64,000 nucleotides of DNA from Candidatus Uhrbacteria bacterium. Lineage in GTDB: Bacteria; Patescibacteriota; Patescibacteriia; GWA2-47-26. The notes beneath the pieces were generated by a model, which had not been told where the DNA came from, searched no databases, and worked only from the letters and a program-made list of their open reading frames with translations. Positions 1 through 64,000 of the stretch are shown one piece after another. Each line of letters starts with the position of its first letter. Within the stretch, counting starts at the first letter, position 1. A program made the translations under genes and the position numbers. The DNA is taken from positions 128,856 to 192,855 of the forward strand of contig JACPJN010000006.1 in assembly GCA_016187515.1 (NCBI GenBank). The letters are read 5' to 3'.

Positions 1-184
1 CCAAGATGATGAGCACGTGGGCGATCTGCGCGGTGCCGATGGAGATCACCACCTTGTCTGCGGCGTGATGCCTTGCGATGAAGGCGTTGACTGCCGCCTT
101 GTCGTTGCCCAGCGGCACACCGCGCACCTTGCGCTTGTCGTCGGTTGCGTCGCCGATGTACCCGGAGTAGGTCGGATCCAACAT
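1..184 (-). CDS. hypothetical protein (partial; continues past window start)
   Basis: ATG at 184-182 on the minus strand is preceded by a GGAGGAA Shine-Dalgarno-like motif. Hand translation MLDPTYSGYIGDATDDKRKVRGVPLGNDKAAVNAF... runs to position 1 without a stop. Absent from the ORF track because it is incomplete. No family recognised. Confidence 0.3.
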   Translation of the reverse strand, partial: MLDPTYSGYIGDATDDKRKVRGVPLGNDKAAVNAFIARHHAADKVVISIGTAQIAHVLIIL

Positions 185-436
185 CTGAAGTTCCTCCTTG
201 CTCTTTCTGTTTTACCGTGCTTTTTACACGGCCAATCAAGGAAAGAGAACTTGATTGGGATTATATTCCTTTTATCATACTTTTGCCCTTTTGTCAAGAG
301 GTGGGGTATACTAGGGAAATTGCGCACCTGCTGTCATCCCGAGCGCAGCGAGGGATCTCTTCACCAAGCCATCATCATAGATCATGGTGTAGAGATTTCT
401 CCCCCGCCAAGGCGGTGTCGAAATGACAATTACTTT

Positions 437-1615
437 ATGGAAGAAAAACTTTATTACCAAGCCCTGGCGCGATTTGATAAAATCGGGCCGGTCAGGTTGC
501 GGACGCTCCTTAAGACGTTTCCCACGGTGCAGCACATTTGGGAAGCAAGCGCGCAGGAACTTGCCCACACCGGACTTGGCGAACAAGTCGCGGCGGAGTT
601 TGCGCTTTGGCGACGCGACCAAAATCTTGAAAAACAGTGGGAGGAGTTGGGGAAAGAAGGGATACAGGTTATTACATGGGACGACCAAAAGTATCCCGCC
701 CTTCTCAAAGAAATCCACGACCCGCCACATACATTGTTTGTGAGAGTTGCACGCCCCATTGTCCCCTCCCCTAGCCCCTCCCACATGGGGAGGGGGATTT
801 CCAATTCGTCCCTCCCCCTTGATGGGGGAGGTCAGGAGGGGGTGTTGCAAAATCCCTTTACCCTCGCCGTGGTCGGCACGCGCATGGCCACCACTTATGG
901 AAGACAGATCGTGGAACAGATTGTCCGGCCGCTGGCGCGCGCGGGACTTACTATTGTTTCCGGTCTGGCGCTGGGCATTGATGCGCTGGCGCATTGGGCT
1001 ACCTTGAATGAACAAGGTACCACGATCGCGGTGCTCGGTGGCGGATGCGACAGCGCGACAATCTACCCGACTTCCAATCGCGCGCTGGCCGAGCGCATCG
1101 TTGAGTCCGGGAGCGCGCTGATCTCCGAATATCCTCCAAAAACGCTTGCCATGCCATTTCATTTTCCGCACCGCAACCGCATTATTGCCGGAATGAGCCG
1201 CGGCACTTTTGTTATTGAGGCGGCCGAGGACTCCGGCTCGCTGATTACCGCTAAACACGCCCTCGAGCAGAATCGCGAAGTGTTTACGGTCCCGGGCGAT
1301 ATTACTCGTGACACTAGCAAGGGTCCCAATAACTTGCTTAAAATGGGCGCGCATCCGGTACTTTGCGCCGAGGATATTCTGGACGCGCTTAATCTGCAGG
1401 ATCTCAAAGCCACCGTGGAAGCCAAAAAAATCTTACCGGACGATCCGGTGGAAGAGAAAATTCTGGCGCAGCTAAGTGGCGACGCCATCCACATTGATGA
1501 GCTCATCCGGGAGACCGCGTTTGACGCGGCAAAATTATCCAGTGCCTTGACGCTGATGGAGATGAAGGGTAAAGTACGGCATATCGGAGGGATGAACTAT
1601 GTGCTCGCTCGCTAA
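437..1615 (+). CDS. dprA: DNA processing protein DprA (Smf)
   Basis: Translation MEEKLYYQALARF...LAVVGTRMATTYG...GLALGIDALAHWA...EYPP...NRIIAGMS...VIEAAEDSGSLITA matches the DprA Rossmann core plus C-terminal wHTH. ORF-track frame 17..1615 is trimmed to the first plausible ATG at 437. The upstream 140 codons are low-complexity. Confidence 0.88.
   Translation: MEEKLYYQALARFDKIGPVRLRTLLKTFPTVQHIWEASAQELAHTGLGEQVAAEFALWRRDQNLEKQWEELGKEGIQVITWDDQKYPALLKEIHDPPHTLFVRVARPIVPSPSPSHMGRGISNSSLPLDGGGQEGVLQNPFTLAVVGTRMATTYGRQIVEQIVRPLARAGLTIVSGLALGIDALAHWATLNEQGTTIAVLGGGCDSATIYPTSNRALAERIVESGSALISEYPPKTLAMPFHFPHRNRIIAGMSRGTFVIEAAEDSGSLITAKHALEQNREVFTVPGDITRDTSKGPNNLLKMGAHPVLCAEDILDALNLQDLKATVEAKKILPDDPVEEKILAQLSGDAIHIDELIRETAFDAAKLSSALTLMEMKGKVRHIGGMNYVLAR
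763..845. repeat. GC-rich palindromic element (CCCCTCCC...GGGGAGGGGG) inserted in-frame in dprA
   Basis: cccctcccctagcccctcccacatggggagggggatttccaattcgtccctcccccttgatgggggaggtcaggaggggg carries inverted CCCCTCCC/GGGGAGGG arms. It encodes the extra peptide PSPSPSHMGRGISNSSLPLDGGGQEGV inside DprA. It belongs to the same family as the copies at 8575, 11795, 12771, 19536, 24487, 35622, 37091, 55963, 57083, 58141, 62404 and 62860. Confidence 0.7.
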
Positions 1616-1619
1616 CACT

Positions 1620-2101
1620 CTGTGTACGAATTACGAATCTTGTTCGAACATTACGAATATGTCGGAAGGAAAGGTGAGAAATGAAAAGTTGGTTTTACCT
1701 GAGTTAAGTTATTCGATCATGGGTGCGATATTTGAAGTCAGCAATGAACTGGGCACAGGATATCAGGAAAAATACTACTATCGGGCAGTCAAGTCTGCAC
1801 TTGAAAAACGGGGACTTCAGGTAAAAACTCAAGTCTATTTGCCGATTGAGTTTCGGGATGCAAAAATCGGGAACTATTTCCTTGATTTCTTGATTGAAGG
1901 AAAGATTGTGCTGGAATTAAAAATAGGAAAAAGATTCAAAAAGTCCGACTTTGATCAGATACAAGCCTATCTGAGGGCAACCAACACACCATTAGGTATA
2001 ATCGTGCGTCTTGATAAAGATGGTGAGGTGGTGTATCATCGGGTACTTCCACCTAACAAAGATTCGTAGTATTCGTAAAGCGATTCGTAATTCGTACACA
2101 G
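1620..2101 (+). mobile_element. Inverted-repeat-bounded insertion carrying a GxxExxY gene, sitting exactly between the dprA stop and the topA start
   Basis: Perfect 20-bp inverted repeats: ctgtgtacgaattacgaatc at 1620-1639 and gattcgtaattcgtacacag at 2082-2101. The left repeat begins 5 nt after the dprA stop and the right repeat ends 1 nt before the topA ATG. Internal reiterations of the attcgta word occur next to both ends. Confidence 0.5.
1659..2069 (+). CDS. GxxExxY family protein (PD-(D/E)XK-like; this family is also found in 23S rRNA intervening sequences)
   Basis: Translation MSEGKVRNEKLVLPELSYSIMGAIFEVSNELGTGYQEKYYYRAV... contains the signature G-Y-Q-E-K-Y (GxxExxY) near the N-terminus. 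Size is about 135 aa. Start chosen at ATG 1659, in the ORF-track frame 1599..2069. Confidence 0.7.
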   Translation: MSEGKVRNEKLVLPELSYSIMGAIFEVSNELGTGYQEKYYYRAVKSALEKRGLQVKTQVYLPIEFRDAKIGNYFLDFLIEGKIVLELKIGKRFKKSDFDQIQAYLRATNTPLGIIVRLDKDGEVVYHRVLPPNKDS

Positions 2102-2102
2102 T

Positions 2103-4301
2103 ATGAAGCTGATTATTGTAGAGTCGCCCACAAAGGCGAAAACATTGTCTAGATTCCTCGGGCCTGACTTCACGGTCAAATCCTCCATGGGCCATATTCG
2201 GGATCTGCCCAAAAGCAACAAAGACGCCGTGGATATCGCGGCCGGCTTTGTGCCGCGCTACCAGATCTTAAAAGAAAAGCAAAGGGTTATCGGGGAGCTG
2301 CGCGAGGCCGTAAAAAAGGCGGATGAAGTTATTCTCGCGCCCGACCCGGATCGCGAAGGCGAGGCGATCGCTTGGCATTTGAAGGAAACCATTGGCCTGA
2401 AAAACCCAAAGCGCAGTGTTTTTCATGAAATAACCCAGCGCGCCGTCTCTGAAGCGCTGGCTCATCCGCGCACGATTGATGAAAAGTTAGTCAGCGCCCA
2501 AGAGGCGCGGCGCGTGCTGGATCGCCTTTTCGGGTATGATCTTTCCGGTCTGATTTGGAAAAAAGTGCGCTATGGACTTTCGGCCGGGCGGGTGCAATCT
2601 CCGGCTTTGCGCATCCTGATGGAGCGCGAGCGGGAGATCCGCGCCTTTGTACCGGAAAAATTCTGGGTCGTCAGCGCCAATCTCAAAACCACCAAAGGAG
2701 TATCCTTTACGGCTACTTGCGTGGAGGAACCAAAAACCGGTGAGGAAGCGGAGGCCATCGTGAAGGCGGCGCGCGCCGGCGCTTGGAGTGTTAAAGACGT
2801 GGAGGAGTCGCAGCAAAATCGCGCCGCGCGTCCGCCCTTTACTACTTCAACTTTACAGCAAACCGCGTCCACCCGCCTTGGATTTTCTCCGGCGCGCACC
2901 ATGCGCCTGGCGCAAAAACTCTACGAGGCCGGACAGATTACCTACATGCGCACCGACAGCGTACATCTGGCGGAGGAGGCGCAGAAAAATTTTATTGCGG
3001 TGATTAAAAAAGAATTCGGCGACAATTATGTTTCGCCGCAGCAATATATTACCAAGAGCAAGTCCGCCCAAGAAGCGCACGAAGCGATTCGTCCGACTGA
3101 TGGCGCAGTCCGCGCCTGTGGGTCAAATGCAGACGAGAAAAAATTGTACGCGCTGATCCGCGCTCGCGCGCTCGCTAGCCAAATGTCGGACGCTAGAGTG
3201 GCGCGCGCGAAAATAATCGCAAACGTTTCAAACGCGGCTATTCCGGACTTTTCAGCAAACGGTTCGCGGGTGATATTTGACGGCTGGCTTAAGGCCGACC
3301 CGGATGCCAAGGGCGTTGATGTCGAGCTTCCCAAAACCGCAAAGGGAGCAGCGCTCACGCTTATGGAGGCCAACTCCGAACCAAAAGAAACCCAGCCGCC
3401 CAACCGTTATACCGAGGCGGGACTGGTTAAAGAACTGGAAAAACGGGACATTGGACGGCCGTCAACCTATGCCTCCATCCTAAAAACGCTCGGGGACCGC
3501 GGCTATGTGGAAAAACAAAATCGCACGCTGCTGCCGACCGCGACCGGCGACGTAGTCAGTTCGTTTATTGAAGAAAATTTCGGCGACTACATCTCGGACA
3601 CCTTTACCGCGGAAATGGAAAACGAACTGGACGAAATTGCTGAAGGCAAGCGTGAATATGTAAAGACCCTAAAAGAATTTTACACTCCCTTCACCGCGGC
3701 GGTAAAGTCAAAATCCAAGATTCCAAAAATCACCAGCATGGGAGACGCGCCGAAAGAATTTCCCTGTCCGATCTGCGGCGGCCTGATGGAATACAAACTT
3801 TCGCGTACCGGACGTTTTATGAGCTGCAAACGCTTTCCGGAGTGTTTAGGCGCGCGGAAAGAAGACGGCGTAGAGATCGCGCCGCCAAAAGAGACCGGCG
3901 AGAGCTGTCCGGAGTGTAAAGCTGGCCAACTCATTGAACGCGAAGGACGTTTTGGACGCTTCATTGCTTGCGGCAATTATCCTAAATGCAAGTACATTAA
4001 AAAAGATCCGGCGGAAGAAGCCAAAACAAAAACCGGGGTGGCCTGTCCGGTGTGCAAAAAAGGCGAGCTGGTCGAGCGGCGCGGCAAATTCGGGCCGTTC
4101 TATTCCTGCTCCAATTATCCGGATTGCAAACACGCGATCAAAGCAAAACCAACCGGACGCCTCTGCACTCTGTGCGGCGCGCTTATGATGGAGGGAACCA
4201 AAACCATTCCGGAGCGATGCAGTAATAAGCAGTGTTCAATGCATAATCCCCTTAAACACAAGACGGCCCCAGTACCAAAGCCCGAAGAACATCTAGTGTA
4301 A
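2103..4301 (+). CDS. topA: DNA topoisomerase I
   Basis: The Toprim N-terminus MKLIIVESPTKAKTLSRFLG...DLP is typical, and the active-site region YMRTDS is present. The C-terminal zinc ribbons (CPICGG..CKRFPEC, CPECKAG..CGNYPKC, CPVCKKG..CSNYPDC) are typical of bacterial TopA. It sits in the conserved position downstream of dprA. Confidence 0.95.
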   Translation: MKLIIVESPTKAKTLSRFLGPDFTVKSSMGHIRDLPKSNKDAVDIAAGFVPRYQILKEKQRVIGELREAVKKADEVILAPDPDREGEAIAWHLKETIGLKNPKRSVFHEITQRAVSEALAHPRTIDEKLVSAQEARRVLDRLFGYDLSGLIWKKVRYGLSAGRVQSPALRILMEREREIRAFVPEKFWVVSANLKTTKGVSFTATCVEEPKTGEEAEAIVKAARAGAWSVKDVEESQQNRAARPPFTTSTLQQTASTRLGFSPARTMRLAQKLYEAGQITYMRTDSVHLAEEAQKNFIAVIKKEFGDNYVSPQQYITKSKSAQEAHEAIRPTDGAVRACGSNADEKKLYALIRARALASQMSDARVARAKIIANVSNAAIPDFSANGSRVIFDGWLKADPDAKGVDVELPKTAKGAALTLMEANSEPKETQPPNRYTEAGLVKELEKRDIGRPSTYASILKTLGDRGYVEKQNRTLLPTATGDVVSSFIEENFGDYISDTFTAEMENELDEIAEGKREYVKTLKEFYTPFTAAVKSKSKIPKITSMGDAPKEFPCPICGGLMEYKLSRTGRFMSCKRFPECLGARKEDGVEIAPPKETGESCPECKAGQLIEREGRFGRFIACGNYPKCKYIKKDPAEEAKTKTGVACPVCKKGELVERRGKFGPFYSCSNYPDCKHAIKAKPTGRLCTLCGALMMEGTKTIPERCSNKQCSMHNPLKHKTAPVPKPEEHLV

Positions 4302-4381
4302 TTGTTGGCCATACGCTCGGATGTCGCCTACGGCTTCAATCTTTTTTAGATAACGTTCTGCGCTCGGCTTGGTACGGGACA

Positions 4382-4414
4382 CGTCATTTGGTTTGCTTCG
4401 CAAACCAAATGACG
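4382..4414. other. Perfect 15-bp stem hairpin (cgtcatttggtttgc ttc gcaaaccaaatgacg) in the topA-downstream spacer
   Basis: Read directly from the sequence. There is no flanking U-tract, so it may be an RNA processing or termination structure or a protein-binding palindrome. Confidence 0.5.
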
Positions 4415-4657
4415 GCCGGACACGCTAGCCCCTAAAACCAATGGTAATAAGAAGGCGCGCGCCGACCGCCGAGACCAGTATATCCGGCCTTCCCCCACTT
4501 GACAAGTTTTTAGTCAAGTTGTATGATGGGTTTGGTAATAGGAAGTTCCCCAAAAACCTGAAACACCCCATGATGTTAGCCATCGGGGGTGTTTCGTTTT
4601 TAAAAAAAGGGGTCCTCGTGCGCCGCGCGAGTGTATCGCACAGACACTGGAGAACCC

Positions 4658-5209
4658 TTACTTCTCGGCTGAAGAGACGCAGTTCAGCACACCCCGCCAG
4701 GTGGATTCCTGAAAGACCCCATCGGAAATCCCGCCCCACCGCGCAAGCGCTTCCTCTTCAGGACGAAACAGAATCCGTACCGGAACGACGTTGCGCATGT
4801 AATAGAGCACGTCCGGTCGGTCGTCAACGAAGTGCGTGAGCCGGAGCGACTGCGCAATCTTTGCCTTCGCCTCAAACGTGCGGCAAAAGATCGCGTGATC
4901 TTGGAGCACATCGGTCGCTCTATAGAAGCCGCGATCAATGAGCCACATCCGCACCTTTTTCTCGGTCATCTGACTGCACGCCGAGACAAGGTAGATGTTT
5001 TCCGCTCCAAAGCGTTGGACAAGGCGGGCGATTGCCCGAAACGCTCCGGGTACCGCCGGAATTCCAAAGAAGCTTTCCTTACGACGCACACCCGTTACCG
5101 ACCGAAGCATATCTTCGCGGTTCCCGTCAATGATAACCCCACCAATGTCAATCCCGGATCTCCTGCGCCTGCGCTCATGCCGCCGATATCTAACCCTAGG
5201 CCGGATCAC
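4658..5209 (-). CDS. HAD-superfamily-like hydrolase (nucleotidase-like), tentative
   Basis: GIDIGGVIIDG is a motif-I-like segment. IYLVSACSQ is motif-II-like, followed by K and then HFVDDRPDVL (motif-IV-like DD). It overlaps the upstream gene by 4 nt (ATGA), which suggests an operon. Higher GC than the flanking DNA. Confidence 0.4.
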   Translation of the reverse strand: MIRPRVRYRRHERRRRRSGIDIGGVIIDGNREDMLRSVTGVRRKESFFGIPAVPGAFRAIARLVQRFGAENIYLVSACSQMTEKKVRMWLIDRGFYRATDVLQDHAIFCRTFEAKAKIAQSLRLTHFVDDRPDVLYYMRNVVPVRILFRPEEEALARWGGISDGVFQESTWRGVLNCVSSAEK

Positions 5210-6129
5210 GTCCCACCTCTGGGCGAACCCTTAATCCTCTCCAGGCAGAGCTTGATGCCCGCCGGGCTTTTCGCGCACACTACGAACTGCGTACCGTCCA
5301 TCGGCAAACTCTCGCCAACCGAGGAAAGCGTGATACCGGCCAGTGCACCGCCGAGCTCTCGACTGATAAACTCCTCAATCGCGTCATCCCGGTCAATGAA
5401 AATAACCGACATTCCCGCCTGAAGCGCGGTCATCCCCATCACTAGGTTATTTTCAAGCACCACACACCGGTCCACCGCGGATTGCAACTTCTTCGCAATC
5501 GCGATCCAGAAATCCGGGTGCGATTTGGGCGGTCCCACCTGTTCGCTGATAAACACACGAACAAACAGATTCATTGGTGCGTTTTGTTCGCGCAGCAGCT
5601 GCTGCGCGAACTCCGAGGAACGCGCTGTGGTCAGGCACAACATCCACCGCCCATCCTCATCAACCAGCCATTGGACCAGTTCCCTCATCTGCGGCGTCAG
5701 GATATAGGGTGGACGAGGCGCATCTCGCCGCAACTTCCGAACCTGGCGCGCAAGCCGCCGACGGCCCCCTAGATCCAGACTGTTCACAAATGCCGGAGCC
5801 ACTTTCCGAAGTAGACGAAGATTGACTCGCTCCTGGAATTTCTTTTCCGTAACAACCTTGCCACCTTCAATTTTGGAGGTGCTAAGCTCAAGACGCATCC
5901 TCAAATCCCAGAATCCATAAGGGTCCAAAAGGGCTTCCTTGATCTGGGGTGGAAGCGCCCCGGCTTGCGCAAGAGCCGTACGAATCATCCATACCCACTG
6001 CTGCTTCCCCGCGAGCGCAATTTCACGCTCCTGCTTCCCTTCAAGTGTAAGGAACACACCGTGCACGTCCATGAAAAGGACGTCACGGCGCTGCTGCTGC
6101 GACATGGCGTCCTCCTTTCTTTCCCACAA
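5206..6129 (-). CDS. hypothetical protein, possible HAD-like fold
   Basis: FMDVHGVF (a DxHG variant of HAD motif I) and a C-terminal VIFIDRDD segment. Otherwise no recognisable family. Translationally coupled to 4658..5209. Confidence 0.35.
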   Translation of the reverse strand: MWERKEDAMSQQQRRDVLFMDVHGVFLTLEGKQEREIALAGKQQWVWMIRTALAQAGALPPQIKEALLDPYGFWDLRMRLELSTSKIEGGKVVTEKKFQERVNLRLLRKVAPAFVNSLDLGGRRRLARQVRKLRRDAPRPPYILTPQMRELVQWLVDEDGRWMLCLTTARSSEFAQQLLREQNAPMNLFVRVFISEQVGPPKSHPDFWIAIAKKLQSAVDRCVVLENNLVMGMTALQAGMSVIFIDRDDAIEEFISRELGGALAGITLSSVGESLPMDGTQFVVCAKSPAGIKLCLERIKGSPRGGT

Positions 6130-6175
6130 AATATGGGATACTCTGTACGTGTAAACTCACCATATCTGATCTGGA

Positions 6176-6215
6176 GAGAATTGTCAAGCACTCTTGAATT
6201 TATAGAAATCCTGTG
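6176..6215 (+). promoter_or_regulatory. candidate sigma70-like promoter for rsh (TTGTCA ... TATAGAAAT / TATTCT)
   Basis: ttgtcaagcactcttgaatttatagaaatcctgtggtattct lies upstream of the 6252 start. The TTGTCAAG word recurs upstream of several genes (16845, 27093, 42143, 59357). Confidence 0.3.
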
Positions 6216-6251
6216 GTATTCTCCAATTATTAAGATCTTAGCGATAACTCT

Positions 6252-7763
6252 ATGTACACTGCGGCCGAGGAAATGCTCCGCGATGTCAAAAAACTGCTTA
6301 AAGAAAACCATCCCAACGCTAACCTAGAGACCGTTGAGCGTGCCTACGAATTTGCCAAGGAAGCGCACGCGGGGCAATTCCGGACCAGTGGAGGACCCCA
6401 TATTGATCACGCCATGGGAACGGGAAAACTGCTCGCCAGCTGGCGCATGCCTGACCATATCGTGGTGGCCGGAATACTCCACGATATTACGGAAGACACG
6501 CCCTACACCTTAAAAGATCTGGAGACGCGGTTTGGGAGAGATGTGGCCGATATCGTGGAAGGAGAAACAAAAATCAGCGCGCTCAAATATCGTGGGCGAG
6601 AGCGGTACGCGGAAAATTTGAGGAAGATGTTTCTAGCCATCGCCCAAGATGTACGCGTAGTAATTGTGAAGTGCGCGGATCGGATTGATAACCTCAAAAC
6701 GCTGAATTTCTTCCCGGAGAATAAGCAAAAACGCATCGCGTTTGAAACCATGGAAATCTACGCGCCGATTGCGAGCCGCTTGGGGATGGGGTTGATTCGC
6801 GGCGAACTGGAAGATCTCTCTTTTAAATATATTTATCCGGAGGAATATGAATGGGCGCTGGGACTCTTAGTGGAGCGCGTGCCGAAGAAAGAAGAGTACC
6901 TTGACCACCTCAAGGGAATCATCGCGGATGATCTCAAAAAAAACCAAGTAAACCCGATCTCTATCCATGGCCGCGTCAAGCACCTATACAGTTTATACAA
7001 AAAGCTCCTCAAACGCGATCGAGATATTGAGAAAATCTACGATTTGGTGGCTCTGCGCCTCATCGTACCAGCGGTACAGGACTGTTATACCGTGCTCGGG
7101 GTAATCCACCAACGGTGGACCCCGCTCAAAGGCCGCATCAAGGACTACATCGCGCAGCCCAAACCCAACGGCTATCAGTCGCTGCACACCACGGTCTTTT
7201 GCGAAGACGGAGAAATTGTAGAATTCCAAATCCGCACCCAAGAAATGCACGAGGAAGCCGAATTTGGTATCGCGGCCCATTGGTTCTATGCCGAGCGCGG
7301 TAAAACTTCGGAAAACGCGCAAAAAATCAATCACCACCTAAAATGGCTAAAGGAGCTGGTGGAAATACAAAAAAATATCCAAGATCACACCAACTTTCTT
7401 AAAGCCCTGGAGTCCCTCAAAATTGATTTCTTCCGCGACCGCATCTTTGTGTTTACTCCCAAAGGAGACGTTATTGATCTGCCGGAGGGCGCCACCCCGA
7501 TCGATTATGCCTACGCCATCCATACCGAGGTTGGCAACCATTGTTCCGGAGCGACGATCAATGAGCAAGCCGTTTCGCTCAAAACTACCCTGCAATCCGG
7601 CGATGTGGTTGAAATTACCACTGATAAAAACCGCAAAGGTCCTGCGGCGGACTGGTTGGAATTAGTCAAGACCGCGCATGCGCGCAGTAAAATAAAAGAG
7701 AATCTTAAAAAAACCCGGCTCGCCGGGTGGGCCAGAATTAGAGATCTGGCTAGAAAACACTAG
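6252..7763 (+). CDS. rsh: bifunctional (p)ppGpp synthetase/hydrolase, RelA/SpoT homolog (short form, no ACT domain)
   Basis: The HD hydrolase domain is present (HIDHAMGTGKLLAS...ILHDITEDT). So is the synthetase domain (VHGRVKHLYSLYKKL...YQSLHTTVF...EFQIRTQEMHEEAEFGIAAHWFY) and a TGS-like C-terminus. Length is 503 aa. Confidence 0.9.
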   Translation: MYTAAEEMLRDVKKLLKENHPNANLETVERAYEFAKEAHAGQFRTSGGPHIDHAMGTGKLLASWRMPDHIVVAGILHDITEDTPYTLKDLETRFGRDVADIVEGETKISALKYRGRERYAENLRKMFLAIAQDVRVVIVKCADRIDNLKTLNFFPENKQKRIAFETMEIYAPIASRLGMGLIRGELEDLSFKYIYPEEYEWALGLLVERVPKKEEYLDHLKGIIADDLKKNQVNPISIHGRVKHLYSLYKKLLKRDRDIEKIYDLVALRLIVPAVQDCYTVLGVIHQRWTPLKGRIKDYIAQPKPNGYQSLHTTVFCEDGEIVEFQIRTQEMHEEAEFGIAAHWFYAERGKTSENAQKINHHLKWLKELVEIQKNIQDHTNFLKALESLKIDFFRDRIFVFTPKGDVIDLPEGATPIDYAYAIHTEVGNHCSGATINEQAVSLKTTLQSGDVVEITTDKNRKGPAADWLELVKTAHARSKIKENLKKTRLAGWARIRDLARKH

Positions 7764-7770
7764 GATTTAT

Positions 7771-8766
7771 TTAAGAATCCTCTCCGGCAAGTTTTCCAAG
7801 GATCTCCGCGTAATCCTCGTCCGAGTAAAAATTCATGGTAATGCGGCCGCGTCCTCCCCGTTTTTCGATTTGCACTTTGGTGTTGAACTTTTCGCGCAAG
7901 CGCGCCTCATCCGCGGCAACCGCCGGATCTTTGATTCCGACCCGTTTTTTTCTTACCTGCGGAGCCGCGAGCGTTTCCGCGGCTTTCACCGTCAACCCCT
8001 GCTCCAGAATGGTCCGGAATATCTCCTCCCGCACTTTGGGATTATCCAAGGTGAGCAACAGTCGAGCATGGCCGATCGAAAGGCGCCCGGAACCGATCGC
8101 TTTTTGCATCTCGCTTGAGAGTTCAAGCAAACGCAGCGTATTGGAAATTGTCTCGCGGCTTTTACCCATTTTTTTAGCGGCTTCCTCTTGAGTCAGACCA
8201 AACGCCTCAATCAATTCGCGGTACCCTTCGGCCTCTTCAATGGGATTCAAATCCTGACGCTGGAGATTTTCGATCAGCGAAAGTTCCAAGCGCTCCAGAT
8301 CATCAGCATGGCGCACGAGGACCGGAACTGCCGCAAAATTAAGATTGCGCGCCGCGCGCAGACGGCGCTCGCCGGCAATCAGCTCAAAACGCCCATCGTT
8401 TTTTTCCGTAACAATCAACGGCTCCAGAATTCCGTGTTTTTCAATGGAGGCCTGGAGCTCGGCCAGTTTTTCCGGATCGAAAAAAGTCCGCGGCTGGGCC
8501 GGATTGGAATCCACTAAATCCGGAGCGACCGTAAGCACGCGCAAAACATCTCCTTCCTTCGCATCATGGGGAGGCAATACCGGACCCCCTCTAACTCCCC
8601 TGCCCAACAATTTCCCCCCCTGCCCGCCGCCTCTGGCGAGCCTCGCCTCTGGCGGGAGGGGGGGTTCGGGGGGGTGGGAGGGAGGGGTGGGAGCGGGGGG
8701 GTGGGAGATGGGGGTGGGCACACCGCCCGGAATCAATGATCCTAAACCTTTACCAAAAGTATCCAT
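7771..8766 (-). CDS. parB: chromosome partitioning protein ParB/Spo0J
   Basis: The ParB box is present (ELIAGERRLRAARNL), with HTH GYRELIEAFGLTQEEAAKKMGKSRETISNTLRLL. ORF-track 7771..8838 is trimmed to MDTFGKG at 8766. The N-terminal region contains a roughly 140-bp in-frame GC-rich palindromic insert (8575-8720) encoding a Pro/Gly-rich linker. Confidence 0.88.
   Translation of the reverse strand: MDTFGKGLGSLIPGGVPTPISHPPAPTPPSHPPEPPLPPEARLARGGGQGGKLLGRGVRGGPVLPPHDAKEGDVLRVLTVAPDLVDSNPAQPRTFFDPEKLAELQASIEKHGILEPLIVTEKNDGRFELIAGERRLRAARNLNFAAVPVLVRHADDLERLELSLIENLQRQDLNPIEEAEGYRELIEAFGLTQEEAAKKMGKSRETISNTLRLLELSSEMQKAIGSGRLSIGHARLLLTLDNPKVREEIFRTILEQGLTVKAAETLAAPQVRKKRVGIKDPAVAADEARLREKFNTKVQIEKRGGRGRITMNFYSDEDYAEILGKLAGEDS
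8575..8720. repeat. GC-rich palindromic element inserted in-frame in parB
   Basis: gaccccctctaactcccctgcccaacaatttcccccc...gggagggggggttcgggggggtgggagggaggggtgggag. Its 5' end is identical to the elements at 35622 and 62860. Confidence 0.65.
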
Positions 8767-8775
8767 ACGTTTGAA

Positions 8776-8910
8776 AAATTCCAAATTACAAGCACCAAAA
8801 CACAAGGAAATTCCAAGCTCCAAATTACAAATTACCAACGTTTGAAATTTTGATATTGAAATTTAGGATTTATTTGTAATTTGTGATTTGTAATTTGGTA
8901 TTTTGGTAAC
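8776..8910. repeat. Long A/C-rich : G/T-rich low-complexity hairpin (ccaaattacaaatt ... atttgtaatttgg) in the parA-parB spacer
   Basis: The ggaaattccaagc(a/t)ccaa word array is followed by its inverted complement. A related element is embedded in the RNase P RNA at 42365-42500. Confidence 0.55.
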
Positions 8911-8911
8911 A

Positions 8912-9679
8912 TTAACGTCCACACACCGCCGCCACTTCGCTCGCTAGGTGTAAATATGCCTTTGCCCCCCGCGAGCTTGGCGCGTGTTCAAAAATAGTTT
9001 TTCCGCTCGCCGGTGCCTCGGCCAACTTCACCGTCCGCGGCACCACGGCCCGAAATATTTTGCGCGGAAAATAGCGATACAGTTCAGAAAGCACTTCGTT
9101 GGAAAGCCGCTGGGCCCCGGCATACATGGTAATGAGCGCGCCCAGTACCTGGAGATTTTGATTCAACCCCTGTTGTACCAACTGAATTACGGAAATCAAT
9201 TGTCCCATGCCCTCGAGCGCGAAATACTCGGCTTGGACCGGAATCAATACCGCGTCCGCGGCGACTAAAGCGTTGACTACTAAAATTCCCAGCGAGGGCG
9301 GACAATCAATCAGAATATAATCGTAGGAAACCCGAGCCGGCTCCAGCGCTTCCTTTAGTTTGTATTCCCGTCCGGTGACGTTCACGAGTTCCACGGTCGC
9401 GCCGGCCAGATCCATGGTCGCGGGCGCCAAAGCTAGACGCGGAATACGCGTAGGTAAGATAGTGGCCGACAAAGACGTGCGGCCCACCAGCGCGTCGTAA
9501 ACCCCGGTTTTCAAAATCGCGCGATTGGCGCCGAGGCCGGCGGTCGCGTTTCCCTGCGGATCAAAATCCACTAAAAGCACCGCGGCGCCGTTTGCGGCCA
9601 ACTGTGCCCCCAGGTTAATCGCGGTGGTGGTCTTCCCCACGCCGCCTTTTTGATTGACGACAGCAATAATCTGTGCCAT
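8912..9679 (-). CDS. parA: chromosome partitioning ATPase ParA/Soj
   Basis: MAQIIAVVNQKGGVGKTTTAINLGAQLA is a deviant Walker A. Full-length ParA homology. Lies upstream of parB on the same strand. Confidence 0.95.
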   Translation of the reverse strand: MAQIIAVVNQKGGVGKTTTAINLGAQLAANGAAVLLVDFDPQGNATAGLGANRAILKTGVYDALVGRTSLSATILPTRIPRLALAPATMDLAGATVELVNVTGREYKLKEALEPARVSYDYILIDCPPSLGILVVNALVAADAVLIPVQAEYFALEGMGQLISVIQLVQQGLNQNLQVLGALITMYAGAQRLSNEVLSELYRYFPRKIFRAVVPRTVKLAEAPASGKTIFEHAPSSRGAKAYLHLASEVAAVCGR

Positions 9680-9691
9680 AATATCCCTATG

Positions 9692-9722
9692 CTTTCTCCC
9701 CCTTAGGATAAGGGGGAGTCAG
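9692..9722. repeat. palindrome cccccttaggataagggggag (intergenic member of the GC-rich element family)
   Basis: Read directly from the sequence. Same core as cccccttaagataagggggag at 58141 and ccccttatcttaagggg at 37180. Confidence 0.55.
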
Positions 9723-9771
9723 AAGGGGTTACGACAACAATCGTATCACAAAATAATAGAGTACACAACCT

Positions 9772-9858
9772 GCCGGGATGGTGAAACTGCCAGACACGCG
9801 GGACTCAAAATCCCGTGACCGCAAGGTCGTGAGGGTTGGACTCCCTCTCCCGGCACCA
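9772..9858 (+). tRNA. tRNA-Leu (anticodon CAA), class II with long variable arm, CCA encoded
   Basis: GCCGGGA acceptor stem paired with TCCCGGC. Anticodon stem CGGGA/TCCCG with loop CTCAAAA. Variable arm TGACCGCAAGGTCGTG. T arm GAGGG-TTGGACT-CCCTC, followed by ACCA. The T-loop is slightly atypical (TTG instead of TTC). Confidence 0.8.
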
Positions 9859-9867
9859 AACAATTTT

Positions 9868-10656
9868 ATGTCACGCGACACACGTACGCCTACACCGGAA
9901 GATCTTGGTATCGCGCCAGAAACCCGCGAAACAGAAAGACATATTGAAATTGAAGTGAAAATCGTCCACACCAAATCCGAGCATTCCACACCCGAAGGAT
10001 TACAAAAGAAAATTGAGGCGCTTGGTGGCACACTGGAGATACCGCGGCGCTTGCTGGAGGACGTGAGTTTCCGCAGAGAAAAGAAAGCGGCGCGGGATGC
10101 ACGGACATATATACTCACGTTGAAGGATTTTAAAAACCAACAAGACCTTGAACGCGTACTCTCCCTCCTTGGACTTAAAATTCTCCCTAGAGATGGAAAT
10201 GAAATTGCTGTACGCACTTCTGGCGGCTCAATGCCAACGCGCACTGTCAGATTGCGGCGTGATGGTGAACAGTTTGTATGGGGTGTGAAAGAATCGCGAG
10301 AAAAAGGTAAGAAATTTGATGAACGCCAGGAAGAAGAAGTGAGCGTTATACGCCCTCGGGCAGTGGAGGAAATTCTTAATGCACTTGGCTATACTCGCGA
10401 TACCGAGCGTCAAAAATATCGCTCCACGTTCCGCCTTAATAAAACGCTCGTTGAGCTCAACGAAGGACCAAAAGCGCCGCCCTGGATTGAAGTTGAGGCC
10501 GACTCTGCACAAAAGGCGACTAACCAAGATGTGTTTGACACTGTAGATCGGCTCGGTTACGCAAAAGCAGATACGGCCGCAATATCTGATGCCGACTACT
10601 ACCGTATGCATGGAGTTAATGATGAGGAATTGAGAAATTTGAAATTTTCGCAATAA
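9868..10656 (+). CDS. CYTH-domain protein (triphosphate tunnel metalloenzyme / class IV adenylate cyclase-like)
   Basis: N-terminal HIEIEVKI and C-terminal WIEVEAD acidic motifs bracket a roughly 200-aa domain, as in CYTH. The ORF-track start at 9778 overlaps the tRNA, so the start is moved to ATG 9868 (MSRDTRTP) in the same frame. Confidence 0.6.
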   Translation: MSRDTRTPTPEDLGIAPETRETERHIEIEVKIVHTKSEHSTPEGLQKKIEALGGTLEIPRRLLEDVSFRREKKAARDARTYILTLKDFKNQQDLERVLSLLGLKILPRDGNEIAVRTSGGSMPTRTVRLRRDGEQFVWGVKESREKGKKFDERQEEEVSVIRPRAVEEILNALGYTRDTERQKYRSTFRLNKTLVELNEGPKAPPWIEVEADSAQKATNQDVFDTVDRLGYAKADTAAISDADYYRMHGVNDEELRNLKFSQ

Positions 10657-10705
10657 CTTTTAATCAAATGCAAAAACACTCCGATGATGATCGGAGTGTT
10701 TTTAT

Positions 10706-10777
10706 TGCGGGGGCGGGATTTGAACCCGCGACCTCCGGGTTATGGGCCCGGCGAGCTTCCAGGCTGCTCCACCCCGC
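10706..10777 (-). tRNA. initiator tRNA-Met (anticodon CAT)
   Basis: The minus-strand sequence GCGGGGTGGAGCAGCCTGGAAGCTCGCCGGGCCCATAACCCGGAGGTCGCGGGTTCAAATCCCGCCCCCGCA is nearly identical to E. coli tRNA-fMet. This includes the three consecutive G-C pairs in the anticodon stem. No CCA is encoded. Confidence 0.9.
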
Positions 10778-10799
10778 TATATGCAATTTTGAGTAGGAA

Positions 10800-10856
10800 T
10801 CCACGACCTTCCCGACTATGGTCGGGACGGCTTCCATGCTGCTCCACCCCGCTATG
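10800..10856 (-). pseudogene. degenerate partial copy of tRNA-fMet (5' end through T-loop), 22 nt upstream of the intact gene
   Basis: GCGGGGTGGAGCAGCATGGAAGCCGTCCCGACCATAGTCGGGAAGGTCGTGGATTCC. The acceptor 5' strand and D-arm are conserved. The anticodon loop is shortened (CCATAG). The 3' T-stem and acceptor strand are absent. Confidence 0.6.
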
Positions 10857-10909
10857 CAGTGCGTGGATAACATGATACACTGCCATCTCAATACTGTCAA
10901 ACATCGCCC

Positions 10910-11989
10910 ATGAGCATTTTTTTTGACTCCATAATTTTGCTCTACCTCATCGCTTCCGCCACGTTGGGTATTGCTCTGTTTCGTGATCGCCGGCGGACTG
11001 GCACCTGGGAATCCCGCCACAAATTGCTAGCCATTAGTTGTTCAGTTGTTTTGTTGTTTAGTTTTTTGGTCGTAATCTGGGGCTCGTTCATTGAACCGCG
11101 CCTTATCACGGTAAAGACCGTACAGATTGATTTACCCAATTTTGAGCCAACCCAGCCGGTACGCGCGGCGCTGATATCCGACGTGCATGTCGGGACCTAT
11201 AAAAAAGGCGGTTGGATCCAGCGCGTGTCAAAACGCATCATTGCCGAACAGCCGGATTTGGTACTTATCGCCGGCGACCTGATTGTCAGCAAACCCGAAC
11301 ACGCGCAATACCTTTCTTCATTCTCCATTCTTAACTCTTCATTCCCAACCTACGCCGTGCTTGGCGACCATGATTATCATGTTAACCATGGCTACACGCT
11401 CGATCCAGAACTTGCCTCCGCGGTTGAAGAAGAGCTCATCCGCGCCGGAATACAAGTCATGCACAATGAAGCGCGGAAAATCGAGATTAACGATGCAACA
11501 TTTTGGCTCCTCGGTCTTGACGACTGGCTCGCCGGAAAAACCGACCTGCCGCACGCACTCTCCCAATTAACCAATCAACAAATCAACGAATCACCAATTG
11601 TTGCGCTCATCCACAACCCCGACTTTATCCTTGACCCGGAATTCACTGCCAAGGCGGGACAAGCAAAAAAAGCCGACTTAATCCTGGCCGGCAATACTCA
11701 TGGCGGACAAATTCGGCTGCCTTTTATTGGGGCAGTCAGTCGCCTACCCTCAAAACTCCCGCGCGCCTTTGATAAAGGACTATTTGATATTACTCCTCCC
11801 ACCCCTCCGCTCCCACCCCTCCTAACCTCCCCTCGGGCAGGGGAGGAAAAATTGTTTCTCCCCCTTGTCAAGGGGGAGTTAGAGGGGGTCCAAAAACGCT
11901 ACGTCTTTATCACCTCCGGCATTTCCGAATCCGGCCCCCGCGCCCGCCTCTTCAACCCGCCGGAAATCGTCATACTAGAGTTCAACTAA
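10910..11989 (+). CDS. membrane-anchored metallophosphoesterase (calcineurin-like)
   Basis: N-terminal TM helices. Metal-binding motifs are present: ISDVHVG, GDLIV, GDHDY and GNTHGGQ. An in-frame GC-rich palindromic insert at 11795-11890 encodes TPPTPPLPPLLTSPRAGEEKLFLPLVKGELEGV. Confidence 0.8.
   Translation: MSIFFDSIILLYLIASATLGIALFRDRRRTGTWESRHKLLAISCSVVLLFSFLVVIWGSFIEPRLITVKTVQIDLPNFEPTQPVRAALISDVHVGTYKKGGWIQRVSKRIIAEQPDLVLIAGDLIVSKPEHAQYLSSFSILNSSFPTYAVLGDHDYHVNHGYTLDPELASAVEEELIRAGIQVMHNEARKIEINDATFWLLGLDDWLAGKTDLPHALSQLTNQQINESPIVALIHNPDFILDPEFTAKAGQAKKADLILAGNTHGGQIRLPFIGAVSRLPSKLPRAFDKGLFDITPPTPPLPPLLTSPRAGEEKLFLPLVKGELEGVQKRYVFITSGISESGPRARLFNPPEIVILEFN
11795..11890. repeat. GC-rich palindromic element (reverse orientation of the 35622/62860 element) in-frame in the phosphoesterase gene
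   Basis: The reverse complement reads gaccccctctaactcccccttgacaagggggagaaacaatttttcctcccctgcccgaggggaggttaggaggggtgggag. This is near-identical to the copies at 35622-35706 and 62860-62938. Confidence 0.7.
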
Positions 11990-12002
11990 CTTCTACTCCC
12001 TT

Positions 12003-12899
12003 TCAATCCCCCAGAGATCGTTCTCCTTGAACTACGCTGAATCCCCACTTTAACAATTTGGCCATATCTTGAAAGCGCGCATCGTTGGTTTCACTTCCCA
12101 ACACCACCGCCATGAGTTCACTGCCATAGCTGCGCGCGGCAAATACTAAATTATATTTACTCTCTTCGATATGTCCGGTTTTTCCTCCTAGAATCGGGCC
12201 GTCGGGAGGATTAAACCAGCGTAATAATTGATTAGTAGCGTGAACTTCTCGAGCGGCTTTGCCTTTTGGCGCAAATTGAAACGAGGACTTAAGAACCGCT
12301 TCGCGGATTGGCGCGTGGCTTAAACTAAAACGGGCCAAAGCGGCGACCTCCCGAGCGGTACCGACATTTTCCGCGCGAAGTCCGGTCGGATCGGCAAACT
12401 TTAAACTGCGCAAACCAAGTTTTTCGGCTTTAGCATTCATGGCCAAGACCCCCGCCGCCTCATCTCCCAAAAAACTGCGCGTGAGCAGCATCGCGGCGTC
12501 GTTGGAAGAGGCCGTAAGCATCAGGTTCCAAGCGTCAACGACCTTAAGCTGTTCTCCTGGAATGAGATAAGCAATATCGCCGTTACGGCGATCTTGTGCT
12601 TCAAAAGTTATAAGGCCATTCCAGTCCGGATTTTTATCCAGTAGCGCAAGCGCGGTCATTAGTTTAGTAATGCTCGCGATCGGCCGGACGGTATCCGCAT
12701 TCTTGGAGTGCAAAATTATTCCTTCCGTGGTATCCGCCAGAAACACGCTCTCGGCCGAGAGTGAAGGCAACTCCCCCGCTCCCCCTCTTAAGTTAAGAGG
12801 GGGTGGCCCGCCCGAGGCGGGTAGGGGGGCGTTATGCAACGTCTGCACGGCTAGAAATGCTCCCACCGCGGCAAATAAAGAAGCGAGCTGAAGAAGCAT
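12003..12899 (-). CDS. D-alanyl-D-alanine carboxypeptidase (peptidase S11, PBP5/6-like)
   Basis: SxxK (ASITKLMT), SxN (SSND) and KTG (GGKTG) motifs are in the correct order, with an N-terminal signal peptide. An in-frame palindromic insert at 12771-12832 (ccccctcttaagttaagaggggg) lies near the N-terminus. Confidence 0.8.
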   Translation of the reverse strand: MLLQLASLFAAVGAFLAVQTLHNAPLPASGGPPPLNLRGGAGELPSLSAESVFLADTTEGIILHSKNADTVRPIASITKLMTALALLDKNPDWNGLITFEAQDRRNGDIAYLIPGEQLKVVDAWNLMLTASSNDAAMLLTRSFLGDEAAGVLAMNAKAEKLGLRSLKFADPTGLRAENVGTAREVAALARFSLSHAPIREAVLKSSFQFAPKGKAAREVHATNQLLRWFNPPDGPILGGKTGHIEESKYNLVFAARSYGSELMAVVLGSETNDARFQDMAKLLKWGFSVVQGERSLGD

Positions 12900-12964
12900 A
12901 GCAATTGAAGCGAGACAAGTAAATCAGGTAAAGCAAGCAAGTCAAGTAACTTGATTCACTTGAT
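12900..12964. repeat. TTGATTTACTTG-type low-complexity hairpin spacer
   Basis: gcgagacaagtaaatcaggtaaagcaagcaagtcaagtaacttgattcacttgatttactt. The same word family fills the spacers at 13925-14010, 14570-14665 and 15030-15085, and occurs in-frame in rluD at 62265-62310. Confidence 0.6.
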
Positions 12965-13513
12965 TTACTTATTTTGCTCAAGCAAAGTGGTCATCACCTC
13001 ATGTCCGTGCAGCGCTCCGTAGTCCGGGAGCTCTTCCACCAAGCGGACCCCCAGATAGCGGAGAAAATCCATGCTCACCCGAATCCGATTTTCCTTACGC
13101 ACGGCATCATATTCTTCGTCAATCAGCCCGCGGATTAAGAGGTTGCGCAAAATCAGCCCGCAGCTGACCCCGCGGATAATCTCCAGCTCGCCTTTTGAAA
13201 TCGGGCCCCGATACGCGATCACGGTCAGGGTCTCCAATTGCGGACGCGTCAGTTCTCCGGCAAATTCCTCTTTTACAAAGGCCGCGACCACGGCCGCGGT
13301 TTCTCCCGCGGTCCCCATTTGCCAATTTTTACCGGTTGAAAAAATCTGCAATCCGCTGGCGCGCGCTTTGTATTCCTCCTGCAGTTCTTTTAAGGCCTCC
13401 CCGACCCGCGCTTCTTTTTCTCCGACAAATTCGGCGATCTTTTTTATGGTCATCGGCCGGCCGGCCACAAACAACAGCGCCTCAAGATTTGATTTAAGCG
13501 TCATAATTCGCAC
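12965..13513 (-). CDS. scpB: segregation and condensation protein B
   Basis: LEALLFVAGRPMTIKKIAEFVG is followed by tandem wHTH-like halves typical of ScpB. Length 182 aa. Confidence 0.8.
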   Translation of the reverse strand: MRIMTLKSNLEALLFVAGRPMTIKKIAEFVGEKEARVGEALKELQEEYKARASGLQIFSTGKNWQMGTAGETAAVVAAFVKEEFAGELTRPQLETLTVIAYRGPISKGELEIIRGVSCGLILRNLLIRGLIDEEYDAVRKENRIRVSMDFLRYLGVRLVEELPDYGALHGHEVMTTLLEQNK

Positions 13514-13515
13514 CT

Positions 13516-13986
13516 CTACCTCTTTTTCTTAGGCAGATATTCTTCGTATTTTTTTCTTTCCGCCAGCTGCGCGTATTCTCGTTTGTAGTTTTTCAGCACA
13601 CCTTTCAAAATCACCGCAAACCAAGAAACGGTAATCAAAAAAATCAGCAGCGTCCACCCTCGCGCGGAAAGAATCACGGCGCCGACTTGTCTGGACCAAA
13701 TCAGTATCAGCATAAACGCCGCGAAAAACCAGAATGGACGGCTAAGTTTGGAAAGCCCGCGGGCCAGCGGCGGATTATCTTTTTTCCGGCGGCTTAATAT
13801 CTTAAAGACAATTCCCCCGCCAATAAACAAGGCCACGACAATAATCGCGGCAATAAAAGAAAACCGACGCAATGGCGGAGTATATACCGCAAACCAATAA
13901 GAGAGGTGCAATAGATTGGTAAATTGCATGCGAGTAGGTAAATCAAGTAAATTAAGTAAAGCAAGTAAATCAAGGGCTTGATTCAC
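13516..13986 (-). CDS. hypothetical membrane protein (about 4 TM helices)
   Basis: Hydrophobic segments FIAAIIVVALFIGGGIVF, FWFFAAFMLILIW and LLIFLITVSWFAVIL. No family recognised. Confidence 0.5.
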   Translation of the reverse strand: MNQALDLLALLNLLDLPTRMQFTNLLHLSYWFAVYTPPLRRFSFIAAIIVVALFIGGGIVFKILSRRKKDNPPLARGLSKLSRPFWFFAAFMLILIWSRQVGAVILSARGWTLLIFLITVSWFAVILKGVLKNYKREYAQLAERKKYEEYLPKKKR

Positions 13987-14009
13987 TTGTCTCGCTTGAC
14001 TTGCATGAT

Positions 14010-14567
14010 TTACTTTTTCTCAAAGACAATGCCGAAGTGATACGGGCCGGCCTCGAATTCCTCGCGATACTCAAATCCGGCTTCTTGAGCCAGTTGCCGC
14101 GCCGTCGCTGGCGCGATGCGCCGCTCCGGAGGAGGACCCAAGGGGCTCGCGGTTTGCTTCCAATCGCCAACCAGCAGCGTGCCGCCGGATTTGGTAATCC
14201 GCGCCGCCTCGCGCAGGACTGCCGCGCGGGCCGGAATTTGAGAAAGATCATTGACGAGCACCGTCAGATCCGCGGAACCATCCGTAATTTTCAGCGCGCC
14301 CGGTTTTTCCAAATCCGCCCACACGGTTTCCACATTATCCACTCCTTCGAGCTTGGCCCGGCTGCGGATCGCCTCCAGCACGGATTTCAAAATATCCACC
14401 GCGTACACCCGCCCGGTCGGGCCGGTCAGATGCGCGGCGGGAAATACAAAATGCCCGGAGGTACCGCAGGCCAGCTCCGCGACAATATCCCCCTGTTTAA
14501 TGCCGGCGCGGGTCAGGAGTTTCACCGCGTCGATTAGCTCGTTGCCGCCGTGGAATCGAATGGACAT
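14010..14567 (-). CDS. class I SAM-dependent methyltransferase
   Basis: Motif I VAELACGTSGHF, followed by acidic motif II VYAVD and motif III-like LLVGDW. The start is moved to MSIRFHG (14567), because the upstream 15 codons of ORF-track 14010..14612 are encoded by the intergenic repeat. Confidence 0.7.
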   Translation of the reverse strand: MSIRFHGGNELIDAVKLLTRAGIKQGDIVAELACGTSGHFVFPAAHLTGPTGRVYAVDILKSVLEAIRSRAKLEGVDNVETVWADLEKPGALKITDGSADLTVLVNDLSQIPARAAVLREAARITKSGGTLLVGDWKQTASPLGPPPERRIAPATARQLAQEAGFEYREEFEAGPYHFGIVFEKK

Positions 14568-14608
14568 ACGATTGCAGTAAAGCAAGTAAATCAGGTAAAT
14601 CAAGTGAA

Positions 14609-15028
14609 TCAAATGCTTGATTTACTTGACTTGCTCGTCTCGCCTGATTTACTTAATTGATGAGTATTATCCTTCTGACTTTGAATCCATCGCCGTAATT
14701 TTTTACTTACCTCCCCTCCAAGCGCCTCAATACTAGTATACTGTGCTTTATCAATATAGCCAAGCTCACATGCGACCATCAGCTGATATCGTACCTCCTC
14801 TAAGGAAGCATCGGCAATATTGTAAAAGTGGAGACTATCATATACTGACTTTCTGTGAAAGCCCTCTACAATATTGGATGCTACAGATAGCGCGGCACGA
14901 CGTAGCTGTGATACAAGGCCGTACATCTCATGTGGTGGAAACTTTGCAGTAAGGCGATACACTTCTACCACAAGTTGATGTGCTTTCTGCCACACCTGTA
15001 AATCCCTAAAGGTACTGATCTGTGCCAT
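14609..15028 (-). CDS. four-helix-bundle protein (23S rRNA intervening-sequence protein / Avd-like family)
   Basis: FRDLQVWQKAHQLVVEVYRLTAKFPPHEMYGLVSQLRRAALSVASNIVEG matches the family consensus. The C-terminal tail (SKSGETSKSSKSS) is encoded by the TTGATTTACTTG repeat, so the true stop may lie earlier. Confidence 0.75.
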   Translation of the reverse strand: MAQISTFRDLQVWQKAHQLVVEVYRLTAKFPPHEMYGLVSQLRRAALSVASNIVEGFHRKSVYDSLHFYNIADASLEEVRYQLMVACELGYIDKAQYTSIEALGGEVSKKLRRWIQSQKDNTHQLSKSGETSKSSKSSI

Positions 15029-15076
15029 ACAACCTGATTTACTTGATTTACCCGTGATTTACCTGTCTCGCTTGAT

Positions 15077-15322
15077 TTACTTCAACCCAAACAACCTCCC
15101 AAAAATCGCCAAACCAATACTTTGCAAAATTCCGCTCATGTAGAAAAACGAGAGCAAGATGATCGCCACCCCCGCTAATTTATAAAATAGCCGCGAACCG
15201 CCTTCGGTTCCCAAATGCTGCTCGGCCCAAGCGACCGGGCCAAGCGAATTATATAATTTTTCCGAATAAATTACGATAAGCGCCCCGACCGCGGCTCCGA
15301 TTAACGCGAAAATATAACGCAT
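15077..15322 (-). CDS. small membrane protein (2 TM)
   Basis: MRYIFALIGAAVGALIVIY... and VAIILLSFFYMSGILQSIGLAIFG. No family recognised. Confidence 0.45.
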   Translation of the reverse strand: MRYIFALIGAAVGALIVIYSEKLYNSLGPVAWAEQHLGTEGGSRLFYKLAGVAIILLSFFYMSGILQSIGLAIFGRLFGLK

Positions 15323-15498
15323 AATTTAGTGCGAGGTCATACCTCCGTTAAATCGGAGGTCCGACCCCCATATTATTAAATCAACAAACGATCATAGTAT
15401 AACACGATTTATAAAAACAAAAAAGCGGAGAGCTTTGGTCCAAGACCCTGTTGTTCTGTTGTTCAGGGTTCCCGGCCTAAGATCCGCAGCGTACCCAC

Positions 15499-16704
15499 CT
15501 AGAAGGTGAGCGTCTCCCCCGCAAACGGGAACGGTCCGTAAGCAGGCAGGAGCGTGTTGTAACAGGAAAGATCACGTCCGGCGTTTATCGTACACCAGTG
15601 AACCGGACTGATTAACTCGGCTCGCAGGGTGTCGTCGAGCGGAGCAGAGGCACCCGTGGCGTCCACCTGAATCCGGAAGGTTGCGGTGGAATTCCCGTCA
15701 ATCTCTTCCTGCATCGGCAGAGCGAATCCTCGGGTGTACTCCGCGCCATCCACCGCCATCTCCAACGGAAATCCCCTAGAGACACTCTCGCCCTCGGCAT
15801 TGAGGATTTGCACATCGCGCGGTTGCCAACCTGATGCAGCGTGATCCGTCCACCAAAGTCGCACCTCCACCCAATGAAGCTCCACGTCCGGGACCACCGC
15901 GGCTCGCGCGCAATCCAAGGTCCCTCGGGGATCCACTCGCACGTGAAGCGCATCAATCACACCAGCGACAGCCGCTCCGGAAGGCGTCGTGGGGGCAATG
16001 CTGAAGATAAGACCCACCGGCACATGGATAATGCGATATCCATATCCAGCGGCATCAGTTACCGCGCCGCACATCTCCTCCTCGGCTCCGACTCCATCGG
16101 CACATTCTGGATCAGTGGAGTCGGCCAACCCATCGCAGTTATCGTCCACGCTATTGTGGCAGTCCTCCACCGCACCGGGGTAGGCATTGGGGTTAGTTGG
16201 CCAGCAGTCATCCGGCTCGCTCCGTCCAAGCACCAACCCGTCCGGACAACCGCATCCAAAGTACAGTAGGCACGCGGAGTTGATGCTTGTATGGCCATCG
16301 CGATCGAAATCGCTGCAACAATCCAGCCAATCCGCTTCGTCAACGAAGCCGTCGCAATCGTTGTCAATGCTGTCGCCGCAGACTTCTTCACCGGTCGGAA
16401 TGCATTCCTCACCCTCACTCTCGGACTCGGCTTCTGATTCGGCCTCGCTTTCCGACTCCGCCTCCGATTCGGCTTCGCTCTCGGCTTCCGCTTCGGACTC
16501 GGCCTCCGCCTCCGATTCGGCTTCGGATTCGCCCTCATCCGCGGGAGCCGGAACCGTCACCACGACAACGCACACGCCGTCCTGGCACTCGCCCCGCCCG
16601 CGACAATCCTCGGAAGCCTGGCACGGACCGTATTCGTGCACGATGGTCGTTTCGCCACCGCAAGCCACGACAAACAGTGTACCGATCAACATGATCGTTC
16701 GCAT
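15499..16704 (-). CDS. secreted lipoprotein with ESEA acidic repeat tract and Cys/Asp-rich metal-binding-type motifs
   Basis: Lipobox signal MRTIMLIGTLFVVAC. A 42-aa (E/S)EA tandem repeat (ESEAESEAEAESEA...). Repeated DNDCDG / DDNCDG motifs (MopE-type putative metal-binding motif). High GC relative to the flanks. Confidence 0.6.
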   Translation of the reverse strand: MRTIMLIGTLFVVACGGETTIVHEYGPCQASEDCRGRGECQDGVCVVVVTVPAPADEGESEAESEAEAESEAEAESEAESEAESESEAESEAESESEGEECIPTGEEVCGDSIDNDCDGFVDEADWLDCCSDFDRDGHTSINSACLLYFGCGCPDGLVLGRSEPDDCWPTNPNAYPGAVEDCHNSVDDNCDGLADSTDPECADGVGAEEEMCGAVTDAAGYGYRIIHVPVGLIFSIAPTTPSGAAVAGVIDALHVRVDPRGTLDCARAAVVPDVELHWVEVRLWWTDHAASGWQPRDVQILNAEGESVSRGFPLEMAVDGAEYTRGFALPMQEEIDGNSTATFRIQVDATGASAPLDDTLRAELISPVHWCTINAGRDLSCYNTLLPAYGPFPFAGETLTF

Positions 16705-16867
16705 GAGTCAGTCTCCTTGCTAATCCAGGGTTTGATTTGCCAGCAATGCTTGGTGCACAAATTAATTACGACCCAAATACTGCTGGCACACTTTCTCATT
16801 TAAAAGAACACCAACCAATATAACACAAGAATGGGCTTTTGTCAAGCCCATTCTTATCATCCGCTCA

Positions 16868-16939
16868 TGCGCGCTGAGGGGATTGAACCCCCGGCCTACT
16901 CGGTGTAAACGAGTCGCTCTACCACTGAGCTAAGCGCGC
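16868..16939 (-). tRNA. tRNA-Val (anticodon TAC)
   Basis: Minus-strand sequence GCGCGCTTAGCTCAGTGGTAGAGCGACTCGTTTACACCGAGTAGGCCGGGGGTTCAATCCCCTCAGCGCGCA has a canonical cloverleaf. No CCA is encoded. Confidence 0.9.
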
Positions 16940-17059
16940 ACATTTATCTATAAGCAAGAGGTTAGGTGCTCTACCACTGAGTCCCGACGAGCCGACTCAT
17001 CGTCGGCTGTCGGCTCCCCGACTCCGCCGGAGGCGGACGTCGGGGCTACGCGCGCAAAA
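16940..17059 (-). pseudogene. tRNA-Val-like 5' fragment (acceptor + D-arm) interrupted by a 64-nt palindromic insertion, directly upstream of the intact tRNA-Val
   Basis: Minus strand reads GCGCGCGTAGC then an insert (CCCGACG...CGTCGGGA) then CTCAGTGGTAGAGCACC. The insert is itself a nest of hairpins: TCCGCCTCCGGCGGA, GTCGGGGAGCCGAC and AGCCGACGATGAGTCGGCT. No anticodon or T arm follows. Confidence 0.55.
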
Positions 17060-17142
17060 TGCCCGGGAGAGGATTCGAACCTCCATGCCCTTGCGGGCGT
17101 CGCCACCTCAAGGCGGTGTGTCTGCCATTCCACCACCCGGGC
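17060..17142 (-). tRNA. tRNA-Leu (anticodon GAG), class II
   Basis: Minus-strand sequence GCCCGGGTGGTGGAATGGCAGACACACCGCCTTGAGGTGGCGACGCCCGCAAGGGCATGGAGGTTCGAATCCTCTCCCGGGCA. It has a long variable arm and the canonical T-loop TTCGAAT. Confidence 0.85.
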
Positions 17143-17179
17143 ACATTTTGATAAATTTTTACTTACTACTTACCCTTAC

Positions 17180-17911
17180 CTACTTACTACTTACTCTCCG
17201 TGCCGTTCTCCTTCCCCCAATCATTCTAATCGCTTCCGGAATTATGTCAACTTGGATGGGGGTTTTAACCACCCCGGAGGCGCCGCAATTAACCGAGATC
17301 GGCCGGACGGCCTTAAGCCGGCAAGAAGCGATCTTAAGCACGGTGGTTTCTTCCGGTTCTCTGCTCCACCAGGTTCGCTTAAAAGGGGTCACGCGCACGG
17401 TAAGCAATCCATCATTGCCGTTTTCCCCGTCTCCCAGATTCACGATCTCGACGCGGGTAAAACCCTTGGGGAATATGCTGAAGGTCGGCGTGTGAACGTC
17501 CAATCCTTTCCCTTCACCGCACACTTTCCCAAGAAAATACTTTTCTCCGATTCTCCCCAGATCAAGTTTTATAATTCGGCGCGCGGCCAGCGCGTCTACC
17601 GCGGCCAGGCCGTCGGGAATGGCGAGCTCGGGCGCGTAGTTGCTTTTTACCGCCGGAATGTAACCCAAAATAACCGAGGTTTTCGCGAAAGCGTTCACCG
17701 CTTCTTCAAGCAGTGCGTCATCTCCCACCAGCACCAGGGTTTTTAGCCGCTTGAGTCCGAATTCTTTGACTGCCGCGGGAAATTTGAGAAATTGCGAGAG
17801 CTGGGAAATTTTTCCGGAAATTCCAAAATCGGTAACGCGTCCTTCAATCAGCGCGAGCTCGCGCGCGTACTTTTTATTCCGCAAGAATGGCGCGTAAAGA
17901 TAAAGATACAT
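17180..17911 (-). CDS. DAGK_cat-type lipid kinase / NAD-kinase-fold protein with degenerate GGDGT motif
   Basis: LVLVGDDALLEEAVNAFAKTSVILGYIPAVKSNYAPELAIP aligns to the diacylglycerol-kinase catalytic-domain pattern GGDGT..V.NGL....LG.IP.GT.NDFAR. The key Gly/Asp/Thr residues are substituted (GDDA). Confidence 0.5.
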   Translation of the reverse strand: MYLYLYAPFLRNKKYARELALIEGRVTDFGISGKISQLSQFLKFPAAVKEFGLKRLKTLVLVGDDALLEEAVNAFAKTSVILGYIPAVKSNYAPELAIPDGLAAVDALAARRIIKLDLGRIGEKYFLGKVCGEGKGLDVHTPTFSIFPKGFTRVEIVNLGDGENGNDGLLTVRVTPFKRTWWSREPEETTVLKIASCRLKAVRPISVNCGASGVVKTPIQVDIIPEAIRMIGGRRTARRVSSK

Positions 17912-17912
17912 A

Positions 17913-18000
17913 GAGAATTCCTAATTCACCTAATTGACCTAATTTCTAAACTTGGGATTTGGGATTTGTTTAGATTAATTAGGAATTAGAGTACTTAGAA
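17913..18000. repeat. AATTAG-word low-complexity hairpin with TTGGGATTTG core
   Basis: ctaattcacctaattgacctaatttctaaac ... ttgggatttgggatttgtttag ... attaattaggaattagagtacttag. A second member with a GC-rich loop insert lies at 47865-48045. Confidence 0.55.
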
Positions 18001-18006
18001 ATTCTT

Positions 18007-18450
18007 TTATTCTTCACTCTGCGCGGCTACTTTGATCACGGGTTGCCGGCTGATTTTTGCTTCCACTTTTTCAGCAATCTTCCCATTACCCTTCATCAAA
18101 CATTTTCCGTGCAGAATCGCGCCGGGAGCCACCGATAAAACTTTCACCTCCACATTTCCAAACACTCGCGCGGTCGGCGCCAGCTCCAATCGATCACGGG
18201 CTTGAATATCCCCGCGGACCTCGCCGGCCACCTGGATGTGGGCGGCCGAAACCGTGGCTTGCACTTTGGCGCCTTCCTCCACCCGCACATTGCCGCTCGT
18301 CGTGAGCGAGCCGGTCAGCGAACCCACCACCACGATATTGCCGGATGAATTAAAATTGCCTTCCAGATGAACCGAGGGACCGATAACGGACTCGGTCGTG
18401 TCTCCTCCGGTATGCGCGATTGCTCCAATATCTTGGGTCTTTTTAAACAT
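18007..18450 (-). CDS. bactofilin (polymer-forming cytoskeletal protein)
   Basis: A repetitive beta-helical segment (GNFNSSGNIVVVGSLTGSLTTSGNVRVEEGAKVQATVSAAHIQVAGEVRGDIQA...VFGNVEVKVLSV) is typical of the bactofilin DUF583 fold. Confidence 0.75.
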   Translation of the reverse strand: MFKKTQDIGAIAHTGGDTTESVIGPSVHLEGNFNSSGNIVVVGSLTGSLTTSGNVRVEEGAKVQATVSAAHIQVAGEVRGDIQARDRLELAPTARVFGNVEVKVLSVAPGAILHGKCLMKGNGKIAEKVEAKISRQPVIKVAAQSEE

Positions 18451-18580
18451 AGTGATTAACTCGTTAATTAGTTGATTAGATAATTGGTTAATTTACGGAC
18501 TGAAGAACCGCAATTTCACCCTACCATAACCCCTAGTATCATACAATACCGGCGTAACTATAACCACTACCGCGGCTTCC

Positions 18581-18746
18581 TAAAGGGGCTGTTGCGCAGT
18601 GCGCTTTCGTAGCGAAAGGTAAGAATTTTGAGCGAGACAAAGCAAAAATTGCGAGGCATACACGGAGTGTCTGTTGAGCAATTTTTGCAAAGCCGCAGCC
18701 GAAATTCTTACCTTGCAGTAGAAATGGCACTGCGCAACAGCCCCTT
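18581..18746. ncRNA. candidate structured RNA: long imperfect hairpin closed by a perfect 20-bp stem (6S-RNA-like architecture)
   Basis: aaggggctgttgcgcagtgc at 18581-18600 pairs with gcactgcgcaacagcccctt at 18727-18746. Nested pairs inside: gtaagaatttt/aaaattcttac, caaaaattgc/gcaatttttg, and the small hairpins ctttcg-tag-cgaaag and acacggagtgt. It sits intergenic between bactofilin and the lipoprotein gene. Confidence 0.4.
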
Positions 18747-18843
18747 AAACACTCTACCAGGTCTTGACGATTGCCGCAACAGCCCCATCATAGAAAAAAG
18801 GCGACCGTTACGATCGCCCTAAACACGCTGCCCTAAGCGCCGC

Positions 18844-19428
18844 TTACGGCGTCTCGCGGCAGGTTGCGATTGCAAACATCCCGCGCACAATGTTTTTGCA
18901 GGTCTCATCTTTCACCGCATCCGCATCTACCGAATACCTCTGCACTGTTGTCTGTGCCCGCGCGCACACTGCGTCCCTTCTGGCGATATCGGCAGCATCG
19001 CAAGCGCAAAGTAATTCCGCCCATCCTGCGCAGCCAACCGGAACGACCGCAAATGGATCAGCTTGAGGGACTGGTTTTGGCGCTTCTCGTACCGGCAAAG
19101 GCCCCTCCATCTGCGGCGCCGGTACAGCGCTAGGGGTCGGTGCCCGAGTTACGGTTTCTGGAGTCGCAACTGGCCGTCCTTTGATGCCTTCTGTCTTGAC
19201 CGTCAACTCAATACATTGCAAGCCCGGCACCCAGTAACTTTTCCACCCTTGAAATATCACGTCTTCTTCAATACACCGCTTTACCCAGACCTCACTGAAA
19301 ATAAGGAATGAGGTTGTGCCGGTCAGATAAACCTTGTCCTCATACCGCGCCACGCCGGTATAAGTCACACAGGATGACACCAGCAGTGCGGTTGTGGCAA
19401 AGAACAAATTCCTCCGCTTGGCATACAT
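18844..19428 (-). CDS. hypothetical lipoprotein
   Basis: Start moved to MYAKRRNLFFATTALLVSSC (a lipobox signal peptide). The Pro-rich linker PVATPETVTRAPTPSAVPAPQ is followed by a C-terminal Cys-containing domain. No family recognised. Confidence 0.5.
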   Translation of the reverse strand: MYAKRRNLFFATTALLVSSCVTYTGVARYEDKVYLTGTTSFLIFSEVWVKRCIEEDVIFQGWKSYWVPGLQCIELTVKTEGIKGRPVATPETVTRAPTPSAVPAPQMEGPLPVREAPKPVPQADPFAVVPVGCAGWAELLCACDAADIARRDAVCARAQTTVQRYSVDADAVKDETCKNIVRGMFAIATCRETP

Positions 19429-19535
19429 GCGTTTTCTCCTTTTTGCGCGGTTTAACGTTTGCGCGGTTTCACGCCCTATATTAATAACATATCCGCCGCG
19501 CTCTGTCAAGAATGTTTTCAAAAAAGCGAGGAATT

Positions 19536-19576
19536 TCTCCCCCTGCCCGAGGGGGAGATAAAGAGGGGGTGGGAGC
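19536..19576. repeat. GC-rich palindromic element (ctccccctgcccgagggggag...gggggtgggag), intergenic copy
   Basis: Read directly from the sequence. Same core as the copies at 24520, 35670 and 62900. Confidence 0.6.
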
Positions 19577-19666
19577 CCAAAATGCCATTAGGAGAACCGT
19601 GTTTTGCGTATGATCCAAACAAACCCGGTTTACCCCGTTAGCAGCAGATCGCGATTCGCGAGCGCG

Positions 19667-19698
19667 GCTTCTAACGGGTAAATGCAGTGCGGCCGCAC
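19667..19698. repeat. 32-bp perfect palindrome GGTAAATGCAGTGCGGCCGCACTGCATTTACC (NotI core); copy 1 of 3
   Basis: Perfect dyad symmetry. T-rich tract follows on the plus strand. Related copies lie at 27236-27268 and 28038-28070. Confidence 0.7.
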
Positions 19699-19879
19699 TG
19701 CATTTACCGTTTGTTATTTTCTGTAAATTTTTGTTTTCCTGAATCACGGCTTCTTAAAAAAAGACCGCACGACCCTAAGAAAGGTGTGCGGGGCCCGCGC
19801 GAGAACGCACGCGCAGGCAAGATCGTCTCCGCCACTTCGAGGCGGCTTTCGCCTCTTCGGGGCGGGTTTGCGGAAAGAG

Positions 19880-22768
19880 CTATGGCGTGTATCGCCCGCC
19901 ACTATCAATAAACAGGTTACAGTAAACATTGCAGCCGCCCCAAATGATCATTTCTGATCCTGTCCAAACCGCAGTATGACCGCGACGAGCAGCGGGGGCA
20001 CCCATACTTGACACTGGTAACCAGCTGTTGCCTGTAGGACTATAACGCCCACCGCTACCAAGCACATAGTTATCCCATGTGCCGGGACCATCGAAGTAAC
20101 CGCCCCATACCAACATTGCTGACCCGCTCCATACTGCGGTGTGATCAGAACGCCCGGATGGCGTGTCATCCGTAATTGAGGTCGGACTCCAAGTATTCGC
20201 GGGTGGATTGTATCGCCCGCCAGTGTTGAAGTAAACCCATGAGAAAGGGGGGCCTGCTCCATCCCCACCCCATACAATCATCTCTGCTCCGGTCCAGACA
20301 GCGGTAAACCCATCTCGTTGAGACGGTGCCCCGCTTATGTACATAGGAATCCATGAATTGGTCGTAGGACGATATCGTCCTTGCGCACAAAGTTCTCCCC
20401 TCCAACTACAGAGTGTGCCACCCCAGAGAATCATTTCGGAGCCGGTCCAAACCGCAGTGTATCCTTCTCCGCCACTCGTGGGTGCATTTTGATCGGTAGA
20501 AGTGGTCGAAGTTGCGGTCCAAGTATTTGTAGTAGGATTATATCTTCCACCGCTTAAAAGGTATCTTTCACCAAAGCCGCCGTCTCCGCCCCACACAATC
20601 ATTTCCGACCCAGTCCACACGCTCACATGTAAATACCGTGCAGATGGAGCATTAAATGTGCTTGTCGGTATCCATGCCTCCAGATCTGGATCATAGCGTC
20701 CTCCAGTGTTGACTGGATCGCTCAACCAATCTTCTCCGCCCCAAACGATCATTTCTGATCCTGTCCAAACCGCAGTATGACTTGCAGACCCTGCCGGAGC
20801 ATCTACTGTGGTCACAGGATTCCATGAGTCTGCTACAGGATCGTACTTCCATCCTGTATTGGTAGTGAAGAATTCATCCTGTAAAAAGCCGCCCCAGACA
20901 ATCATCTCTGCTCCGGTCCAGACCGCAGTATGGCGGATGCGACCACCTGACGACGGTGATTGTGGCTGAAGCGCCATGGACCGCCAACAGTCTGACGCTC
21001 CATTGTCATCCTCGCCGTCGCAATCGTCATCCAACCCGTTGCAGACCTCGATGCTGTCTGGCGTGTAATCCGAACAGGTGACACTGCCGTCCGGAGCGCA
21101 GATGATCAGGCCCTCCAAACAGCTGTCGCTGTCAGGACCGTCACACGCCGTGCCTAGGCCGAGACCTTCGTCTCTCGCGCCGTCGCAGTCGTTATCGAGC
21201 TCGTCGCAACGCTCGGTAGATCCCGGATGGATTGATCCATCCGCGTCATTACAGTCGGTCCCGCCAATACAGGTCGCCGCGAAAAACCCGTCGTTATCGG
21301 CATCCAGCGTCAAGGTCTGCCGACAACCGGTCGGAGCGCACCGATCGGTTGTGCAGACGGATCCATCATCACAGCGCTCGTGCACGGCCACGGTAGAGCA
21401 AGTCCGCGCCGCTTCAAAGCACAGGTCAATGGTGCAGGCCACGCCGTCGTTGCAGACCACGGGCGCACCCATTGCGCATACTCCGGCGATGCAGACCTCT
21501 TGCCCGTCGCAGAAAATGCCGTTGTCGCAGGAAACGTGCGCGTCTGCGTCATCCACTAGGCCATTGCAGTCGTTATCTTGGCCATCGCAGACCTCTTCAG
21601 CATCCGGGTTGATGTATGGATTATCGTCCGCACAGTCATTTCCGCCGGCGCAAGAAGCAGAGAAAAAGCCATCACGGTCGGCGTCCAGGGTCAGCGCATT
21701 GCGGCAGCCAGTTGGAGTGCAGCGATCTTCGGTGCAGGAATTGCTATCGTTGCACAACCCATGGGCAGCCACGGTGGAACACGCGCGCGCTGCTTCAAAG
21801 CAAAGGTCAATGGTGCAGGCCACGCCGTCGTTGCAGATAACTGGCTCGCCGAGCGCGCACACGCCACCCACGCACTGCTCTTGACCATCGCAGAAAATGC
21901 CGTTGTCGCAGGAGGTCGCGGCTTCGCCATCATCAACTGCGCCATTGCAGTCATTGTCTTGGCCGTCGCAGATCTCGGGACGCGGAAGGCCGGCTGGCGG
22001 GGCAGTGCAATCCAGGGACTCGCCATCGTCGCTGCAGACCCATTCGCCAGTGGTGCGGCAAGCGCCAATGCTTATGGCGCACTCCGCGCCAAGGCCAACC
22101 TCCAGAAACGGCTCGTCTGCCGCGCCGGAACAGTTGTCGTCAATACCGTTACACAGCTCAAGCGCGTCCGGGTGCACGTTTGGATTGTCATCATCGCAGT
22201 CGCCCTGGGCAATCGTGTAACCGTCGCGGTCGCCATCAGTATATGGCTGCGGGGGGCAAGTGGCCCAAAGTGCGTTTGGGCCGCAACCGCCGGCATAGTC
22301 CGGCGGGTCGCCGTAGGGATTAACCCGCACTCCATCAGGATCCTGCACCTCGAAATGGAGATGGGGACCGGTGGAAAAACCGGAATTGTCCGAAAGTGCG
22401 ATTTGTTGGCCAGCTTCAACTTGCTCACCTTCGCGAACTCCGATAGAGTTTCCCGTAAGGTGCGCGTAGATGGTCAAATAGCTGTTTTCATGGCGGATGC
22501 GGATATGGTTGCCCAAACCATCCTTCAGATTCGGTCGATCAGGATAGCGGCGTTCTACTCGCACCACCTCGCCATCAGCAGCAGCCAGGATTGGCGTGCC
22601 ATGGGGTGCACGGTAATCGATGGCGCCATGACACCGGCCCTGAATAGGGTAGTCACGACAGCAGAAGTCACAAGTGAGTGCGCGAGATTCCTCGAATGGT
22701 AGATAGAGAAATTGCTCTGCATGAGCAACTCGCACGACCAACAGTGCAAGGATGATATTTCGACTCAT
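19880..22768 (-). CDS. secreted multidomain protein: N-terminal M23 (LytM) peptidase domain, Cys/Asp-rich repeats, C-terminal Kelch-like beta-propeller repeats
   Basis: Signal peptide MSRNIILALLVVRVAHA. The M23 motifs are HGAIDYRAPHGTPILAAADG ... GNHIRIRH ... GPHLHFEV. Repeated CDGQDNDCNG / CNGIDDNC motifs occur, along with Cys-rich CNDGVACTIDLC units. The tract of about 9 repeats of approximately 50 aa centred on TAVWTGSEMIVWGG resembles the Kelch hhhhGG signature. The C-terminal GGRYTP is shared with paralogs 28252..29787 and 30597..34745. Confidence 0.75.
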   Translation of the reverse strand: MSRNIILALLVVRVAHAEQFLYLPFEESRALTCDFCCRDYPIQGRCHGAIDYRAPHGTPILAAADGEVVRVERRYPDRPNLKDGLGNHIRIRHENSYLTIYAHLTGNSIGVREGEQVEAGQQIALSDNSGFSTGPHLHFEVQDPDGVRVNPYGDPPDYAGGCGPNALWATCPPQPYTDGDRDGYTIAQGDCDDDNPNVHPDALELCNGIDDNCSGAADEPFLEVGLGAECAISIGACRTTGEWVCSDDGESLDCTAPPAGLPRPEICDGQDNDCNGAVDDGEAATSCDNGIFCDGQEQCVGGVCALGEPVICNDGVACTIDLCFEAARACSTVAAHGLCNDSNSCTEDRCTPTGCRNALTLDADRDGFFSASCAGGNDCADDNPYINPDAEEVCDGQDNDCNGLVDDADAHVSCDNGIFCDGQEVCIAGVCAMGAPVVCNDGVACTIDLCFEAARTCSTVAVHERCDDGSVCTTDRCAPTGCRQTLTLDADNDGFFAATCIGGTDCNDADGSIHPGSTERCDELDNDCDGARDEGLGLGTACDGPDSDSCLEGLIICAPDGSVTCSDYTPDSIEVCNGLDDDCDGEDDNGASDCWRSMALQPQSPSSGGRIRHTAVWTGAEMIVWGGFLQDEFFTTNTGWKYDPVADSWNPVTTVDAPAGSASHTAVWTGSEMIVWGGEDWLSDPVNTGGRYDPDLEAWIPTSTFNAPSARYLHVSVWTGSEMIVWGGDGGFGERYLLSGGRYNPTTNTWTATSTTSTDQNAPTSGGEGYTAVWTGSEMILWGGTLCSWRGELCAQGRYRPTTNSWIPMYISGAPSQRDGFTAVWTGAEMIVWGGDGAGPPFSWVYFNTGGRYNPPANTWSPTSITDDTPSGRSDHTAVWSGSAMLVWGGYFDGPGTWDNYVLGSGGRYSPTGNSWLPVSSMGAPAARRGHTAVWTGSEMIIWGGCNVYCNLFIDSGGRYTP

Positions 22769-23406
22769 TAACGCACCTCCGTTGCAAAGGAAGCAGCAAT
22801 GGTCTCTAGCTCTACAACTTTTGGATTGCCAGAGATTGAGTACACGCTGCCATTCGCCTCTGTGATGTATGTTTCGGACACATCATCAATAAGTTCACTG
22901 ATATAGCGCACTCTGGTAAACATCGTCCCACCTATAATTACCTGCGATTGAGATTCGATACCATCGATATATTTGATTTCTTCATTAATACTTCCTGCTC
23001 GCACTACCTCAATCGTGAGTGGGTACGGCGGATCAGAATGTAGCAATGGTGTGAACGGTTCCGGGTTTAACACCACGATGTGGACATTCGCATCACCTAT
23101 CGCGTCGAAAGGAAGCTCTGCATAGTACCACCCCTCCGGATACGCCAACTGCGCAATTCCCCAGGCCGGATTGCGGTACACTTGCCATCCTTCCGGAATC
23201 ACACTGCCGGAATCCGGCGCGCCAGCGTCCGCGCGTTCCTCTTTTACATCTTCAGCTTCCCTCTCGGCTTCTGCTCCAGCATCGGCCGATTCCGCCGCCG
23301 GGGTCTGGGTCAGCACTTTTTCCTTGCAGCCCAGCCCCAAAAGCGCAAACGCGACAAACACGGTCATTAACTTGTCAATGAACCCGCCTCTCCCACCGAC
23401 GTTCAT
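22768..23406 (-). CDS. lipoprotein, paralog pair with 29787..30425
   Basis: MNVGGRGGFIDKLMTVFVAFALLGLGC has a lipobox. The first roughly 110 aa are near-identical to the paralog, then the sequences diverge. It overlaps the downstream M23/Kelch gene by 1 nt (two-gene cassette). The start is chosen at M21 of ORF-track 22768..23466, so the true start is uncertain. Confidence 0.6.
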   Translation of the reverse strand: MNVGGRGGFIDKLMTVFVAFALLGLGCKEKVLTQTPAAESADAGAEAEREAEDVKEERADAGAPDSGSVIPEGWQVYRNPAWGIAQLAYPEGWYYAELPFDAIGDANVHIVVLNPEPFTPLLHSDPPYPLTIEVVRAGSINEEIKYIDGIESQSQVIIGGTMFTRVRYISELIDDVSETYITEANGSVYSISGNPKVVELETIAASFATEVR

Positions 23407-23513
23407 GCCTCCGTCCCGACCGTGGTCGGGACTCGGACTTTTCTCCTCGCTTTGAGTATAGTGCATATATGATAATTTGACAATTAGCTTCGCGATAATT
23501 GGTGATTCGATAA

Positions 23514-23921
23514 TTAGCCGCTTAGCGGCGATGATTTGCGATTGGTATTGATTTGTTTGCGTTGGTAATGCGCCTCAATATAGCGATTAAGTTTGGGCGC
23601 CAATCCCTGTATCATTCCGTTACACTTCTGAAAAAATGCTTCCGCTATTATACCGCGCTCTTTCATAAGCCCCAACCAATGCAGTGTTTCATAAAGAGAA
23701 CCCCGTGCATTATATAAAAATTTTATTTTGTCTAGATAGTGAAACCTCCCATGGGCTTCTGCAATATTCGCGCCTACCGAATCAATCGCGGTAATCCACT
23801 GATCCCCGATAATTTTTCTTGTATGCCATTCAAATGTTTTAAATGTGTTCCAACTTTCGCGCGATAATTCCCGTGCAATATTGTAGACCTCAATTTTATG
23901 CAAATTAATTTCCCCCTGCAT
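23514..23921 (-). CDS. four-helix-bundle protein (23S rRNA IVS / Avd-like family), second copy
   Basis: IAIDSVGANIAEAHGRFHYLDKIKFLYNARGSLYETLHWL matches the conserved core of the family (N..EG..R....D...FL..A.GS..E...). Confidence 0.65.
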   Translation of the reverse strand: MQGEINLHKIEVYNIARELSRESWNTFKTFEWHTRKIIGDQWITAIDSVGANIAEAHGRFHYLDKIKFLYNARGSLYETLHWLGLMKERGIIAEAFFQKCNGMIQGLAPKLNRYIEAHYQRKQINTNRKSSPLSG

Positions 23922-24021
23922 ATAAATTCAATTCTCCTATCATCCAATCACCCAATCTCGTCGGCTCCGCCGACCAATTATCGTTCGCGAAGCGAACAAA
24001 TTATCCAATTATCCAATCATC

Positions 24022-25797
24022 TCAATGCCTCGGCAACTCCACTCCTTTGCCGCCTTCGCCCATCTCTTCCGCCGAGAGCGGCGGGGGGCCGGAAAGCGGG
24101 AGTATAAAAATAAATGTTGAGCCCTGGCCGCGGCCGGGCGACTCGGCCCAGATTTTTCCGCCGTGTTTGTCAATAAACATTTTTGCAACGTGCAGACCCA
24201 GCCCGCTGCCCTCAATCGGCTCGCCTTCGCGCCGGCGCATCGTTCCGCTCGCCGCGCGCCTGAATTTTTGGAACAGCACCGCGATATCTTCCGGCTCCAA
24301 ACCGAGTCCAGTATCCTTCACACTCACCTTCACCCACCCTTGCGAATTATCTAATTGTCTAATCATCGAATTATCCAATTCACACGTTACAGTAATCGAT
24401 CCCTTCATCGTATACTTTATCGCATTATCAATAAGATTGACAATCACATGCCGCATTTTTTCCTCATCAAATTTAACCAGCGGAATCCCCTCCAATTTTC
24501 CCCTCTTTTCCAAGGAGGTTTTCCTCCCCTGCCCGAGGGGAGGCGAGGAAGGGTGGGAGGGGGTGGTTCGACCACCCTCAAACGTCAATTTCAACTTTTT
24601 CTGCGCCGCGCGCGGCTGATATTCCTCCACAATATCTTTGACCAACGCGCACAAATCCTGCTCTTTGAAATTATATTTCATCTTGCCCAACTCAATACGC
24701 GAAACATTCAAATACTCACCAATAAGATTTATAAGCCGCGTCGCGCTTTCCGCCATTTTTTTCATGGCATCAATCTGCCGCTGATCTTTAACCTCACCAA
24801 ACGTACCATCAAGCATAGCCGCCAGCCCCAACCGCACCACAGTTAACGGACTGCGCAACTGATGTGAGGCCATAGACAAGAAATCTGTCTTGGCCTGATC
24901 CAACTCCTGGAGCTTCGCATACGCCACCTCCAACTCATTCTTCAACCTCTCCATCTCCTCACGACGATCTACCTCACGAATAACACTTCGTATCAAAAGA
25001 TAACCAAAATAAAGAAACAGTACGAGCACTATGCTTCGGAGGAATGCCTCGAATCTCGTCTGTGAGAAAAATAACTGGAAAAACAGTACAATAAATATGG
25101 CAAATACTAGCACCTCCGTGGCAATGACCTTAATACGCAAAAGTTGATAGCGAAATACTCCTATCGCAACAAAGGTGGCAAACAATGGTACACTGAAGTT
25201 TAAAATAGGATATACATCTATCTCAAAGACCGGAAAAAATGATGGGGTACCACCCGCAAAACCAAGCCCAGCGCCTAAAAGAACGTATAGTATTTGTGTT
25301 CGTTTAGGTTCGACACTCTTCAAAAATGCCCTTACCAACCAATAATGGGCCATCAAAACTGCAACTACAAAGTAAGCAGTAAATGCAGAGTATAAAATGG
25401 TGGGTGGCGAATCATAGTAAAATTGTCCGAATGTGTAACGCACACAACAAATAAGAGCGCCAGTTAAGTTAGTCAATCCAAAAAGGATAGCTAGGGTGTA
25501 ATTTATTAATACAAGAAATCCTCGCTTCTTCTTATCGATAAAAACAAGCACGAAGTGAAAAAGAAAAGCCGGGATCATAATGACCCCAACGTGTGTAAGT
25601 CGCCATAAGAACAACGACTGTGACGGATCTTGTTCACGCGCGATAAAAAATCCCCCGATACCCCATAAGGAAACCACAAATGTAAACAAGGCAAGGAGCC
25701 AACGATCCTTTTCTCGTTGGGCATTGATAGCAATTAAGATGGCTAACGGGATAGAAATAACCGCTATCAAAATGCCATTCACAGCAAAAGCATTCAT
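24022..25797 (-). CDS. membrane sensor histidine kinase (orphan; no response regulator adjacent)
   Basis: Roughly 7 N-terminal TM helices. HisKA H-box SMASHQLRSPLT. HATPase_c motifs DNAIKYT and GSGLGLHVAK. An in-frame GC-rich palindromic insert at 24487-24575 sits between HisKA and the ATPase domain. Confidence 0.85.
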   Translation of the reverse strand: MNAFAVNGILIAVISIPLAILIAINAQREKDRWLLALFTFVVSLWGIGGFFIAREQDPSQSLFLWRLTHVGVIMIPAFLFHFVLVFIDKKKRGFLVLINYTLAILFGLTNLTGALICCVRYTFGQFYYDSPPTILYSAFTAYFVVAVLMAHYWLVRAFLKSVEPKRTQILYVLLGAGLGFAGGTPSFFPVFEIDVYPILNFSVPLFATFVAIGVFRYQLLRIKVIATEVLVFAIFIVLFFQLFFSQTRFEAFLRSIVLVLFLYFGYLLIRSVIREVDRREEMERLKNELEVAYAKLQELDQAKTDFLSMASHQLRSPLTVVRLGLAAMLDGTFGEVKDQRQIDAMKKMAESATRLINLIGEYLNVSRIELGKMKYNFKEQDLCALVKDIVEEYQPRAAQKKLKLTFEGGRTTPSHPSSPPLGQGRKTSLEKRGKLEGIPLVKFDEEKMRHVIVNLIDNAIKYTMKGSITVTCELDNSMIRQLDNSQGWVKVSVKDTGLGLEPEDIAVLFQKFRRAASGTMRRREGEPIEGSGLGLHVAKMFIDKHGGKIWAESPGRGQGSTFIFILPLSGPPPLSAEEMGEGGKGVELPRH

Positions 25798-25891
25798 ATT
25801 GAAATATTATACCACCTATACACAATAAAAAAAAGAAGACCCGCCCCTCTTCTGAGCGAGTCGAAATCGATCTATTGTTGATTTTTATACC

Positions 25892-27007
25892 CTAGCGTCT
25901 ATCGACCGGCTTGAAACGACACTTCAGAGCCGGCTCGAGAAGACGGCGCACTTCATCCGGACCAATTCGCGGCACCTTCTCCATGTCATAGAACCGCCCC
26001 ATCTCGTCGGTACGGAAACGACGCTGCTCTCCAACGTATCCCAAGAATGGTCGTACCGCTGCCTTAATCAGGGTTTCGGTTGGACTAAGTTCGTCCGATG
26101 CTTCAGGTGAATTCGATAGGACGATTCTGCCTCCCGTGATTCCCATCGCTTCAAAACTATGCCGAACAAGCGGCTCGTAGCGAGGGCCTTCCGGGTGCGT
26201 CGCGTGAAAAACGCCTCCCCCACTGCGAGGATCATCAGCGAGTGCGGCAATCATCTCAACAAGGTTATCAATGGGGATGAGGTTGATCTCTGCTTCCGGG
26301 TCCCCGGGAATCCTCATGCCCTCGAGATCAAGATGGCCACCGTCAGATTTCATCTGACGCTTGAGCCATGCAAAACCCTTGAAGTAGCCGTAGTAGCCAG
26401 CGAAAGTCACCGGGACACTCCCATCCCATCCAGCTCCCAACGATCCAACTACGATTGAGGGTCGAACGATGGTTACACTATCGCCGAGCAATGCGCTCAC
26501 CGCGTGTTCACCCTCTATCTTCGAGAGTTCGTACCCGTTGTGCACACCGTGGCCACTGGAGACCATCTTTTCCTCGATCCACCCCGTAGAACTGCCGCAC
26601 ACGTATGCGGTTGAGATATGGACGAACCGACCCCATCCCAGATCGCGAGCCATGTGGGCCACCCGTTGACTCCCGAGGTAGTTGATCTCCATGTTGAGGG
26701 GATCTTCGTCCTCGAACTTGATGTGTCCAGCGGAGTGGACGATGAAATCAATGGCACCCTTGAGCCGATCGTACCAGGTCTTCGTGAGGCCGATGTCGTC
26801 CATCGTCACGTCACCAGGCACCACGTGCAGAGTACCATTACGCCACCTCTCGGTAGGATCGAGACTCGCCAGAGCTCGTTCAACACGAGTGGGATCTCCG
26901 CCACGACACAATGCGAACACGGTGTGCCCTTGCTGGAGGTAGTGAACCGCCACGCCAGCACCGACGAAACCGGTTGTTCCAGTCACAAACACGTTTTTCT
27001 TTTCCAT
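25892..27007 (-). CDS. NAD(P)-binding SDR-superfamily protein, NAD_binding_4 / thioester-reductase-like
   Basis: VFVTGTTGFVGAGV Rossmann motif. HSAGHIKF and ISTAYVCGS match the male-sterility/thioester-reductase family pattern. The start is moved to MEKKN (27007), which has a GGAGGAGA Shine-Dalgarno motif upstream. The ORF-track extension to 27208 has no support. Confidence 0.65.
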   Translation of the reverse strand: MEKKNVFVTGTTGFVGAGVAVHYLQQGHTVFALCRGGDPTRVERALASLDPTERWRNGTLHVVPGDVTMDDIGLTKTWYDRLKGAIDFIVHSAGHIKFEDEDPLNMEINYLGSQRVAHMARDLGWGRFVHISTAYVCGSSTGWIEEKMVSSGHGVHNGYELSKIEGEHAVSALLGDSVTIVRPSIVVGSLGAGWDGSVPVTFAGYYGYFKGFAWLKRQMKSDGGHLDLEGMRIPGDPEAEINLIPIDNLVEMIAALADDPRSGGGVFHATHPEGPRYEPLVRHSFEAMGITGGRIVLSNSPEASDELSPTETLIKAAVRPFLGYVGEQRRFRTDEMGRFYDMEKVPRIGPDEVRRLLEPALKCRFKPVDRR

Positions 27008-27235
27008 TGTCTCCTCCCCATCGGGATTGTTAAGTTGTTGATGAACCAACTTCCTCCTAACCTCTCCTCCTACCCCATTAAAGCACAAAATGGGGCTTTT
27101 GTCAAGTTTTGCACACGATGAACGCATCGAGGGGCGATGGGACCCCACACCGCCCGCCGGGGCGCCGGATTGACCACGCCAGAAAGATTGCGAAGGAAAC
27201 CATCGCAAAAACCTCCGCCACCCTCAACCAAATAC

Positions 27236-27268
27236 GGTAAATGCAGTGCGGCCGCACTTTGTTTACCA
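27236..27268. repeat. NotI-core palindrome copy 2 (ggtaaatgcagtgcggccgcactttgtttacc), in the divergent promoter region between the SDR gene and the PaaX-like gene
   Basis: Read directly from the sequence. Confidence 0.6.
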
Positions 27269-27397
27269 CAATGGGATTTACTTGACAAAATTCCGGTGGC
27301 CAACTTTTGTGCGGTAGGGTACAATTAAATTGGTACGCTAGACCAGGACAGCGCGCGGACAGTAAGGAACCCCGATCTCAGCGCGTCCATAAATAGT

Positions 27398-27967
27398 ATG
27401 CCCAGAAAAAAGAAAAACCCATCCTCGAAGTTGCGCGAGCGGCTGACCGAGGCGCGCTGCTGCTTGCAAGAACTCGCCGGAATGCTGCACTGGGCCTGCT
27501 CCGCTAAAAATTACATCCCTTATGGACTCTATCAAGAAACCAAACGCGAGCAACTGCATAAGGAGCAGCGTGAACAACTGCAATATCTAAAGCGGAGGAA
27601 ACTCATCGAGATAGCAAAGATTGGAAAACGCCTGAACGTGCGTCTCACGGACAAGGGATGGACCGCGGCGCTTCGGGATAAAATCAAAACCACCAAAACG
27701 CGATGCAAAAGTGGACGCTGTTTTCTTCTTTTTGACATTCCGGAAAAAGAACGCGCCGTGCGCAACGTACTCCGCCAATTTCTCAAAGAGTGCGGATTCA
27801 TCCATCTGCAGCACAGCGTTTGGATGACCGATCGCGACGTAATCGAACCATTGCGTACACTGCTCCAGCGCAGAAAACTCGAGCGCTGGATTCGTATCAT
27901 TGTAGGCGATATTGTGGCCGCCTCTCCTCTTGACCGGCTCGTTATCCGTCAAAACTACCGCCGCTAA
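27398..27967 (+). CDS. PaaX-like transcriptional regulator (wHTH + Cas2-like ferredoxin-fold segment), tentative
   Basis: RLNVRLTDKGW resembles the PaaX wHTH (YRLTDAG). CFLLFDIPEKERAVRNVLRQFLKECGFIHLQHSVWMT resembles the PaaX/Cas2-fold segment (W.LVVFDIPE..R..RDRLRR.L.WLGFG.LQ..VW). It is the only plus-strand gene inside the surface-protein locus. Confidence 0.4.
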   Translation: MPRKKKNPSSKLRERLTEARCCLQELAGMLHWACSAKNYIPYGLYQETKREQLHKEQREQLQYLKRRKLIEIAKIGKRLNVRLTDKGWTAALRDKIKTTKTRCKSGRCFLLFDIPEKERAVRNVLRQFLKECGFIHLQHSVWMTDRDVIEPLRTLLQRRKLERWIRIIVGDIVAASPLDRLVIRQNYRR

Positions 27968-28037
27968 GGGGACTGCTCCGCTGTACTCGCCTATCACACC
28001 AGCGTAAACCCTCAAGATAAACCCTCAAACAAACACG

Positions 28038-28070
28038 GTAAATACAGTGCGGCCGCACGTTATTTACCGT
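28038..28070. repeat. NotI-core palindrome copy 3 (ggtaaatacagtgcggccgcacgttatttacc), between convergent gene ends
   Basis: Read directly from the sequence. Flanked by A-rich and T-rich tracts, consistent with a bidirectional terminator. Confidence 0.6.
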
Positions 28071-28251
28071 TTATTTTTGACGGCAAGTTTTTGTTTTATG
28101 GTTTTATGGAAAGTACTCCAATCCGATTCTTGGTTATCCTGAATAACTCAATAAAAAGAAAAAAGCCCACGTGTGTTCAAGACACGCAGGCCAGAGCGTA
28201 CCGCCGCGAAAAGGCGGCTTCCCGCCTCCTCGTGGCGGGTTTGCAAAAGAG

Positions 28252-29787
28252 CTACGGCGGCGTATACCGTCCGCCGGTGTTGAGCGGTCCATCTTCATCA
28301 CTCCCTCCCCAGACCACCATTGCACTGCCAGTCCAAACCGCGGTGTGCAAGTAACGCGCCGCAGGCGCGCCAACAGTGGAGACCGGACTCCAGGAGTCGG
28401 TTTCCGGATCATACCGGCTGCCAGTGTTGAGTAGGCCATCTTCACCCCATCCATCCCGTCCTCCCCAGACCACCATTGCACTACCTGTCCAAACCGCGGT
28501 GTGCAAGTAACGCGCCGCAGGCGCGCCAACAGTGGAAGTCCGACTCCAGGAGTCGGTTTCCGAATCATACCGGCTGCCAGTGTTGAGACGGCTATCTTGA
28601 CCCGCTCCTCCCCAGACCACCATTGCACTACCGGTCCAAACCGCGGTGTGATAGTCACGCGCCGCAGGCGCGCCAAAGGTGGCAATCGTACACCAAAATT
28701 CGTGGCAATCCGAATCATCTTGATCAATGAATCCATCTACGTCGTTGTCTACGCCATCACAGCAACCACATTCAATGAGTACTCCTGCAACGCAAGCAAT
28801 TGCAGCAGACCCGCATGTTATGGTGAATCCTTCATCCACTCCGCCATCACAGTCGTTGTCCAGCTCGTCGCAGACTTCAACCGGAGCCGAACCGCAGACA
28901 CCGCAGGCATTGAGGAGTCCTTCATCTGTTGCGCCGTCGCAGTCGTTGTCAACCCCATCGCAGGTCTCGGGGCTTGACGGGAAAGGGACAGACGAGCAGG
29001 CGGTGCTCATGAAATCGGCGGTGCAAACATAGACGCCGGTGTTTTGGCAAGCGCCCACTCCTACTGTGCAAGGGGTAAGCAGGCCGGGGAATCCTTCGTC
29101 GGTCTGTCCATCGCAGTCATCGTCGGTGTAGTTGCAGACCTCGTCGGCATCGGGATTAATGACCGAGGCCGGCACACCTTCTGGCGTCTCCCCAGAGTCC
29201 AGGCAATCGCCTTCAGCAACCGTGTAGCCGTCGGAGTCGTTGTCAGCGAACGCGGGGCTCCAGGGCTGGGGAGGGCACGTGGCCCAGAGGGGGTTGGCGC
29301 CGCATCCCCCTGCGTAGTCCGGCGGATCGCCGTAGGGATTTACCCGCACTCCATCCGGATCGCGGACTTCGAAATGAAGGTGGGGGCCACGAGAAAACCC
29401 TGAAGTGTCTGACAGTGCAATCTGCTGACCGGGCGTAACGTCGCTATCCTCCTCCACCCGAATCGAGTCAGGAGCAAGGTGCGCGTAGATCGTAAGGTAG
29501 CCATTGGAATGCCTGATGCGAACATGGTTCCCAAAACCGCCCCGACGTCTAAATCCTGCAGGATGAGAATTATCTACCCTCGTGACGCTTCCTGCCGCGG
29601 CAGCAAACACAGGAGTGCCGCCCGCTGCTCGGTAATCGATCGCATTATGGCAAACGTTTGGGATCGGGTAGTTGGGACAGCAGAAATCACACGTAATAAC
29701 GCGTGTTTCTGCTAATGGCAGATACAGAAACTGTTCTGCTCTTGCCACACTTGCGGTAGCAAGTATTGCCATTATGTGCCTAATCAT
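28252..29787 (-). CDS. secreted M23 peptidase / Cys-rich / Kelch-like repeat protein (short paralog of 19880..22768)
   Basis: Signal peptide and M23 motifs (HNAIDYRAAGGTPVFAAAAG, GNHVRIRH, GPHLHFEV). CDGVDNDCDG-type motifs. Three TAVWTGSAMVVWGG repeats. C-terminus TGGRYTPP. The last roughly 45 coding nt plus about 90 nt downstream are near-identical to the 30597 paralog. Confidence 0.75.
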   Translation of the reverse strand: MIRHIMAILATASVARAEQFLYLPLAETRVITCDFCCPNYPIPNVCHNAIDYRAAGGTPVFAAAAGSVTRVDNSHPAGFRRRGGFGNHVRIRHSNGYLTIYAHLAPDSIRVEEDSDVTPGQQIALSDTSGFSRGPHLHFEVRDPDGVRVNPYGDPPDYAGGCGANPLWATCPPQPWSPAFADNDSDGYTVAEGDCLDSGETPEGVPASVINPDADEVCNYTDDDCDGQTDEGFPGLLTPCTVGVGACQNTGVYVCTADFMSTACSSVPFPSSPETCDGVDNDCDGATDEGLLNACGVCGSAPVEVCDELDNDCDGGVDEGFTITCGSAAIACVAGVLIECGCCDGVDNDVDGFIDQDDSDCHEFWCTIATFGAPAARDYHTAVWTGSAMVVWGGAGQDSRLNTGSRYDSETDSWSRTSTVGAPAARYLHTAVWTGSAMVVWGGRDGWGEDGLLNTGSRYDPETDSWSPVSTVGAPAARYLHTAVWTGSAMVVWGGSDEDGPLNTGGRYTPP

Positions 29788-30425
29788 TATGGCACCTCCG
29801 ATTGGAATGAGGATACGACAGTTTCAAGCGAGACCAATTCAGGGTCGCCAGTTATGGCATACACCCTCCCATTCATCTCCAATAGATACGATTCGAACTC
29901 TCTATCTACGAGCTCCTCGAGATATCGAATCTTTACAAACTGCCGCTCTCTAATTTCAACCGTAGTCTGTGACTCAAGATTCTGCGTAAGCAGAATCTCC
30001 TCTTCCAGCGTTCCACCTTCTCGAACATCAAGAGTGAGAGGGTACACTGGATCCGTATTGGAAAGCAGTGCAATCGGCTCAGAACTAAACACCACCACCA
30101 GAAGATTCGCATCACGAGTTTCTTCTGTCGACAATTCTTGTGAGTGCCACCCCGCCGGATACGCCAACTGCGCAATTCCCCAGGCCGGATTGCGGTACAC
30201 TTGCCATCCTTCCGGAATCACACTGCCGGAATCCGGCGCGCTGGCGTCCGCACGTTCCTCTTTCACATCTTCAGCTTCCTTCTCGGCTTCTGCTCCGGCA
30301 TCGGTCGATTCGTGAGCCGGGGTCTGGGTCAGCACTTTTTCCTTGCAGCCCAGCCCCAAAAGCGCAAACGCGACAAACACGGTCATTAACTTGTCAATGA
30401 ACCCGCCTCTCCCACCGACGTTCAT
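29787..30425 (-). CDS. lipoprotein, paralog of 22768..23406
   Basis: MNVGGRGGFIDKLMTVFVAFALLGLGCKEKVLTQTPA... is identical over the N-terminal region. It overlaps the downstream M23/Kelch gene start by 1 nt. Confidence 0.6.
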   Translation of the reverse strand: MNVGGRGGFIDKLMTVFVAFALLGLGCKEKVLTQTPAHESTDAGAEAEKEAEDVKEERADASAPDSGSVIPEGWQVYRNPAWGIAQLAYPAGWHSQELSTEETRDANLLVVVFSSEPIALLSNTDPVYPLTLDVREGGTLEEEILLTQNLESQTTVEIRERQFVKIRYLEELVDREFESYLLEMNGRVYAITGDPELVSLETVVSSFQSEVP

Positions 30426-30596
30426 GCCTCCGTCCCGACCGTGGTCGGGACTCGGATCAAAGTTAATTGCCTCTCTACGCATTATTCCACACTTTGACAA
30501 AACAAAAAAGGCCTGTGTGTTTTCAAGACACGCAGGCCAGAGCGTACCGCCGCGAAAAGGCGGGAATCGCCTCTTCGTGGCGGGTTTGCAAAAGAG

Positions 30597-33500
30597 CTAC
30601 GGCGGCGTATACCGTCCGCCGGTGTCGAGGTAGTTATCCCCGTCGTATCCACCCCAGACAATCATCTCGGAGCCAGTCCAGACGGCGGTAGGCAGACGAC
30701 GGGCCGTTGGCGCACCTGTCAAGGCCATATCTGCCCACGTATCACTGCTGGGATCATAACGTGCGCCATCATCAAAGTGATTCGCGAAAGCACCTTCACC
30801 GTCAGTCCCGCCCCACACGATCATCTCGGAACCGGTCCACACCGCAGTGTGCAAGTAGCGCGCCGAAGGAGCACCTGAACTTGAAATCCCGAGCCAAAGC
30901 TCTGTGCCAGGGAAATACAGTGCACCATTGGAGAATTCGGTTGTCCCAGAGCGGCCACCCCAGATAATTATACACTGCTGACTGCCGGAAGCAGAATCGC
31001 AGTCATCTGCCACTATCATCGTGTGGTACTCTCGAGCAGAAGGGTCTCCGATAGTTGGCATCGCAGTCCATGTATTGTTCACAGGATCGTAAATGCCGCC
31101 ATCTCCCCTTGGGCCGCTGCAAGACCGGCCTCCCCACACAATCATCGTGGATCCTGTCCACACTGCCGGGTGAGCGCGTCTTAGGGAGGGTGTCCCAGTT
31201 GTCGAAGTCGCTGCCCACGAATTATCGCTTACCCTGTAACGGCCGCCTGTGTTTGTAAGCGAACAACTTCCACTGGTATCTCCGCCCCAAACTATAAGCT
31301 CAGATCCTGTCCATACTCCAGAATGGTTGAGGCGCGCTGAAGGAGCGCCTACGGTACTCGTAGCGCTCCAAGTATTTGCGGAGGGATCATATCTTCCGCC
31401 TGTATTGTACTCTGACGACAAGTGAAATCCACCCCATACGATCAGCTCGATTCCGGTCCAAACCCCAATGTGACTCTGACGGCTTGCTGGTGCACCACTC
31501 GTTGTTGTGGCAAACCAAGCATCAGCTTCAGGGAAATATCGGCCACCTGTTCCAGTTCCAGTGAGGTAAGCTATTTCACCACCCCAAATAACCATGCATT
31601 CCTGAAGTCCGGCAGTTGCTGTGTCACAATCCACACCAGATGTCCACACCGCGGCAGGATTTGTGCGCGGCGATGGAGCGCCTGTTGTTGTCACCGGCAG
31701 CCAGTACCCCACTGCGCAGCAAGCACTTCCGCATCGCTCGTACCCTAGATCGCAGGTAATCACGCATGTGCCGCTAGTGCAACGCACAGTGCCATTTACC
31801 GGTGCAACACATGCTCTTCCGCATGCACCGCAATGATCCAAATTAGAGTTGATATTCACCTCGCAGCTATCTACTGCGCTATCATCGCAATCTCGCAAAC
31901 TGCCTGAACATGCAGTGCAGATGCCAGACAAGCAGTAGGAAGTGAAGTTTGTGCACACAGCGCAGGTACTCCCGCATGCCTCGTTGTTTGCAGAAACCGA
32001 GGTTTCACAGCCATCCTCTGCCACTCTATTGCAGTTGGCATATCCAGCAAGGCAAGTAAATCCGCAGGTTGCCGCGCTGCACGTAGCGGCTGCGTTTGCC
32101 CGCGAAGGACAGGCAGTATCAATAAAGGTATAACCGCATATCCCATCGGCGCAGGTACCTGGGCTGTCGTACGAACGCACTGCCGGGCCTGAAACACATT
32201 CATCCGCAGGCGGATTGTCGCAGACAATCGGCGTACCATTGCAAACCCCGCCGCCACACTCATCTCCATCGGTGCACGCCTCTGCGTCGTCACAAGAATC
32301 AGCATTGTCCGTAAACACGCAGTCCGTTGCCGCGTCGCAAGAGTCGTCGGTGCAGATATTCGTGTCGTCGCACACAATCGGTGTTCCTGCGCATGTTCCG
32401 CCGCCGCACACATCCCCTGCGGTGCACGCATCCACGTCATCACAGGGATCAGTGTTGTCCGTAAACACACAGCCGGTCGCGGGGTTACACGAGTTGTCAG
32501 TGCAGATGTTGCCGTCGTTGCAGGTGATTGCAACTCCTGCGCATGTTCCGCCGCCGCACACATCCCCTGCGGTGCACGCATTTCCGTCATTGCAAACCAC
32601 CGTATTGGGCTCGTTCACGCACCCGGCCGCGCTGTCGCAGGAGTCGTCGGTGCAGGGACTACTGTCGTTGCACGCCGCATCAGATGGCGTAAACACACAG
32701 CCGGACGCGGAATCGCAGGTATCCACGGTGCAGACAACGGAGTCATTGCAGACCACGGCCGTAAACACGCACGCGCCGCTATCGCACGCATCACTGGTGC
32801 AAGCGTCTTCGTCGTTGCAGACCGTGTCCGTGGCCGTGTAGGAACACACGCCGCCGGAACACGTGCCAACCGCCGCAAAAGTACGGCGCGTCAGCCCATC
32901 CGCGCACTCGGCCGAAGGCGGGCTCACGCAGACCATTGGCGTGCCACTGCAGGCGCCGCCAGAACAGATATCTGACACGGTGCACGGATCCGCGTCATCG
33001 CAGGAGGCGGTGTTATTGGCAAACACACAGCCCGTTGCCGCGTCGCACGAGTCGTCGGTGCAGGGACTACTGTCGTTGCATTCCCCGTCTTCCGGCGTAA
33101 ACACGCAACCGGACGCGGGAGCACAGGAATCCGCGGTGCAGGCAACGGAGTCATTGCAGATCACGGCCGTAAACACGCACGCGCCGCTATCGCACGCATC
33201 ACTGGTGCAGGCGTTGCTGTCGTTGCAGACCGTGTCGGTGGCCGTGTAGGAGCACACGCCGCCGGAACACGTGCCGACCGCGGCATAGGTGCGCCGAGTT
33301 ACTACGTCTGCGCATTCGCTAGCCGGCGGCGCTTCACACGCAACCAGCGTCCCATTACAGGTACCATCCGCGCACACATCTGACAGCGTGCACGGATTTC
33401 CGTCGTTGCAGACGACAGTATTGGGATCGTTCACGCACCCGGTCGCGCTGTCGCACGAGTCGTCCGTGCAAGGACTACCGTCCTCGCACGCCGCATTATT

Positions 33501-34745
33501 CGGCGTAAACACACAGCCGGACGCGGAATCGCAGGTATCCACGGTGCAGGCGATCGCGTCAGCGCAGGAGACCGGCGTGTAAACGCACGCGCCGCCCCTG
33601 CACGCGTCAGCTGTACAGGCGTCCGCGTCATTGCAGGAAGTGTCCGTAGACACGTAGGAGCACACGCCACCCGCGCACGCTCCAGAGGCGGCATAGGTGC
33701 GGCGGGTAAGGCCGTCTCCCAAACACTCGGCTGAAGGCGGAGTTTCGCAAACCATTGGCTCTGCCGCACAAACCTCGCCGTCGCAATGATCAGCCACGGT
33801 ACAGGGATTTTCATCATCACAGATCGTGTCCAAGGCGCTGCAAACCTCCCAGGCGCACGCCGCGCAGTTCTGAATTCCGATTGTGCCGCACGCTGGTACG
33901 CACGGCTGAAGCGCTGCGCCTTCGCAGTCCTCGCCCGAATCGCGCACGCCGTCCCCGCAGGAAGGCAAAACGCACGCGCTACGGCAGGCGTTGGGAAGCA
34001 CGTTGGAATTGTCCGCTCCATTATCACACTGCTCGCCGGAGTCCGTAACTTCATCTCCGCAACGGAAAACGGTGCAATCGGTCCGGCAGGCGTCCGGCGC
34101 GGTGTCGGAATTTTCCGCGCCCTCGTCGCACTCCTCGCCGGAATCCGCCACCTCATCACCGCAGGAAGGTTCCCCACAGTTTGTTCTGCACGCATCCGGC
34201 GCGGTGTCAGAGTTTTCCGCGCCTTCATCGCACTGCTCGGCGCTGTCGGAAACTCCATCACCGCAGATCGCGGCACTGCAGTCAACGCGGCAGGCGTCCG
34301 CTTCGGTGTCGGAGTTATCCGCACCATTGTCGCATACCTCTGCCTCATCAACCACGCCATCGCCGCAGTACGCTGCGAGGCAGTCAGAACGGCAAGCATC
34401 AGGCGCGATATCCGAGTTAAACGAACCGTCGTCGCACTCCTCGCCGCTATCGGTAATCGCGTCGCCGCAGAAAGGCCGACGACAATCCGTCCGGCACACG
34501 TCCGGATCATCAGCGTTGGCTGCTCCGTTATCGCACTCCTCGCCCGGATCGCGCCGCCCGTTGCCGCAGGAAGGAACGTAGGCGTCGGGCGAAATGCCCG
34601 CATCCGGCGGGGCCATCCCCATATCCGGCAGGAGTTGAGGCGCGATTGCCATGTCCGGCTCCGGCGTTGCCGCCGGATTGCTTCCGCAGGACAACAAACA
34701 CATCAGACCCGTAAGCGTCAACACGTTTCGCTTGTCAAAGTGCAT
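30597..34745 (-). CDS. giant (1382 aa) Cys-rich surface lipoprotein: Myxococcus-type cysteine-rich repeats + CxxxC tandem repeats + C-terminal Kelch-like propeller
   Basis: Lipobox signal MHFDKRNVLTLTGLMCLLSC. About 7 tandem CGDGxxDxGEECDxG...NSD..PDACRxDC units (Myxococcus cysteine-rich repeat pattern). About 20 further units such as CNDxxxCTxDxC. Eight WTGSEMIVWGG-type repeats. C-terminus GGRYTPP. GC is markedly higher than elsewhere in the window. Confidence 0.75.
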   Translation of the reverse strand: MHFDKRNVLTLTGLMCLLSCGSNPAATPEPDMAIAPQLLPDMGMAPPDAGISPDAYVPSCGNGRRDPGEECDNGAANADDPDVCRTDCRRPFCGDAITDSGEECDDGSFNSDIAPDACRSDCLAAYCGDGVVDEAEVCDNGADNSDTEADACRVDCSAAICGDGVSDSAEQCDEGAENSDTAPDACRTNCGEPSCGDEVADSGEECDEGAENSDTAPDACRTDCTVFRCGDEVTDSGEQCDNGADNSNVLPNACRSACVLPSCGDGVRDSGEDCEGAALQPCVPACGTIGIQNCAACAWEVCSALDTICDDENPCTVADHCDGEVCAAEPMVCETPPSAECLGDGLTRRTYAASGACAGGVCSYVSTDTSCNDADACTADACRGGACVYTPVSCADAIACTVDTCDSASGCVFTPNNAACEDGSPCTDDSCDSATGCVNDPNTVVCNDGNPCTLSDVCADGTCNGTLVACEAPPASECADVVTRRTYAAVGTCSGGVCSYTATDTVCNDSNACTSDACDSGACVFTAVICNDSVACTADSCAPASGCVFTPEDGECNDSSPCTDDSCDAATGCVFANNTASCDDADPCTVSDICSGGACSGTPMVCVSPPSAECADGLTRRTFAAVGTCSGGVCSYTATDTVCNDEDACTSDACDSGACVFTAVVCNDSVVCTVDTCDSASGCVFTPSDAACNDSSPCTDDSCDSAAGCVNEPNTVVCNDGNACTAGDVCGGGTCAGVAITCNDGNICTDNSCNPATGCVFTDNTDPCDDVDACTAGDVCGGGTCAGTPIVCDDTNICTDDSCDAATDCVFTDNADSCDDAEACTDGDECGGGVCNGTPIVCDNPPADECVSGPAVRSYDSPGTCADGICGYTFIDTACPSRANAAATCSAATCGFTCLAGYANCNRVAEDGCETSVSANNEACGSTCAVCTNFTSYCLSGICTACSGSLRDCDDSAVDSCEVNINSNLDHCGACGRACVAPVNGTVRCTSGTCVITCDLGYERCGSACCAVGYWLPVTTTGAPSPRTNPAAVWTSGVDCDTATAGLQECMVIWGGEIAYLTGTGTGGRYFPEADAWFATTTSGAPASRQSHIGVWTGIELIVWGGFHLSSEYNTGGRYDPSANTWSATSTVGAPSARLNHSGVWTGSELIVWGGDTSGSCSLTNTGGRYRVSDNSWAATSTTGTPSLRRAHPAVWTGSTMIVWGGRSCSGPRGDGGIYDPVNNTWTAMPTIGDPSAREYHTMIVADDCDSASGSQQCIIIWGGRSGTTEFSNGALYFPGTELWLGISSSGAPSARYLHTAVWTGSEMIVWGGTDGEGAFANHFDDGARYDPSSDTWADMALTGAPTARRLPTAVWTGSEMIVWGGYDGDNYLDTGGRYTPP

Positions 34746-34760
34746 TTTGTTTCCTCCTAC

Positions 34761-35942
34761 CTAGAGCATACTCCACGCGCGAAAAGTGTCAAGCATTTTC
34801 TGCGCTGATTTTTGCCAAGAAAATTCCTGCGCGCGGACGTAGCCGGCTTCAATGTAATGCCGCCGCACCTCATTGTCTTCCAAAAGCACCCGCATCCCCG
34901 CGGCAATTTCATCCGTTTTCCACGGACTGACCAGCACCGCGCCGTTGCCGCAAATCTCGGGCACGGAGGAGGCGGAGGAGGCCACGACCGGCACGCCCGC
35001 GGCCATGGCTTCGAGCGGCGGAAAACCAAATCCTTCATAAAATGAAGGATAAACAAAAAGACGCGCTCCGGCGTACAGGTCTATTTTTTGTTCCTCGGTT
35101 GGATTCTCGATTAAACGGATGCGCTCGCGCAATTTGCTTTGGGCAATACGTTTTTTTAAGCGCTTTGTATAAGGAGTGGCCAAACCGGCGATCCACAATT
35201 GCTCCCGCGGTTTCAGTGCCTCGTATGCGGCAATCAACCCTTCAATATTTTTCCGCGGCTCCAGCGCGCCGAAATATAATATGAAGTCATCAGTCATCGG
35301 TTCACAGTTCACGGTTTTAGTTTTAATGTGAACTGTTGACTGTGAACTATTGACTCCACCTCCGGGATAGATCACGCTGATCTTCTTCGGCGGTATTCCA
35401 TACGTCTCCATCAAATCGTCCTTGGTATGCCTCGACACCGCGATAATATGATCGGCGCGTTTCAAAAGCGCGCGCGGACCGATGGCGCGATGCCAAAGCC
35501 GGCTTTTCAGCGAAAAATGTTCAGGGAAATGTATAAACGATAGGTCGTGAATAGTTAGAATGAGCTTGGTGCGCGATGGAAGCGCGATGAAATTCAGGTT
35601 GGGCATGAAAAAAATATCTAGACCCCCTCTAACTCCCCCTCGGAGAGGGGGAGAAACGATACGATTTCCTCCCCTGCCCGAGGGGAGGTTAGGAGGGGTG
35701 GGAGCACCAAACACCTTCATCCCTACATTCAACGCCTTATTCGGCCATCTTGTGTGATACACGCGCGCATTTGGATATTCGGAAAACTCCGGCACGGATA
35801 ATTTTCCTGCCGCGTTGTACCACACCACATACTCATTGACGCGATCCAACTCAAAAAGCGCGCGCAGAAGATGATAAGTATACTGCCCCACACCGCTTCT
35901 GGGCGTACTCTGCAGCGCGCGGCCGTCAATTGCTATTCTCAT
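34761..35942 (-). CDS. glycosyltransferase family 4 (GT-B, retaining)
   Basis: EGFGFPPLEAMAAGVPVVAS is the GT4 E-x7-E region. An in-frame GC-rich palindromic element at 35622-35706 encodes PPNLPSGRGGNRIVSPPLRGGVRGGLD. Confidence 0.85.
   Translation of the reverse strand: MRIAIDGRALQSTPRSGVGQYTYHLLRALFELDRVNEYVVWYNAAGKLSVPEFSEYPNARVYHTRWPNKALNVGMKVFGAPTPPNLPSGRGGNRIVSPPLRGGVRGGLDIFFMPNLNFIALPSRTKLILTIHDLSFIHFPEHFSLKSRLWHRAIGPRALLKRADHIIAVSRHTKDDLMETYGIPPKKISVIYPGGGVNSSQSTVHIKTKTVNCEPMTDDFILYFGALEPRKNIEGLIAAYEALKPREQLWIAGLATPYTKRLKKRIAQSKLRERIRLIENPTEEQKIDLYAGARLFVYPSFYEGFGFPPLEAMAAGVPVVASSASSVPEICGNGAVLVSPWKTDEIAAGMRVLLEDNEVRRHYIEAGYVRAQEFSWQKSAQKMLDTFRAWSML
35622..35706. repeat. GC-rich composite palindromic element, reference copy (gaccccctctaactccccctcggagagggggag...cctcccctgcccgaggggaggttaggaggggtgggag)
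   Basis: Two internal dyads: CCCCCTC..GAGGGGG and CCTCCCC-TGCCCGA-GGGGAGG. About 90 percent identical to 62860-62938 and to the reverse complement of 11795-11890. Confidence 0.75.
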
Positions 35943-35956
35943 AGCTACAGGATAAG

Positions 35957-37078
35957 TTATAAGAGCTTCGCTCTTGTATGTCCGCCTTGAAACTCCCCGT
36001 AGGCGCGCTCCACGTATCCTTGCATCCGCGTTTTAAATTCCGGCAAATCAAACTGCCGCGCCCAGGCGCGAATTTCCTCCGGCTGATATTCTTCCGGCTT
36101 AAAATTAGTAACCGCGTCAAGGAGCGTCTCCCATTTCTGTTCATAAAAAAACTTACCGGTTTTACCCTCCCGCACGGTCTCCAGCGCCCCGCCGCGCCCA
36201 TAGGCCACCACTGGCCGGCCCGACGCCATGGCTTCGAGCGGCAGCAATCCGAGGTCCTCGAGTTGCGGATGTAAAAACGCCACGCACTCGGAGAGCAGTT
36301 GGGACTTTTCTTTATCGGAAACGTGTCCTAAGAATTTGATATTTTTCTTGGCCATTTTTCTCAAGGGCTGCTCATACGGCCCGCGTCCAAAAATTAAAAG
36401 CGGCCAGCCCAGGCGATTAAATGCTTCAATCGTCAAATCAAAACGCTTATAAGCCACCAGCCGCCCGCCGGCCAGAAAATAATTTCCGACCTTGCGGCTG
36501 ACATAAAATTGCGAACAATCCACCGGCGGATAGATTACCTCGGCCTCGCGATCATAGTATTTTTTAATCCGCTTGGCCACGGTCTGCGAATTAGCCAGAA
36601 AGCGATCCACGCGCAAGGCGCTCGTGCGATCCCACATGCGCAGAGAAGTGAGTAGAAAAGGAAGGGCAAATTTAATGGCGCGGTTCGTGCGCAAGTCCTT
36701 AATATAACTATGGGTCTCGGTCCAAAGATACCGGGTGGGCGTGTGACAGTAGGAAATATGCAAGGCGTCCGGACGAGTAACGACGCCCTTGGCAAAAGCC
36801 GAAGAAGAGGAAAGTACCGCGTCAAATTCTCCCAGATCATGGTGCTCGGTAGCGGCCGGCATGAGCGGAAGCGTCCACCGATAGTAACGCAGCACCCCGG
36901 GCAGTCCTTGGAGCACCGAGGTATGCATATCCCGCTCTTTAAATTCTCTGCCCCAGCGCTTTTTATCGTAAAAAAGCACAAAGATCGGAGCGTTCGGCCA
37001 AATTTGCGAAAACGCCCGCAGTACCCGTTCGGCTCCCCCGTCTTGGATCAAATAATCGTGCACTAAAGCGAGTTTCAT
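35957..37078 (-). CDS. glycosyltransferase family 4
   Basis: MKLALVHDYLIQDGGAERV ... LEDLGLLPLEAMASGRPVVAYGRGGALETV. Confidence 0.85.
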   Translation of the reverse strand: MKLALVHDYLIQDGGAERVLRAFSQIWPNAPIFVLFYDKKRWGREFKERDMHTSVLQGLPGVLRYYRWTLPLMPAATEHHDLGEFDAVLSSSSAFAKGVVTRPDALHISYCHTPTRYLWTETHSYIKDLRTNRAIKFALPFLLTSLRMWDRTSALRVDRFLANSQTVAKRIKKYYDREAEVIYPPVDCSQFYVSRKVGNYFLAGGRLVAYKRFDLTIEAFNRLGWPLLIFGRGPYEQPLRKMAKKNIKFLGHVSDKEKSQLLSECVAFLHPQLEDLGLLPLEAMASGRPVVAYGRGGALETVREGKTGKFFYEQKWETLLDAVTNFKPEEYQPEEIRAWARQFDLPEFKTRMQGYVERAYGEFQGGHTRAKLL

Positions 37079-37090
37079 ATCACAATCAAT

Positions 37091-37205
37091 TCCCCCCTCT
37101 TAAGTTAAGAGGGGGTAGGGGGAGTTATGCCTGTCCGTCTTAGACGAAAGCATACATCATGTTTCATAACCCCTCCCCGCCTCCCCTTATCTTAAGGGGA
37201 GGAGA
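37091..37205. repeat. pair of palindromes (ccccctcttaagttaagaggggg ... ccccttatcttaagggga) in the divergent spacer
   Basis: Read directly from the sequence. The first palindrome is identical to the one inside the carboxypeptidase gene at 12781-12803. Confidence 0.6.
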
Positions 37206-37308
37206 TTGTTTTACGTTACGTTACATTAACACGATCCACCCAGAAAAACAACCCACAACTCATCCCCTGGACAATAAAAACTCCATGTACTACTATACCC
37301 AATGTAGT

Positions 37309-39084
37309 ATGAAAGGCGTTATTTTGGCGGGCGGCTCCGGGAGCCGGCTCATGCCCAACACTAAAGTCACCAACAAACACCTGCTGCCGGTTTACAATAA
37401 ACCGATGATTTATTACGCGATTGAGACGCTCCTGCGCGCCGGCATTCGCGATATTCTTATTTTACCCGGAAAAGAACAAGCCGGCGGGTTTGCTCAACTG
37501 CTCGGATCCGGGTCGGATTTTAACGCCAACTTTACTTACCGCGTGCAAGACAGCGCCTCCGGGCTCGCCTACGCGGTCGGCCTGGCCGAGCCGTTTGTTG
37601 GCCAGGATTGTTTTATGGTCGTCTTTGGCGACAATATTATTCTTGACGATCTTACCCGCGACGTTGCCGAATTTAAAGCCGGCGCGAAAGTATTTCTCAC
37701 TAAGGTTCCGGACCCTTCGCGGTATGGTATCGCCGAACTGGCGGGAGAGAAAGTCGTGCGCATTATTGAAAAACCGACCAACCCGCCCTCGGACTGGGCC
37801 GTAGTGGGCGCTTATCTTTATGACGGGCGGGCTTTTGAATTTATCCGGGGACTCACGCCCTCCGCCCGCGGGGAGCTGGAAATTACCGATCTTAATAATA
37901 AGTACATCGACTCCGGGGCCATGCAAGCCGGATTTCTTAAAGAACCCTGGTTTGACGCCGGCACCCATGAATCCCTGGTTGAGGCGGCCGCCGCGATCCG
38001 CGATATGCGCCGTCCGGTTGAACGCATCAAAACCGTAAACTCGCCGGCGCCCAAAGTGGCCGCCGGAGTTATTCTGGCAAACTCGCGCGCGTATCTGCCT
38101 AAATTTTTTGAGACGCTCCGCGCGCAAGATTACCGAAATCTCGAGCTGATTGCCTTTGACAGTAATACCGAAACCGAAAATGAAGACCTCGCTTTTATTA
38201 AAGCCAATTTTCCGGAGGTAACCATACTGCGCGCCGCCGCTCCAGCAGGAACCTCTGCCGCGCATAACCAAATCATTCAGCAGGCGGCGCTGCAGAACGC
38301 GGAATTCTATCTTACTCTGCACCCCGAGATGATTCTGGAGCAAAATTTTGTTTCTGAACTGGTCAACACCGCGCTCCGTGATCCGCAGTGCGCCGCAGTA
38401 GGCGGAAAACTCAAGCAATGGCACCTATTTAGCGAGCGCGCCTACGGCGGAGCCGGGACGACCAACTTTCTGGAAAGCACGGGGGTATTGATCACGCGCG
38501 AACATCGTTTTATCAACCGCGGAGAAGGAGAAATTGATCATGGCCAATATGACCAGGATTGCGCAGTGTTCGGGGTCAGCGGAACTGCGGCGCTCTACCG
38601 CATTTCCGCGTTAAAATCCATCGCGTTTATCAATGAATCCGGCCGCGCCGAATATTTTGATGAACTCCTGATCTTTAAATACAAGGAAGACGTGGATGTG
38701 GCGTATCGGCTGCAACTGGCCGGATACCGCGCGCTGTACAACCCCCGCGCGGTGGCTTACCACGACTACACCAGCATCCATCACGGCCGCGGGATGCTCG
38801 CGACCGTCCGCCGGCGGCGGCAAAAAACGCGCCGCTACAAAGAGTGGTCCTTTATCAACCACCATATTATTCTTTCCAAGTATCTGGGCGGTCTTTCCGG
38901 GGGAGTGGTCCGATCCACTTTTCTCTACGAACTCAAAGCGCTGATCTATTCCATCCTGCTTGAACCGTATCTATTGCCGCAATTCCTGCGGCTGGCCAAA
39001 ATGAGCCGCCAAATCGCCCAGCGCAAACTCCAGCTCCAGCGCTACGCGCCGAACTTTACACACATTGAGCGGTGGATGGTGTGA
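37309..39084 (+). CDS. fusion of sugar-1-phosphate nucleotidyltransferase (RmlA-like) and glycosyltransferase family 2
   Basis: N-terminus MKGVILAGGSGSRLMPNTKVTNKHLLPVYNKPMIYY is the G1P thymidylyl/uridylyltransferase signature. The C-terminal half has a GT2-like region (VILANSRAYLPKFFETLRAQDYRNLELIAFDSN ... DVDVAYRLQLAGY). Start taken at ATG 37309 within ORF-track 37159..39084. Confidence 0.75.
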   Translation: MKGVILAGGSGSRLMPNTKVTNKHLLPVYNKPMIYYAIETLLRAGIRDILILPGKEQAGGFAQLLGSGSDFNANFTYRVQDSASGLAYAVGLAEPFVGQDCFMVVFGDNIILDDLTRDVAEFKAGAKVFLTKVPDPSRYGIAELAGEKVVRIIEKPTNPPSDWAVVGAYLYDGRAFEFIRGLTPSARGELEITDLNNKYIDSGAMQAGFLKEPWFDAGTHESLVEAAAAIRDMRRPVERIKTVNSPAPKVAAGVILANSRAYLPKFFETLRAQDYRNLELIAFDSNTETENEDLAFIKANFPEVTILRAAAPAGTSAAHNQIIQQAALQNAEFYLTLHPEMILEQNFVSELVNTALRDPQCAAVGGKLKQWHLFSERAYGGAGTTNFLESTGVLITREHRFINRGEGEIDHGQYDQDCAVFGVSGTAALYRISALKSIAFINESGRAEYFDELLIFKYKEDVDVAYRLQLAGYRALYNPRAVAYHDYTSIHHGRGMLATVRRRRQKTRRYKEWSFINHHIILSKYLGGLSGGVVRSTFLYELKALIYSILLEPYLLPQFLRLAKMSRQIAQRKLQLQRYAPNFTHIERWMV

Positions 39085-39153
39085 GAGAAAAAAAAGAAAG
39101 CCCGGGCCGTGCGCACAGGCATTACCAAACAATTAAATTTCGTCAACTGATCA

Positions 39154-39453
39154 CTATTCCGGAATCATTTTTTCTGGATTCAAGAGTCCGCGCACCTTGT
39201 CTCGAATCCCTGCGGTGTTGGTGATGAAACCAAGCAAGGCCTGGTCAGCCCTCACCCCTTCAATCCGTCCGATGAGCTCTGCCGCAGGATAGTCACGGTG
39301 CCCCCCGGGGATGGTGTCAAACCCTTCAAGTACCTCATACAATAGATCAAAACTCGCAGCGCGCGAAACTGCTTCTTTTCTCTCTGGGGTCTGCCAGGCC
39401 TCAACCATGGCTGCCCTGGTCCCTTCTTCTGGTCGCATATTGTTAAACAGCAT
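39154..39453 (-). CDS. hypothetical protein
   Basis: 99-aa ORF. No family recognised. Confidence 0.35.
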   Translation of the reverse strand: MLFNNMRPEEGTRAAMVEAWQTPERKEAVSRAASFDLLYEVLEGFDTIPGGHRDYPAAELIGRIEGVRADQALLGFITNTAGIRDKVRGLLNPEKMIPE

Positions 39454-39481
39454 TGTATCAATACGTTCCTTTTTGTGTCAA

Positions 39482-39543
39482 GACCGCCAGCGGGGTTTTA
39501 AGTAAGATGATAAGGTCGAGCTTTAAGGACCAGTGTTCCATGT
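39482..39543. repeat. 62-bp direct repeat, copy 1 (a duplicate of the 3' terminus of the sugar-transferase gene)
   Basis: gaccgccagcggggttttaagtaagatgataaggtcgagctttaaggaccagtgttccatgt is identical apart from 1 nt to 40739-40800. In the minus frame it encodes MEHWSLKLDLIILLKTPLAV, which is the C-terminus of the 40715..42148 product. Confidence 0.8.
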
Positions 39544-39554
39544 GTGTTGGAAGT

Positions 39555-39920
39555 TTATGGCACAATACAAATAAGTGTGGGAATTTTTGTAAACTTCTTA
39601 TCGCGAGTTACGAGTGGTGCATGTGCTTGCAATGCAGTGGCTGCGATCACAGCATCCGCAGTGGCTAATGCATAGGTGCGTCGAATATGGGCTGCCTCAC
39701 GTGCAAGGGATGGCGTAAGGTCAAATAAGCTGGCGGATTGGAGGAATACCTCGATTTCTTGGGTGTGCGCCTCGGTGATGGCCGGGTACCCCAGTAATTC
39801 CACCACCACGATCGTAGGAAGTGCAATATCTTCGTCTAATCCCCTCGTATCAATACAATCCATGAGGGCTTGATCGTCACCGAGATATCCTATCACCGCG
39901 TTGGTATCGAGCATGAGCAT
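39555..39920 (-). CDS. vapC: PIN-domain toxin VapC
   Basis: MLMLDTNAVIGYL ... D..E ... TRDKKF carries the PIN acidic residues. It lies immediately downstream of the small antitoxin-like gene. Confidence 0.75.
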   Translation of the reverse strand: MLMLDTNAVIGYLGDDQALMDCIDTRGLDEDIALPTIVVVELLGYPAITEAHTQEIEVFLQSASLFDLTPSLAREAAHIRRTYALATADAVIAATALQAHAPLVTRDKKFTKIPTLICIVP

Positions 39921-39939
39921 AACAAAAACTTGCTACTGT

Positions 39940-40185
39940 TCAATGGGAAAGACGCGCATCACTCTCAGCTCGAATTCGCTGCTGATAAGCAAGGGGGTCT
40001 TCGGTAAGTTTGCCCTTAAGGAGTCCACGAAGTTTCCGGAGCGCTTCGTAATTACGAGGAATATGGGGCTCACGGGTTTTACTTACGCCTACCCGCTCCT
40101 TAAGACGATGCAGAAGCCGATCAATTTCATCAAGCTCAAGGCGTAGTTTGTCAGTATCAGTGGTTGTAGAAACAGAATGTTGCAT
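39940..40185 (-). CDS. antitoxin partner of VapC (81 aa)
   Basis: Small charged protein. Its stop lies 20 nt before the vapC start, giving the typical type II TA gene order. Confidence 0.55.
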   Translation of the reverse strand: MQHSVSTTTDTDKLRLELDEIDRLLHRLKERVGVSKTREPHIPRNYEALRKLRGLLKGKLTEDPLAYQQRIRAESDARLSH

Positions 40186-40294
40186 ATGTTGTTATCATAA
40201 CACGGGCAACTCTTTTTTGTCAAATTTTGAAATTTAAAAAAGCCCCGGCCGACGCGCACGCGATGTGCACACCGAACCAAGACGTAAGGACGAC

Positions 40295-40527
40295 CTATTC
40301 GCGTCGTAGCTTCTCCCATCGCGCCTCATGACGATCCGCGGCGCGCCATTCTAGGAGCGCAACCACGATCCCGCTCAGGGCACAGACGCTCATGAACTTT
40401 GCCAGCGCCCAGGCAAAGTCCGGGTCGATCTGGTGTTTCCGAAGCAGAACGACTTCCCAAGCAATTACGCCAAGCGAAAGGAAGAAAGCCACCATTCCGG
40501 CGATTGCCATGATGCGATGGTGAGACA
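40295..40527 (-). CDS. small membrane protein (77 aa, 2 TM)
   Basis: MSHHRIMAIAGMVAFFLSLGVIAWEVV ... SVCALSGIVVALLEW, with a GGAGGGTAC Shine-Dalgarno motif upstream. A further 42-aa membrane ORF (MTRTAQKRAMPGWFDVAWKISVALTYLYIANLLVPVLKRLAN) lies just upstream at 40542..40671. Confidence 0.45.
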
Positions 40528-40714
40528 TGGGTACCCTCCGATCTAGTTGGCCAGCCTCTTGAGGACTGGAACGAGCAAGTTGGCGATGTAGAGGTACGTA
40601 AGGGCGACGGAAATCTTCCACGCCACATCGAACCATCCTGGCATCGCTCGTTTCTGCGCTGTTCTTGTCATCTTGTCTCCTTGATGTACATCGTAACACA
40701 CAACGAGGCACCTG

Positions 40715-42148
40715 TCAATAAGTGCCTCGTTGTCCCGCGACCGCCAGCGGGGTTTTAAGTAAGATGATGAGGTCGAGCTTTAAGGACCAGTGTTCCATGT
40801 AGTAGGTATCCAAGCGCGTCTCTTCGTCAAACGAAAGATCAGCGCGGCCGGAGATTTGGGCCAGTCCGGTCATTCCGGGATTGATTCTCATAATTTTTTT
40901 CTGATGTTTTTCATACTGCGCAACCTCTTCTGGAAAATGCGGTCGCGGACCCACGAGAGACATTTTCCCCGCCAGCACTAAAAACAACTCCGGCAATTCA
41001 TCAATTGACCACTTGCGGATCAATCGGCCTACAGCCGTGATGCGCGGATCCTCGGTATCTTTGAATTTTACCAGCGGCCCTTTGCGGATATCCAAATGCT
41101 TAAGTTCTTTGTAGCGCATTTCATGGGTATCCGGTTTCATCGAACGAAACTTCACATATTGAAACCTCTTACCGCCCTGGCCCACGCGAGGATACTGAAA
41201 TAATATTGATCCTCGCGAGTCAAGTTTAATTGCCAGCGCGGTAAGGAGCATGATCGGGAAAGTAACAATAATCAAAAGTAACGCGCCGATAATATCAAAA
41301 ATCCGCTTATAAACTCTTCCCCAACCTTCGAGCCGCGTGCGCTTAATTTCCATAAGCGGCACCCCGGCCAGCGTATCAAACTCCAGTCCGGCGCCGTGCG
41401 TTGCCAGTACGTCGGCGGAATAACGAAACGCAAGATGGTACTCGTCGGCAAGATCAAGAATTCTATGCAAATCGTCCCCGCCGTTTTGGGAAAGCGCGAT
41501 AATCTGGTCTAATCCGCCCCGCGCGGCAAGCGCGCGCAACTGAAGTTCAGCATCTTTGTTTAATGTTTCTGCGTGGAATACCACTTTGAGTCCATACTTT
41601 GGATTATGCTTGATCATTCCCAGAAGCGCTTGCGCAGAAGATCCGCGGCCAATCACTGCCACGCACTGAAGTCCTACTCCGGCACGCAAGAGTCCACTGC
41701 GAACCACGCGCAGAATTATCCGAGCCATACTGACAAATACGATCGCAAATCCCCAGGATACTAAAAGAATGAACCGTGATTCAAACAATTCGCGGGAAAA
41801 CACGATTACGGCGAGCACCGCGCCAAGCCCGGCGGTGGAAGCCACCACCACCTTTTTAAACTCCTCCAGTTTTTTGCGTCGGCCAATGGTATACAGACCG
41901 GAAAGCGCGAAAATAATAATCCAGCCAAGCGCAATAAGCGCTGCCGCTTTCAGATACAGCTCAAAGGGCAAATTGAATATCACTGGCCGCCGAGCAACCG
42001 CAAATTCCGCATGACGCAGCGCATAAGCTGCAAGCGCGGCCAAAAGCAACGCCGCATAATCCAGAGGGACGAGAATCGTCGTAAAAAAGAGATCTAATCT
42101 CCGCATAAATGGTTGTTGTAGTGTATCATTGGTTAGACCGCTTGACAA
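40715..42148 (-). CDS. polyprenyl-phosphate sugar phosphotransferase (WbaP/bacterial sugar transferase family)
   Basis: N-terminal TM helices followed by the C-terminal catalytic domain KRIFDIIGALLLIIVTFPIMLL...SRGSILFQYPRVGQGGKRFQYVKFRSM...GPRP. Confidence 0.88.
   Translation of the reverse strand: MSSGLTNDTLQQPFMRRLDLFFTTILVPLDYAALLLAALAAYALRHAEFAVARRPVIFNLPFELYLKAAALIALGWIIIFALSGLYTIGRRKKLEEFKKVVVASTAGLGAVLAVIVFSRELFESRFILLVSWGFAIVFVSMARIILRVVRSGLLRAGVGLQCVAVIGRGSSAQALLGMIKHNPKYGLKVVFHAETLNKDAELQLRALAARGGLDQIIALSQNGGDDLHRILDLADEYHLAFRYSADVLATHGAGLEFDTLAGVPLMEIKRTRLEGWGRVYKRIFDIIGALLLIIVTFPIMLLTALAIKLDSRGSILFQYPRVGQGGKRFQYVKFRSMKPDTHEMRYKELKHLDIRKGPLVKFKDTEDPRITAVGRLIRKWSIDELPELFLVLAGKMSLVGPRPHFPEEVAQYEKHQKKIMRINPGMTGLAQISGRADLSFDEETRLDTYYMEHWSLKLDLIILLKTPLAVAGQRGTY
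40739..40800. repeat. 62-bp direct repeat, copy 2 (the native 3' terminus of the sugar-transferase gene)
   Basis: See 39482-39543. Confidence 0.8.
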
Positions 42149-42170
42149 GTACGGCGTAGTATGCTATACT
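42143..42170 (+). promoter_or_regulatory. sigma70-type promoter of rnpB (TTGACA - 16 nt - TATACT)
   Basis: cttgacaagtacggcgtagtatgctatact reads directly as a consensus -35/-10 pair. The transcript would start near 42177. Confidence 0.6.
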
Positions 42171-42177
42171 TGATTTT

Positions 42178-42963
42178 GTACCCTGAAAACCGGATGATCG
42201 CCCCCACACCTATCAGACACAGTGACGCACAGCGTCAAAACAGGACCTAGGTATACAGGTGTTGATGAAAAGCATCGTTTGCCAGTTGAACAAGACAGAC
42301 TTGCTTACTAGTGTCTGAAAGGTGTGGGGGAGGAAAGTCCGAACACCCCAACCAGTGCTTCGCACTGGAAATTCCAAGCACCAAGCACCAAATACCAAAA
42401 AAATCCCAAACTAAAAATTCCAAATCACAAACTTGGAATTTGGGATTTGGAGATTGAATATTGTCTGGAATTTGGAAATTGTGATTTGGGATTTCCAGCG
42501 CGGAGCGCTGGCGGAAGTAGGTACCAGCTAACGGCTGGGCATCCTGCTCGGCATAACACATAAAGCCGGCTGACGGATTAGTGCCACAGAGACAATACTA
42601 CCCCCACACCTATCAGACACTTTGGCGCGAAGCGCCACAAGAGCCTAACCATACGGAAGTTCTTGCTGAATACAACTGCCAGTCGAATAAGACAGGATGT
42701 GCATGTACAAGGTGCCTGAAAGGTGTGGGGGGAAAGGTGAAAAGTGAGGTGGTGTTTATCGCTTAATTCCACTCTAAAGGTGGCGTAAACGAGGAAGCTA
42801 CACCTCTTGCTCCCGAGTAATCGGGATGCGTGGAAAACCCTACCTGGTGCAAGTCGTATAACCGACGCATGAGGCCCCGCGTAAGCGGGGTCCCAGAGAG
42901 ATGATCATCCAGTCCCGCGGACGCGGGACGGACAGAATTCGGCTTACAGGTTTTCTTGGTACG
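42178..42963 (+). ncRNA. rnpB: RNase P RNA (bacterial type A core) with greatly expanded P3, P5.1-region and P12 helices (about 786 nt)
   Basis: CR-I GGAGGAAAGTCCGAACACC is at 42329. A P5.1-like UUCG hairpin ccagtgcttcgcactgg follows. Then CCAGCTAACGGCTGGG (a P8-like GNRA-type hairpin). Then AGTGCCACAGAGACAATAC (cf. E. coli AGUGCAACAGAGAGCAAAC). Then a CR-II-like GGTGAAAAGTGAGGTGG. CR-V ACAGAATTCGGCTTA is at 42932. P1/P2 pairing joins 5' GTACC/GAAAACC with 3' GGTTTTC/GGTAC. The expansions are 42201-42330 (P3 position), 42365-42500 and 42601-42731 (P12 position). Confidence 0.65.
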
Positions 42964-42969
42964 CAAAAA

Positions 42970-42996
42970 GACCCCGCAATCGCGGGGTCTTTTTTA
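42970..42996 (+). terminator. Rho-independent terminator of rnpB
   Basis: gaccccgcaatcgcggggtc followed by ttttttaat. Confidence 0.8.
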
Positions 42997-43006
42997 ATCG
43001 TTAAAA

Positions 43007-43321
43007 TTATTTTTCTCGCGCGCCTGCGCGGCGTGCGGCGTATCCGGAAAGCCGGGCTTGTAAAATTTCTCTGCGATCTTTTGCCTGTCGTAATTTATCC
43101 TCAACTTCTGCCAAATGGGCGGCGGCAACTTTTGTAACATCCCCTTGTTCTCTCCCGCGAATATTCGGACTCATTGGTTGCGGTTGCATCATGCGCTCCA
43201 AATTGAGAATTTCCTGTTCAACTCGCGCCAACTCATCCGCCACGCGCGCTTCAGCTTCATCCTCACTCATGCCTCCCCCCTCTACACTCATTACTTTTAG
43301 ATCGCGAGGTGTTTCACCCAT
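43007..43321 (-). CDS. hypothetical coiled-coil protein (104 aa)
   Basis: Charged, helical composition. Downstream partner of 43457..44122. Confidence 0.4.
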   Translation of the reverse strand: MGETPRDLKVMSVEGGGMSEDEAEARVADELARVEQEILNLERMMQPQPMSPNIRGREQGDVTKVAAAHLAEVEDKLRQAKDRREILQARLSGYAARRAGAREK

Positions 43322-43456
43322 AAATATGAAGTTTATGTCTTATGTTTGCATCTTATCAAATATCCGCTAAATTGTCAAATTAAAGCATCCCTACCGGTTT
43401 CCTTGGTACAATAAAATAACGGCCTTCATGGCCGCTATTTTCATTCTACCTATGAT

Positions 43457-44122
43457 CTATGATATGGTGGCCCGCACTACCCCACGCTGTCTGATCGTTC
43501 CGTCTTCATTCAAAACGGCGGCCTTCACTAAGTCCACGGTTTCGGCCATCAGATGGGGCGAACCACTTTCTTCCGCAAAAAATGCTGCCATGTTCGAATA
43601 CAAGGAATGTAGGGGTACGGCAAATTCTATCTTTCCTCTATCTGGTTGACGAACCGTAACCACCAGCACACCCGGATTATCCCCATGCACCCTGGTGCCC
43701 AAGAAATCCTGTCCCAAAGCTGACTTGAGATACGCATCCAACTTTTTGGGATCATTACGATTTATTCCACCTCTCTCATTGTAAAATGCTCTCCAACCCT
43801 GAAGTAATGCGACGGGAGTTAACACTTCTGCTGGGGGTCGTTCTGGGGGGCGTACTGAAGCAATTCCACTTCTCTCGGCAGGAGGACCGACGGCGAGCGG
43901 CTTGCGAAGATTGTTTAGTATTTGCTCGACACCGTCCCTCACTACCTGTTCTGGTATTTTGCTTAAATCCACCTTAAATAATCGTGCAAAATCATCCCTG
44001 ACCATTCTAACTAATCCTTTAAGCGCCTTTTCCGTCTCCGCCGGACTTGGTTCTGTTTCGCCGACCGGTAACGTATCTTGTTTTATTTCGGGCAGTGGAC
44101 CACCTGATCTTTCGGTTCGCAT
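43457..44122 (-). CDS. hypothetical protein, paralog of 46130..46741 (GWRAF(F/Y)NE..G ... VPLHSLYSN family)
   Basis: Shares LQGWRAFYNERGG...DPKKLD...G....V.....R..IEFAVPLHSLYSNMAAFF with the 46130 product. No known family recognised. Confidence 0.5.
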   Translation of the reverse strand: MRTERSGGPLPEIKQDTLPVGETEPSPAETEKALKGLVRMVRDDFARLFKVDLSKIPEQVVRDGVEQILNNLRKPLAVGPPAERSGIASVRPPERPPAEVLTPVALLQGWRAFYNERGGINRNDPKKLDAYLKSALGQDFLGTRVHGDNPGVLVVTVRQPDRGKIEFAVPLHSLYSNMAAFFAEESGSPHLMAETVDLVKAAVLNEDGTIRQRGVVRATIS

Positions 44123-44327
44123 AAAATTTAGGCAATTACTACTTATACCCTAATAGCACTCTTTCTCTAAAAAAGTCAAAGGGAAGTGAGTTCTGCTTGC
44201 GCCAACTCCGCTTGCGCTTTATTTTGGGCTGCTTTTGCTTCACGCGCGGCGGCAAGTTTTTCTTTTGGTGATGGGCGTTCTGTCATATATTGTCGCTCCT
44301 ATTCAGGTTATCGAAATATCGTGGTTA

Positions 44328-44573
44328 TTAGGTACTGGCCATGCTTAACCGCATCTCAATCTTGCCCACCCGCTCCTCAACCCGATCTACTTTTGAACGC
44401 AACGCGACCAGTTCCAAATCCAACGTCTCGTGAAGTTTTATGAATCCGTCAATATGGGTCAACATGCGATCTTCGGATGCTTGCATCTCTTCCTTAGTGG
44501 CGGTATGCTCACGCACATAGACATCCAGATCTATGAGTTTGATCAGTATCTTATTTAGTAATTCTTCAGACAT
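44328..44573 (-). CDS. hypothetical small coiled-coil protein (81 aa)
   Basis: Heptad-like charged sequence. No family recognised. Confidence 0.35.
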   Translation of the reverse strand: MSEELLNKILIKLIDLDVYVREHTATKEEMQASEDRMLTHIDGFIKLHETLDLELVALRSKVDRVEERVGKIEMRLSMAST

Positions 44574-44608
44574 AGGTTTACTTATTTCACTTTTATCATA
44601 TCATCCCT

Positions 44609-44695
44609 CATGTTTTTAGACAAGCCCCATCTTCTTCTTGACCTCCTGAGGGGTTTTTTGTGCCAGTGGTCGGGCGCGGCGCCGGATGTAATTAT
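44609..44695 (-). pseudogene. degenerate duplicate of the trpS 3' terminus (encodes IGYNYIRRRARPLAQKTPQEVKKKMGLV*)
   Basis: Compare genuine TrpS C-terminus KKARPIAQKTLEEVKKKMGLT*. The DNA is also similar: gacaagccccatcttcttcttgacctcctgaggggttttttg versus gtcaaccccatttttttcttcacctcctcaagagttttttg. Confidence 0.7.
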
Positions 44696-44970
44696 ATCCG
44701 ATCCATGTATCGGTAAATCCAATGGTGTGGTCCGACAGTCAAAAAATAGATAGTAGTCGTATCCTTAAAACGGAACAATACTCGATAATTTTCGTCAATA
44801 CGGAAACTCCACACCTCTTTAGCTTTAGGGTGGAGTTTTTCGGTATCCAGAGAAGTATGAAACGGATTGGCACGGAATAACGTTTCCCGCCGTTCTGCTT
44901 TCTTTTGAATGTGGAGTGGCAATTCCGAGTAGCGGCGCTCAAATTCCTCCGTATAGAAAATTGTAATCAC
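44692..44970 (-). CDS. RelE/ParE-family type II toxin
   Basis: KLHPKAKEVWSFRIDENYRVLFRFKDTTTIYFLTVGPHH matches the RelE/ParE core pattern (R..YR...R.....I.....GPH..Y). Preceded by a small antitoxin-size gene. Confidence 0.6.
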   Translation of the reverse strand: MITIFYTEEFERRYSELPLHIQKKAERRETLFRANPFHTSLDTEKLHPKAKEVWSFRIDENYRVLFRFKDTTTIYFLTVGPHHWIYRYMDRI

Positions 44971-44980
44971 ACGGCTACGG

Positions 44981-45187
44981 CTACGCGCGAAGATCGCGGA
45001 GACTTTTTAGCTTTCTGACTCGGCCAGCGCGAATATCTGCCTCCGCACGATCAATACTGGCAATAAATTCATTGCCAAAAAACCCCAAAGAATCAGCCAA
45101 TCGCTCAAAACCATGACGATCCATTTCCACAGAAATCTTTCTGGGGGTTTTCTGAATAATCGTAAGGGGTAGGGTGGTAGTGCTCAT
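44981..45187 (-). CDS. antitoxin partner of RelE/ParE toxin (68 aa)
   Basis: Small gene 11 nt upstream of the toxin gene on the same strand. Confidence 0.5.
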   Translation of the reverse strand: MSTTTLPLTIIQKTPRKISVEMDRHGFERLADSLGFFGNEFIASIDRAEADIRAGRVRKLKSLRDLRA

Positions 45188-45253
45188 ATTCTAACTACAG
45201 CGTATCACGCCATGCTTATGATGTCAACCCCGTAGTGAAAGTGCCGAACTTCT

Positions 45254-45300
45254 ACTACAGGGTCAATCCCATTTTCTTTTTCACCTCTGTCTTTTTTGGC
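45254..45300 (-). pseudogene. second degenerate duplicate of the trpS 3' terminus (encodes ...KKTEVKKKMGLTL*)
   Basis: gtcaatcccattttctttttcacctctgtcttttttgg aligns to the genuine trpS end at 46804-46850. Confidence 0.65.
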
Positions 45301-45316
45301 GGTAGATTTTTAGCAT

Positions 45317-46087
45317 TCATCCGCCGATCTCTTTGAGCAATCGAATAACGTCATTTCTAAGTCCGACATACTCTTCGTACGCGTTTTCATATGGCTGCAA
45401 TTCTGGTGACCGTTCAAAAGATTCCGGTTTCCTAGCTCGTCTAATCGACTTTTCTTTTGCAAGCGCTTCAACTTGTGGTTCGAGTGCGCGTAAACGCTCT
45501 AGAGCGGAAGAAAGCTCGCTCTGTAAAGTTGCCAGCTTCTCCGGAGACATATCTCCACGATTTTGTATAATCTCGTCGAGTTGTTCTCCCCGTAAACTTA
45601 CCTCTCCACTAGCTCGCATTTTCTTAACATCCTCAGAAGAAAGCTCGCCTTTCAATGCTGCAAGTACTTGCTCAGTGGTCCGTATATGGTCACGTTTAAA
45701 CGAGTCACCCGCTTGCTCCCACTGGGTCTGGAGATATTCTATATCTTCTGGCTTGTCCGGCGCCTTAAAAGCATGGTATGCCCATGTTCTCGCCCTATCT
45801 CGCAATGCTTCCATGCCTACTTTCGTGTCGAGATCGCTGGACTTGTCCTCGCGCCCCACCACCGCCGCCTTCATTTGTGCTTGCAGTTGTTTGCCTTCCT
45901 CCGATACTTGCCGTAAGAATTTTATATGGTCCGATACTCCGGGAGATTTTTTAAGTTCTTCCATAGCCCATTGATCACGGCCCCTAAAATCCCTCCGCAC
46001 TTCTTCCATGGTGCGCTCTGCGCGCTGTCCAACCATCTCTTGTTCTGCACGTTTTTGCATGCGCTCTTGGTCTTCAGGTCTTGACAT
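45317..46087 (-). CDS. hypothetical coiled-coil protein (256 aa)
   Basis: Highly charged with a predicted long helix. Downstream partner of 46130..46741. Confidence 0.4.
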   Translation of the reverse strand: MSRPEDQERMQKRAEQEMVGQRAERTMEEVRRDFRGRDQWAMEELKKSPGVSDHIKFLRQVSEEGKQLQAQMKAAVVGREDKSSDLDTKVGMEALRDRARTWAYHAFKAPDKPEDIEYLQTQWEQAGDSFKRDHIRTTEQVLAALKGELSSEDVKKMRASGEVSLRGEQLDEIIQNRGDMSPEKLATLQSELSSALERLRALEPQVEALAKEKSIRRARKPESFERSPELQPYENAYEEYVGLRNDVIRLLKEIGG

Positions 46088-46129
46088 AATTTTAGAGATT
46101 AAATTTTAACTCCCTACTTTCGCCTTTTT

Positions 46130-46741
46130 TCAGTGCACGCTGACCCTAACAAGCCCTCTCTTTTTAACTTCCCCATCCTCAAATTCCGCGGCCTCAAGTA
46201 AATCGTCAACTTCAGCTAACATTAGATTTGTTTTATCGTCTGCCTCAAAATGACTAGCAAAATTGGAATATAAGCTGTGGAGTGGCACTCCAAATATCCT
46301 CATCCTCTGACCCACGCGAACTTGTATTTGGGCAACACCAGGTTGACTATAATCCGGCCGAATACTAACCAAACGATCTCCCAATTTGCTCCGTAGTTCT
46401 TGCTCCAATTTTTTAATATCATTTTGATACCGTCCTTTTTCTGCATTAAAGAACGCTCGCCATCCTGTAAGAATCTCCGTTGGGGTACCTGCTTCTACGG
46501 ATTCGCGGACCTCAGCAGTGCTCCCACCTACATTTCCCAGCTTCGGCATTGTTTCCGTGCGCTTTCCTGAGCTAGCGCGTAACTGGGTCATCATTTCTGC
46601 TAGGCCGCGCTTAATTATCTCGTCTGGAATTGCGTCGTTCGGAATCCCCGCATTCATCGCGAGATACGAACGAATACTCTCCGTGGCTCTACCGCGGAGT
46701 TCTTCAATATAAGCGTCCTCTCCCTCCCTATGTTCTAACAT
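46130..46741 (-). CDS. hypothetical protein, paralog of 43457..44122
   Basis: LTGWRAFFNAEKGRYQNDIKKLEQELRSKLGDRLVSIRPDYSQPGVAQIQVRVGQRMRIFGVPLHSLYSNFASHF. See the paralog for details. Confidence 0.5.
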   Translation of the reverse strand: MLEHREGEDAYIEELRGRATESIRSYLAMNAGIPNDAIPDEIIKRGLAEMMTQLRASSGKRTETMPKLGNVGGSTAEVRESVEAGTPTEILTGWRAFFNAEKGRYQNDIKKLEQELRSKLGDRLVSIRPDYSQPGVAQIQVRVGQRMRIFGVPLHSLYSNFASHFEADDKTNLMLAEVDDLLEAAEFEDGEVKKRGLVRVSVH

Positions 46742-46803
46742 ATGTGGTTATGACTCATTAATTCAGTGTGGATGATTCAGTTGAATATACCAGCTTACCT
46801 TGC

Positions 46804-47862
46804 CTATGTCAACCCCATTTTTTTCTTCACCTCCTCAAGAGTTTTTTGAGCAATGGGACGAGCTTTTTTTGAACCGGCGTCAAGTACTTCTTCCACGTAT
46901 CCTTTCTTCTTCTCCAGTTCGCGACGGCGTTTTTGGATTGGCTCTAAAAATTTCACTACCGCTTCGGCAAGTCCCGCTTTAAACTCGGCATATCCTTTAC
47001 CCGCGTATTGTTTTTCAAGTTTAGAAATTGGCAGACCGGAAACTTCCGAGTAAATCGTAAGTAAATTGGTTAGCGCGGGTTTGTCGTTTCCGGATTTGAT
47101 CTCGCGGCCGGAATCGGTAACCGCGGTTTTTATTTTCTGCCGCACCTCATCCGAACTATCGGAAAGCGCAACGCCTTCATCACCTGTTTTGGACATTTTC
47201 TTTTTCGGATCTTTGAGCGACATGATGCGCGCGCCGTGTGTGAGCTCGGCTTTGACTGGAGGGAAAAACCCAGTGCTGTCATCCTGAGGAGTGGAACGAC
47301 GAAGGATCCCGTCCCTACTTCCACGGGATTCTTCGCTGCGCTCAGAATGACGAGATGGGGAAGCGAACATCCGATTAAACCGCCTCGCGATCATGTTCGT
47401 AAGTTCAATATGCGGAAGCTGATCCTCGCCAACCGGTACCAGATCGGCTTTGTAAATCAAAATGTCGGCGGCCATCAGCGCCGGATAGGCCAAAAGCCCC
47501 AAATTCACATATTCCGGGTGTTGCACGATTTTTTCTTTGTAGGTGGGCACGCGCTCAAACCAGGAAACCGGACTGATGGATTGAAAAATCCAGCCCAACT
47601 CCACATGCTCCGGCACCTGGGATTGCACGATAAGCGTCGCGCGCTTGGGATCAAGCCCGACCGCCAAATAATCCAGCGCCACCTCGCGCACATTTTCCCG
47701 CAGCTCCTCCGGCGAAAAAGGCGTGGTAATTGCGTGATAATCCACGATTGCATATATACAATCGTGCTTTTCTTGAAGCGTAATCCAATTTTTGATCGCG
47801 CCCAAATAGTTGCCGAGGTGCAGTCGGCCTGATGGGCGGATGCCGGAGAAAACACGGGTCAT
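46804..47862 (-). CDS. trpS: tryptophan--tRNA ligase
   Basis: HIGH region SGIRPSGRLHLGNYLG and KMSKS region KKMSKTGD. Contains a roughly 33-aa in-frame insertion (SPSRHSERSEESRGSRDGILRRSTPQDDSTGFF) encoded by a palindromic element at 47268-47345. Confidence 0.9.
   Translation of the reverse strand: MTRVFSGIRPSGRLHLGNYLGAIKNWITLQEKHDCIYAIVDYHAITTPFSPEELRENVREVALDYLAVGLDPKRATLIVQSQVPEHVELGWIFQSISPVSWFERVPTYKEKIVQHPEYVNLGLLAYPALMAADILIYKADLVPVGEDQLPHIELTNMIARRFNRMFASPSRHSERSEESRGSRDGILRRSTPQDDSTGFFPPVKAELTHGARIMSLKDPKKKMSKTGDEGVALSDSSDEVRQKIKTAVTDSGREIKSGNDKPALTNLLTIYSEVSGLPISKLEKQYAGKGYAEFKAGLAEAVVKFLEPIQKRRRELEKKKGYVEEVLDAGSKKARPIAQKTLEEVKKKMGLT
47268..47345. repeat. second palindromic insertion family (gtcatcctgag ... 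ctcagaatgac) in-frame in trpS
   Basis: Inverted termini gtcatcctgagg / cgctgcgctcagaatgac. A half-copy gtcatcccgagcgcagcgagggatc lies at 335-360 upstream of dprA. Confidence 0.55.
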
Positions 47863-47864
47863 AG

Positions 47865-48045
47865 ATTACAAATTGATAATTATTCTAATTATCCTAATTG
47901 ATCTAATTATTCTAAACAATGTCCAAGCACCTCACGCCCAAGGCGGATGCGCCTGAGGCGCAAAATCCCAATTTTGGTTATTGGATGTTGGGATTTGTTT
48001 AGGTCAATTAGAGTAATTAGGTGAATTAGGTCAATTCTCATTATA
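47865..48045. repeat. AATTAG-word low-complexity hairpin with a GC-rich loop insert; same family as 17913-18000
   Basis: ctaattatcctaattgatctaattattctaaac ... gcgcctgaggcgc ... ttgggatttgtttaggtcaattagagtaattaggtgaattagg. Confidence 0.55.
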
Positions 48046-49921
48046 CCTCAATCAACACCGGAAGCACCATCGGCCTCCGGCGCGTCATGGTATACAAGAA
48101 CTGCCCGACTTCGTTGCGGATTTTGTTTTTGATGTGATCTTCAAAGGCCGGTGATTTGGGATCCGTGTCGCGCAAGATTTTCTTAATCAGCGATCGCGCG
48201 CGCTCAATAAGTTCTTTCGATTCGCGCAGATACACAAAGCCGCGCGAGATAATATCCGGACTGCCCAAAAGCGCGCCGGTGCGTTTGTCAATCGTGACAA
48301 TCACCACAAACATCCCGTCATCGGCTAACTGCTGCCGGTCGCGCAAGACCACCTCGGAGACATCGCCAACCCCGAGGCCATCAACCATGACATAGTCGGT
48401 CGGAACATACCGATCCGTCAGCCGGCCGCCCTGCTCATCAAACTCCATGACCTGGCCGTTATCCGCGACAAAGACGTTTTCCTCCTTGTATCCAATGCCG
48501 GTTGCCAGATCAGCGTGCGCTTGCAGCATAAAGCGATTCGCATGAATTGGAATCACATAGCGCGGACGAGTAAGCTGCATCATGAGTTTAAGCTCTTCTT
48601 GTTTGGCATGACCGCCGGCATGAATATCCATAAATTGATAGTGGTAAATTTTTGCGCCGTGGCGGATAAGCGCGTCCTTTAGACCTTGAATCGTGCGCTC
48701 ATTGCCCGGAATGACGGAAGAAGAGAAAATAATCGAGTCGCCCTTTTTAAGCGAGATTAAACGGTGCTCGTTGTTGGCGATGCGCATGAGCTGGGCATTC
48801 TTTTCGCCTTGCGCGCCCGTGCAAATAATGGTGACTTTGTTGTCAGGAAGACGATTAAAATCACGATCTTCGATAAATAAGCCGGTTTTGTATTTTAGGT
48901 AGCCGAGTCCATGAGCAATCTCAACGTTAGTGACCATGGAACGCCCTTGAATAAGCACTTTCCGCCCGTATTTTTCCGAAAGAGTTAAGAGATGCTGAAT
49001 ACGGGTTAGAAGCGATGCAAAGGTTCCAAAGATTAGACGACCTTGAGAATTCGCGGCAAAAATTTTCTCCAGTTCCTCAAATACTTGCTGTTCTGAAATT
49101 TGGTGTCCGGGAAAAGGCGCGTCGGTCGCATCGGAAAAAAGCGCCAGCACTCCGCGATCGCCAAACGAGCGCACGTGGTCAATATCCGCCGGCGGCTCGT
49201 TGACCGGGGTGTAATCAAATTTGAAATCGCCGGTGTGGAGCATAAGCCCATACGGGGTCTGAAGCGCCGCCCCGGTTGAGTCGGCAATATTGTGATTCAC
49301 ATGAAACGGCTCAAAGACAAAATGTCTCCCCAGCGCGATTTTCATCTTCGGCTTGATCAGCACGATATTCGGTTTTGGCGCTTTGGGAAATTCTTCTTGC
49401 CGCTTGCGGATAATCCCGGCCGAAAGCGCGGTAGTAAAGACCGGCGGATTGCCCAGTTTTCCAAGCAAATGCGGAATGCCGCCAATGTGATCATAATGGC
49501 CATGCGTTACAATAACGCCCCGGATATTGCGCTCTTTGCCGCGCAGACAAGCAATGTTGGGAATGATGTAATCAATGCCGTGCATGTCTTCTTCCGGAAA
49601 CTGGAGCCCCATGTCCACAATCACAATATCCTCTCCGCATTCATAAACCATGCAGTTGCGTCCCACCTCCTCCAGCCCGCCCAGCGCGTAGATTAGCAAT
49701 TTGGGGGGCCGGCCGCTGGCGGCCCGAGCAGGAGCGGAGGCGGCGATACTCCGGCTTTCCCCGGCCGTGCTCACGATCAGACGCGGCTCGCTTTTGCGCG
49801 GGGCAGATTTTCCATGCCTAAACGGGCCGCGCCGACGGCGCGGTCTAGGATTGCGAGTGCCGCTGCCGTGTGCTGATCCTGGAGCTGAAATAGTTTTCGC
49901 TGTGAATTCCGCTGATTCCAT
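48041..49921 (-). CDS. rnj: ribonuclease J (metallo-beta-lactamase / beta-CASP)
   Basis: HxHxDH motif VTHGHYDHIGG. beta-CASP motifs and the C-terminal domain are present. The Arg-rich N-terminal extension of about 70 aa may not be translated. The conserved core begins near KLLIYALGGLEEVGRNCM. Confidence 0.85.
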   Translation of the reverse strand: MESAEFTAKTISAPGSAHGSGTRNPRPRRRRGPFRHGKSAPRKSEPRLIVSTAGESRSIAASAPARAASGRPPKLLIYALGGLEEVGRNCMVYECGEDIVIVDMGLQFPEEDMHGIDYIIPNIACLRGKERNIRGVIVTHGHYDHIGGIPHLLGKLGNPPVFTTALSAGIIRKRQEEFPKAPKPNIVLIKPKMKIALGRHFVFEPFHVNHNIADSTGAALQTPYGLMLHTGDFKFDYTPVNEPPADIDHVRSFGDRGVLALFSDATDAPFPGHQISEQQVFEELEKIFAANSQGRLIFGTFASLLTRIQHLLTLSEKYGRKVLIQGRSMVTNVEIAHGLGYLKYKTGLFIEDRDFNRLPDNKVTIICTGAQGEKNAQLMRIANNEHRLISLKKGDSIIFSSSVIPGNERTIQGLKDALIRHGAKIYHYQFMDIHAGGHAKQEELKLMMQLTRPRYVIPIHANRFMLQAHADLATGIGYKEENVFVADNGQVMEFDEQGGRLTDRYVPTDYVMVDGLGVGDVSEVVLRDRQQLADDGMFVVIVTIDKRTGALLGSPDIISRGFVYLRESKELIERARSLIKKILRDTDPKSPAFEDHIKNKIRNEVGQFLYTMTRRRPMVLPVLIEV

Positions 49922-49974
49922 AGAGTTGAATGTAAAATTTAAAATGTAAAATGTAAAATTGTTTATTAAGAATT

Positions 49975-50024
49975 TGGGCGAGGAGGGAGTCGAACCCTCA
50001 TGCCTTGCGGCATACGCTCCTGAA
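49975..50024 (-). pseudogene. tRNA 3'-half fragment (anticodon loop TTCAGGA through acceptor 3' strand CCTCGCCC)
   Basis: Minus strand reads TTCAGGAGCGTATGCCGCAAGGCATGAGGGTTCGACTCCCTCCTCGCCCA. There is no 5' half adjacent. Its acceptor strand is perfectly complementary to the 5' fragment at 50230-50285. Confidence 0.55.
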
Positions 50025-50037
50025 GCCCGCCTAAATT

Positions 50038-50121
50038 TGCCCAGAGGGGGACTCGAACCCCCATGGCCTTGCGACCGCTAGCTCCTGAAGCTAGTGCGTC
50101 TGCCAATTCCGCCACCTGGGC
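50038..50121 (-). tRNA. tRNA-Leu (anticodon CAG), class II
   Basis: Minus-strand sequence GCCCAGGTGGCGGAATTGGCAGACGCACTAGCTTCAGGAGCTAGCGGTCGCAAGGCCATGGGGGTTCGAGTCCCCCTCTGGGCA. It abuts 13-bp inverted repeats cccgcctaaattt (50025-50037) and aaatttaggcggg (50122-50134) on both sides. Confidence 0.85.
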
Positions 50122-50134
50122 AAATTTAGGCGGG

Positions 50135-50203
50135 TGAACTAGTGCGCCTGCCCAGCACCGAGCTTCGCTCTGGTGCTGGGTCTGCCAATTCCGCCACCGC
50201 GGC
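50135..50203 (-). pseudogene. tRNA 5'-half fragment (acceptor, D-arm, then a 32-nt hairpin insert, truncated in the anticodon loop at TTCA)
   Basis: Minus strand reads GCCGCGGTGGCGGAATTGGCAGAC then CCAGCACCAGAGCGAAGCTCGGTGCTGGGCAG then GCGCACTAGTTCA. Confidence 0.5.
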
Positions 50204-50229
50204 ATTGGTGTGGGGGTGAATCTGCCAAC

Positions 50230-50285
50230 CTGTCCCGCCGCCCTCCGACCGTAGTCGGAGTGGTGCGGGATTCCACCACTCGCCC
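50230..50285 (-). pseudogene. tRNA 5'-half fragment (GGGCGAG acceptor + D-arm + 7-bp hairpin), complementary to 3' fragment 49975-50024
   Basis: Minus strand reads GGGCGAGTGGTGGAATCCCGCACCACTCCGACTACGGTCGGAG.... It starts 5 nt after the stop of the solute-binding-protein gene. Confidence 0.5.
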
Positions 50286-50289
50286 ATTC

Positions 50290-52119
50290 CTAGCGCCACC
50301 CGAGTCGCGACCGCATATACCATTGGTGAACCCCGACAAAACGATCCGCGGGCAGCGCCACGTTTTTTACGTCAACCCCGCGCACTTTTTTTGAAATTAC
50401 ATACACATAAGGGCTGCGGTAAAGAATCACCCCGGGCGCTTCCTCATAAAACAACTTTTGAAACTCGAGGTAGCGGTCCAATCTTTCCTCCGGATCGGTC
50501 GCCAGGCGCGCTTGTTCAAGGGCAATATCAATTCCCCGCACCCGTAAGCTCGACAGATTAAGACCGGGATGATCAATTTGAGTGGAATGCCAGAAAGAAT
50601 ATGGATCGCCATCGCGCCCCTCGACAAACGAAAAGAGCAGAACTTCATAAGCGCGAGTGCGCAGCACGCCTTGTTCGAACGCTCCCTTGTGCACCGCCTC
50701 CAGCGTTACTTCCACCCCGAGCTTTTTCCAAGCGGACCGGAGCGCGTCGGCAACCGTAAGCTGAATCGGCTCATCTTGGACCGTCAGCCGCACCGCCAAG
50801 GGCTTCTGATCTTTTTTCCATACTGCTCCTTCCTTCTTCCACCCCGCCTCTTTAAGCAGGCGCGCGGCCTCCGCTAAATCATAGGCCGGGGGCAAAAGCG
50901 TGCGCGCGTATCCGATTTGACCCTCGACAAACGGAGCGGTCTCGGGCTGCGCGTCCGGAACCAGAGCGGCAATCGCGCCGCGATCCAGCGCGCGCGATAA
51001 GGCCTGGCGTACGGCTTTTTCTCGCAGCGCCGGAGCGCGCCGATCTTGAAAGAAAAGTCCGACGAATCTGGGGATATCCGCTTTGATGACCGCTACTCCG
51101 GTGGATGGAATACGGCCGCGCATCCGCTCCGGAACAAAACTTACTCCTAAAACGGTGTGTTCCCGAACCGCGTTTACCGCGCCCTCAAAATCCGGGAAAA
51201 AATATAATACCAACTCCTCAATATAGGGCGCTCCTTTATAATATCGCGTAAACCGCGCCAGTTGGTAAGACCGAATACTGCCATCACGACTTTTAAGGAA
51301 AGACGAAAACTGGAAAGGGCCGGAGCCGACGGGTTTTAAGTTCCATACCGCGAGCGGCGCTTCTTTCGGGTCCGCGTTTTCCCAAATATGTTTGGGTATG
51401 ATACCGACCGTAAAAAGATTGGCAAAACTATTGGTAAAAGTCGCGGTCTTAACTAAAATCACGTTTGGCTCCGGACTGGATATTTCAATCCCTTCGAATG
51501 AACGCCACAGCGGCGAACGCCAGGCCGGATTTTGTATGCTTTTAACGGTAAAGATTATATCGTCAACCTCGAGGCGCTCACCATCGTGAAAAAACAGATT
51601 ATCCCGCAAAATAAATTTCAGGGTTCTGCCTCCGTCTTCAGCCGTAAAGCTCTCCGCCAGATCTCCCGTAAGCTCTCCTTTACTATTATACATGAGCAGC
51701 CCGGAATAGATCAAGCGGCTCAAGTCCCGATCCACATCGCTCCCCGCCAATATCGGATTAACAAAACGCGGACTGCCAACCAGGGCCTCGCGGTATACTC
51801 CCCCGGGCTTGGGGACGCGCTCCAGATGCGGGGTAATCAGACGGCTAAGTCCAGCCGCGACGATTATGATAAAAAACGCGGCCGCCCCCTGCAAGACCCA
51901 GCGCTCTTTGGCGGAAAGCAGGGTCGGCAGGTGCCGCAGCTGGGTAAATTTAGGCAGACGCAAACGCGCTCCGGAGAGCACCAGCTTCTTATCCAGATCT
52001 TCGGATTTTGGAGGATGACGGAAGAATTTCAACACAGCATTCAACGGGATAGCCACAGGATAGAAGACAGGACAGCCACAAGATCGCGGATCCGTGATCC
52101 GTGGGCCATCCGTAAACAA
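50290..52119 (-). CDS. ABC transporter substrate-binding protein, family 5 (OppA/DppA-like), membrane-anchored
   Basis: N-terminal TM anchor, then SBP_bac_5-like sequence (GGVYREALVGSPRFVNPILAGSDVDRDLSRLIYSGLL...). There are no adjacent permease or ATPase genes. Confidence 0.75.
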   Translation of the reverse strand: MFTDGPRITDPRSCGCPVFYPVAIPLNAVLKFFRHPPKSEDLDKKLVLSGARLRLPKFTQLRHLPTLLSAKERWVLQGAAAFFIIIVAAGLSRLITPHLERVPKPGGVYREALVGSPRFVNPILAGSDVDRDLSRLIYSGLLMYNSKGELTGDLAESFTAEDGGRTLKFILRDNLFFHDGERLEVDDIIFTVKSIQNPAWRSPLWRSFEGIEISSPEPNVILVKTATFTNSFANLFTVGIIPKHIWENADPKEAPLAVWNLKPVGSGPFQFSSFLKSRDGSIRSYQLARFTRYYKGAPYIEELVLYFFPDFEGAVNAVREHTVLGVSFVPERMRGRIPSTGVAVIKADIPRFVGLFFQDRRAPALREKAVRQALSRALDRGAIAALVPDAQPETAPFVEGQIGYARTLLPPAYDLAEAARLLKEAGWKKEGAVWKKDQKPLAVRLTVQDEPIQLTVADALRSAWKKLGVEVTLEAVHKGAFEQGVLRTRAYEVLLFSFVEGRDGDPYSFWHSTQIDHPGLNLSSLRVRGIDIALEQARLATDPEERLDRYLEFQKLFYEEAPGVILYRSPYVYVISKKVRGVDVKNVALPADRFVGVHQWYMRSRLGWR

Positions 52120-52139
52120 TCCGTGGCCATCTAGTTCTT

Positions 52140-52358
52140 TTAACGCAGAATCACCCCGGCGAGCGCGGAGGCAAAGAAAATAATCGAGAAGATAATCGTA
52201 CCGATAAAAATTCCGCGTTCCACCCCGCGTTTGGTGCGATAGAGGGCGCCTTCTCCGCCAAAGGCCGAGCCCAGGCCAACTCCGCGCTGTTGGAGAAGGA
52301 TGCCAATAATCAGAAGAATGGCGGAAATGATTTGAACGACGGTGAGCAATTTTAACAT
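52140..52358 (-). CDS. secG: preprotein translocase subunit SecG
   Basis: MLKLLTVVQIISAILLIIGILLQQRGVGLGSAFGG is the SecG signature (two TMs joined by a Gly-rich loop). Start trimmed from ORF-track 52382. Confidence 0.7.
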   Translation of the reverse strand: MLKLLTVVQIISAILLIIGILLQQRGVGLGSAFGGEGALYRTKRGVERGIFIGTIIFSIIFFASALAGVILR

Positions 52359-52402
52359 AATTCGCAACCCTATTCTATCCATGATATACTAAAGCCATTA
52401 AT

Positions 52403-53134
52403 ATGTCAATAGGCCAAACTGCTAGCACCACCGAACCCTGGTATAAAAAGGGATGGGGTATCTTGTTAATTGCCGGACTACTGATTCTCTTTGGCGGACT
52501 GACCTATATTGGCGTTAAGACCGTGGAATACTACGGTAAAATCCGGATTGGCGAAATTCCCCCGGAAGTGCGCGCGAAAATCACCTACGGCAATATCCAG
52601 CCGCCTTCCGATCCTAAAGAGAACCTGGCCTACGACGCCAAGGATGATCCCGCCTTTGGCAATCCGGCCGCGCCGCTTCAAATCGTGGAGTTTGCGGATT
52701 TTGAGTGTCCGTACTCGCGCGATGAAAGCGCGATAGTTCGGGAACTCCAAGCCCGCTTTCCGGAAAAAATTTATTTTATCTACCGCGACTTTCCGCTGGA
52801 AGATATTCATCCCCATGCCTTCCGCGCCTCCGAGGCGGCAAACTGCGCGCAGGATCAAGGCAAGTTCTGGGCCATGCATGACAAACTCTATCAGAATGCG
52901 CAGCGCCTTTCCGACCTGGATCTTAAAACCTACGCGCTGGAGATCGGACTGAATATTGTAAAATTTAACGCGTGCTTTGACAGCCGTAAATATAAAGAGG
53001 AGATTGAGGGGGACCGCGCGGATGGCATTGCCGCCGGAGTAGTTGGCACTCCCACTTTCTTCATTAACGGACAAAAAGTCGAAGGGGCCATCCCGATGCC
53101 GGTCTGGGAACAGATTATTTCGCGCGCGAAATAA
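52403..53134 (+). CDS. DsbA-family thiol:disulfide oxidoreductase (membrane-anchored)
   Basis: N-terminal TM helix. CxxC active site FADFECPYS in a thioredoxin fold. Conserved cis-Pro region GTPTFFING. Confidence 0.85.
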   Translation: MSIGQTASTTEPWYKKGWGILLIAGLLILFGGLTYIGVKTVEYYGKIRIGEIPPEVRAKITYGNIQPPSDPKENLAYDAKDDPAFGNPAAPLQIVEFADFECPYSRDESAIVRELQARFPEKIYFIYRDFPLEDIHPHAFRASEAANCAQDQGKFWAMHDKLYQNAQRLSDLDLKTYALEIGLNIVKFNACFDSRKYKEEIEGDRADGIAAGVVGTPTFFINGQKVEGAIPMPVWEQIISRAK

Positions 53135-53144
53135 TCGCGGAATT

Positions 53145-54695
53145 ATGAATTATGAATTAAGAATTATGAATATACGGAGATCGATTCTCCGTGGCCACGG
53201 AGAATCGATCTCCCGATTTTTCCTACTCCTTACTCCTTATTCCTTATTCCTAATTCTCACGCTTGCTCTACCAGCGCAAGCCCAATCCCTGCCCCAACTT
53301 AAAACCTTTTGCTTTACCCAAGACGAGTGCGTTTCCCCGCCCTACAGCGGCGAGGCCAAAGAAGCGCCGGAATGTCGTGACCAAGATCCCCGCTATGTCC
53401 AGGCCGGCTATCTTTACAACTGTTACGCCAAACAGCAGCCCATCCGCCTGGAGGTCGGGATTGGCCCGTATAAAGTCGCGGGCATTGAGGATTATATCCG
53501 CCGACTCTACATTTATCTCATTGGCATCTCCGGAATCGTGGTGGGCGTGATGTACACTTGGGCCGGCTTAAAATGGCTAACCTCGGGCGGAGCTCCGGAC
53601 AGAATCACGGACGCGAAAAAGAAAATCGGAAACGCCACGGTCGGGCTCGTGCTGCTGCTCTCCTCCTACCTGATTCTCCAAACCGTTAATCCCGCGCTCG
53701 TGCGTCTGCGTTTGCCGGCCCTGAAGATGCCCCGCCAGGTTCTCTTGGGGGACGACTTGTGTGTAAATCGCCCGGAATATCCCTGCGGCGGATTAAAATT
53801 GCGGCCATCGCTAAGCCAGGATGGGCTGGGTCAATGGCAAGTCGCTCTGCTCGATCCCCTGCTCCGGGACAGGAAATATCAATGTGATGACCCCAGTAAT
53901 GCGGACTTGGCGCGTAACCCGCCTTGCCAAGACGGAGTCGGCTCCGGCGCTTGCGTACCCCGCTTCTGTCCATTTCCGGGATGCTATACCCTGCTTGAGG
54001 ACCGGATTACTGAAGATGCTCAAGATGTTATCGAGGGCATCGACGAGTATCAAGAAGCTCGCGATGCTGGACTGAATGTTCCCACTGGAACGAGCGATGC
54101 TGAGGTTTTGGAGCTGATCACGACTTTCCGCGAACAAGCCAGCCAAAATCAACGGATGTGCGTTAAACCGGAACAGTGCGGAGGGTGCGCGGCCAATACT
54201 CCCTGGGCGGTCTGTGTCTCGTCTGCTTGTCCCTGCATACTGGATGTAAAAGAAATTGGCGGGGAAGATCAGATCGTTTGCGCCGGCCGGCGAGGTGAAG
54301 GTCAGCCCTGCGAAAGGCATGAGCAATGCCAAGGCCAAGGCCAAGGCGGCCGAGCCGGACGCTGCAACTTTGGCCGCATACCTAATGAATGCACTCCGGA
54401 AGGAGGCGAGCCACCCGGACAGCCCTGCGATGTTGATGGCGATTGCGCAAGCGGGCTATGCAATGAGAATGCCGCGACAGATGTATGCGTTGCTCCGCAA
54501 TCGCTCCGCATTGGAGAGGATTGTTCTTCCAGCGAAGAGTGTGTTACCGGGGTTTGCGGATATGAAGGCGTGATTAGCACTCTTAATCCCGCCTCTGACC
54601 CAGTTTGTATGGCGGCAGGACAATGTAACGGTCTAACCCGAGTTGGCTGTCCTTGTGAAACTTCCATCAACTGCAATACGAATACCGGGGATTAA
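53145..54695 (+). CDS. secreted/membrane protein with VirB2/TrbC-like two-helix hydrophobic hairpin and C-terminal Cys-rich domain (tentative)
   Basis: Signal peptide FFLLLTPYSLFLILTLALPAQA. The hydrophobic helices IYLIGISGIVVGVMYTWAGLKWLTSGG and IGNATVGLVLLLSSYLILQTV are separated by a short polar loop. The long C-terminal region has more than 30 Cys. Start taken at 53145 within ORF-track 53043..54695. Confidence 0.4.
   Translation: MNYELRIMNIRRSILRGHGESISRFFLLLTPYSLFLILTLALPAQAQSLPQLKTFCFTQDECVSPPYSGEAKEAPECRDQDPRYVQAGYLYNCYAKQQPIRLEVGIGPYKVAGIEDYIRRLYIYLIGISGIVVGVMYTWAGLKWLTSGGAPDRITDAKKKIGNATVGLVLLLSSYLILQTVNPALVRLRLPALKMPRQVLLGDDLCVNRPEYPCGGLKLRPSLSQDGLGQWQVALLDPLLRDRKYQCDDPSNADLARNPPCQDGVGSGACVPRFCPFPGCYTLLEDRITEDAQDVIEGIDEYQEARDAGLNVPTGTSDAEVLELITTFREQASQNQRMCVKPEQCGGCAANTPWAVCVSSACPCILDVKEIGGEDQIVCAGRRGEGQPCERHEQCQGQGQGGRAGRCNFGRIPNECTPEGGEPPGQPCDVDGDCASGLCNENAATDVCVAPQSLRIGEDCSSSEECVTGVCGYEGVISTLNPASDPVCMAAGQCNGLTRVGCPCETSINCNTNTGD
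53177..53224 (+). terminator. 38-bp perfect palindrome + T-tract (ggagatcgattctccgtggccacggagaatcgatctcc cgattttt), a terminator-like structure lying inside the 5' coding region of the next gene
   Basis: Read directly from the sequence. The only in-frame ATGs for the downstream secreted protein (53145, 53166) lie before it. Confidence 0.5.
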
Positions 54696-54841
54696 AGGTA
54701 ACTATATAGATATCGTCCTAAAGGCAATGAAAGAGCCCTTTTACGGGCTCTTTTAGTTATCCACCCTCGACATCTTGACACCGTTATGCTACCCTTGATT
54801 CTGGTTAAGTCATCCGTCGTCAGACATCTGTTCACCGTATT

Positions 54842-55207
54842 ATGCCGTTTAGATTTGAGGATTTGCGAGTATACCAGCGTACTCTCGAACTTGTTGACCA
54901 TATCTATGATGTTGTGGATAAATTCCCTACTCACGAACTATACACCCTCTCGTCGCAGTTACGGCGTGCTGTAATCTCAATTCTTTTAAACATAGCGGAG
55001 GGTACAGGACGAACCAACAAGGAATTCGCGCATTTTGTAGACATGTCAAGAACTTCTGCATACGAATGCATCGCATGTTTGGCGATCGCGCTACGTCGAA
55101 AATACATCACGCAACAATCCTATGAAACACTCTATGCTGAAATAAACGAGATTGTGAGAATGCTTAATGCCCTCAAAAATAGTATCAACAACAATACGGT
55201 GAACTGA
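54842..55207 (+). CDS. four-helix-bundle protein (23S rRNA IVS / Avd-like family), third copy
   Basis: [53 protein letters not shown] matches the family consensus closely. Confidence 0.8.
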
Positions 55208-55230
55208 AGACGGTGAACTGATGTCTCAAT

Positions 55231-58155
55231 ATGAAAAACACCATCCAAATTCGCGGCGCGCGCGTCAATAATTTGAAAGACATCACGGTTGAGATTCCCA
55301 AAAATAAATTAGTGGTCATCACCGGACTTTCCGGTTCGGGAAAATCATCACTGGCTTTTGACACCCTGTTTGCCGAAGGCCAGCGCCGGTATGTGGAGTC
55401 GCTGGGCAGTTTTATCCGGCAATTTTTGGAACTCCAAAACAAACCGGACGTGGATGAAATCCGCGGCTTGTCGCCCACGATCGCGATCGACCAAAAAGGA
55501 CTTTCGGAAAATCCCCGTTCCACCGTCGGCACCATTACGGAAATCGCCGACTATCTGCGGCTGCTTTTTTCACGAATCGGAAAAATGGAATGCCTGGCCT
55601 GCCAAGCGCCCCTGCGTCGGCTTGCTCCGGAAGAAATCGTACGCGAATTAACTGCCGAAATATCCAACCACTCCCTTATCCTGCTCGCCCCGTTGGTCTC
55701 AAAAAATAAAACCGAGGAAACCGCCGATGATATTATTGAACGGCTGGAGCGCGCCGGTTTTTCCGAAGTGCGCTTAAACGGAGCACGGATGCCGCTAAAC
55801 ACGCTTAAAGAATTGGGCCTGCCTCAAATTCCTTTCGCGCTCGACGTCGTCATCGGAACGCTTGGCCCAAAAGAATTAGCAGAAGATCCGGGCTACGTCC
55901 GCCTGCAAATTTTAACCGCCCTGGAACTCGGCGACGGCGCGGTGGCGGCCGAAATAATCGTCCCCGCACCCCCTCCCTTGGTGGGAGGGGCGAGGGGAGG
56001 GGGAAAGGATGAGGGGATCTTATTTTTCTCCCGCGAACTGACTTGTCCGTCTTGCGGAAAAACCTATCCGCCTTACGAGCCGCGCAATTTTTCCTTCAAC
56101 AGTCCCCACGGGGCGTGCGCGGGCTGCACCGGACTGGGCGTCAAGGCGACCGTCATCCCCGAGCTGGTCTTGCCTAATCCGCGCCTGACTTTGCGCGAAG
56201 GAGCGATTAAACCCTGGTCCCGGATCGGAGCAAATCAGTCCTCCCGCCTGGAATTGCTTAACGCGGTCGCGGCAAAACATAAATTCTCGCTGGACACTCC
56301 CGTCGGTGAACTGACCGCGCGCTCCCGCGAGATCGTGCTTTTCGGCGCCAAAGATGAGCTTTACGAACTGAAAGGCGCCGCGATGAAATTTCAGGGAGTC
56401 ATCCCGGAACTGCAGTCGCGCTACTCCGATACGGACTCCGACTACATCCGCAAAGAAATCGAGACCTATATGCGCCAGGAGCTTTGCCTGGAGTGCCAGG
56501 GCGGCCGCCTTAAACCCGAAACCCTAGCCGTTACGCTCGCCGGGAAAAATATCGCGGAGCTTGGCGCCCTGTCCATTGATGACGCCATCGAATTTTTTGA
56601 AAAAATTACTAAATCCACCGGCTCGCTCGCGCCGTCCGAACTTGCCGTCGCTACCCCGATTGTCAGAGAAATTCTGACCCGCCTTAAGCACCTGCAGCAC
56701 GCCGGGCTGGGCTACTTGAGTTTGGATCGCTCGGCGCCCAGCATTTCCGGCGGAGAAGGACAGCGCATTCGCCTCGCCGTCCAGCTGGGGACCACCCTTT
56801 CCGGGGTGATCTATGTTCTGGACGAACCCACGGTCGGACTTCATGAACGCGACACGCAAATGCTGTTGAACCTGTTGCGCGAACTTATCGCTAATGAAAA
56901 TACGGTTGTGGTGGTTGAACATGACGCTCGACTCATGCGCGAGGCGGATTTCATCATTGATATGGGACCCGGGGCCGGGCAGTGCGGCGGACAAGTGGTC
57001 ACCCGCGGAACCGCGGGAGCCATTATGAAACACGGAAAGTCGCTGACCGGCGCGTACCTGGCCGGAAGGAAGCGCATTGCCCTACCCTCACCCTCCCCTC
57101 TCCCCAAGGGAGAGGGTGGCCGCAGGCCGGGTGAGGGACGCCGCGGCAATGGCAAGGCCCTCTTCATCAAAGGCGCGAGCGCGTTCAATCTCAAAAACGT
57201 AGATGTTAAAATCCCGCTGGGAAAATTTGTCTGCGTTACCGGGGTCTCCGGGTCCGGGAAATCCACGCTCATCCTGGAAATTCTGGGCAAAGCGCTGGCG
57301 CGCAAACTTTACAACGCGCATGATCTGCCCGCGGCCCATCAAGAGATTACCGGCCTCCAGCATCTTGACAAAGTCATTACCGTGGACCAAACCCCGATTG
57401 GACGAACCCCGCGATCCAACCCGGCCACCTATACCGGAATCTTTACGCTCGTGCGCGACCTTTACACTGAAATTCCGGAAAGCAAACTCAAGGGCTTTGA
57501 CGCCGGAACCTTTAGCTTCAACGTACGGGGCGGACGCTGTGAAAGCTGTACTGGCGAGGGTTATGTAAAAGTCGCCATGCAATTTATGGCCGACACCTAT
57601 TTACTCTGTCCCGAGTGCCATGGCACGCGCTACCACGCCCACGCGCTGGAAGTCCACTATAAAAATAAAAATATCGCCGAGGTCTTAACCCTGTCGGCCG
57701 CGGAGGCCAAAATATTTTTCAAGGACGTGCCGCTCCTGGCCGAAAAACTTCAGGTTCTGGAAGACGTCGGTCTGGGCTATATCAAACTTGGCCAGGGCGC
57801 GCCGACTTTATCCGGCGGAGAAGCCCAGCGGGTTAAACTGGCCACTGAACTGTCCCGCCGGGCCACCGGCAAAACCCTGTATATCCTGGATGAACCCACT
57901 ACCGGCTTGCACTTTGATGATATTCAGCATCTTTTGCTGGTCCTGGATCGGCTGGTAGAAAAAGGCAACGCGGTTCTCGTGATTGAACATAATCTGGAGG
58001 TCATCAAATGCGCGGACTGGGTGATTGACATGGGTCCGGAGGGCGGAAAGGGCGGCGGGTATTTGGTGGCGGAAGGCACGCCGAAAGATATTTGCAAAGT
58101 AAAAAAATCGTATACGGGACAGTATTTGAAACGAGTTCTCTCCCCCTTAAGATAA
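55231..58155 (+). CDS. uvrA: excinuclease ABC subunit A
   Basis: N-terminal Walker [28 protein letters not shown], duplicated ABC ATPase modules, and zinc-finger Cys clusters. Two in-frame GC-rich palindromic inserts (55963-56018 and 57083-57140) encode Pro/Gly-rich loops. A further palindrome overlaps the stop (58141-58197). Confidence 0.95.
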
Positions 58156-58197
58156 GGGGGAGTGGGAGGGGGTTATGAAGGGTTGGGGTGAGGGATC
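58141..58197. repeat. palindrome cccccttaagataagggggag + GGGAGGGGG tract at the uvrA stop
   Basis: Read directly from the sequence. Family member. Confidence 0.6.
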
Positions 58198-58211
58198 AAT
58201 TTAGGGGCAGT

Positions 58212-58263
58212 TACAAAAAAACACTCCGGAGTCCTCGACGCTTGCCGCGTCAGGAATCCGGAG
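58212..58263 (-). terminator. Rho-independent terminator for 58308..59294 (hairpin ctccggattcctgacgc..gcgtcgaggactccggag followed by a U-tract on the minus strand)
   Basis: Imperfect GC-rich stem. The aaaaaaa tract on the plus strand immediately precedes it. Confidence 0.55.
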
Positions 58264-58307
58264 TTGGAAATGGGGGAACATAGGCGCTTCGTGCGCACCT
58301 GCGGCGC

Positions 58308-59294
58308 TTACGGCGCCGCCATCGCCTGACACTCGGTGCGCCAGCCACGCGGGTCACGTGCGTCGGGTATGTACATGTATACCCGCCTCTGTTGAATGCA
58401 TGAGTTCGCAGAGACCAGGGCTTGCTGCAGCAGCCGCACGCGCTCCTCCAGAAACGCGAGCCGCTCGGCCGCCGCGTCAGCCGGCCCCGGACTCAAACCG
58501 GCGCTGGGTACGCAAGCGTTCGTCGCGGCGTTATAGAGCTCGCCTTGCTCTGCGCATCTCTTGGCGCGGCCGCCACTGTTGACCAAGGGCTGAAGGTCGA
58601 CGACATGCCTCTTGAGCGTATCACGATCGCCTTCGCACGCCTGAAGGTCTGCCAAGGCCTGCTGGACACGCGGGGCCGGGCGCTTGGGGCAGGCCGGACA
58701 TTCCTGCACCGCAGCCGCCGACACCGTTCCGCAGGTCTGACAATGCTTGGTAACCGCGTTGTATAGCGTTCCGAGATTGCCGCACTGCTCCGCCGTCTTG
58801 AGCTCGGCGCGGCACTCATTGCGCTCGCTCGTCACTTGCGCCAACTGTTCTTCGCCGGCAACCGGCGTAAGGTAGAGCACGTCCGTGCGCCAGGCGCCGA
58901 ACCGCAGGTTGGTCGCGGGCAGGGCGCGGCGGGGGTCCAGGAACTTGTCGCCTGTAAAGCTCTTCCCGTCGGCGGTCCAGAGGAGCGCGCCGCGCAGGTT
59001 CACCCGTCCGCAGGTCCCGTCGCCGAGATCCGCGATGGTCTCGCGCATGGCGTGACCCAAACTCCGGTGCGCCAGGCCCGCCGTGTGCAAAGCGCACAGG
59101 TACGGCGAACGGCTGCCGGCCGGACACGCGCGCCGGTCGGCCTTGTTCTTGCTGACCTTGACAGCCACGAGCTTGGCGAGCGGGAGCGCACCCTGGCAGA
59201 CATCGCTTCCCATCGCGGGAAGCGCGCGGGCATCCGCCTTGCTGACCGTGAGAAACACGGTGAAAATCGCGCAAAGAACGTTGAAGAATCGCAT
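58308..59294 (-). CDS. hypothetical secreted Cys-containing protein (high-GC gene)
   Basis: Signal peptide MRFFNVLCAIFTVFLTVSKADA. About 20 Cys. No family recognised. GC is visibly higher than in the housekeeping flanks. Confidence 0.5.
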   Translation of the reverse strand: MRFFNVLCAIFTVFLTVSKADARALPAMGSDVCQGALPLAKLVAVKVSKNKADRRACPAGSRSPYLCALHTAGLAHRSLGHAMRETIADLGDGTCGRVNLRGALLWTADGKSFTGDKFLDPRRALPATNLRFGAWRTDVLYLTPVAGEEQLAQVTSERNECRAELKTAEQCGNLGTLYNAVTKHCQTCGTVSAAAVQECPACPKRPAPRVQQALADLQACEGDRDTLKRHVVDLQPLVNSGGRAKRCAEQGELYNAATNACVPSAGLSPGPADAAAERLAFLEERVRLLQQALVSANSCIQQRRVYMYIPDARDPRGWRTECQAMAAP

Positions 59295-59389
59295 GTTTTC
59301 CTCCGAAAGCCGCTTTTTGGGGCTTTCTGTATGGGTTATAACATAAATACCTTAGTTTGTCAAGTCGCTGGTCGGCAACCGCCCCATAA

Positions 59390-59430
59390 TTTTAAAAAAC
59401 CCGTTTGGATCATTACTGATCCAAACGGGG
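59390..59430 (-). terminator. Rho-independent terminator for 59455..61095
   Basis: On the minus strand, ccccgtttggatcagtaatgatccaaacggg is followed by ttttttaaaa. Confidence 0.65.
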
Positions 59431-59454
59431 TGAAGGTACGCTCTGGTTTTCCTC

Positions 59455-61095
59455 CTACACCGGCGCTACGGCTGCGGTGCTAGCGGCCCTCCTGCCGCGC
59501 CGGCCTCGCGCGGGAGGCGTCTTGGGCTCCGGCGGCGGAGCCGGGAACACGGTGCGCAAGGCCTGGACAACCGCGCCAAACTGCGCGCGCCGCGGCGTGT
59601 CCTGCATCGTGCCGTCCACCCGCTTGCGCTGACGCGCGCAGGGGTGATCGTAAAAGTACGTCAGGCCGTCCAAGTTGGCCGCGATCCGCTCGGTAACCGC
59701 GGCAAAGCCATTGACCCGTCCGCGCAGGCCGGAAAGTTCGGCCTCGGCGCGCAAGGCATGCTGGCGCTTGTCTTCCGCCGCGGCACGCGCTTCTGCCGCT
59801 TCCTGCGTGAGGCGCGTCATCTCCCCCTGCGCCAACGCCAGCTCCTGGCTGGCATGGTCACGTTCGTTGACAACCTGACGCGCAAGCACCGCGATCTCGC
59901 TCGCCTCCGCCTCATGCGCGCCCAGCTCGCCCAAGGCCGCCTGGACCTGGACCAGGAGGTCCGCGCGCGCGACTTCGGCCTGCTCCGCGCGCCGCTGCTG
60001 CGCCTGGAGTTCGTCCATGCGCGTCTGGGCCGCCTGCGCCAGCCCCAGGTCCTCGGGGGCGCGCAGCGCGCCGCGCGTACGGCGGATCTGGACCACGAGA
60101 TCACCACCCGCTTTTTTCAAATCCGCGATCTTGTCGGCAACGACCTTAACAACATCCAATTCCGAAGGCGCTTCACGGTAATCCGCTCCCACTGCCGCGT
60201 ACAATCCGCGCCGAACGCCCTCGGCTGCGTCATCAATTCCCTCAAACTCACTGGCATTGAGGGACTGGCGAGCGCGCCCAACACGCTCAAGCAAGGGTTT
60301 GTACATCTGGAGCAATGACGAATGCGCATCCTGCGCAAGGCGCAGCGACGCGCGCGTTTCCTGCAACGCGGCATTGGCTCGGTGCCGCTGACGCCACAAA
60401 AACCACAAAACCGTACCAAACACCATCAGCACTACGCTCAAAAACACCACTTGGCCGCTTGTGATTCCGTTTGGGGCAGCGCGCAGCGCCGCAAGCTCAC
60501 GACCCTGCTGCTGGAGCGCGGCTTGGAGCGCCGCGACTTCCTCGTCGCGCCCGGGGGCGCTCTGCGCATTGGCCGTTCCACCGGCCGGAAGTGCGCGCAC
60601 CTGCCTTTCCAATCCGGCCACATACGCCTCGCACACCTGCCGGCCGCCCTGGCAAGGCGGGAGCGACTGAAACACCGTGAGGCGCGCGCCGTGGCGCCGG
60701 TTCAGTCCGAACTCCGTACGCCGGCAGTCCAGCCGTTCATCCAGCGCCCGCACCTGCGCGACCGTGCGCAGCTTGTAGTCCACCGGATCCACCCACAGCT
60801 TGGAACCATTGGAAAGCGTGCAGATCATCCAGACCGCGCCGCTTACCAGATTCGGGCACTCACCCGTCCGCGTATTGGTCATGAGCGCCACCCTTTCCGG
60901 GGTGGCCGTGAGACCGCGCTTTTCAATCCCGGCCTGGATCGTGGAACCATCCGCGCTCGGACAGTTCTCGCCGCGCAGACCGCAGTCCGCCGAAAGCAAC
61001 TCTCCATCCGGCGGCAGCCCCGGCTTGGCCTGCGCCGTGACGCTCGCGAACATCACCGCGAAAAACGCGAACAACATGTTGGTGATCCGGTCCAT
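59455..61095 (-). CDS. hypothetical single-pass membrane protein with extracellular Cys-containing domain and cytoplasmic coiled-coil (high-GC gene)
   Basis: Signal peptide MDRITNMLFAFFAVMFASVTAQA. TM helix VVFLSVVLMVFGTVLWFLW. Ala/Glu/Arg/Leu-rich helical C-terminal half. Confidence 0.5.
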   Translation of the reverse strand: MDRITNMLFAFFAVMFASVTAQAKPGLPPDGELLSADCGLRGENCPSADGSTIQAGIEKRGLTATPERVALMTNTRTGECPNLVSGAVWMICTLSNGSKLWVDPVDYKLRTVAQVRALDERLDCRRTEFGLNRRHGARLTVFQSLPPCQGGRQVCEAYVAGLERQVRALPAGGTANAQSAPGRDEEVAALQAALQQQGRELAALRAAPNGITSGQVVFLSVVLMVFGTVLWFLWRQRHRANAALQETRASLRLAQDAHSSLLQMYKPLLERVGRARQSLNASEFEGIDDAAEGVRRGLYAAVGADYREAPSELDVVKVVADKIADLKKAGGDLVVQIRRTRGALRAPEDLGLAQAAQTRMDELQAQQRRAEQAEVARADLLVQVQAALGELGAHEAEASEIAVLARQVVNERDHASQELALAQGEMTRLTQEAAEARAAAEDKRQHALRAEAELSGLRGRVNGFAAVTERIAANLDGLTYFYDHPCARQRKRVDGTMQDTPRRAQFGAVVQALRTVFPAPPPEPKTPPARGRRGRRAASTAAVAPV

Positions 61096-61244
61096 GGTTT
61101 TCCTCCTGTTGGATTTTGGGCCATTCTGGTTAAATCAAGGTACACTCTCTCTATACCACAAGACGCACGATCTGTCAACCCCTTACGCAAAACGCAAAAG
61201 CGGCCTTGCGGCCGCTCCAATTCCTACGTACTACGTCCTACATA

Positions 61245-61565
61245 CTACGTACTCGCCACGGGCGTTTCCTTCAGCCGTTTTTTGTAATCCCGCAAAAAGT
61301 AAAGTTTGGCGCGGCTAACCTTGGCCTGACGCACTGGCTCAATCTTGACGACGGCCGGCGCGCGAAGCGGGTATATTTTTTCTACCCCCACGCCGTCAGC
61401 GCCAATCTTGCGCACGGTGATCGTGGCTTGCGGTTCATTTCTGCCATGGCGCGCGATCACGATGCCTTCAAAAATCTGCACGCGCTCTTTTTCGCCTTTT
61501 TCGGTTTGCTCTTTGATTTTTTCATGCACCTTGACGGTCATCCCGGGTTTGATTGAATCGTGCAT
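61245..61565 (-). CDS. rplS: 50S ribosomal protein L19
   Basis: [48 protein letters not shown] is the canonical L19 sequence. Confidence 0.9.
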
Positions 61566-61641
61566 AAGACCTATGTGACCTATACGACTTATAAGACCTA
61601 CTTTAATCGTGCCACTATCCTACCACTCCCCCCTTATTACG

Positions 61642-62202
61642 TCAAGGCCTGATAATTTTAAGCACGGCCAGAACGGTTTCTTCAATCTTTCCCTCCGGCG
61701 CGGTTACGGTGTGGGTGCAGTATTTTGCTTGTTCCATTTCCTCGCGCGCTTGGACAACACGGCGTGATTCATCTTCCGGCGCCATTTTGCCGCGCCGTTT
61801 CAGCCGGCGCACGAGCGACTGCGGGGATTCGGCTTGGAGAAAGATAGAAATTGCTTGAGGGAGTTTTGCTTGAATCGCTTTTGCGCCCTGGATATCAATG
61901 ACCATGAGCACATCTTTATCGGACTGGAGCAGCGCGTCAAGATCGCGCTTGGAGTTACCGTACCATTCATTGTACACCTGCGCGTGCTCAAAAAATTCTT
62001 GCGCGGCAACTTTTTTATCAAATTCTTCTTTGCCGATAAAATGATAATCGCGTCCCTCAACTTCGCCTTTCCGCGAACCGCGGGTCGTGTAAGTTACCAG
62101 ACGCGCCAAGTTTGGTACACGCTTCAACAATCCACGCGCCACGGTAGTTTTTCCGACTCCGGAGGGGCCAGTTACAATAAAAATTCTTCCGGTTCTGGAC
62201 AT
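61642..62202 (-). CDS. gmk: guanylate kinase
   Basis: P-loop IVTGPSGVGKTTV, followed by LVTYTTRGSRKGEVEGRDYHF. Confidence 0.9.
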   Translation of the reverse strand: MSRTGRIFIVTGPSGVGKTTVARGLLKRVPNLARLVTYTTRGSRKGEVEGRDYHFIGKEEFDKKVAAQEFFEHAQVYNEWYGNSKRDLDALLQSDKDVLMVIDIQGAKAIQAKLPQAISIFLQAESPQSLVRRLKRRGKMAPEDESRRVVQAREEMEQAKYCTHTVTAPEGKIEETVLAVLKIIRP

Positions 62203-63182
62203 ACGAATTCTCGGCGAGTGCCGCTTAAATCCTTAAACGCAATTTTCCGCGCATGCAACATGAGCCGGCTTGATTTACCTGTCTCGCTTGATTTACTTGA
62301 TTTACTGCGATACAGCGTATCGCCGACAATCGGATGCCCAATGGCTTTTAAGTGTACGCGAATCTGATGCGTCCGGCCAGTGCGGGTCCGGATCGCGAGA
62401 AATGTCACCCTCCCCTTCATCCCCTCCCATCGAGGGAGGGGGATCGTTTCGTACTCGGTCACGGCCTGTCTTCCCTTCCCCCCTTTTGGCCGCGCCACCA
62501 TCCGCGCGCCTTTGCGCGCCACGACAAATTCAATCACGCCCTGCGGCGGAATGACCGCGCCATTTACCGCCGCGACATATTCTTTTTCAACCTCATGCAT
62601 TTTAAATTGCTTTTTTAAATGATCAAACATATCCTGGGTACGGGCGATAACCATGACTCCGGAAACGTCGGCGTCAAGCCGATGCGCAATGCCCGGACGG
62701 ATTGGATCATCGCCGACTTTTCCAAGCTCGGGATACCGTGCCAGCAATCCATTAACCAGGGTATCCGGGGCTTTATGGCCTGCGCCTTGATGAACGACCA
62801 GGCCAGCGGGCTTGTTCACGACAATAAAATCCGGTTCTTCGTGGAGTACCCATGCCAGACCCCCTCTCACTCCCCCTCCGAGAGGGGGAGAAACAATTTT
62901 TCCTCCCCTGCCCGAGGGGAGGTAAGGAGGGGTGGGAGTACAATTAACGATTTGTACCTCCGGATTTGGCACCACCCGCAAATCCTCCGGTGGCTCGATT
63001 ACTGCCTCCACCTCATCACCCATGCGTAAAAAATGGTGCGGCGTGATGCGTTTGCTGTTTACCGTAACTTGTCCGTCTTTGACCATCCTTTGCAAATGCG
63101 CGCGCGAAAACTCCGGCAAATATTCTTTCAGAAACTTGTCGAGTCGTTGACCTTGATGTTCAATCGTAATTAAGAAATCCAT
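62172..63182 (-). CDS. RluA-family 23S rRNA pseudouridine synthase (RluD-like) with N-terminal S4 domain
   Basis: S4 region RLDKFLKEYLP. Catalytic motif HRLDADVSGVMVIARTQ. Two in-frame repeat-derived inserts: the GC-rich palindromic element at 62860-62938 and the TTGATTTACTTG repeat at 62265-62310 (encoding SKSSKSSETGKSS). A further GC-rich tract lies at 62404-62475. Confidence 0.85.
   Translation of the reverse strand: MDFLITIEHQGQRLDKFLKEYLPEFSRAHLQRMVKDGQVTVNSKRITPHHFLRMGDEVEAVIEPPEDLRVVPNPEVQIVNCTPTPPYLPSGRGGKIVSPPLGGGVRGGLAWVLHEEPDFIVVNKPAGLVVHQGAGHKAPDTLVNGLLARYPELGKVGDDPIRPGIAHRLDADVSGVMVIARTQDMFDHLKKQFKMHEVEKEYVAAVNGAVIPPQGVIEFVVARKGARMVARPKGGKGRQAVTEYETIPLPRWEGMKGRVTFLAIRTRTGRTHQIRVHLKAIGHPIVGDTLYRSKSSKSSETGKSSRLMLHARKIAFKDLSGTRREFVCPEPEEFLL
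62860..62938. repeat. GC-rich composite palindromic element, near-identical to 35622-35706
   Basis: gaccccctctcactccccctccgagagggggagaaacaatttttcctcccctgcccgaggggaggtaaggaggggtgggag. Confidence 0.75.
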
Positions 63183-63191
63183 GAGAAACGG

Positions 63192-63665
63192 TTAAGAACC
63201 GGCGTACCAAGCTACTTCTTTACCTTTGGTTTTCCAAAAAATTCCGTGGATCTCCTTGATTTTTTCAAGCAGTTCCTGCGCGTGCTCCAAGCTCACTTCT
63301 TGTTTGCACGCGGAAGCAAGTTTTGCCGTCTCCCAAAATTTAGTATGCAAATCCGGAAAGTCCTTAAGATGCGCCGGCTTAAAATAGTCCGTCCATAAAA
63401 TCAAGAGTTCGCGCTTGGCCAGCTCGGCCTGCTCTTCTTTAATCGCGATATAGCGCGCCAAAGTATTATGGAAATTTTTCCACGCGTCCTGATCGTGATT
63501 TTTCGGCTGCTCAAGCGCGATAATCTTTTTGGTCATCGAAAGCACGGCTTCCCCCGCGATCCGCGATGAGGCCGGATCATAAACCCCGCAAGGGCCGTCG
63601 CAATGCGCGTGTGCCACTTGCGCCGGGATCAATCTACAAAAAAAGGCGATTAATTTTATCCACAT
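63192..63665 (-). CDS. sodN: nickel-containing superoxide dismutase
   Basis: The mature N-terminus HCDGPCGVYDPA matches the Ni-hook HCDLPCGVYDPA, after a cleavable leader MWIKLIAFFCRLIPAQVAHA. About 15 kDa. Confidence 0.85.
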   Translation of the reverse strand: MWIKLIAFFCRLIPAQVAHAHCDGPCGVYDPASSRIAGEAVLSMTKKIIALEQPKNHDQDAWKNFHNTLARYIAIKEEQAELAKRELLILWTDYFKPAHLKDFPDLHTKFWETAKLASACKQEVSLEHAQELLEKIKEIHGIFWKTKGKEVAWYAGS

Positions 63666-63676
63666 AGATTTTTTGA

Positions 63677-63862
63677 TTACTTATTGGTAGTGAATTTGAA
63701 TAGCGCGTACGCCGCCACGCTGCCAACCGCGACCCAGCCCATAACCTCAAAGGGGTGCGTATGGAGAACCGGCGCGCCATGGCCGGGATTGGCCAAAACG
63801 GCAAAAGGCGTAAACATAAACCCGATACTTATAATATATCGCATATTTAAAAAGTATAACAT
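63677..63862 (-). CDS. small membrane protein (61 aa)
   Basis: Two hydrophobic segments flank GHGAPVLHTHPFE. No family recognised. Confidence 0.35.
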   Translation of the reverse strand: MLYFLNMRYIISIGFMFTPFAVLANPGHGAPVLHTHPFEVMGWVAVGSVAAYALFKFTTNK

Positions 63863-63874
63863 TTTAGCTGACGC

Positions 63875-64000
63875 TTATCCATAGTTACTTTGCACCCACG
63901 CCGCGGCCTGTTCTTTGGTGGTAACCCGCGCCGAAAGCTGTTCTTCAATAAGCGCGTCTTTGATCTCTCCCACCCCGGGCCCGGCCGGAATCTTTAGCAT
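63875..64000 (-). CDS. short ORF or 3' end of a gene continuing past the window end
   Basis: Minus-strand translation MLKIPAGPGVGEIKDALIEEQLSARVTTKEQAAAWVQSNYG*. The ATG is exactly at the window edge, so the true start is probably upstream and outside the window. Confidence 0.25.
   Translation of the reverse strand: MLKIPAGPGVGEIKDALIEEQLSARVTTKEQAAAWVQSNYG

Follow-up and report, generated by a model that had tools for sequence, protein, structure and literature searches.

The locus described here raises the question of how a toxin-antitoxin pair came to lie between two copies of the end of a sugar-transferase gene. It belongs to a Candidatus Uhrbacteria (CPR/Patescibacteria) genome, and by the window we mean the whole 64,000-nucleotide stretch analysed, which is part of a 356-kb contig. 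Between the two copies of the transferase end lie VapC, an 81-aa partner and two membrane-protein ORFs of 77 aa and 42 aa, all on the minus strand, just as the original prediction had described the interval (Table 1). NCBI holds an identical 463-aa transferase from a Candidatus Uhrbacteria MAG; the start used here is the 15th codon of the longest ORF. We show the anatomy of this locus, its native gene order, the recurrence of the arrangement at other sites and, for the window, the lack of mobility genes. The explanation we propose, to which we assign about an even chance, is that recombination, in register on the gene side, brought a small non-autonomous addiction cassette into the final 86 nt of the transferase gene.

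Table 1. Features of the locus, of its neighbourhood and of the trpS island (positions in the window).
Feature	Position	Strand	Description
GT4 glycosyltransferase	35957..37078	-	Context; usual next gene after the transferase
NTP-transferase/GT2 fusion gene	37159..39084	+	Context; Pfam NTP_transferase 2.8e-52 plus GT2
99-aa ORF	39154..39453	-	Native downstream neighbour of the transferase; homologue of the L041/L039 93-aa ORF
Predicted Sigma70-like promoter	39452..39481	-	TTGACA-18-TACAAT, TG; 11/12; inside displaced tail, reads into 99-aa gene
Displaced native transferase terminus	39458..39543	-	Core 39482-39543; tail LTQKGTY; stop 39458-39460
11-nt spacer	39544..39554	-	vapC stop to displaced copy; right junction of the insertion
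VapC, PIN-domain ribonuclease toxin	39555..39920	-	121 aa; Pfam PIN 9.5e-17
81-aa putative antitoxin	39940..40185	-	VapB-like by position; ends 19 nt before vapC
Predicted Sigma70-like vapBC promoter	40194..40223	-	TTGACA-18-TATGAT, TG; 11/12 match
Intrinsic terminator past 77-aa gene	40236..40283	-	GC hairpin plus UUUUUU; -25.7 kcal/mol, z = -2.46
77-aa ORF	40295..40528	-	Two predicted TM helices (KD hydropathy); GGAGGG ribosome-binding site
42-aa ORF	40543..40671	-	One predicted TM helix; AAGGAGA ribosome-binding site
Predicted Sigma70-like promoter	40690..40718	-	TTGACA-17-TACGAT, TG; 10/12 match; overlaps transferase stop
Predicted perfect 14-bp hairpin	40700..40733	-	Left arm, in-gene tail; right arm, cassette DNA
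In-gene alternative tail	40715..40738	-	AGQRGTY; stop TGA at 40715-40717
In-gene 62-nt core	40739..40800	-	Codons MEHWSLKLDLIILLKTPLAV; 61/62 identical to 39482-39543
Polyprenyl-phosphate sugar transferase	40715..42106	-	Target gene; 463 aa; Pfam Bac_transf 7.1e-60
Outer displaced trpS terminus	44620..44675	-	ARPLAQKTPQEVKKKMGLV, then stop; 76% over 51 nt to 46813-46863, in frame with stop
YoeB/RelE-type toxin and 68-aa partner	44692..45187	-	Toxin 92 aa; between displaced trpS termini
Inner displaced trpS terminus	45259..45287	-	EVKKKMGLTL, then two stops; 88% over 26 nt to 46808-46833
Current trpS terminus	46804..46863	-	Last two codons and stop TTG ACA TAG; TTGACA is a -35 box

Alignment of 39482-39543 with 40739-40800 gave identity at 61 of 62 positions, the sole mismatch being A at 39512 versus G at 40769. 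The 62-bp repeats and their single mismatch were thus predicted correctly; they are, however, subterminal: the last base of the gene is 40715, and the repeat runs on to 86 nt (39458-39543 versus 40715-40800, 77/86 identical), spanning the final 28 transferase codons and the stop. Self-BLAST of the window found the core in just two copies (E = 3e-24), the chance expectation for pairs as similar as these being about 4e-26. The mismatches are uneven, with one in the 62 nt of the core and eight in the 24 nt of the tail (Fisher p = 1e-4), and the repeat is therefore not the simple 62-bp target-site duplication that had been claimed; what has been duplicated is the gene terminus in full, 86 nt, with the left junction in register. 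Each copy stays in frame up to a stop codon, the gene ending in PLAVAGQRGTY and the displaced copy in PLAVLTQKGTY, and their spacing is 1257 bp (62 nt at 98% or 86 nt at 90% identity). The in-gene core itself showed no significant RNA structure (z = +1.1).

Transferase homology breaks off abruptly at 39543/40800, and sensitive tblastn and blastn searches of 37079-40714 with the transferase returned the 28 terminal codons as the sole match; the displaced copy is therefore not a decayed pseudogene. The check that had been proposed for a longer transferase pseudogene was thus negative, and segmental duplication of the transferase followed by decay, which also has to contend with a vapC ending 11 nt from the copy, is refuted by this search and carries hardly any weight. 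Direct repeats flanking an insert would suit a transposon-type target-site duplication, and the variable repeat of a diversity-generating retroelement likewise sits at a gene 3' end, but the chance that the copies are such a target duplication, or a template/variable repeat pair, is negligible. A random target duplication could not account for the start of the insert, a genuine transferase tail in the correct register, and the repeat, at 62-86 nt, is in register with the gene. No inverted repeats were found at the cassette ends and no transposase in the cassette; adenine stands in the displaced copy at four of the nine mismatches, so there is no adenine-specific pattern; and no reverse transcriptase was found nearby, the two bAvd-like genes in the window lying 15-25 kb from the repeats. 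An integron gene cassette was also rejected, since we found neither an attC-like imperfect palindrome at the cassette boundaries nor IntI in Pfam scans.

It is very improbable that the arrangement is an assembly artefact, in which the assembler threaded into the chromosome a small molecule, circular or amplified, that has the core in common with an empty chromosomal site. Logan unitigs from other sequencing runs carry the cassette at 100% identity (L037, and L043 in 15 samples) and break precisely at the 31-mers common to both repeat copies; unitigs of k = 31 that end inside the repeat would look the same for the integrated form and for a circle plus an empty site. The copies nevertheless differ at a fixed position and in their tails, the assembled junctions are of the recombinant attL/attR type, and ordinary 150-nt reads span a 62-nt repeat. 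Moreover, the cassette has no replication gene, and homologous VapBC genes are chromosomal beside the GT4 gene in three other assemblies.

Transferase orthologues were found at 36 Patescibacteria loci. The transferase is adjacent to GT4 in 26 related loci, with a spacer of at most 20 nt in 11 of these. In two relatives (L041 and L039, at 64% protein identity), the order is transferase, 93-aa ORF and GT4, with a single transferase terminus, and the 99-aa ORF of the window is 52% identical to this 93-aa ORF (E = 3e-24). The 99-aa ORF had no family match, and its true start is probably an internal ATG. The displaced copy lies 5 nt from it, which is the native junction as seen in L041/L039; its tail is identical to the L041 tail at 20 of 24 positions, and its LTQKGTY peptide is the actual terminus of another relative (P0015). 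These relatives show what would be the native order, namely transferase, 99-aa gene and GT4, and the comparison supports the predicted insertion of a cassette at the transferase 3' end, bounded by the duplicated gene end. Searches for a conspecific or near-identical allele of the empty site found none. With the nearest transferases at 81% and no more than 75% identity, the polarity of the event has to be judged from remoter relatives. The NTP-transferase/GT2 fusion gene was absent between transferase and GT4 in all relatives examined and is a second, separate extra at this junction.

The proposed cassette would consist of two units, one encoding the membrane proteins (42 aa and 77 aa) and one encoding VapBC, each with its own predicted promoter. 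NCBIfam VapC equivalog models match VapC below their cut-offs, and PDB entry 7by2, 'Ribonuclease VapC', matches at 9e-4. The acidic residues D5, E41, D89 and D107 are invariant in eight homologues, and the toxin looks intact as judged from its sequence. The 81-aa putative antitoxin had no Pfam, NCBIfam or PDB relative; it is co-conserved with VapC in four lineages at 57-66% identity, contains the invariant motif LRKLRG.L.GKL.EDPL.YQQRIR and has its own predicted promoter. The 42-aa and 77-aa proteins, for which a comparison with type I toxins and holin-like peptides had been proposed, gave no significant match in Pfam, NCBIfam, PHROG or PADLOC, whether to families of type I toxins, of holins, of phage proteins or of defence proteins. 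For the 77-aa protein (HYW17_01955 in the NCBI annotation), a search of 1.84 billion representatives returned one homologue only (P0128, 46% identity), with the same two-TM layout; it is an orphan family. A 44-nt stretch of the terminator region is 86% conserved upstream of vapB in the L044 relative.

The in-gene tail and the displaced tail are identical at 16 of 24 positions. The former is one of the forms covered by x[GT]Q[KR]GTY, the pattern over which transferase ends vary naturally, and its GGCACTTATTGACAG is also found in two relatives, L042 (15/15) and L049 (14/15). Going by the tail type and post-stop sequence of L049, the in-gene tail could be the resident and the displaced segment the newcomer. 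Under the proposed insertion, because the left junction is in register, the transferase would now be completed by an alternative but genuine transferase tail, and the original terminus would persist 1.26 kb downstream as a direct repeat, still next to the 99-aa gene, which natively follows it.

Both termini may be in use. In the predicted hairpin, the in-gene tail would pair with the 14 nt that open the cassette DNA, and the loop contains the transferase stop codon and the cassette promoter's -35 box; 40690-40805 folds at -40.9 kcal/mol (z = -4.07), with 0 of 200 shuffles as stable, and the arms pair at 14/14 positions with the in-gene tail versus 10/14 with the displaced tail swapped in. The promoter at 40690-40718 is predicted to drive the 42-aa and 77-aa genes. 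A like arrangement, with TTGACA overlapping the stop, is present in L041 and L042, in both of which a further gene comes after the transferase; L049 has the hexamer too, with a weaker -10, and the arrangement is absent where GT4 directly follows. The displaced tail, for its part, would supply a promoter for the 99-aa gene, and the -35 box of this promoter begins at the first diverged base past the core. Four of the eight tail differences fall in this -35 hexamer and four in the in-gene hairpin arm. Consensus matches of at least 11/12 number nine in the window versus 0.25 expected from shuffles, two of them in the cassette region and one in the last trpS codons. All promoters were called by consensus match and the hairpin by folding energy, and they are to be read as predictions only.

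VapBC homologues that are 69-72% identical lie directly upstream of GT4 in three other lineages. In two of them (L044 and L045), transferase-end remnants of 14-16 nt follow immediately after the vapC stop, whereas in the third (L046) vapC directly adjoins GT4; a GT4 indel is common to the window, L044 and L046. A junction between vapC and a transferase fragment, as in L044 and L045, would also be expected from independent insertions of a site-specific element with the fragment as attP. At the DNA level, VapBC identity (71-75%) is roughly equal to that of the GT4 5' region (72-75%). Because the homologues share the junction in three lineages, two with decayed remnants, the insertion is probably old, and these comparisons suggest that it is clade-wide and vertically inherited. 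An 'active' mechanism is not supported, given VapBC pairs of about 70% identity at the same junction in three lineages, degenerate trpS copies (76% and 88%) and no near-identical empty-site allele. Were the insertion old, the displaced copy should have decayed as it has in L044, and the 61/62 identity therefore needs an extra assumption; in that case, the near-identical core would require gene conversion. A recent insertion would be the simpler account of that identity.

The opposite polarity, with VapBC and the membrane unit resident and the transferase-end fragment imported from a close relative together with the 99-aa gene (perhaps also a 641-aa gene), is improbable. Import would have occurred by homology-facilitated illegitimate recombination after natural transformation, with GT4 as the anchor and an illegitimate join just past vapC. 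The closest relative, L049 (81%), has the in-gene tail type, followed past the stop by the matching sequence TTGACAGGTGC, and its transferase precedes a gene for a small membrane protein; together with the direct contact of vapC and GT4 in L046 and a DprA gene in the window, which indicates competence, this would fit such an import, and neither a recombinase nor a duplication paradox would be required. However, the remnants in L044 and L045 lie at nearly the same post-vapC junction, where an illegitimate join would not recur, and a relative of the 99-aa gene sits natively beside the transferase in L041/L039. The imported core, moreover, would have to derive from a near-identical strain or from later conversion.

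The cassette anatomy recurs at trpS and at two other Patescibacteria loci. At trpS, rightly named beforehand as a second site, the same anatomy is seen with two displaced termini and a YoeB/RelE pair; the toxin has HigB-like, ParE and YoeB Pfam matches and a TIGR02116 match at 9.4e-8, and a predicted promoter at the trpS end (11/12) reads into the island. In L048, a RelE-type pair is flanked by the two copies of a terminus duplication of 52 nt, and in L030 an RHH/PIN pair by those of a 41-nt 5'-end duplication. The targets differ entirely by site, being the transferase, trpS, a large gene in L048 and a GT 5' end.

A known counterpart is e14 at icd: in NC_000913.3, icd is duplicated over its final 165 nt, stop codon included, with 12 mismatches and two amino-acid changes. 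As in the cassette, homology is lost abruptly on the upstream side and the gene is completed by the copy from the element, leaving the native end as a pseudo-terminus, icdC. In contrast, e14 is 15.2 kb long with intE/xisE and phage genes, whereas the cassette is 1.2 kb without a recombinase, and icd/icdC mismatches are spread along the repeat, whereas those of the cassette are concentrated in the last 24 nt, with one in the core. Phage 21 is grouped with e14 as integrated in E. coli icd. Integrase-mediated, site-specific integration of this type, with a captured transferase 3' end as attP, is a possible but rather unlikely origin for the cassette, which would then be a deletion remnant with addictive and small genes, or a CIME-like satellite mobilised in trans by a recombinase from another locus. 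The insertion in the window may in that case be recent, directly accounting for the 61/62 identity, and the VapBC pairs of other lineages would be independent site-specific insertions. Beyond the anatomy shared with e14, the recurrence of the vapC/transferase-fragment junction in three lineages would fit, as would the serial, progressively degenerate trpS termini, which resemble arrays from repeated integration at one att site (tandem accretion). Yet no integrase, excisionase or transposase was found in the cassette, in the roughly 50 ORFs scanned in the window, in L048 or around the L030 cassette, and IMG/VR held no viral or mobile contig with the transferase-end fragment or a VapC relative. 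Of the marks of a recombinase-type site-specific element, the cassette and window thus have the in-frame 3'-end duplication and no recombinase. A tyrosine recombinase, in addition, needs no more than a short overlap, and a near-identical 62-nt block beside a 33%-diverged tail is unexpected for an independently evolving attP; the wholly different targets would also require several different site-specific recombinases.

CIMEs and tandem accretion have been described at tRNA/tmRNA genes, for example in Dehalococcoides ssrA islands; CIMEs are att-flanked elements with no integrase of their own, and their definition refers to a partner ICE or integrase that recognises the att sites (PMC5704250, PMC3146451). 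Like CIMEs, the cassette is a cargo-only segment bounded by direct repeats from a gene 3' end; unlike them, the cassettes have no known partner, use four different protein-coding targets and measure 0.6-1.3 kb. The cassettes of chromosomal integrons measure 0.5-1.3 kb, bear promoters and often encode TA pairs, which protect the surrounding DNA from being deleted. The present cassette is similar in size, promoters and TA content, but it has no attC-like site, IntI or array platform, and its boundaries are copies of the end of the adjacent host gene, which vary from one site to the next.

A second precedent is 'insertion with long target duplication', for which Nobusato et al. 2000 (Gene 259:99) is reportedly also a source. 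It has been described for restriction-modification units, mostly in naturally competent bacteria and by an unknown mechanism, with some repeats overlapping gene 3' ends (Furuta, Abe & Kobayashi 2010; PMC2853133). The pattern thus has known precedents in e14 at icd and in these units, and to call it 'unrecognised' was an overstatement. Furuta et al. required a complete unit, an insert of <20 kb, a duplication of >30 bp, no linked mobility gene, a unique repeat and an empty site (PMC2853133). Here, vapB and vapC both lie between the repeats, the spacing is far below 20 kb, the repeat of 62/86 nt exceeds 30 bp, and within the window there is no mobility gene and the repeat occurs in only two copies. 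For the empty site, L041/L039 offer the single terminus at 64% protein identity, in contrast to the restriction-modification studies, where a conspecific empty site, none of which was found for the cassette, is a criterion. Both cases thus involve a small addiction-type unit, a unique duplicated target and no transposase or integrase, and the DprA gene of the window parallels the competent hosts. The cassette differs in its cargo, a type II toxin-antitoxin pair with small membrane proteins, in its CPR/Patescibacteria host and in the duplication of a whole gene terminus, each copy with a distinct predicted function (hairpin and promoter versus promoter). Restriction-modification repeats have been proposed to permit amplification, which would also homogenise them (PMC2853133).

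Under the addiction-cassette insertion that we favour, the original event could have relied on the homologous recombination of the host, acting on an intermediate that was circular or taken up by transformation, or on an integrase supplied in trans. The core would have been kept near-identical through recombination between the repeats, by gene conversion or unequal crossing-over, while the tails would be held apart by their differing functions. The repeats would by themselves lead to precise deletion, against which VapBC addiction would select. A broader conjecture, which we regard as doubtful, is that Patescibacteria have a recombinase-independent route by which a TA unit with a captured piece of a conserved host gene end, its promoter embedded there, inserts in register at that gene in related genomes, through homologous recombination by the host once the DNA has been taken up.

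If this conjecture is true, long terminus duplication would preserve both the target gene and the promoter of its neighbour, and the repeats would let the cassette be amplified, excised and homogenised, with the toxin penalising its loss. On that view, TA pairs would be self-sufficient, homology-guided mobile cassettes, which would explain many isolated chromosomal TA loci without a mobility gene. The cassette is a real and recurrent footprint of the entry of addiction genes into genomes.

We aligned the two copies of the transferase end that bracket the 1.2-kb toxin-antitoxin cassette and found the predicted 62-nt repeat with its single mismatch (39482-39543 versus 40739-40800; A at 39512, G at 40769). 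A BLAST of the window against itself returned this pair at E = 3e-24 with no third copy in the 64 kb, and about 4e-26 pairs of such similarity would be expected by chance. The duplication does reach the end of the gene, but the 62 nt are subterminal and its length had been underestimated: 86 nt align (39458-39543 versus 40715-40800, 77/86 identical), corresponding to the stop codon of the minus-strand sugar-transferase gene and the 28 codons that precede it. Both copies are in frame to the stop, the gene ending in ...PLAVAGQRGTY and the displaced copy in ...PLAVLTQKGTY; what had been described as a 62-bp target duplication is instead a whole gene terminus duplicated in register. Upstream of a shared ATG, homology between the copies is absent, and the vapC gene ends 11 nt from the displaced copy. 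The mismatches are unevenly distributed, with 1/62 in the core and 8/24 in the tail, the last 24 nt through the stop codon (Fisher p = 1e-4). Selection on RNA structure as the source of the core identity was ruled out, because the core is unstructured (z = +1.1). The cassette was also recovered at 100% identity in Logan unitigs from other sequencing runs (L037; L043, 15 samples), which end exactly at 31-mers common to both repeat copies; SRR12113385 and SRR12113428 are among the public runs containing it.

The interval holds the genes claimed for it, namely vapC, its partner ORF, and the 77-aa and 42-aa membrane-protein ORFs, all on the minus strand. The PIN protein matched a VapC of known structure (PDB 7by2, 9e-4), and four of its acidic residues are unchanged across eight homologues. 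The 81-aa protein gave no match to an antitoxin family in Pfam, NCBIfam, or PDB, and a profile search against PDB returned nothing but noise; in four lineages it accompanies VapC (57-66% identity). No significant family match was found for the two membrane proteins in Pfam, NCBIfam, PHROG, or PADLOC, and only one homologue of the 77-aa protein is present among 1.84 billion representatives (46% identity, same layout). The interval is predicted to form two transcription units. Sites matching the promoter consensus at 11/12 or better number nine in the window against 0.25 expected and, because they are so rare, are probably real promoters.

Features at the transferase junction and copies of the dispersed repeat (window coordinates)
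Feature	Coordinates	Strand	Remarks
Sugar-transferase gene, 463 aa	40715-42106	-	Pfam Bac_transf 7.1e-60; 463-aa NCBI protein
Predicted promoter, 10/12	40718-40690	-	Over transferase stop codon; 42-aa and 77-aa genes follow
42-aa ORF	40543-40671	-	One TM helix
77-aa ORF	40295-40528	-	Two TM helices; HYW17_01955 in NCBI
Intrinsic terminator, clear	40283-40236	-	z = -2.46; after membrane-protein genes
Predicted promoter, 11/12	40223-40194	-	Ahead of vapBC
81-aa ORF	39940-40185	-	
PIN protein (VapC), 121 aa	39555-39920	-	Pfam PIN 9.5e-17
641-aa NTP-transferase/GT2 fusion gene	37159-39084	+	Separate extra; bounded by dispersed hairpin-repeat copies
G-rich double-hairpin repeat	11809-11890, 35621-35705, 62858-62938, 24519-24559		
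G-rich double-hairpin repeat, further sites	808, 8641, 9699, 19534, 37085-37208, 58137		

The surroundings of the cassette in this Candidatus Uhrbacteria (Patescibacteria/CPR) MAG were compared with related loci. In 26 of these, the glycosyltransferase gene GT4 (35957-37078 in the window) follows the transferase, with a spacer of at most 20 nt in 11/26; in the window, the two are 3.6 kb apart. Because loci L041 and L039 carry in their spacer a 93-aa ORF with 52% identity (E = 3e-24) to the 99-aa ORF of the window, we read the native order in the window lineage as transferase, 99-aa gene, GT4. Only 5 nt separate the displaced 86-nt copy from the 99-aa ORF, and the native junction has therefore been retained on that side. 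The displaced tail is closer to the tail of L041 than the in-gene tail is (20/24 versus 17/24), and the displaced-copy peptide LTQKGTY is the real terminus of a relative, P0015. Other small genes occupy the junction elsewhere (a 177-aa TM ORF in L042, a 154-aa ORF in L004, and a small TM ORF in L049), and it is evidently a variable spot. The 641-aa fusion gene, for which the ATG at 37309 is the likely start, is convergent to the surrounding operon and missing from the junction in all relatives examined.

The original prediction had read the cassette as inserted at the 3′ end of the transferase gene, and this reading proved right. The displaced copy is no part of a longer pseudogene: tblastn and blastn of the transferase against 37079-40714 recovered the 28 terminal codons only, which rules out a decayed full-length duplicate. 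A transposon target-site duplication, an integron attC site, and a DGR repeat pair were all ruled out by anatomy. Base composition carries no signal of foreign origin (GC 0.51 in the cassette versus 0.53 in the window). Among about 50 ORFs of the window that were scanned, we found no integrase or transposase; DprA is encoded. IMG/VR contained neither contigs with a fragment of the transferase end nor relatives of the VapC, exact-protein look-ups with the transferase, 99-aa, and 77-aa proteins yielded no further contigs, and a metagenome scan with a codon-degenerate core pattern returned five loci, none of them conspecific (0/5). As for the empty site proposed for comparison, relatives supplied the native gene order; the databases searched contained neither a conspecific empty site nor a near-identical transferase with the displaced tail, the best non-self match being 81% identical.

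Each of the two transferase termini seems to be used. The eight tail differences all (8/8) fall within two elements, a -35 hexamer and a hairpin arm, with four in each. The hexamer reads TTGACA in the displaced tail and GCGGGA in the gene copy, and TTGACA forms the -35 box of a predicted 11/12 promoter (39481-39452) whose start coincides with the first diverged base and which is directed into the 99-aa gene. The in-gene tail is fully complementary to the start of the cassette DNA (14/14 pairs with its first 14 nt, versus 10/14 for the displaced version), and a hairpin is therefore predicted at 40733-40700 (z = -4.07), with the stop codon and the -35 box of the cassette promoter in its loop. 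A TTGACA overlapping the stop also occurs in L041, L042, and L049, loci with another gene behind the transferase, and is missing in loci with GT4 directly after it. The last two codons and stop of trpS (TTG ACA TAG) likewise supply the -35 box of another predicted 11/12 promoter. Judged from sequence, gene termini in this compact genome serve the expression of the next gene, and termini carrying such signals would thus give a selective reason for the retention of insertions that duplicate them.

The original prediction had also proposed an active insertion mechanism. This was not borne out, and the evidence favors an old, vertically inherited insertion. In three other samples, VapBC homologues stand immediately ahead of the GT4 orthologue, and their VapC proteins are 69-72% identical. 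In L044, ATGGAACACTGGTC stands right behind the vapC stop and matches the start of the core before a decayed, frameshifted continuation; L045 has ATATACTACATGGAAC (I-Y-Y-M-E) behind vapC; L046 is without a remnant, vapC ending 2 nt from the GT4 start. A one-codon indel in GT4 is common to the window, L044, and L046 and missing in VapBC-free relatives, and DNA identity is similar for VapBC (71-75%) and the 5′ end of GT4 (72-75%). The simplest reading, toward which the evidence leans, is one old insertion in the clade ancestor followed by vertical inheritance. If the insertion is old, the 61/62 core identity is no sign of recency and would call for recombination between the repeats, either gene conversion or unequal crossing-over with collapse, with the differing functions of the tails keeping these apart. 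The 62-nt direct repeats would also invite precise deletion, against which VapBC addiction may select.

The second occurrence claimed at trpS (46804-47862) was confirmed. The distance from trpS to the RNase P gene is about 250 nt in L042 and 3.8 kb in the window, and the trpS C-terminus ...ARPIAQKTLEEVKKKMGLT is repeated in frame with its stop at 44620-44675 (ARPLAQKTPQEVKKKMGLV; 76% over 51 nt) and again at 45259-45287 (EVKKKMGLTL followed by two stops, in frame; 88% over 26 nt). These displaced termini flank a YoeB/RelE-type pair, an arrangement that is what would be left by successive insertions, each displacing the prior terminus. Two copies of the final ~50 nt of a large gene (52 nt, 87%) enclose a 714-bp RelE-type pair in L048, where a VapC gene adjoins, and an 849-bp RHH/PIN pair in L030 sits between two copies of the first 12 glycosyltransferase codons (41 nt, 98-100%). 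No recombinase genes were found near the trpS, L048, or L030 sites. The window and two other Patescibacteria loci thus contain at least four footprints of toxin-antitoxin cassettes of 0.6-1.3 kb with gene-end duplicates of 26-86 nt and no recombinase.

L030 belongs to a distant Patescibacteria genome, where two unrelated antitoxin/PIN pairs stand in tandem (3293-4846) within a polysaccharide gene cluster; the duplication at the second pair is perfect over 38 nt (41 nt at 98%), and its source is the 5′ end of the downstream glycosyltransferase. The locus of a more distant VapC homologue, L047, was rejected as unrelated and free of flanking repeats, and candidates from the repeat survey (L005, L013, L023, L025, and the trpS flanks of L041) proved to be paralogous gene ends, a duplicated promoter, or dispersed hairpin-repeat copies. 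Different segments of the trpS island hold paralogous ORFs of 221 and 203 aa (43457-44122 and 46130-46741), both ending in ...VPLHSLYSN..., and the island also holds coiled-coil ORFs of 256 and 104 aa; none of the four has a significant match in Pfam, NCBIfam, PHROG, or PADLOC. Across all cassette and trpS-island proteins, PHROGs and PADLOC gave no significant match, the 104-aa ORF having one marginal PADLOC match (E = 0.007). The trpS gene itself is lengthened by about 45 codons inserted in frame (47270-47404; ...SPSRHSERSEESRGSRDGILRRSTPQDDS...), at a position that is empty in L042 and taken by a different repeat-derived insert in L041.

Further features of the window were recorded. The Rfam bounds of the RNase P RNA gene are probably wrong: the RF00010 match (42446-42962; 106.9 bits versus a gathering score of 100) is aligned without the universal GAGGAAAGUCC motif, which lies at 42331-42346, downstream of a predicted 11/12 sigma70 promoter (42142-42170). 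The gene probably spans about 42180-42962; so extended, it would include about 170 nt of inserted AT-rich hairpin sequence (42350-42518), missing in L049, and two long hairpins with common sequence (42201-42330 and 42601-42731). The G-rich double-hairpin repeat, about 85 nt long and dispersed over the window (CCCCTCGGGCAGGGGAGG...), occurs in intergenic DNA and also in frame within coding sequence. Genes containing it include those for an RluD-like pseudouridine synthase, a metallophosphoesterase, and a GT1 glycosyltransferase, whose products gain about 28 residues from it (e.g., APTPPNLPSGRGGNRIVSPPLRGGVRGGL), an arrangement that recalls the palindromic elements of Rickettsia. The trpS gene of L041 has copies on both sides and a further one within it. 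Repeats with a period of 9 nt (ACTTGATTTAC-like) form arrays in several intergenic gaps (12904-15090 and 62267-62315) and bracket a 156-aa gene without assigned function, a methyltransferase gene, and the first of two bAvd-like genes (23S_rRNA_IVP/bAvd-like, 14609-15028). The other lies at 54842-55207, and no reverse transcriptase was seen. The DprA ORF (532 aa; 17-2069 with the next gene) has two separate DNA_processg_A stretches and is followed immediately by a PD-(D/E)XK nuclease gene (1599-2069).

To call the insertion mechanism unrecognized was an overstatement, as close precedents exist. The e14 element at Escherichia coli icd, by our measurement, duplicates 165 nt through the stop with 12 mismatches, loses homology abruptly upstream, and leaves a displaced pseudo-terminus, icdC; unlike the cassette, e14 encodes intE/xisE. 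Integrase-mediated integration is a viable alternative, as is reverse-polarity import through illegitimate recombination; the original insertion may have been made by host homologous recombination or by a recombinase acting in trans. Insertion with long target duplication is known for restriction-modification units, chiefly in naturally competent bacteria, and a cycle of insertion, amplification, and release has been proposed for them (PMC2853133). The cassette shows the published hallmarks of this process, save a conspecific empty site. In the searchable literature, the pattern is cited, not documented, for type II toxin-antitoxin pairs and unreported for Patescibacteria, and our searches for toxin-antitoxin cassettes of this architecture, in Patescibacteria or in general, returned nothing specific.

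The spread of toxin-antitoxin pairs among chromosomes without the help of transposases or integrases has long lacked an explanation in the field; such loci are mostly seen just wedged between conserved genes. Neither a new mechanism nor one that is currently active is demonstrated by these findings. What is new is the type II toxin-antitoxin cargo, the CPR host, the recurrence at four gene ends and, as predicted here, the doubling of duplicated termini as terminator and promoter modules. A pattern documented so far for restriction-modification units is now extended to type II toxin-antitoxin systems and to the CPR, and the findings point to a practical reason why only terminus-duplicating insertions would survive in very compact genomes, namely that gene termini there would also act as terminators and promoters for the following gene, and the duplication would keep both genes expressed.

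Follow-up and report, generated by a model that had tools for sequence, protein, structure and literature searches.

Probable mobile-element copies in place of helices P3 and P12 in an enlarged RNase P RNA gene of Candidatus Uhrbacteria

Type-A RNase P RNA is typically 330-450 nt long. The RNase P RNA gene (rnpB) described here was found in a 64-kb stretch of DNA, hereafter the window, and its product is about twice the usual size at 785 nt. It has the core of other type-A RNAs (RF00010), with P1-P5, P7-P11, J11/12, P13/14, P15, P18, CR-I and CR-V. Among CPR bacteria, RNase P RNAs with "large extensions of helices", or with helices missing, have been described before (Lui et al. 2021, PMC8172020). 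The extensions at this locus are traced to a mobile-element family and to heptamer repeats, neither of which is in that paper; a further difference is that P3 and P12 hold paralogous copies of one element.

In heterocyst-forming cyanobacteria, STRR heptamer repeats reportedly lie inside P12 of RNase P RNA, as Vioque is said to have described in 1997. The arrays at 42369-42494 in the window are of the same kind, in that 7-nt tandem repeats found genome-wide are tolerated in a peripheral rnpB helix. They are analogous to the cyanobacterial case and not a member of it. In this patescibacterial gene their location is between P5 and P7 instead of in P12, and an inverted pair of arrays makes a long hairpin alongside two transposon-type inserts.

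Intervening sequences (IVS) of 23S rRNA are found in helices 25 and 45. They replace helix tips, are bordered by inverted repeats, occur in more than one helix and are phylogenetically patchy; a transposon origin has been proposed (PMC4990558). The rnpB inserts resemble them in being inverted-repeat-bordered, in sitting at the tips of more than one helix and in their patchy distribution. In contrast, the host RNA is RNase P RNA, and while IVS are cut by RNase III and degraded, the conserved interior of the rnpB inserts appears to favour retention. A literature search found no report of IVS-like inserts in RNase P RNA.

Bacterial MITEs such as Correia/nemis of Neisseria, ERIC and RUP are about 100-150 bp long and have terminal inverted repeats, short target-site duplications and no transposase. 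They are present in many copies, lie near promoters and are co-transcribed, forming hairpins in transcripts. The elements described here are similar in size, inverted repeats, short duplications, lack of transposase and copy number; they differ in their end sequence, their 4-5-bp duplication, their unusually variable interior and their fixation inside a ribozyme gene. We consider it probable that P3 and P12 of this rnpB have been replaced by such mobile elements and that the P5-P7 hairpin has gained heptamer arrays, with the modules kept as selected side domains.

Forward-strand positions 42178-42962 encode a bacterial RNase P RNA of type A; the genome was assembled from a groundwater metagenome and belongs to an uncultured Candidatus Uhrbacteria bacterium (Patescibacteria/CPR). 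The initial annotation had recognised rnpB by its CR-I, CR-V, P8 and J11/12 landmarks, had put it at about 786 nt, double a normal type A RNA, and had proposed an Rfam search as a check. These points are borne out: cmscan places RNaseP_bact_a (RF00010) above its gathering threshold (106.9 bits against 100, E = 1e-31), P1 and P2 pair, and the RNA aligns with syntenic rnpB of relatives, which measure 391, 420, 461 and 585 nt. The inserts account for the low score, together with a mis-threaded 5' third, which cmscan, owing to them, places wrongly on the G/T-rich arm. Pairing in P1 (42178-42191 with 42949-42962) and P2 (42192-42199 with 42903-42910) sets the actual 5' end. Transcription is predicted to start near 42177-42178, and the same promoter layout precedes rnpB in the relative L015. 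Coordinates of all features are given in Table 1.

Table 1. Features of the rnpB locus (positions in the window)
Feature	Position	Strand	Description
Sigma-70-type promoter	42142..42170	+	TTGACA, 17-nt spacer, TATACT, TG ahead of second hexamer; 11/12 consensus matches
rnpB	42178..42962	+	785 nt, P1 5' strand to P1 3' strand; RF00010, P1/P2 pairing, core alignment
MITE-like element copy 1	42201..42330	+	130 nt, whole of P3 replaced; ~20-bp terminal stem, three interior hairpins (four-way junction)
CR-I / P4 5' strand AGGAAAGUCCGAAC and P5 5' strand CACC	42331..42347	+	Invariant across relatives
Native small hairpin CCAGUGCUUCGCACUGG	42352..42368	+	Between P5 and P7; identical 17-mer alone at this position in L020
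143-nt insertion	42369..42511	+	At J5/7; absent from L020 and L015
Inverted arrays of 7-nt tandem repeats	42369-42494	+	Within the 143-nt insertion
Diverged second copy of native hairpin, CCAGCGCGGAGCGCUGG	42495-42511	+	Within the 143-nt insertion
Part of specificity domain, P7-P11	42517..42600	+	P7 5' strand, P8, P9, P10/11 5' strands, CCACAGAGAC; cmscan and relatives alignment
MITE-like element copy 2	42601..42731	+	131 nt, whole of P12 replaced, orientation of copy 1; cmscan puts the insert inside P12
Core remainder	42732..42946	+	J12/13, P13/P14, 3' strands of P10/11, P7 and P5; P15, P18; cmscan and relatives alignment
P2 3' strand	42903-42910	+	Within core remainder
Small J2/4 hairpin	42912-42929	+	Within core remainder
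CR-V / P4 3' strand ACAGAAUUCGGCUUA	42932-42946	+	Within core remainder
Intrinsic terminator hairpin AAAAAGACCCCGC-AATC-GCGGGGTCTTTTT	42965..42994		13-nt arms, 100% complementary

The P4 pseudoknot is present inside P1 and P2; it is formed by CR-I GAGGAAAGUCC (42331-42344) and CR-V ACAGAAnnCGGCUUA (42932-42946) and is invariant in the relatives. The CACC of P5 pairs with GGUG at 42846-42849, as read from the sequence. The specificity domain (P7-P11, J11/12, P13 and P14) is present in the cmscan alignment, with few non-canonical pairs over 42516-42860. The GGU motif that pairs with the tRNA 3'-CCA is absent from the P15 loop, the P15 region reading GUCGUAUAACCGAC. Lui et al. (2021, PMC8172020) report no such motif in 23 of 35 CPR RNase P RNAs; its absence is therefore normal among CPR and no argument against RF00010 membership. 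In the minimum-free-energy fold of the whole RNA (z = -16), P1 and P2 are kept and every insertion forms a separate domain. The catalytic and specificity core of rnpB is intact, and processing of pre-tRNA is predicted.

Being symmetric, the terminator hairpin could end transcription of the convergent 104-aa gene (43007-43321) as well. It is plain in the repeat search, although a strict terminator scanner made no call at 42965-42994. Weak Rfam matches over the same interval correspond to the terminator ends of other families.

Relatives were located through the upstream sugar transferase gene; the downstream 104-aa gene has no homologue besides itself and was useless for locating them. Their rnpB genes score 124-161 bits on RF00010 and share 405 columns with the core of the window gene, at 67-77% identity. 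CR-I, CR-V, P4, P2 and J11/12 match exactly. P1 is altered on both strands with pairing kept (GUACC/GGUAC here, GCUUG/CAAGC in relatives), which argues that the gene has been under selection after divergence. Relatives that do not have the module carry a 19-nt P3, CCCCGAUGCAAGAUCGGGG, at the same place, and P12 is short in relatives, e.g. GUCCCGACGCAAGUCGGGGC in L020. In a comparison of filled and "empty" rnpB sites, the "empty" relatives bear the native hairpin there.

The two modules in P3 and P12 are homologous. Their arms are identical at 20 of 20 positions on the 5' side and 19 of 20 on the 3' side, and both contain the interior word TGCCAGTYGAAYAAGACAG. Shared internal words and identical ends had been noted in the initial annotation; the words are as described and the ends nearly so, but overall the modules are only ~69% identical in pairwise comparison (58% in the interior). 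The 82% "mean column identity" returned by the tool is not a pairwise identity. The 20-mer arm occurs four times in the window, twice per module and on both strands, against none expected from 100 shuffles. Compared with shuffled sequences, the P3 and P12 copies fold with z = -7.9 and -6.3, respectively, and the stem of each is a near-perfect duplex of ~20 bp with one mismatch, A-A or A-C. The P12 copy has hairpin a and the loop of hairpin c in common with the P3 copies, and its interior subfamily is the one to which the P3 copies of relatives belong.

Both strands of the modules fold equally well, so what moves is MITE-like DNA and not an RNA-level unit; G-U pairs are few. The earlier suggestion that one mobile or duplicated RNA module occupies both helices is thus right as to mobility, since the family has terminal inverted repeats and target-site duplications, and as to duplication, since the P12 copy falls in the P3 subfamily, but not as to RNA. 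An origin of the hairpins as RNA structures that evolved before insertion was dropped, as they are neither G-U-rich nor stable on one strand only. In an Rfam scan with E up to 1, neither the modules nor the long hairpin between P5 and P7 fell in a known family; the scan gave only weak miRNA-like or terminator-like noise.

The search for further module copies, also proposed at the outset, was productive: a metagenome scan gave 54 loci, corresponding to about 42 distinct elements of 120-144 bp, about 40 of them additional to those in the window. The elements end in 14-bp terminal inverted repeats, CCCCCACACCTATC / GATAGGTGTGGGGG, which are invariant or nearly so over the about 42 elements; those whose right end had more than two mismatches from the 14-bp repeat were set aside as probable chance matches. 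Free copies are mostly intergenic and variable in their interior, and nearly all have a basal stem of ~20 bp (range 13-27). Exact target-site duplications of 4-5 bp flank 19 of the 33 free copies with readable flanks (~0.2 expected by chance) and none of the seven rnpB-resident copies. The shared inverted-repeat ends and the target-site duplications identify the module as a MITE-like mobile element, and at the sequence level the family has the properties of a MITE or a mobile insertion cassette. We take the CC ends and the 4-5-bp duplication to be reminiscent of IS1380/piggyBac-type elements. A 458-bp cassette with the same ends holds a DUF7768 ORF, not a transposase, and a search of ~450 kb of retrieved flanking DNA detected no transposase-bearing element that shares them.

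Among viral_contigs, PLSDB plasmids and INPHARED phages, no module copy was found. The sole match to the exact arm pattern in the contig scan, in a Roseovarius contig, was rejected as chance; it has no rnpB nearby. Two further rnpB genes carry element copies: that of L064 in P3, with an interior like those of free copies L045 and L071, and that of L044 in J2/4, with an interior like those of free copies L051, L061 and L070. The Uhrbacterial interior subfamily has no free member among the metagenome elements found; a free-MITE origin therefore rests on the other two subfamilies (L064, L044).

The P3 module has orthologues in L015, L018 and L020 and is present, with the window, in at least four Uhrbacteria. 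Across the interior of this module, the window and L015 agree at 81% of positions, compared with 51% for alignments of shuffled interiors, whereas the neighbouring gene has reached saturation at its four-fold degenerate sites (35%). The five rnpB copies of the Uhrbacterial subfamily have three or four interior hairpins each, mostly three. In a MAFFT and RNAalifold analysis of these five modules, only the stem and hairpin a are well aligned. Compensatory pairs are present in both; the covariation that had been proposed as a check is found in four pairs with double changes, a thin support from five sequences. Hairpin c, read by eye, has the stem CUGYC/GRCAG, whose second pair is C-A, U-A or C-G, and a 10-11-nt apical loop, AGUYGAA(A)YAA, that is conserved in all five copies, in P3 and P12 alike. 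We infer that the P3 element has probably been under purifying selection as RNA since its capture.

On a neighbour-joining tree of the neighbour gene, the P3 module is patchily distributed. A single gain does not fit this tree, which calls for two or more gains or else for rnpB alleles having been exchanged. Grouping by P1 type and cassette orientation appears to fit the distribution of the P3 module better than the neighbour-gene tree does.

When transcribed within rnpB, the inverted repeats of an element would zip into a long helix that substitutes for the native stem. The element would thereby form a self-contained side domain exposed to solvent, leaving the core to fold normally. With their CCCCC/GGGGG ends, the elements may imitate the CCC(C)...GGGG base of the hairpins native to P3, P12 and J2/4, which would account both for the lack of target-site duplications at the rnpB copies and for the exact replacement of hairpins. 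Such replacement could proceed by trimming between C-runs and G-runs or by microhomology recombination; since the rnpB copies have no target-site duplications, we only infer the route of entry. The P12 copy would derive from the interior subfamily of the P3 copy, by intragenic copying or by a second mobilisation. After capture, stem pairs would co-vary, the loop AGUYGAA(A)YAA would be kept and the P3 element would be selected as RNA.

Judging from their conservation, the modules most likely persist as expansion segments of the mature RNA. They could instead be removed like intervening sequences, with RNase III cutting at the ~20-bp stems to leave an RNase P RNA of two or three fragments held by P1, P2 and the P3/P12 stubs. 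This is unlikely, although the near-perfect module duplex is the size of RNase III substrates in rRNA intervening sequences, and these, like the modules, occupy the tips of helices in a structural RNA and are bordered by inverted repeats, being proposed transposition remnants (PMC4990558). An excised interior should drift; instead, the interiors of the window and L015 agree closely where neutral sites are saturated. The compensatory changes in hairpin a and the hairpin c loop kept in all five copies also argue against excision, as do the mismatch in each stem and the 5' fragment of just ~35 nt that a cut within P3 would leave. Beyond retention, the modules may have been domesticated as parts of the ribozyme, with AGUYGAA(A)YAA as a protein or RNA docking site and the family homing to, or surviving in, GC-clamped rnpB hairpins; we offer this as a tentative proposal that is on balance doubtful. 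If true, it would mean that a CPR lineage builds eukaryote-style RNase P expansion domains out of mobile DNA.

Decay of the gene is a much poorer account of the locus. A repeat-overrun pseudogene, with a working RNase P (RNA or protein-only) elsewhere, might be suspected from a score barely above threshold and below those of the relatives, and from the inspection of 64 kb of the genome. The low score is due to the inserts and the 5' mis-threading, however, and the exact core matches, the two-strand change in P1, the intact promoter and terminator, the P3 module kept in four species and the synteny with the single rnpB of relatives make such decay very improbable. It is just as improbable that events ran in the reverse direction, the module being an old RNase P domain that arose in situ and the free elements escapees from rnpB. 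Module-less relatives share a homologous short P3, CCCCGAU-GCAA-GAUCGGGG, so the short form is ancestral; free copies greatly outnumber those in rnpB and have more diverse interiors, and the rnpB copies of L064 and L044 nest within free-copy subfamilies. Set against this are the resemblance of the element ends to the normal P3 base and the free Uhrbacterial-type copies, of which none was seen. Mis-joining of repeats into rnpB during assembly can hardly be the explanation. Some short-read contigs do break inside the locus, at ~42369 and ~42567, but two Logan contigs from separate runs (SRR12113424 and SRR12113383) span all 910 nt at 100% identity, and relatives from other studies have the same P3 module at the same place.

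Capture of mobile elements by rnpB, the preferred reading, would provide a concrete sequence-level case in which a universal ribozyme gains expansion segments from a mobile element entering a peripheral hairpin. The element ends would become a helix and the interior a new side domain, which then comes under RNA-level constraint. The rnpB of at least three lineages contains members of the family, which between them occupy three positions (P3, P12 and J2/4); capture is therefore recurrent, and it could be traced stepwise across Uhrbacteria, in which rnpB ranges from 391 to 785 nt. Such inserts explain the poor scores of CPR RNase P RNAs with standard models and their being missed in genome annotation, and they raise the possibility of an RNase P RNA fragmented like 23S rRNA. 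The elements themselves are a previously undescribed family of small mobile elements from groundwater metagenomes.

The third expansion, between P5 and P7, is of a different kind. Tandem Repeats Finder detects a period of 7 at 42374-42399 and 42433-42494, and the native hairpin (42352-42368) together with the 143-nt insertion can be folded as one long rod or as a three-way junction. The long hairpin folds with z = -5.7 through 26 A-U, 13 G-C and 3 G-U pairs, and its opposite strand folds no worse; the structure consists of an A/C-rich arm and its G/T-rich complement rather than being a G-U-dependent RNA hairpin. The initial annotation had described an A/C arm pairing with a G/U arm at 42365-42500. 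The hairpin is real, but it is Watson-Crick paired and lies at J5/7. Its proposed kinship with the parA-parB spacer hairpin (8776-8910) holds for the type of repeat, the heptamers AATTCCA, AGCACCA and AATYACA being common to both, but is loose, with BLAST matches of only 16-18 nt. The same heptamer units cluster at 8777-8895, 17819-17959 and 47964-47988; 7-nt repeat arrays of this type are scattered through the genome.

The window contains a single rnpB match in Rfam, in a contig from a Candidatus Uhrbacteria MAG (Patescibacteria/CPR). The sequence at 42178-42996 reads as the initial annotation described it; its identification as an RNase P RNA gene is borne out by a match to the bacterial type-A RNase P model (cmscan, 106.9 bits; gathering score 100), by P1/P2 and by CR-I/CR-V. 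In the cmscan alignment, positions 1-60 of the model are wrongly forced onto the G/T-rich strand of the long hairpin; the true 5' end is fixed by the P1 and P2 pairings. From P1 to P1 the gene is 785 nt long. In an unconstrained fold of the whole RNA (z = -16), P1 and P2 are retained and every insert forms a separate domain. P16/P17 are apparently missing, and the P15 loop (GUCGUAUAACCGAC, 42850-42866) has no GGU, the motif to which the CCA end of tRNA binds by base pairing, in agreement with most CPR RNase P RNAs (Lui et al. 2021, PMC8172020).

Coordinates of features in the window and in related loci
Feature	Locus	Position	Strand	Remark
Promoter, extended -10	window	42142-42170		11/12 consensus positions; 3' end 7 nt upstream of rnpB
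P1	window	42178-42191 with 42949-42962	+	complementary-arm pairing
P2	window	42192-42199 with 42903-42910	+	complementary-arm pairing
Module copy 1	window	42201-42330		at P3
CR-I	window	42331-42344	+	
Diverged second copy of native J5/7 hairpin	window	42495-42511		
Module copy 2	window	42601-42731		at P12
CR-V	window	42932-42946	+	
Perfect 13-bp hairpin, then T-run	window	42965-42994		inverted-repeat search
TACGAAT insert	L011	3530-3652		in P12
TACGAAT insert	L017	about 74-200	minus	in J5/7
TACGAAT insert	L020	1-55	minus	in J2/4, cut by contig end
7-9-nt tandem arrays	window	8654-8718, 11034-11597, 13938-15082, 17920-18003		
7-9-nt tandem arrays	window	47877-48036, 49929-49959, 53140-53256, 61224-61253		

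Related loci were located via orthologues of the upstream sugar transferase (40715-42106, minus strand), which share 56-81% amino-acid identity with the window copy. Their syntenic rnpB genes measure 391 nt (L013), 420 nt (L007), 461 nt (L009) and 585 nt (L011). The core is unchanged: of the 405 columns shared in the alignment, 220 are invariant, and identity to the window is 67-77%; that the window copy is a pseudogene is contradicted. An origin of the locus by misassembly is likewise contradicted: two contigs, each from an independent assembly of a separate sequencing run, span the entire 910-nt locus at 100% identity. Wherever the window gene is expanded, the aligned relatives have short native hairpins: CCCCGAUGCAAGAUCGGGG at P3, a short P12 (for example GUCCCGACGCAAGUCGGGGC in L020) and a 14-22-nt hairpin between P5 and P7. 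Replacement at P3 and P12 is exact and leaves no remnant of the native stem. At J5/7 the window keeps the native hairpin CCAGUGCUUCGCACUGG (42352-42368), with the same sequence as in L020, and adds 143 nt after it (42369-42511).

The modules at P3 and P12 are homologous, as had been proposed: their 5' arms are identical at 20/20 positions and their 3' arms at 19/20, and both contain the interior word TGCCAGTYGAAYAAGACAG. Comparison with shuffled sequences indicates that the shared arms are not expected by chance. Pairwise identity is about 69% overall and 58% in the interior; judged by sequence, the two are old paralogues rather than a fresh duplication. Both fold with a basal stem of about 20 bp, interrupted by one A-A mismatch (and in the P12 copy also by an A-C mismatch), on which three hairpins sit; z = -7.9 for P3 and -6.3 for P12. 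Both strands fold equally well and G-U pairs are few, consistent with an origin as DNA palindromes. Complementarity is also high between the two modules, at 95% for the 3' arm of the P3 copy (42310-42330) against the 5' arm of the P12 copy (42601-42621). Since the stems are identical, they could exchange partners and misfold the ribozyme; avoiding this would have to involve co-transcriptional folding.

The initial annotation was right in its observation of a module and in its main reading; what can be added is that this module belongs to a MITE-like family. A metagenome collection was scanned for CCCCCACACYTATC-N(95-125)-GTGGGGG, a pattern that demands intact ends. This gave 54 loci, nearly all outside rnpB, and about 42 distinct elements of 120-144 bp; the view that free elements escaped from rnpB is contradicted. 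The outer 14 bp of the inverted repeats are common to the whole family. The terminal duplex reaches about 20 bp, its inner part varying between elements yet remaining complementary, and interiors differ from subfamily to subfamily. Both flanks could be read for 33 free copies. Exact flanking direct repeats (TTGA, TAAA, CTTG, TTAT, TCAA, TTTA and others) are of 4 bp in 16 and of 5 bp in three; against these 19, chance alone predicts about 0.2. The family thus bears the sequence hallmarks of a non-autonomous DNA transposon type, either a MITE or a mobile insertion cassette. We take its CC ends and 4-5-bp duplication to be reminiscent of IS1380/piggyBac-type elements. No transposase with these ends is found in the fetched DNA, no copies occur in the phage, plasmid and viral collections searched, and no Rfam family matches the module.

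Many free copies (L022, L029, L040, L049, L053, L057, L058, L074) lie exactly at a -35-like hexamer, with TTGA, CTTG, TCAA or CAAG inside CTTGACA as the duplicated target and a -10-like box about 17 nt downstream; in L057 the arrangement is TTGA, element, TTGACACC...TACAAT. Either a preference for promoter -35 boxes or better survival there seems to be at work, and the element regenerates the box on one side. A 458-bp cassette in metagenome locus L067 (5532-5989), apparently flanked by an AGTTAT repeat, has the same inverted repeats around a 114-aa DUF7768 ORF, so these ends can move a passenger gene as well. Contig Ga0265593_1000003 (330 kb) holds two elements with different interiors (L056 2815-2950 and L069 8012-8144), so several subfamilies coexist in one genome.

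This widespread and apparently undescribed family has repeatedly entered rnpB in CPR bacteria. A P3 module is present in four further species (L015, L018 (= L019), L020 and L064, the last being more distant). In L064, a divergent CPR rnpB (63.9 bits in Rfam), its interior matches free copies L045 and L071. The element in L044 lies directly upstream of CR-V, in J2/4, and matches free copies L051, L061 and L070. A third interior subfamily comprises the P3 and P12 copies of Uhrbacteria; none of the free copies among the scan loci belongs to it. Two of the approximately 42 elements reside in rnpB; this is a large excess for a target of a few tens of nt when the genome measures about 1 Mb. Part of it may reflect survivorship, since the search required intact ends, which selection on RNA folding would preserve in rnpB while free copies decay. 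The native P3, P12 and J2/4 target hairpins all have CCC(C)...GGGG stems, which the element ends resemble. Trimming or recombination between C-runs and G-runs could produce exact hairpin replacement without target-site duplications.

After capture, the module appears to have been kept under constraint in one Uhrbacteria clade. Four-fold degenerate sites of the adjacent gene are saturated in all pairs (26-40% identity). For the P3 module interior, identity is 81% for the window against L015 and 61-63% against L020, compared with a mean of 51% and a maximum of 58% for shuffled interiors. Pairs are exchanged in the module stem (C-G/U-A/U-G, A-U/G-C, C-G/U-A) and in hairpin a (A-U/G-C). By eye, the 5-bp stem CUGYC/GRCAG of hairpin c is kept in five copies, its second pair being C-A, U-A or C-G, and its 10-11-nt loop AGUYGAA(A)YAA is kept in 5/5 aligned copies. 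The same fold plan is predicted for all five.

The serious rival reading is that the modules are intervening sequences cut out of the RNA by RNase III. This enzyme excises inserts from 23S rRNA that sit at the tips of helices and are flanked by inverted repeats (PMC4990558), and the module stems of about 20 bp would be plausible RNase III substrates. Conservation of the module interior argues against this reading. Together with the pair exchanges and the common fold, this conservation is suggestive, over five sequences, of an interior that functions as RNA and stays in the mature molecule. The locus is a variant of phenomena already known, namely expanded helices in RNase P RNA, the invasion of rnpB by repeats and the intervening sequences of rRNA, and requires no new category.

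Other inserts occur in related rnpB genes. A hairpin of about 125 nt, made of TACGAAT-type heptamer repeats with conserved ends CCTCACTAT... / ...CACAGAGCACCGAGCGRCAGYGAGG, is found at three different positions in three species. L009 and L011 have P9 inserts, and J2/4 of L011 carries a hairpin of an A/C arm against a G/T arm. L016 (443-1000) is oversized, with a structured insert of about 170 nt between P5 and P7 (J5/7). The CPR rnpB of L024 (1710-2293) is also oversized (584 nt; 78 bits, below the Rfam threshold), and a free element lies about 2.5 kb from it. As inserts of several kinds show, repetitive DNA has collected time and again at peripheral sites of rnpB in this clade. 'Large extensions of helices' have been described in CPR RNase P RNAs, their origin not being traced (Lui et al. 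2021, PMC8172020).

The third expansion is an array of 7-nt units (AATTCCA, AGCACCA, AATACCA, AATCCCA, AATCACA) followed by an inverted array (42369-42494; TRF, period 7), and its base pairs are Watson-Crick. The hairpin at 8776-8910, which had been assigned to the same family, shares a common repeat type with it and is not a discrete homologous element, because the units also cluster elsewhere (8777-8895, 17819-17959 and 47964-47988 are the only other places in the window) and TRF finds many other 7-9-nt arrays in intergenic DNA. The closest precedent is the STRR heptamers that Vioque reportedly described in 1997 in P12 of cyanobacterial rnpB.

In the window, L015, L017 and L020, the whole rnpB cassette of promoter, gene and terminator (42142-42994) has been turned round with respect to its neighbours, whereas it is co-oriented with the transferase in the other six relatives (L007, L009, L011, L013, L016, L018). 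A GUACC-type P1 is common to the four inverted loci, which suggests a single inversion event; this grouping is absent from the transferase NJ tree. Several of the window's 7-9-nt arrays are arranged as inverted pairs, and a G-rich array (GGGAGGGGTGGGAG) lies immediately upstream of the 8776-8910 hairpin. Large tandem repeats at 32248-33668 (periods 150 and 408 nt, 77-78% matches) may lie inside a repeat-containing gene.
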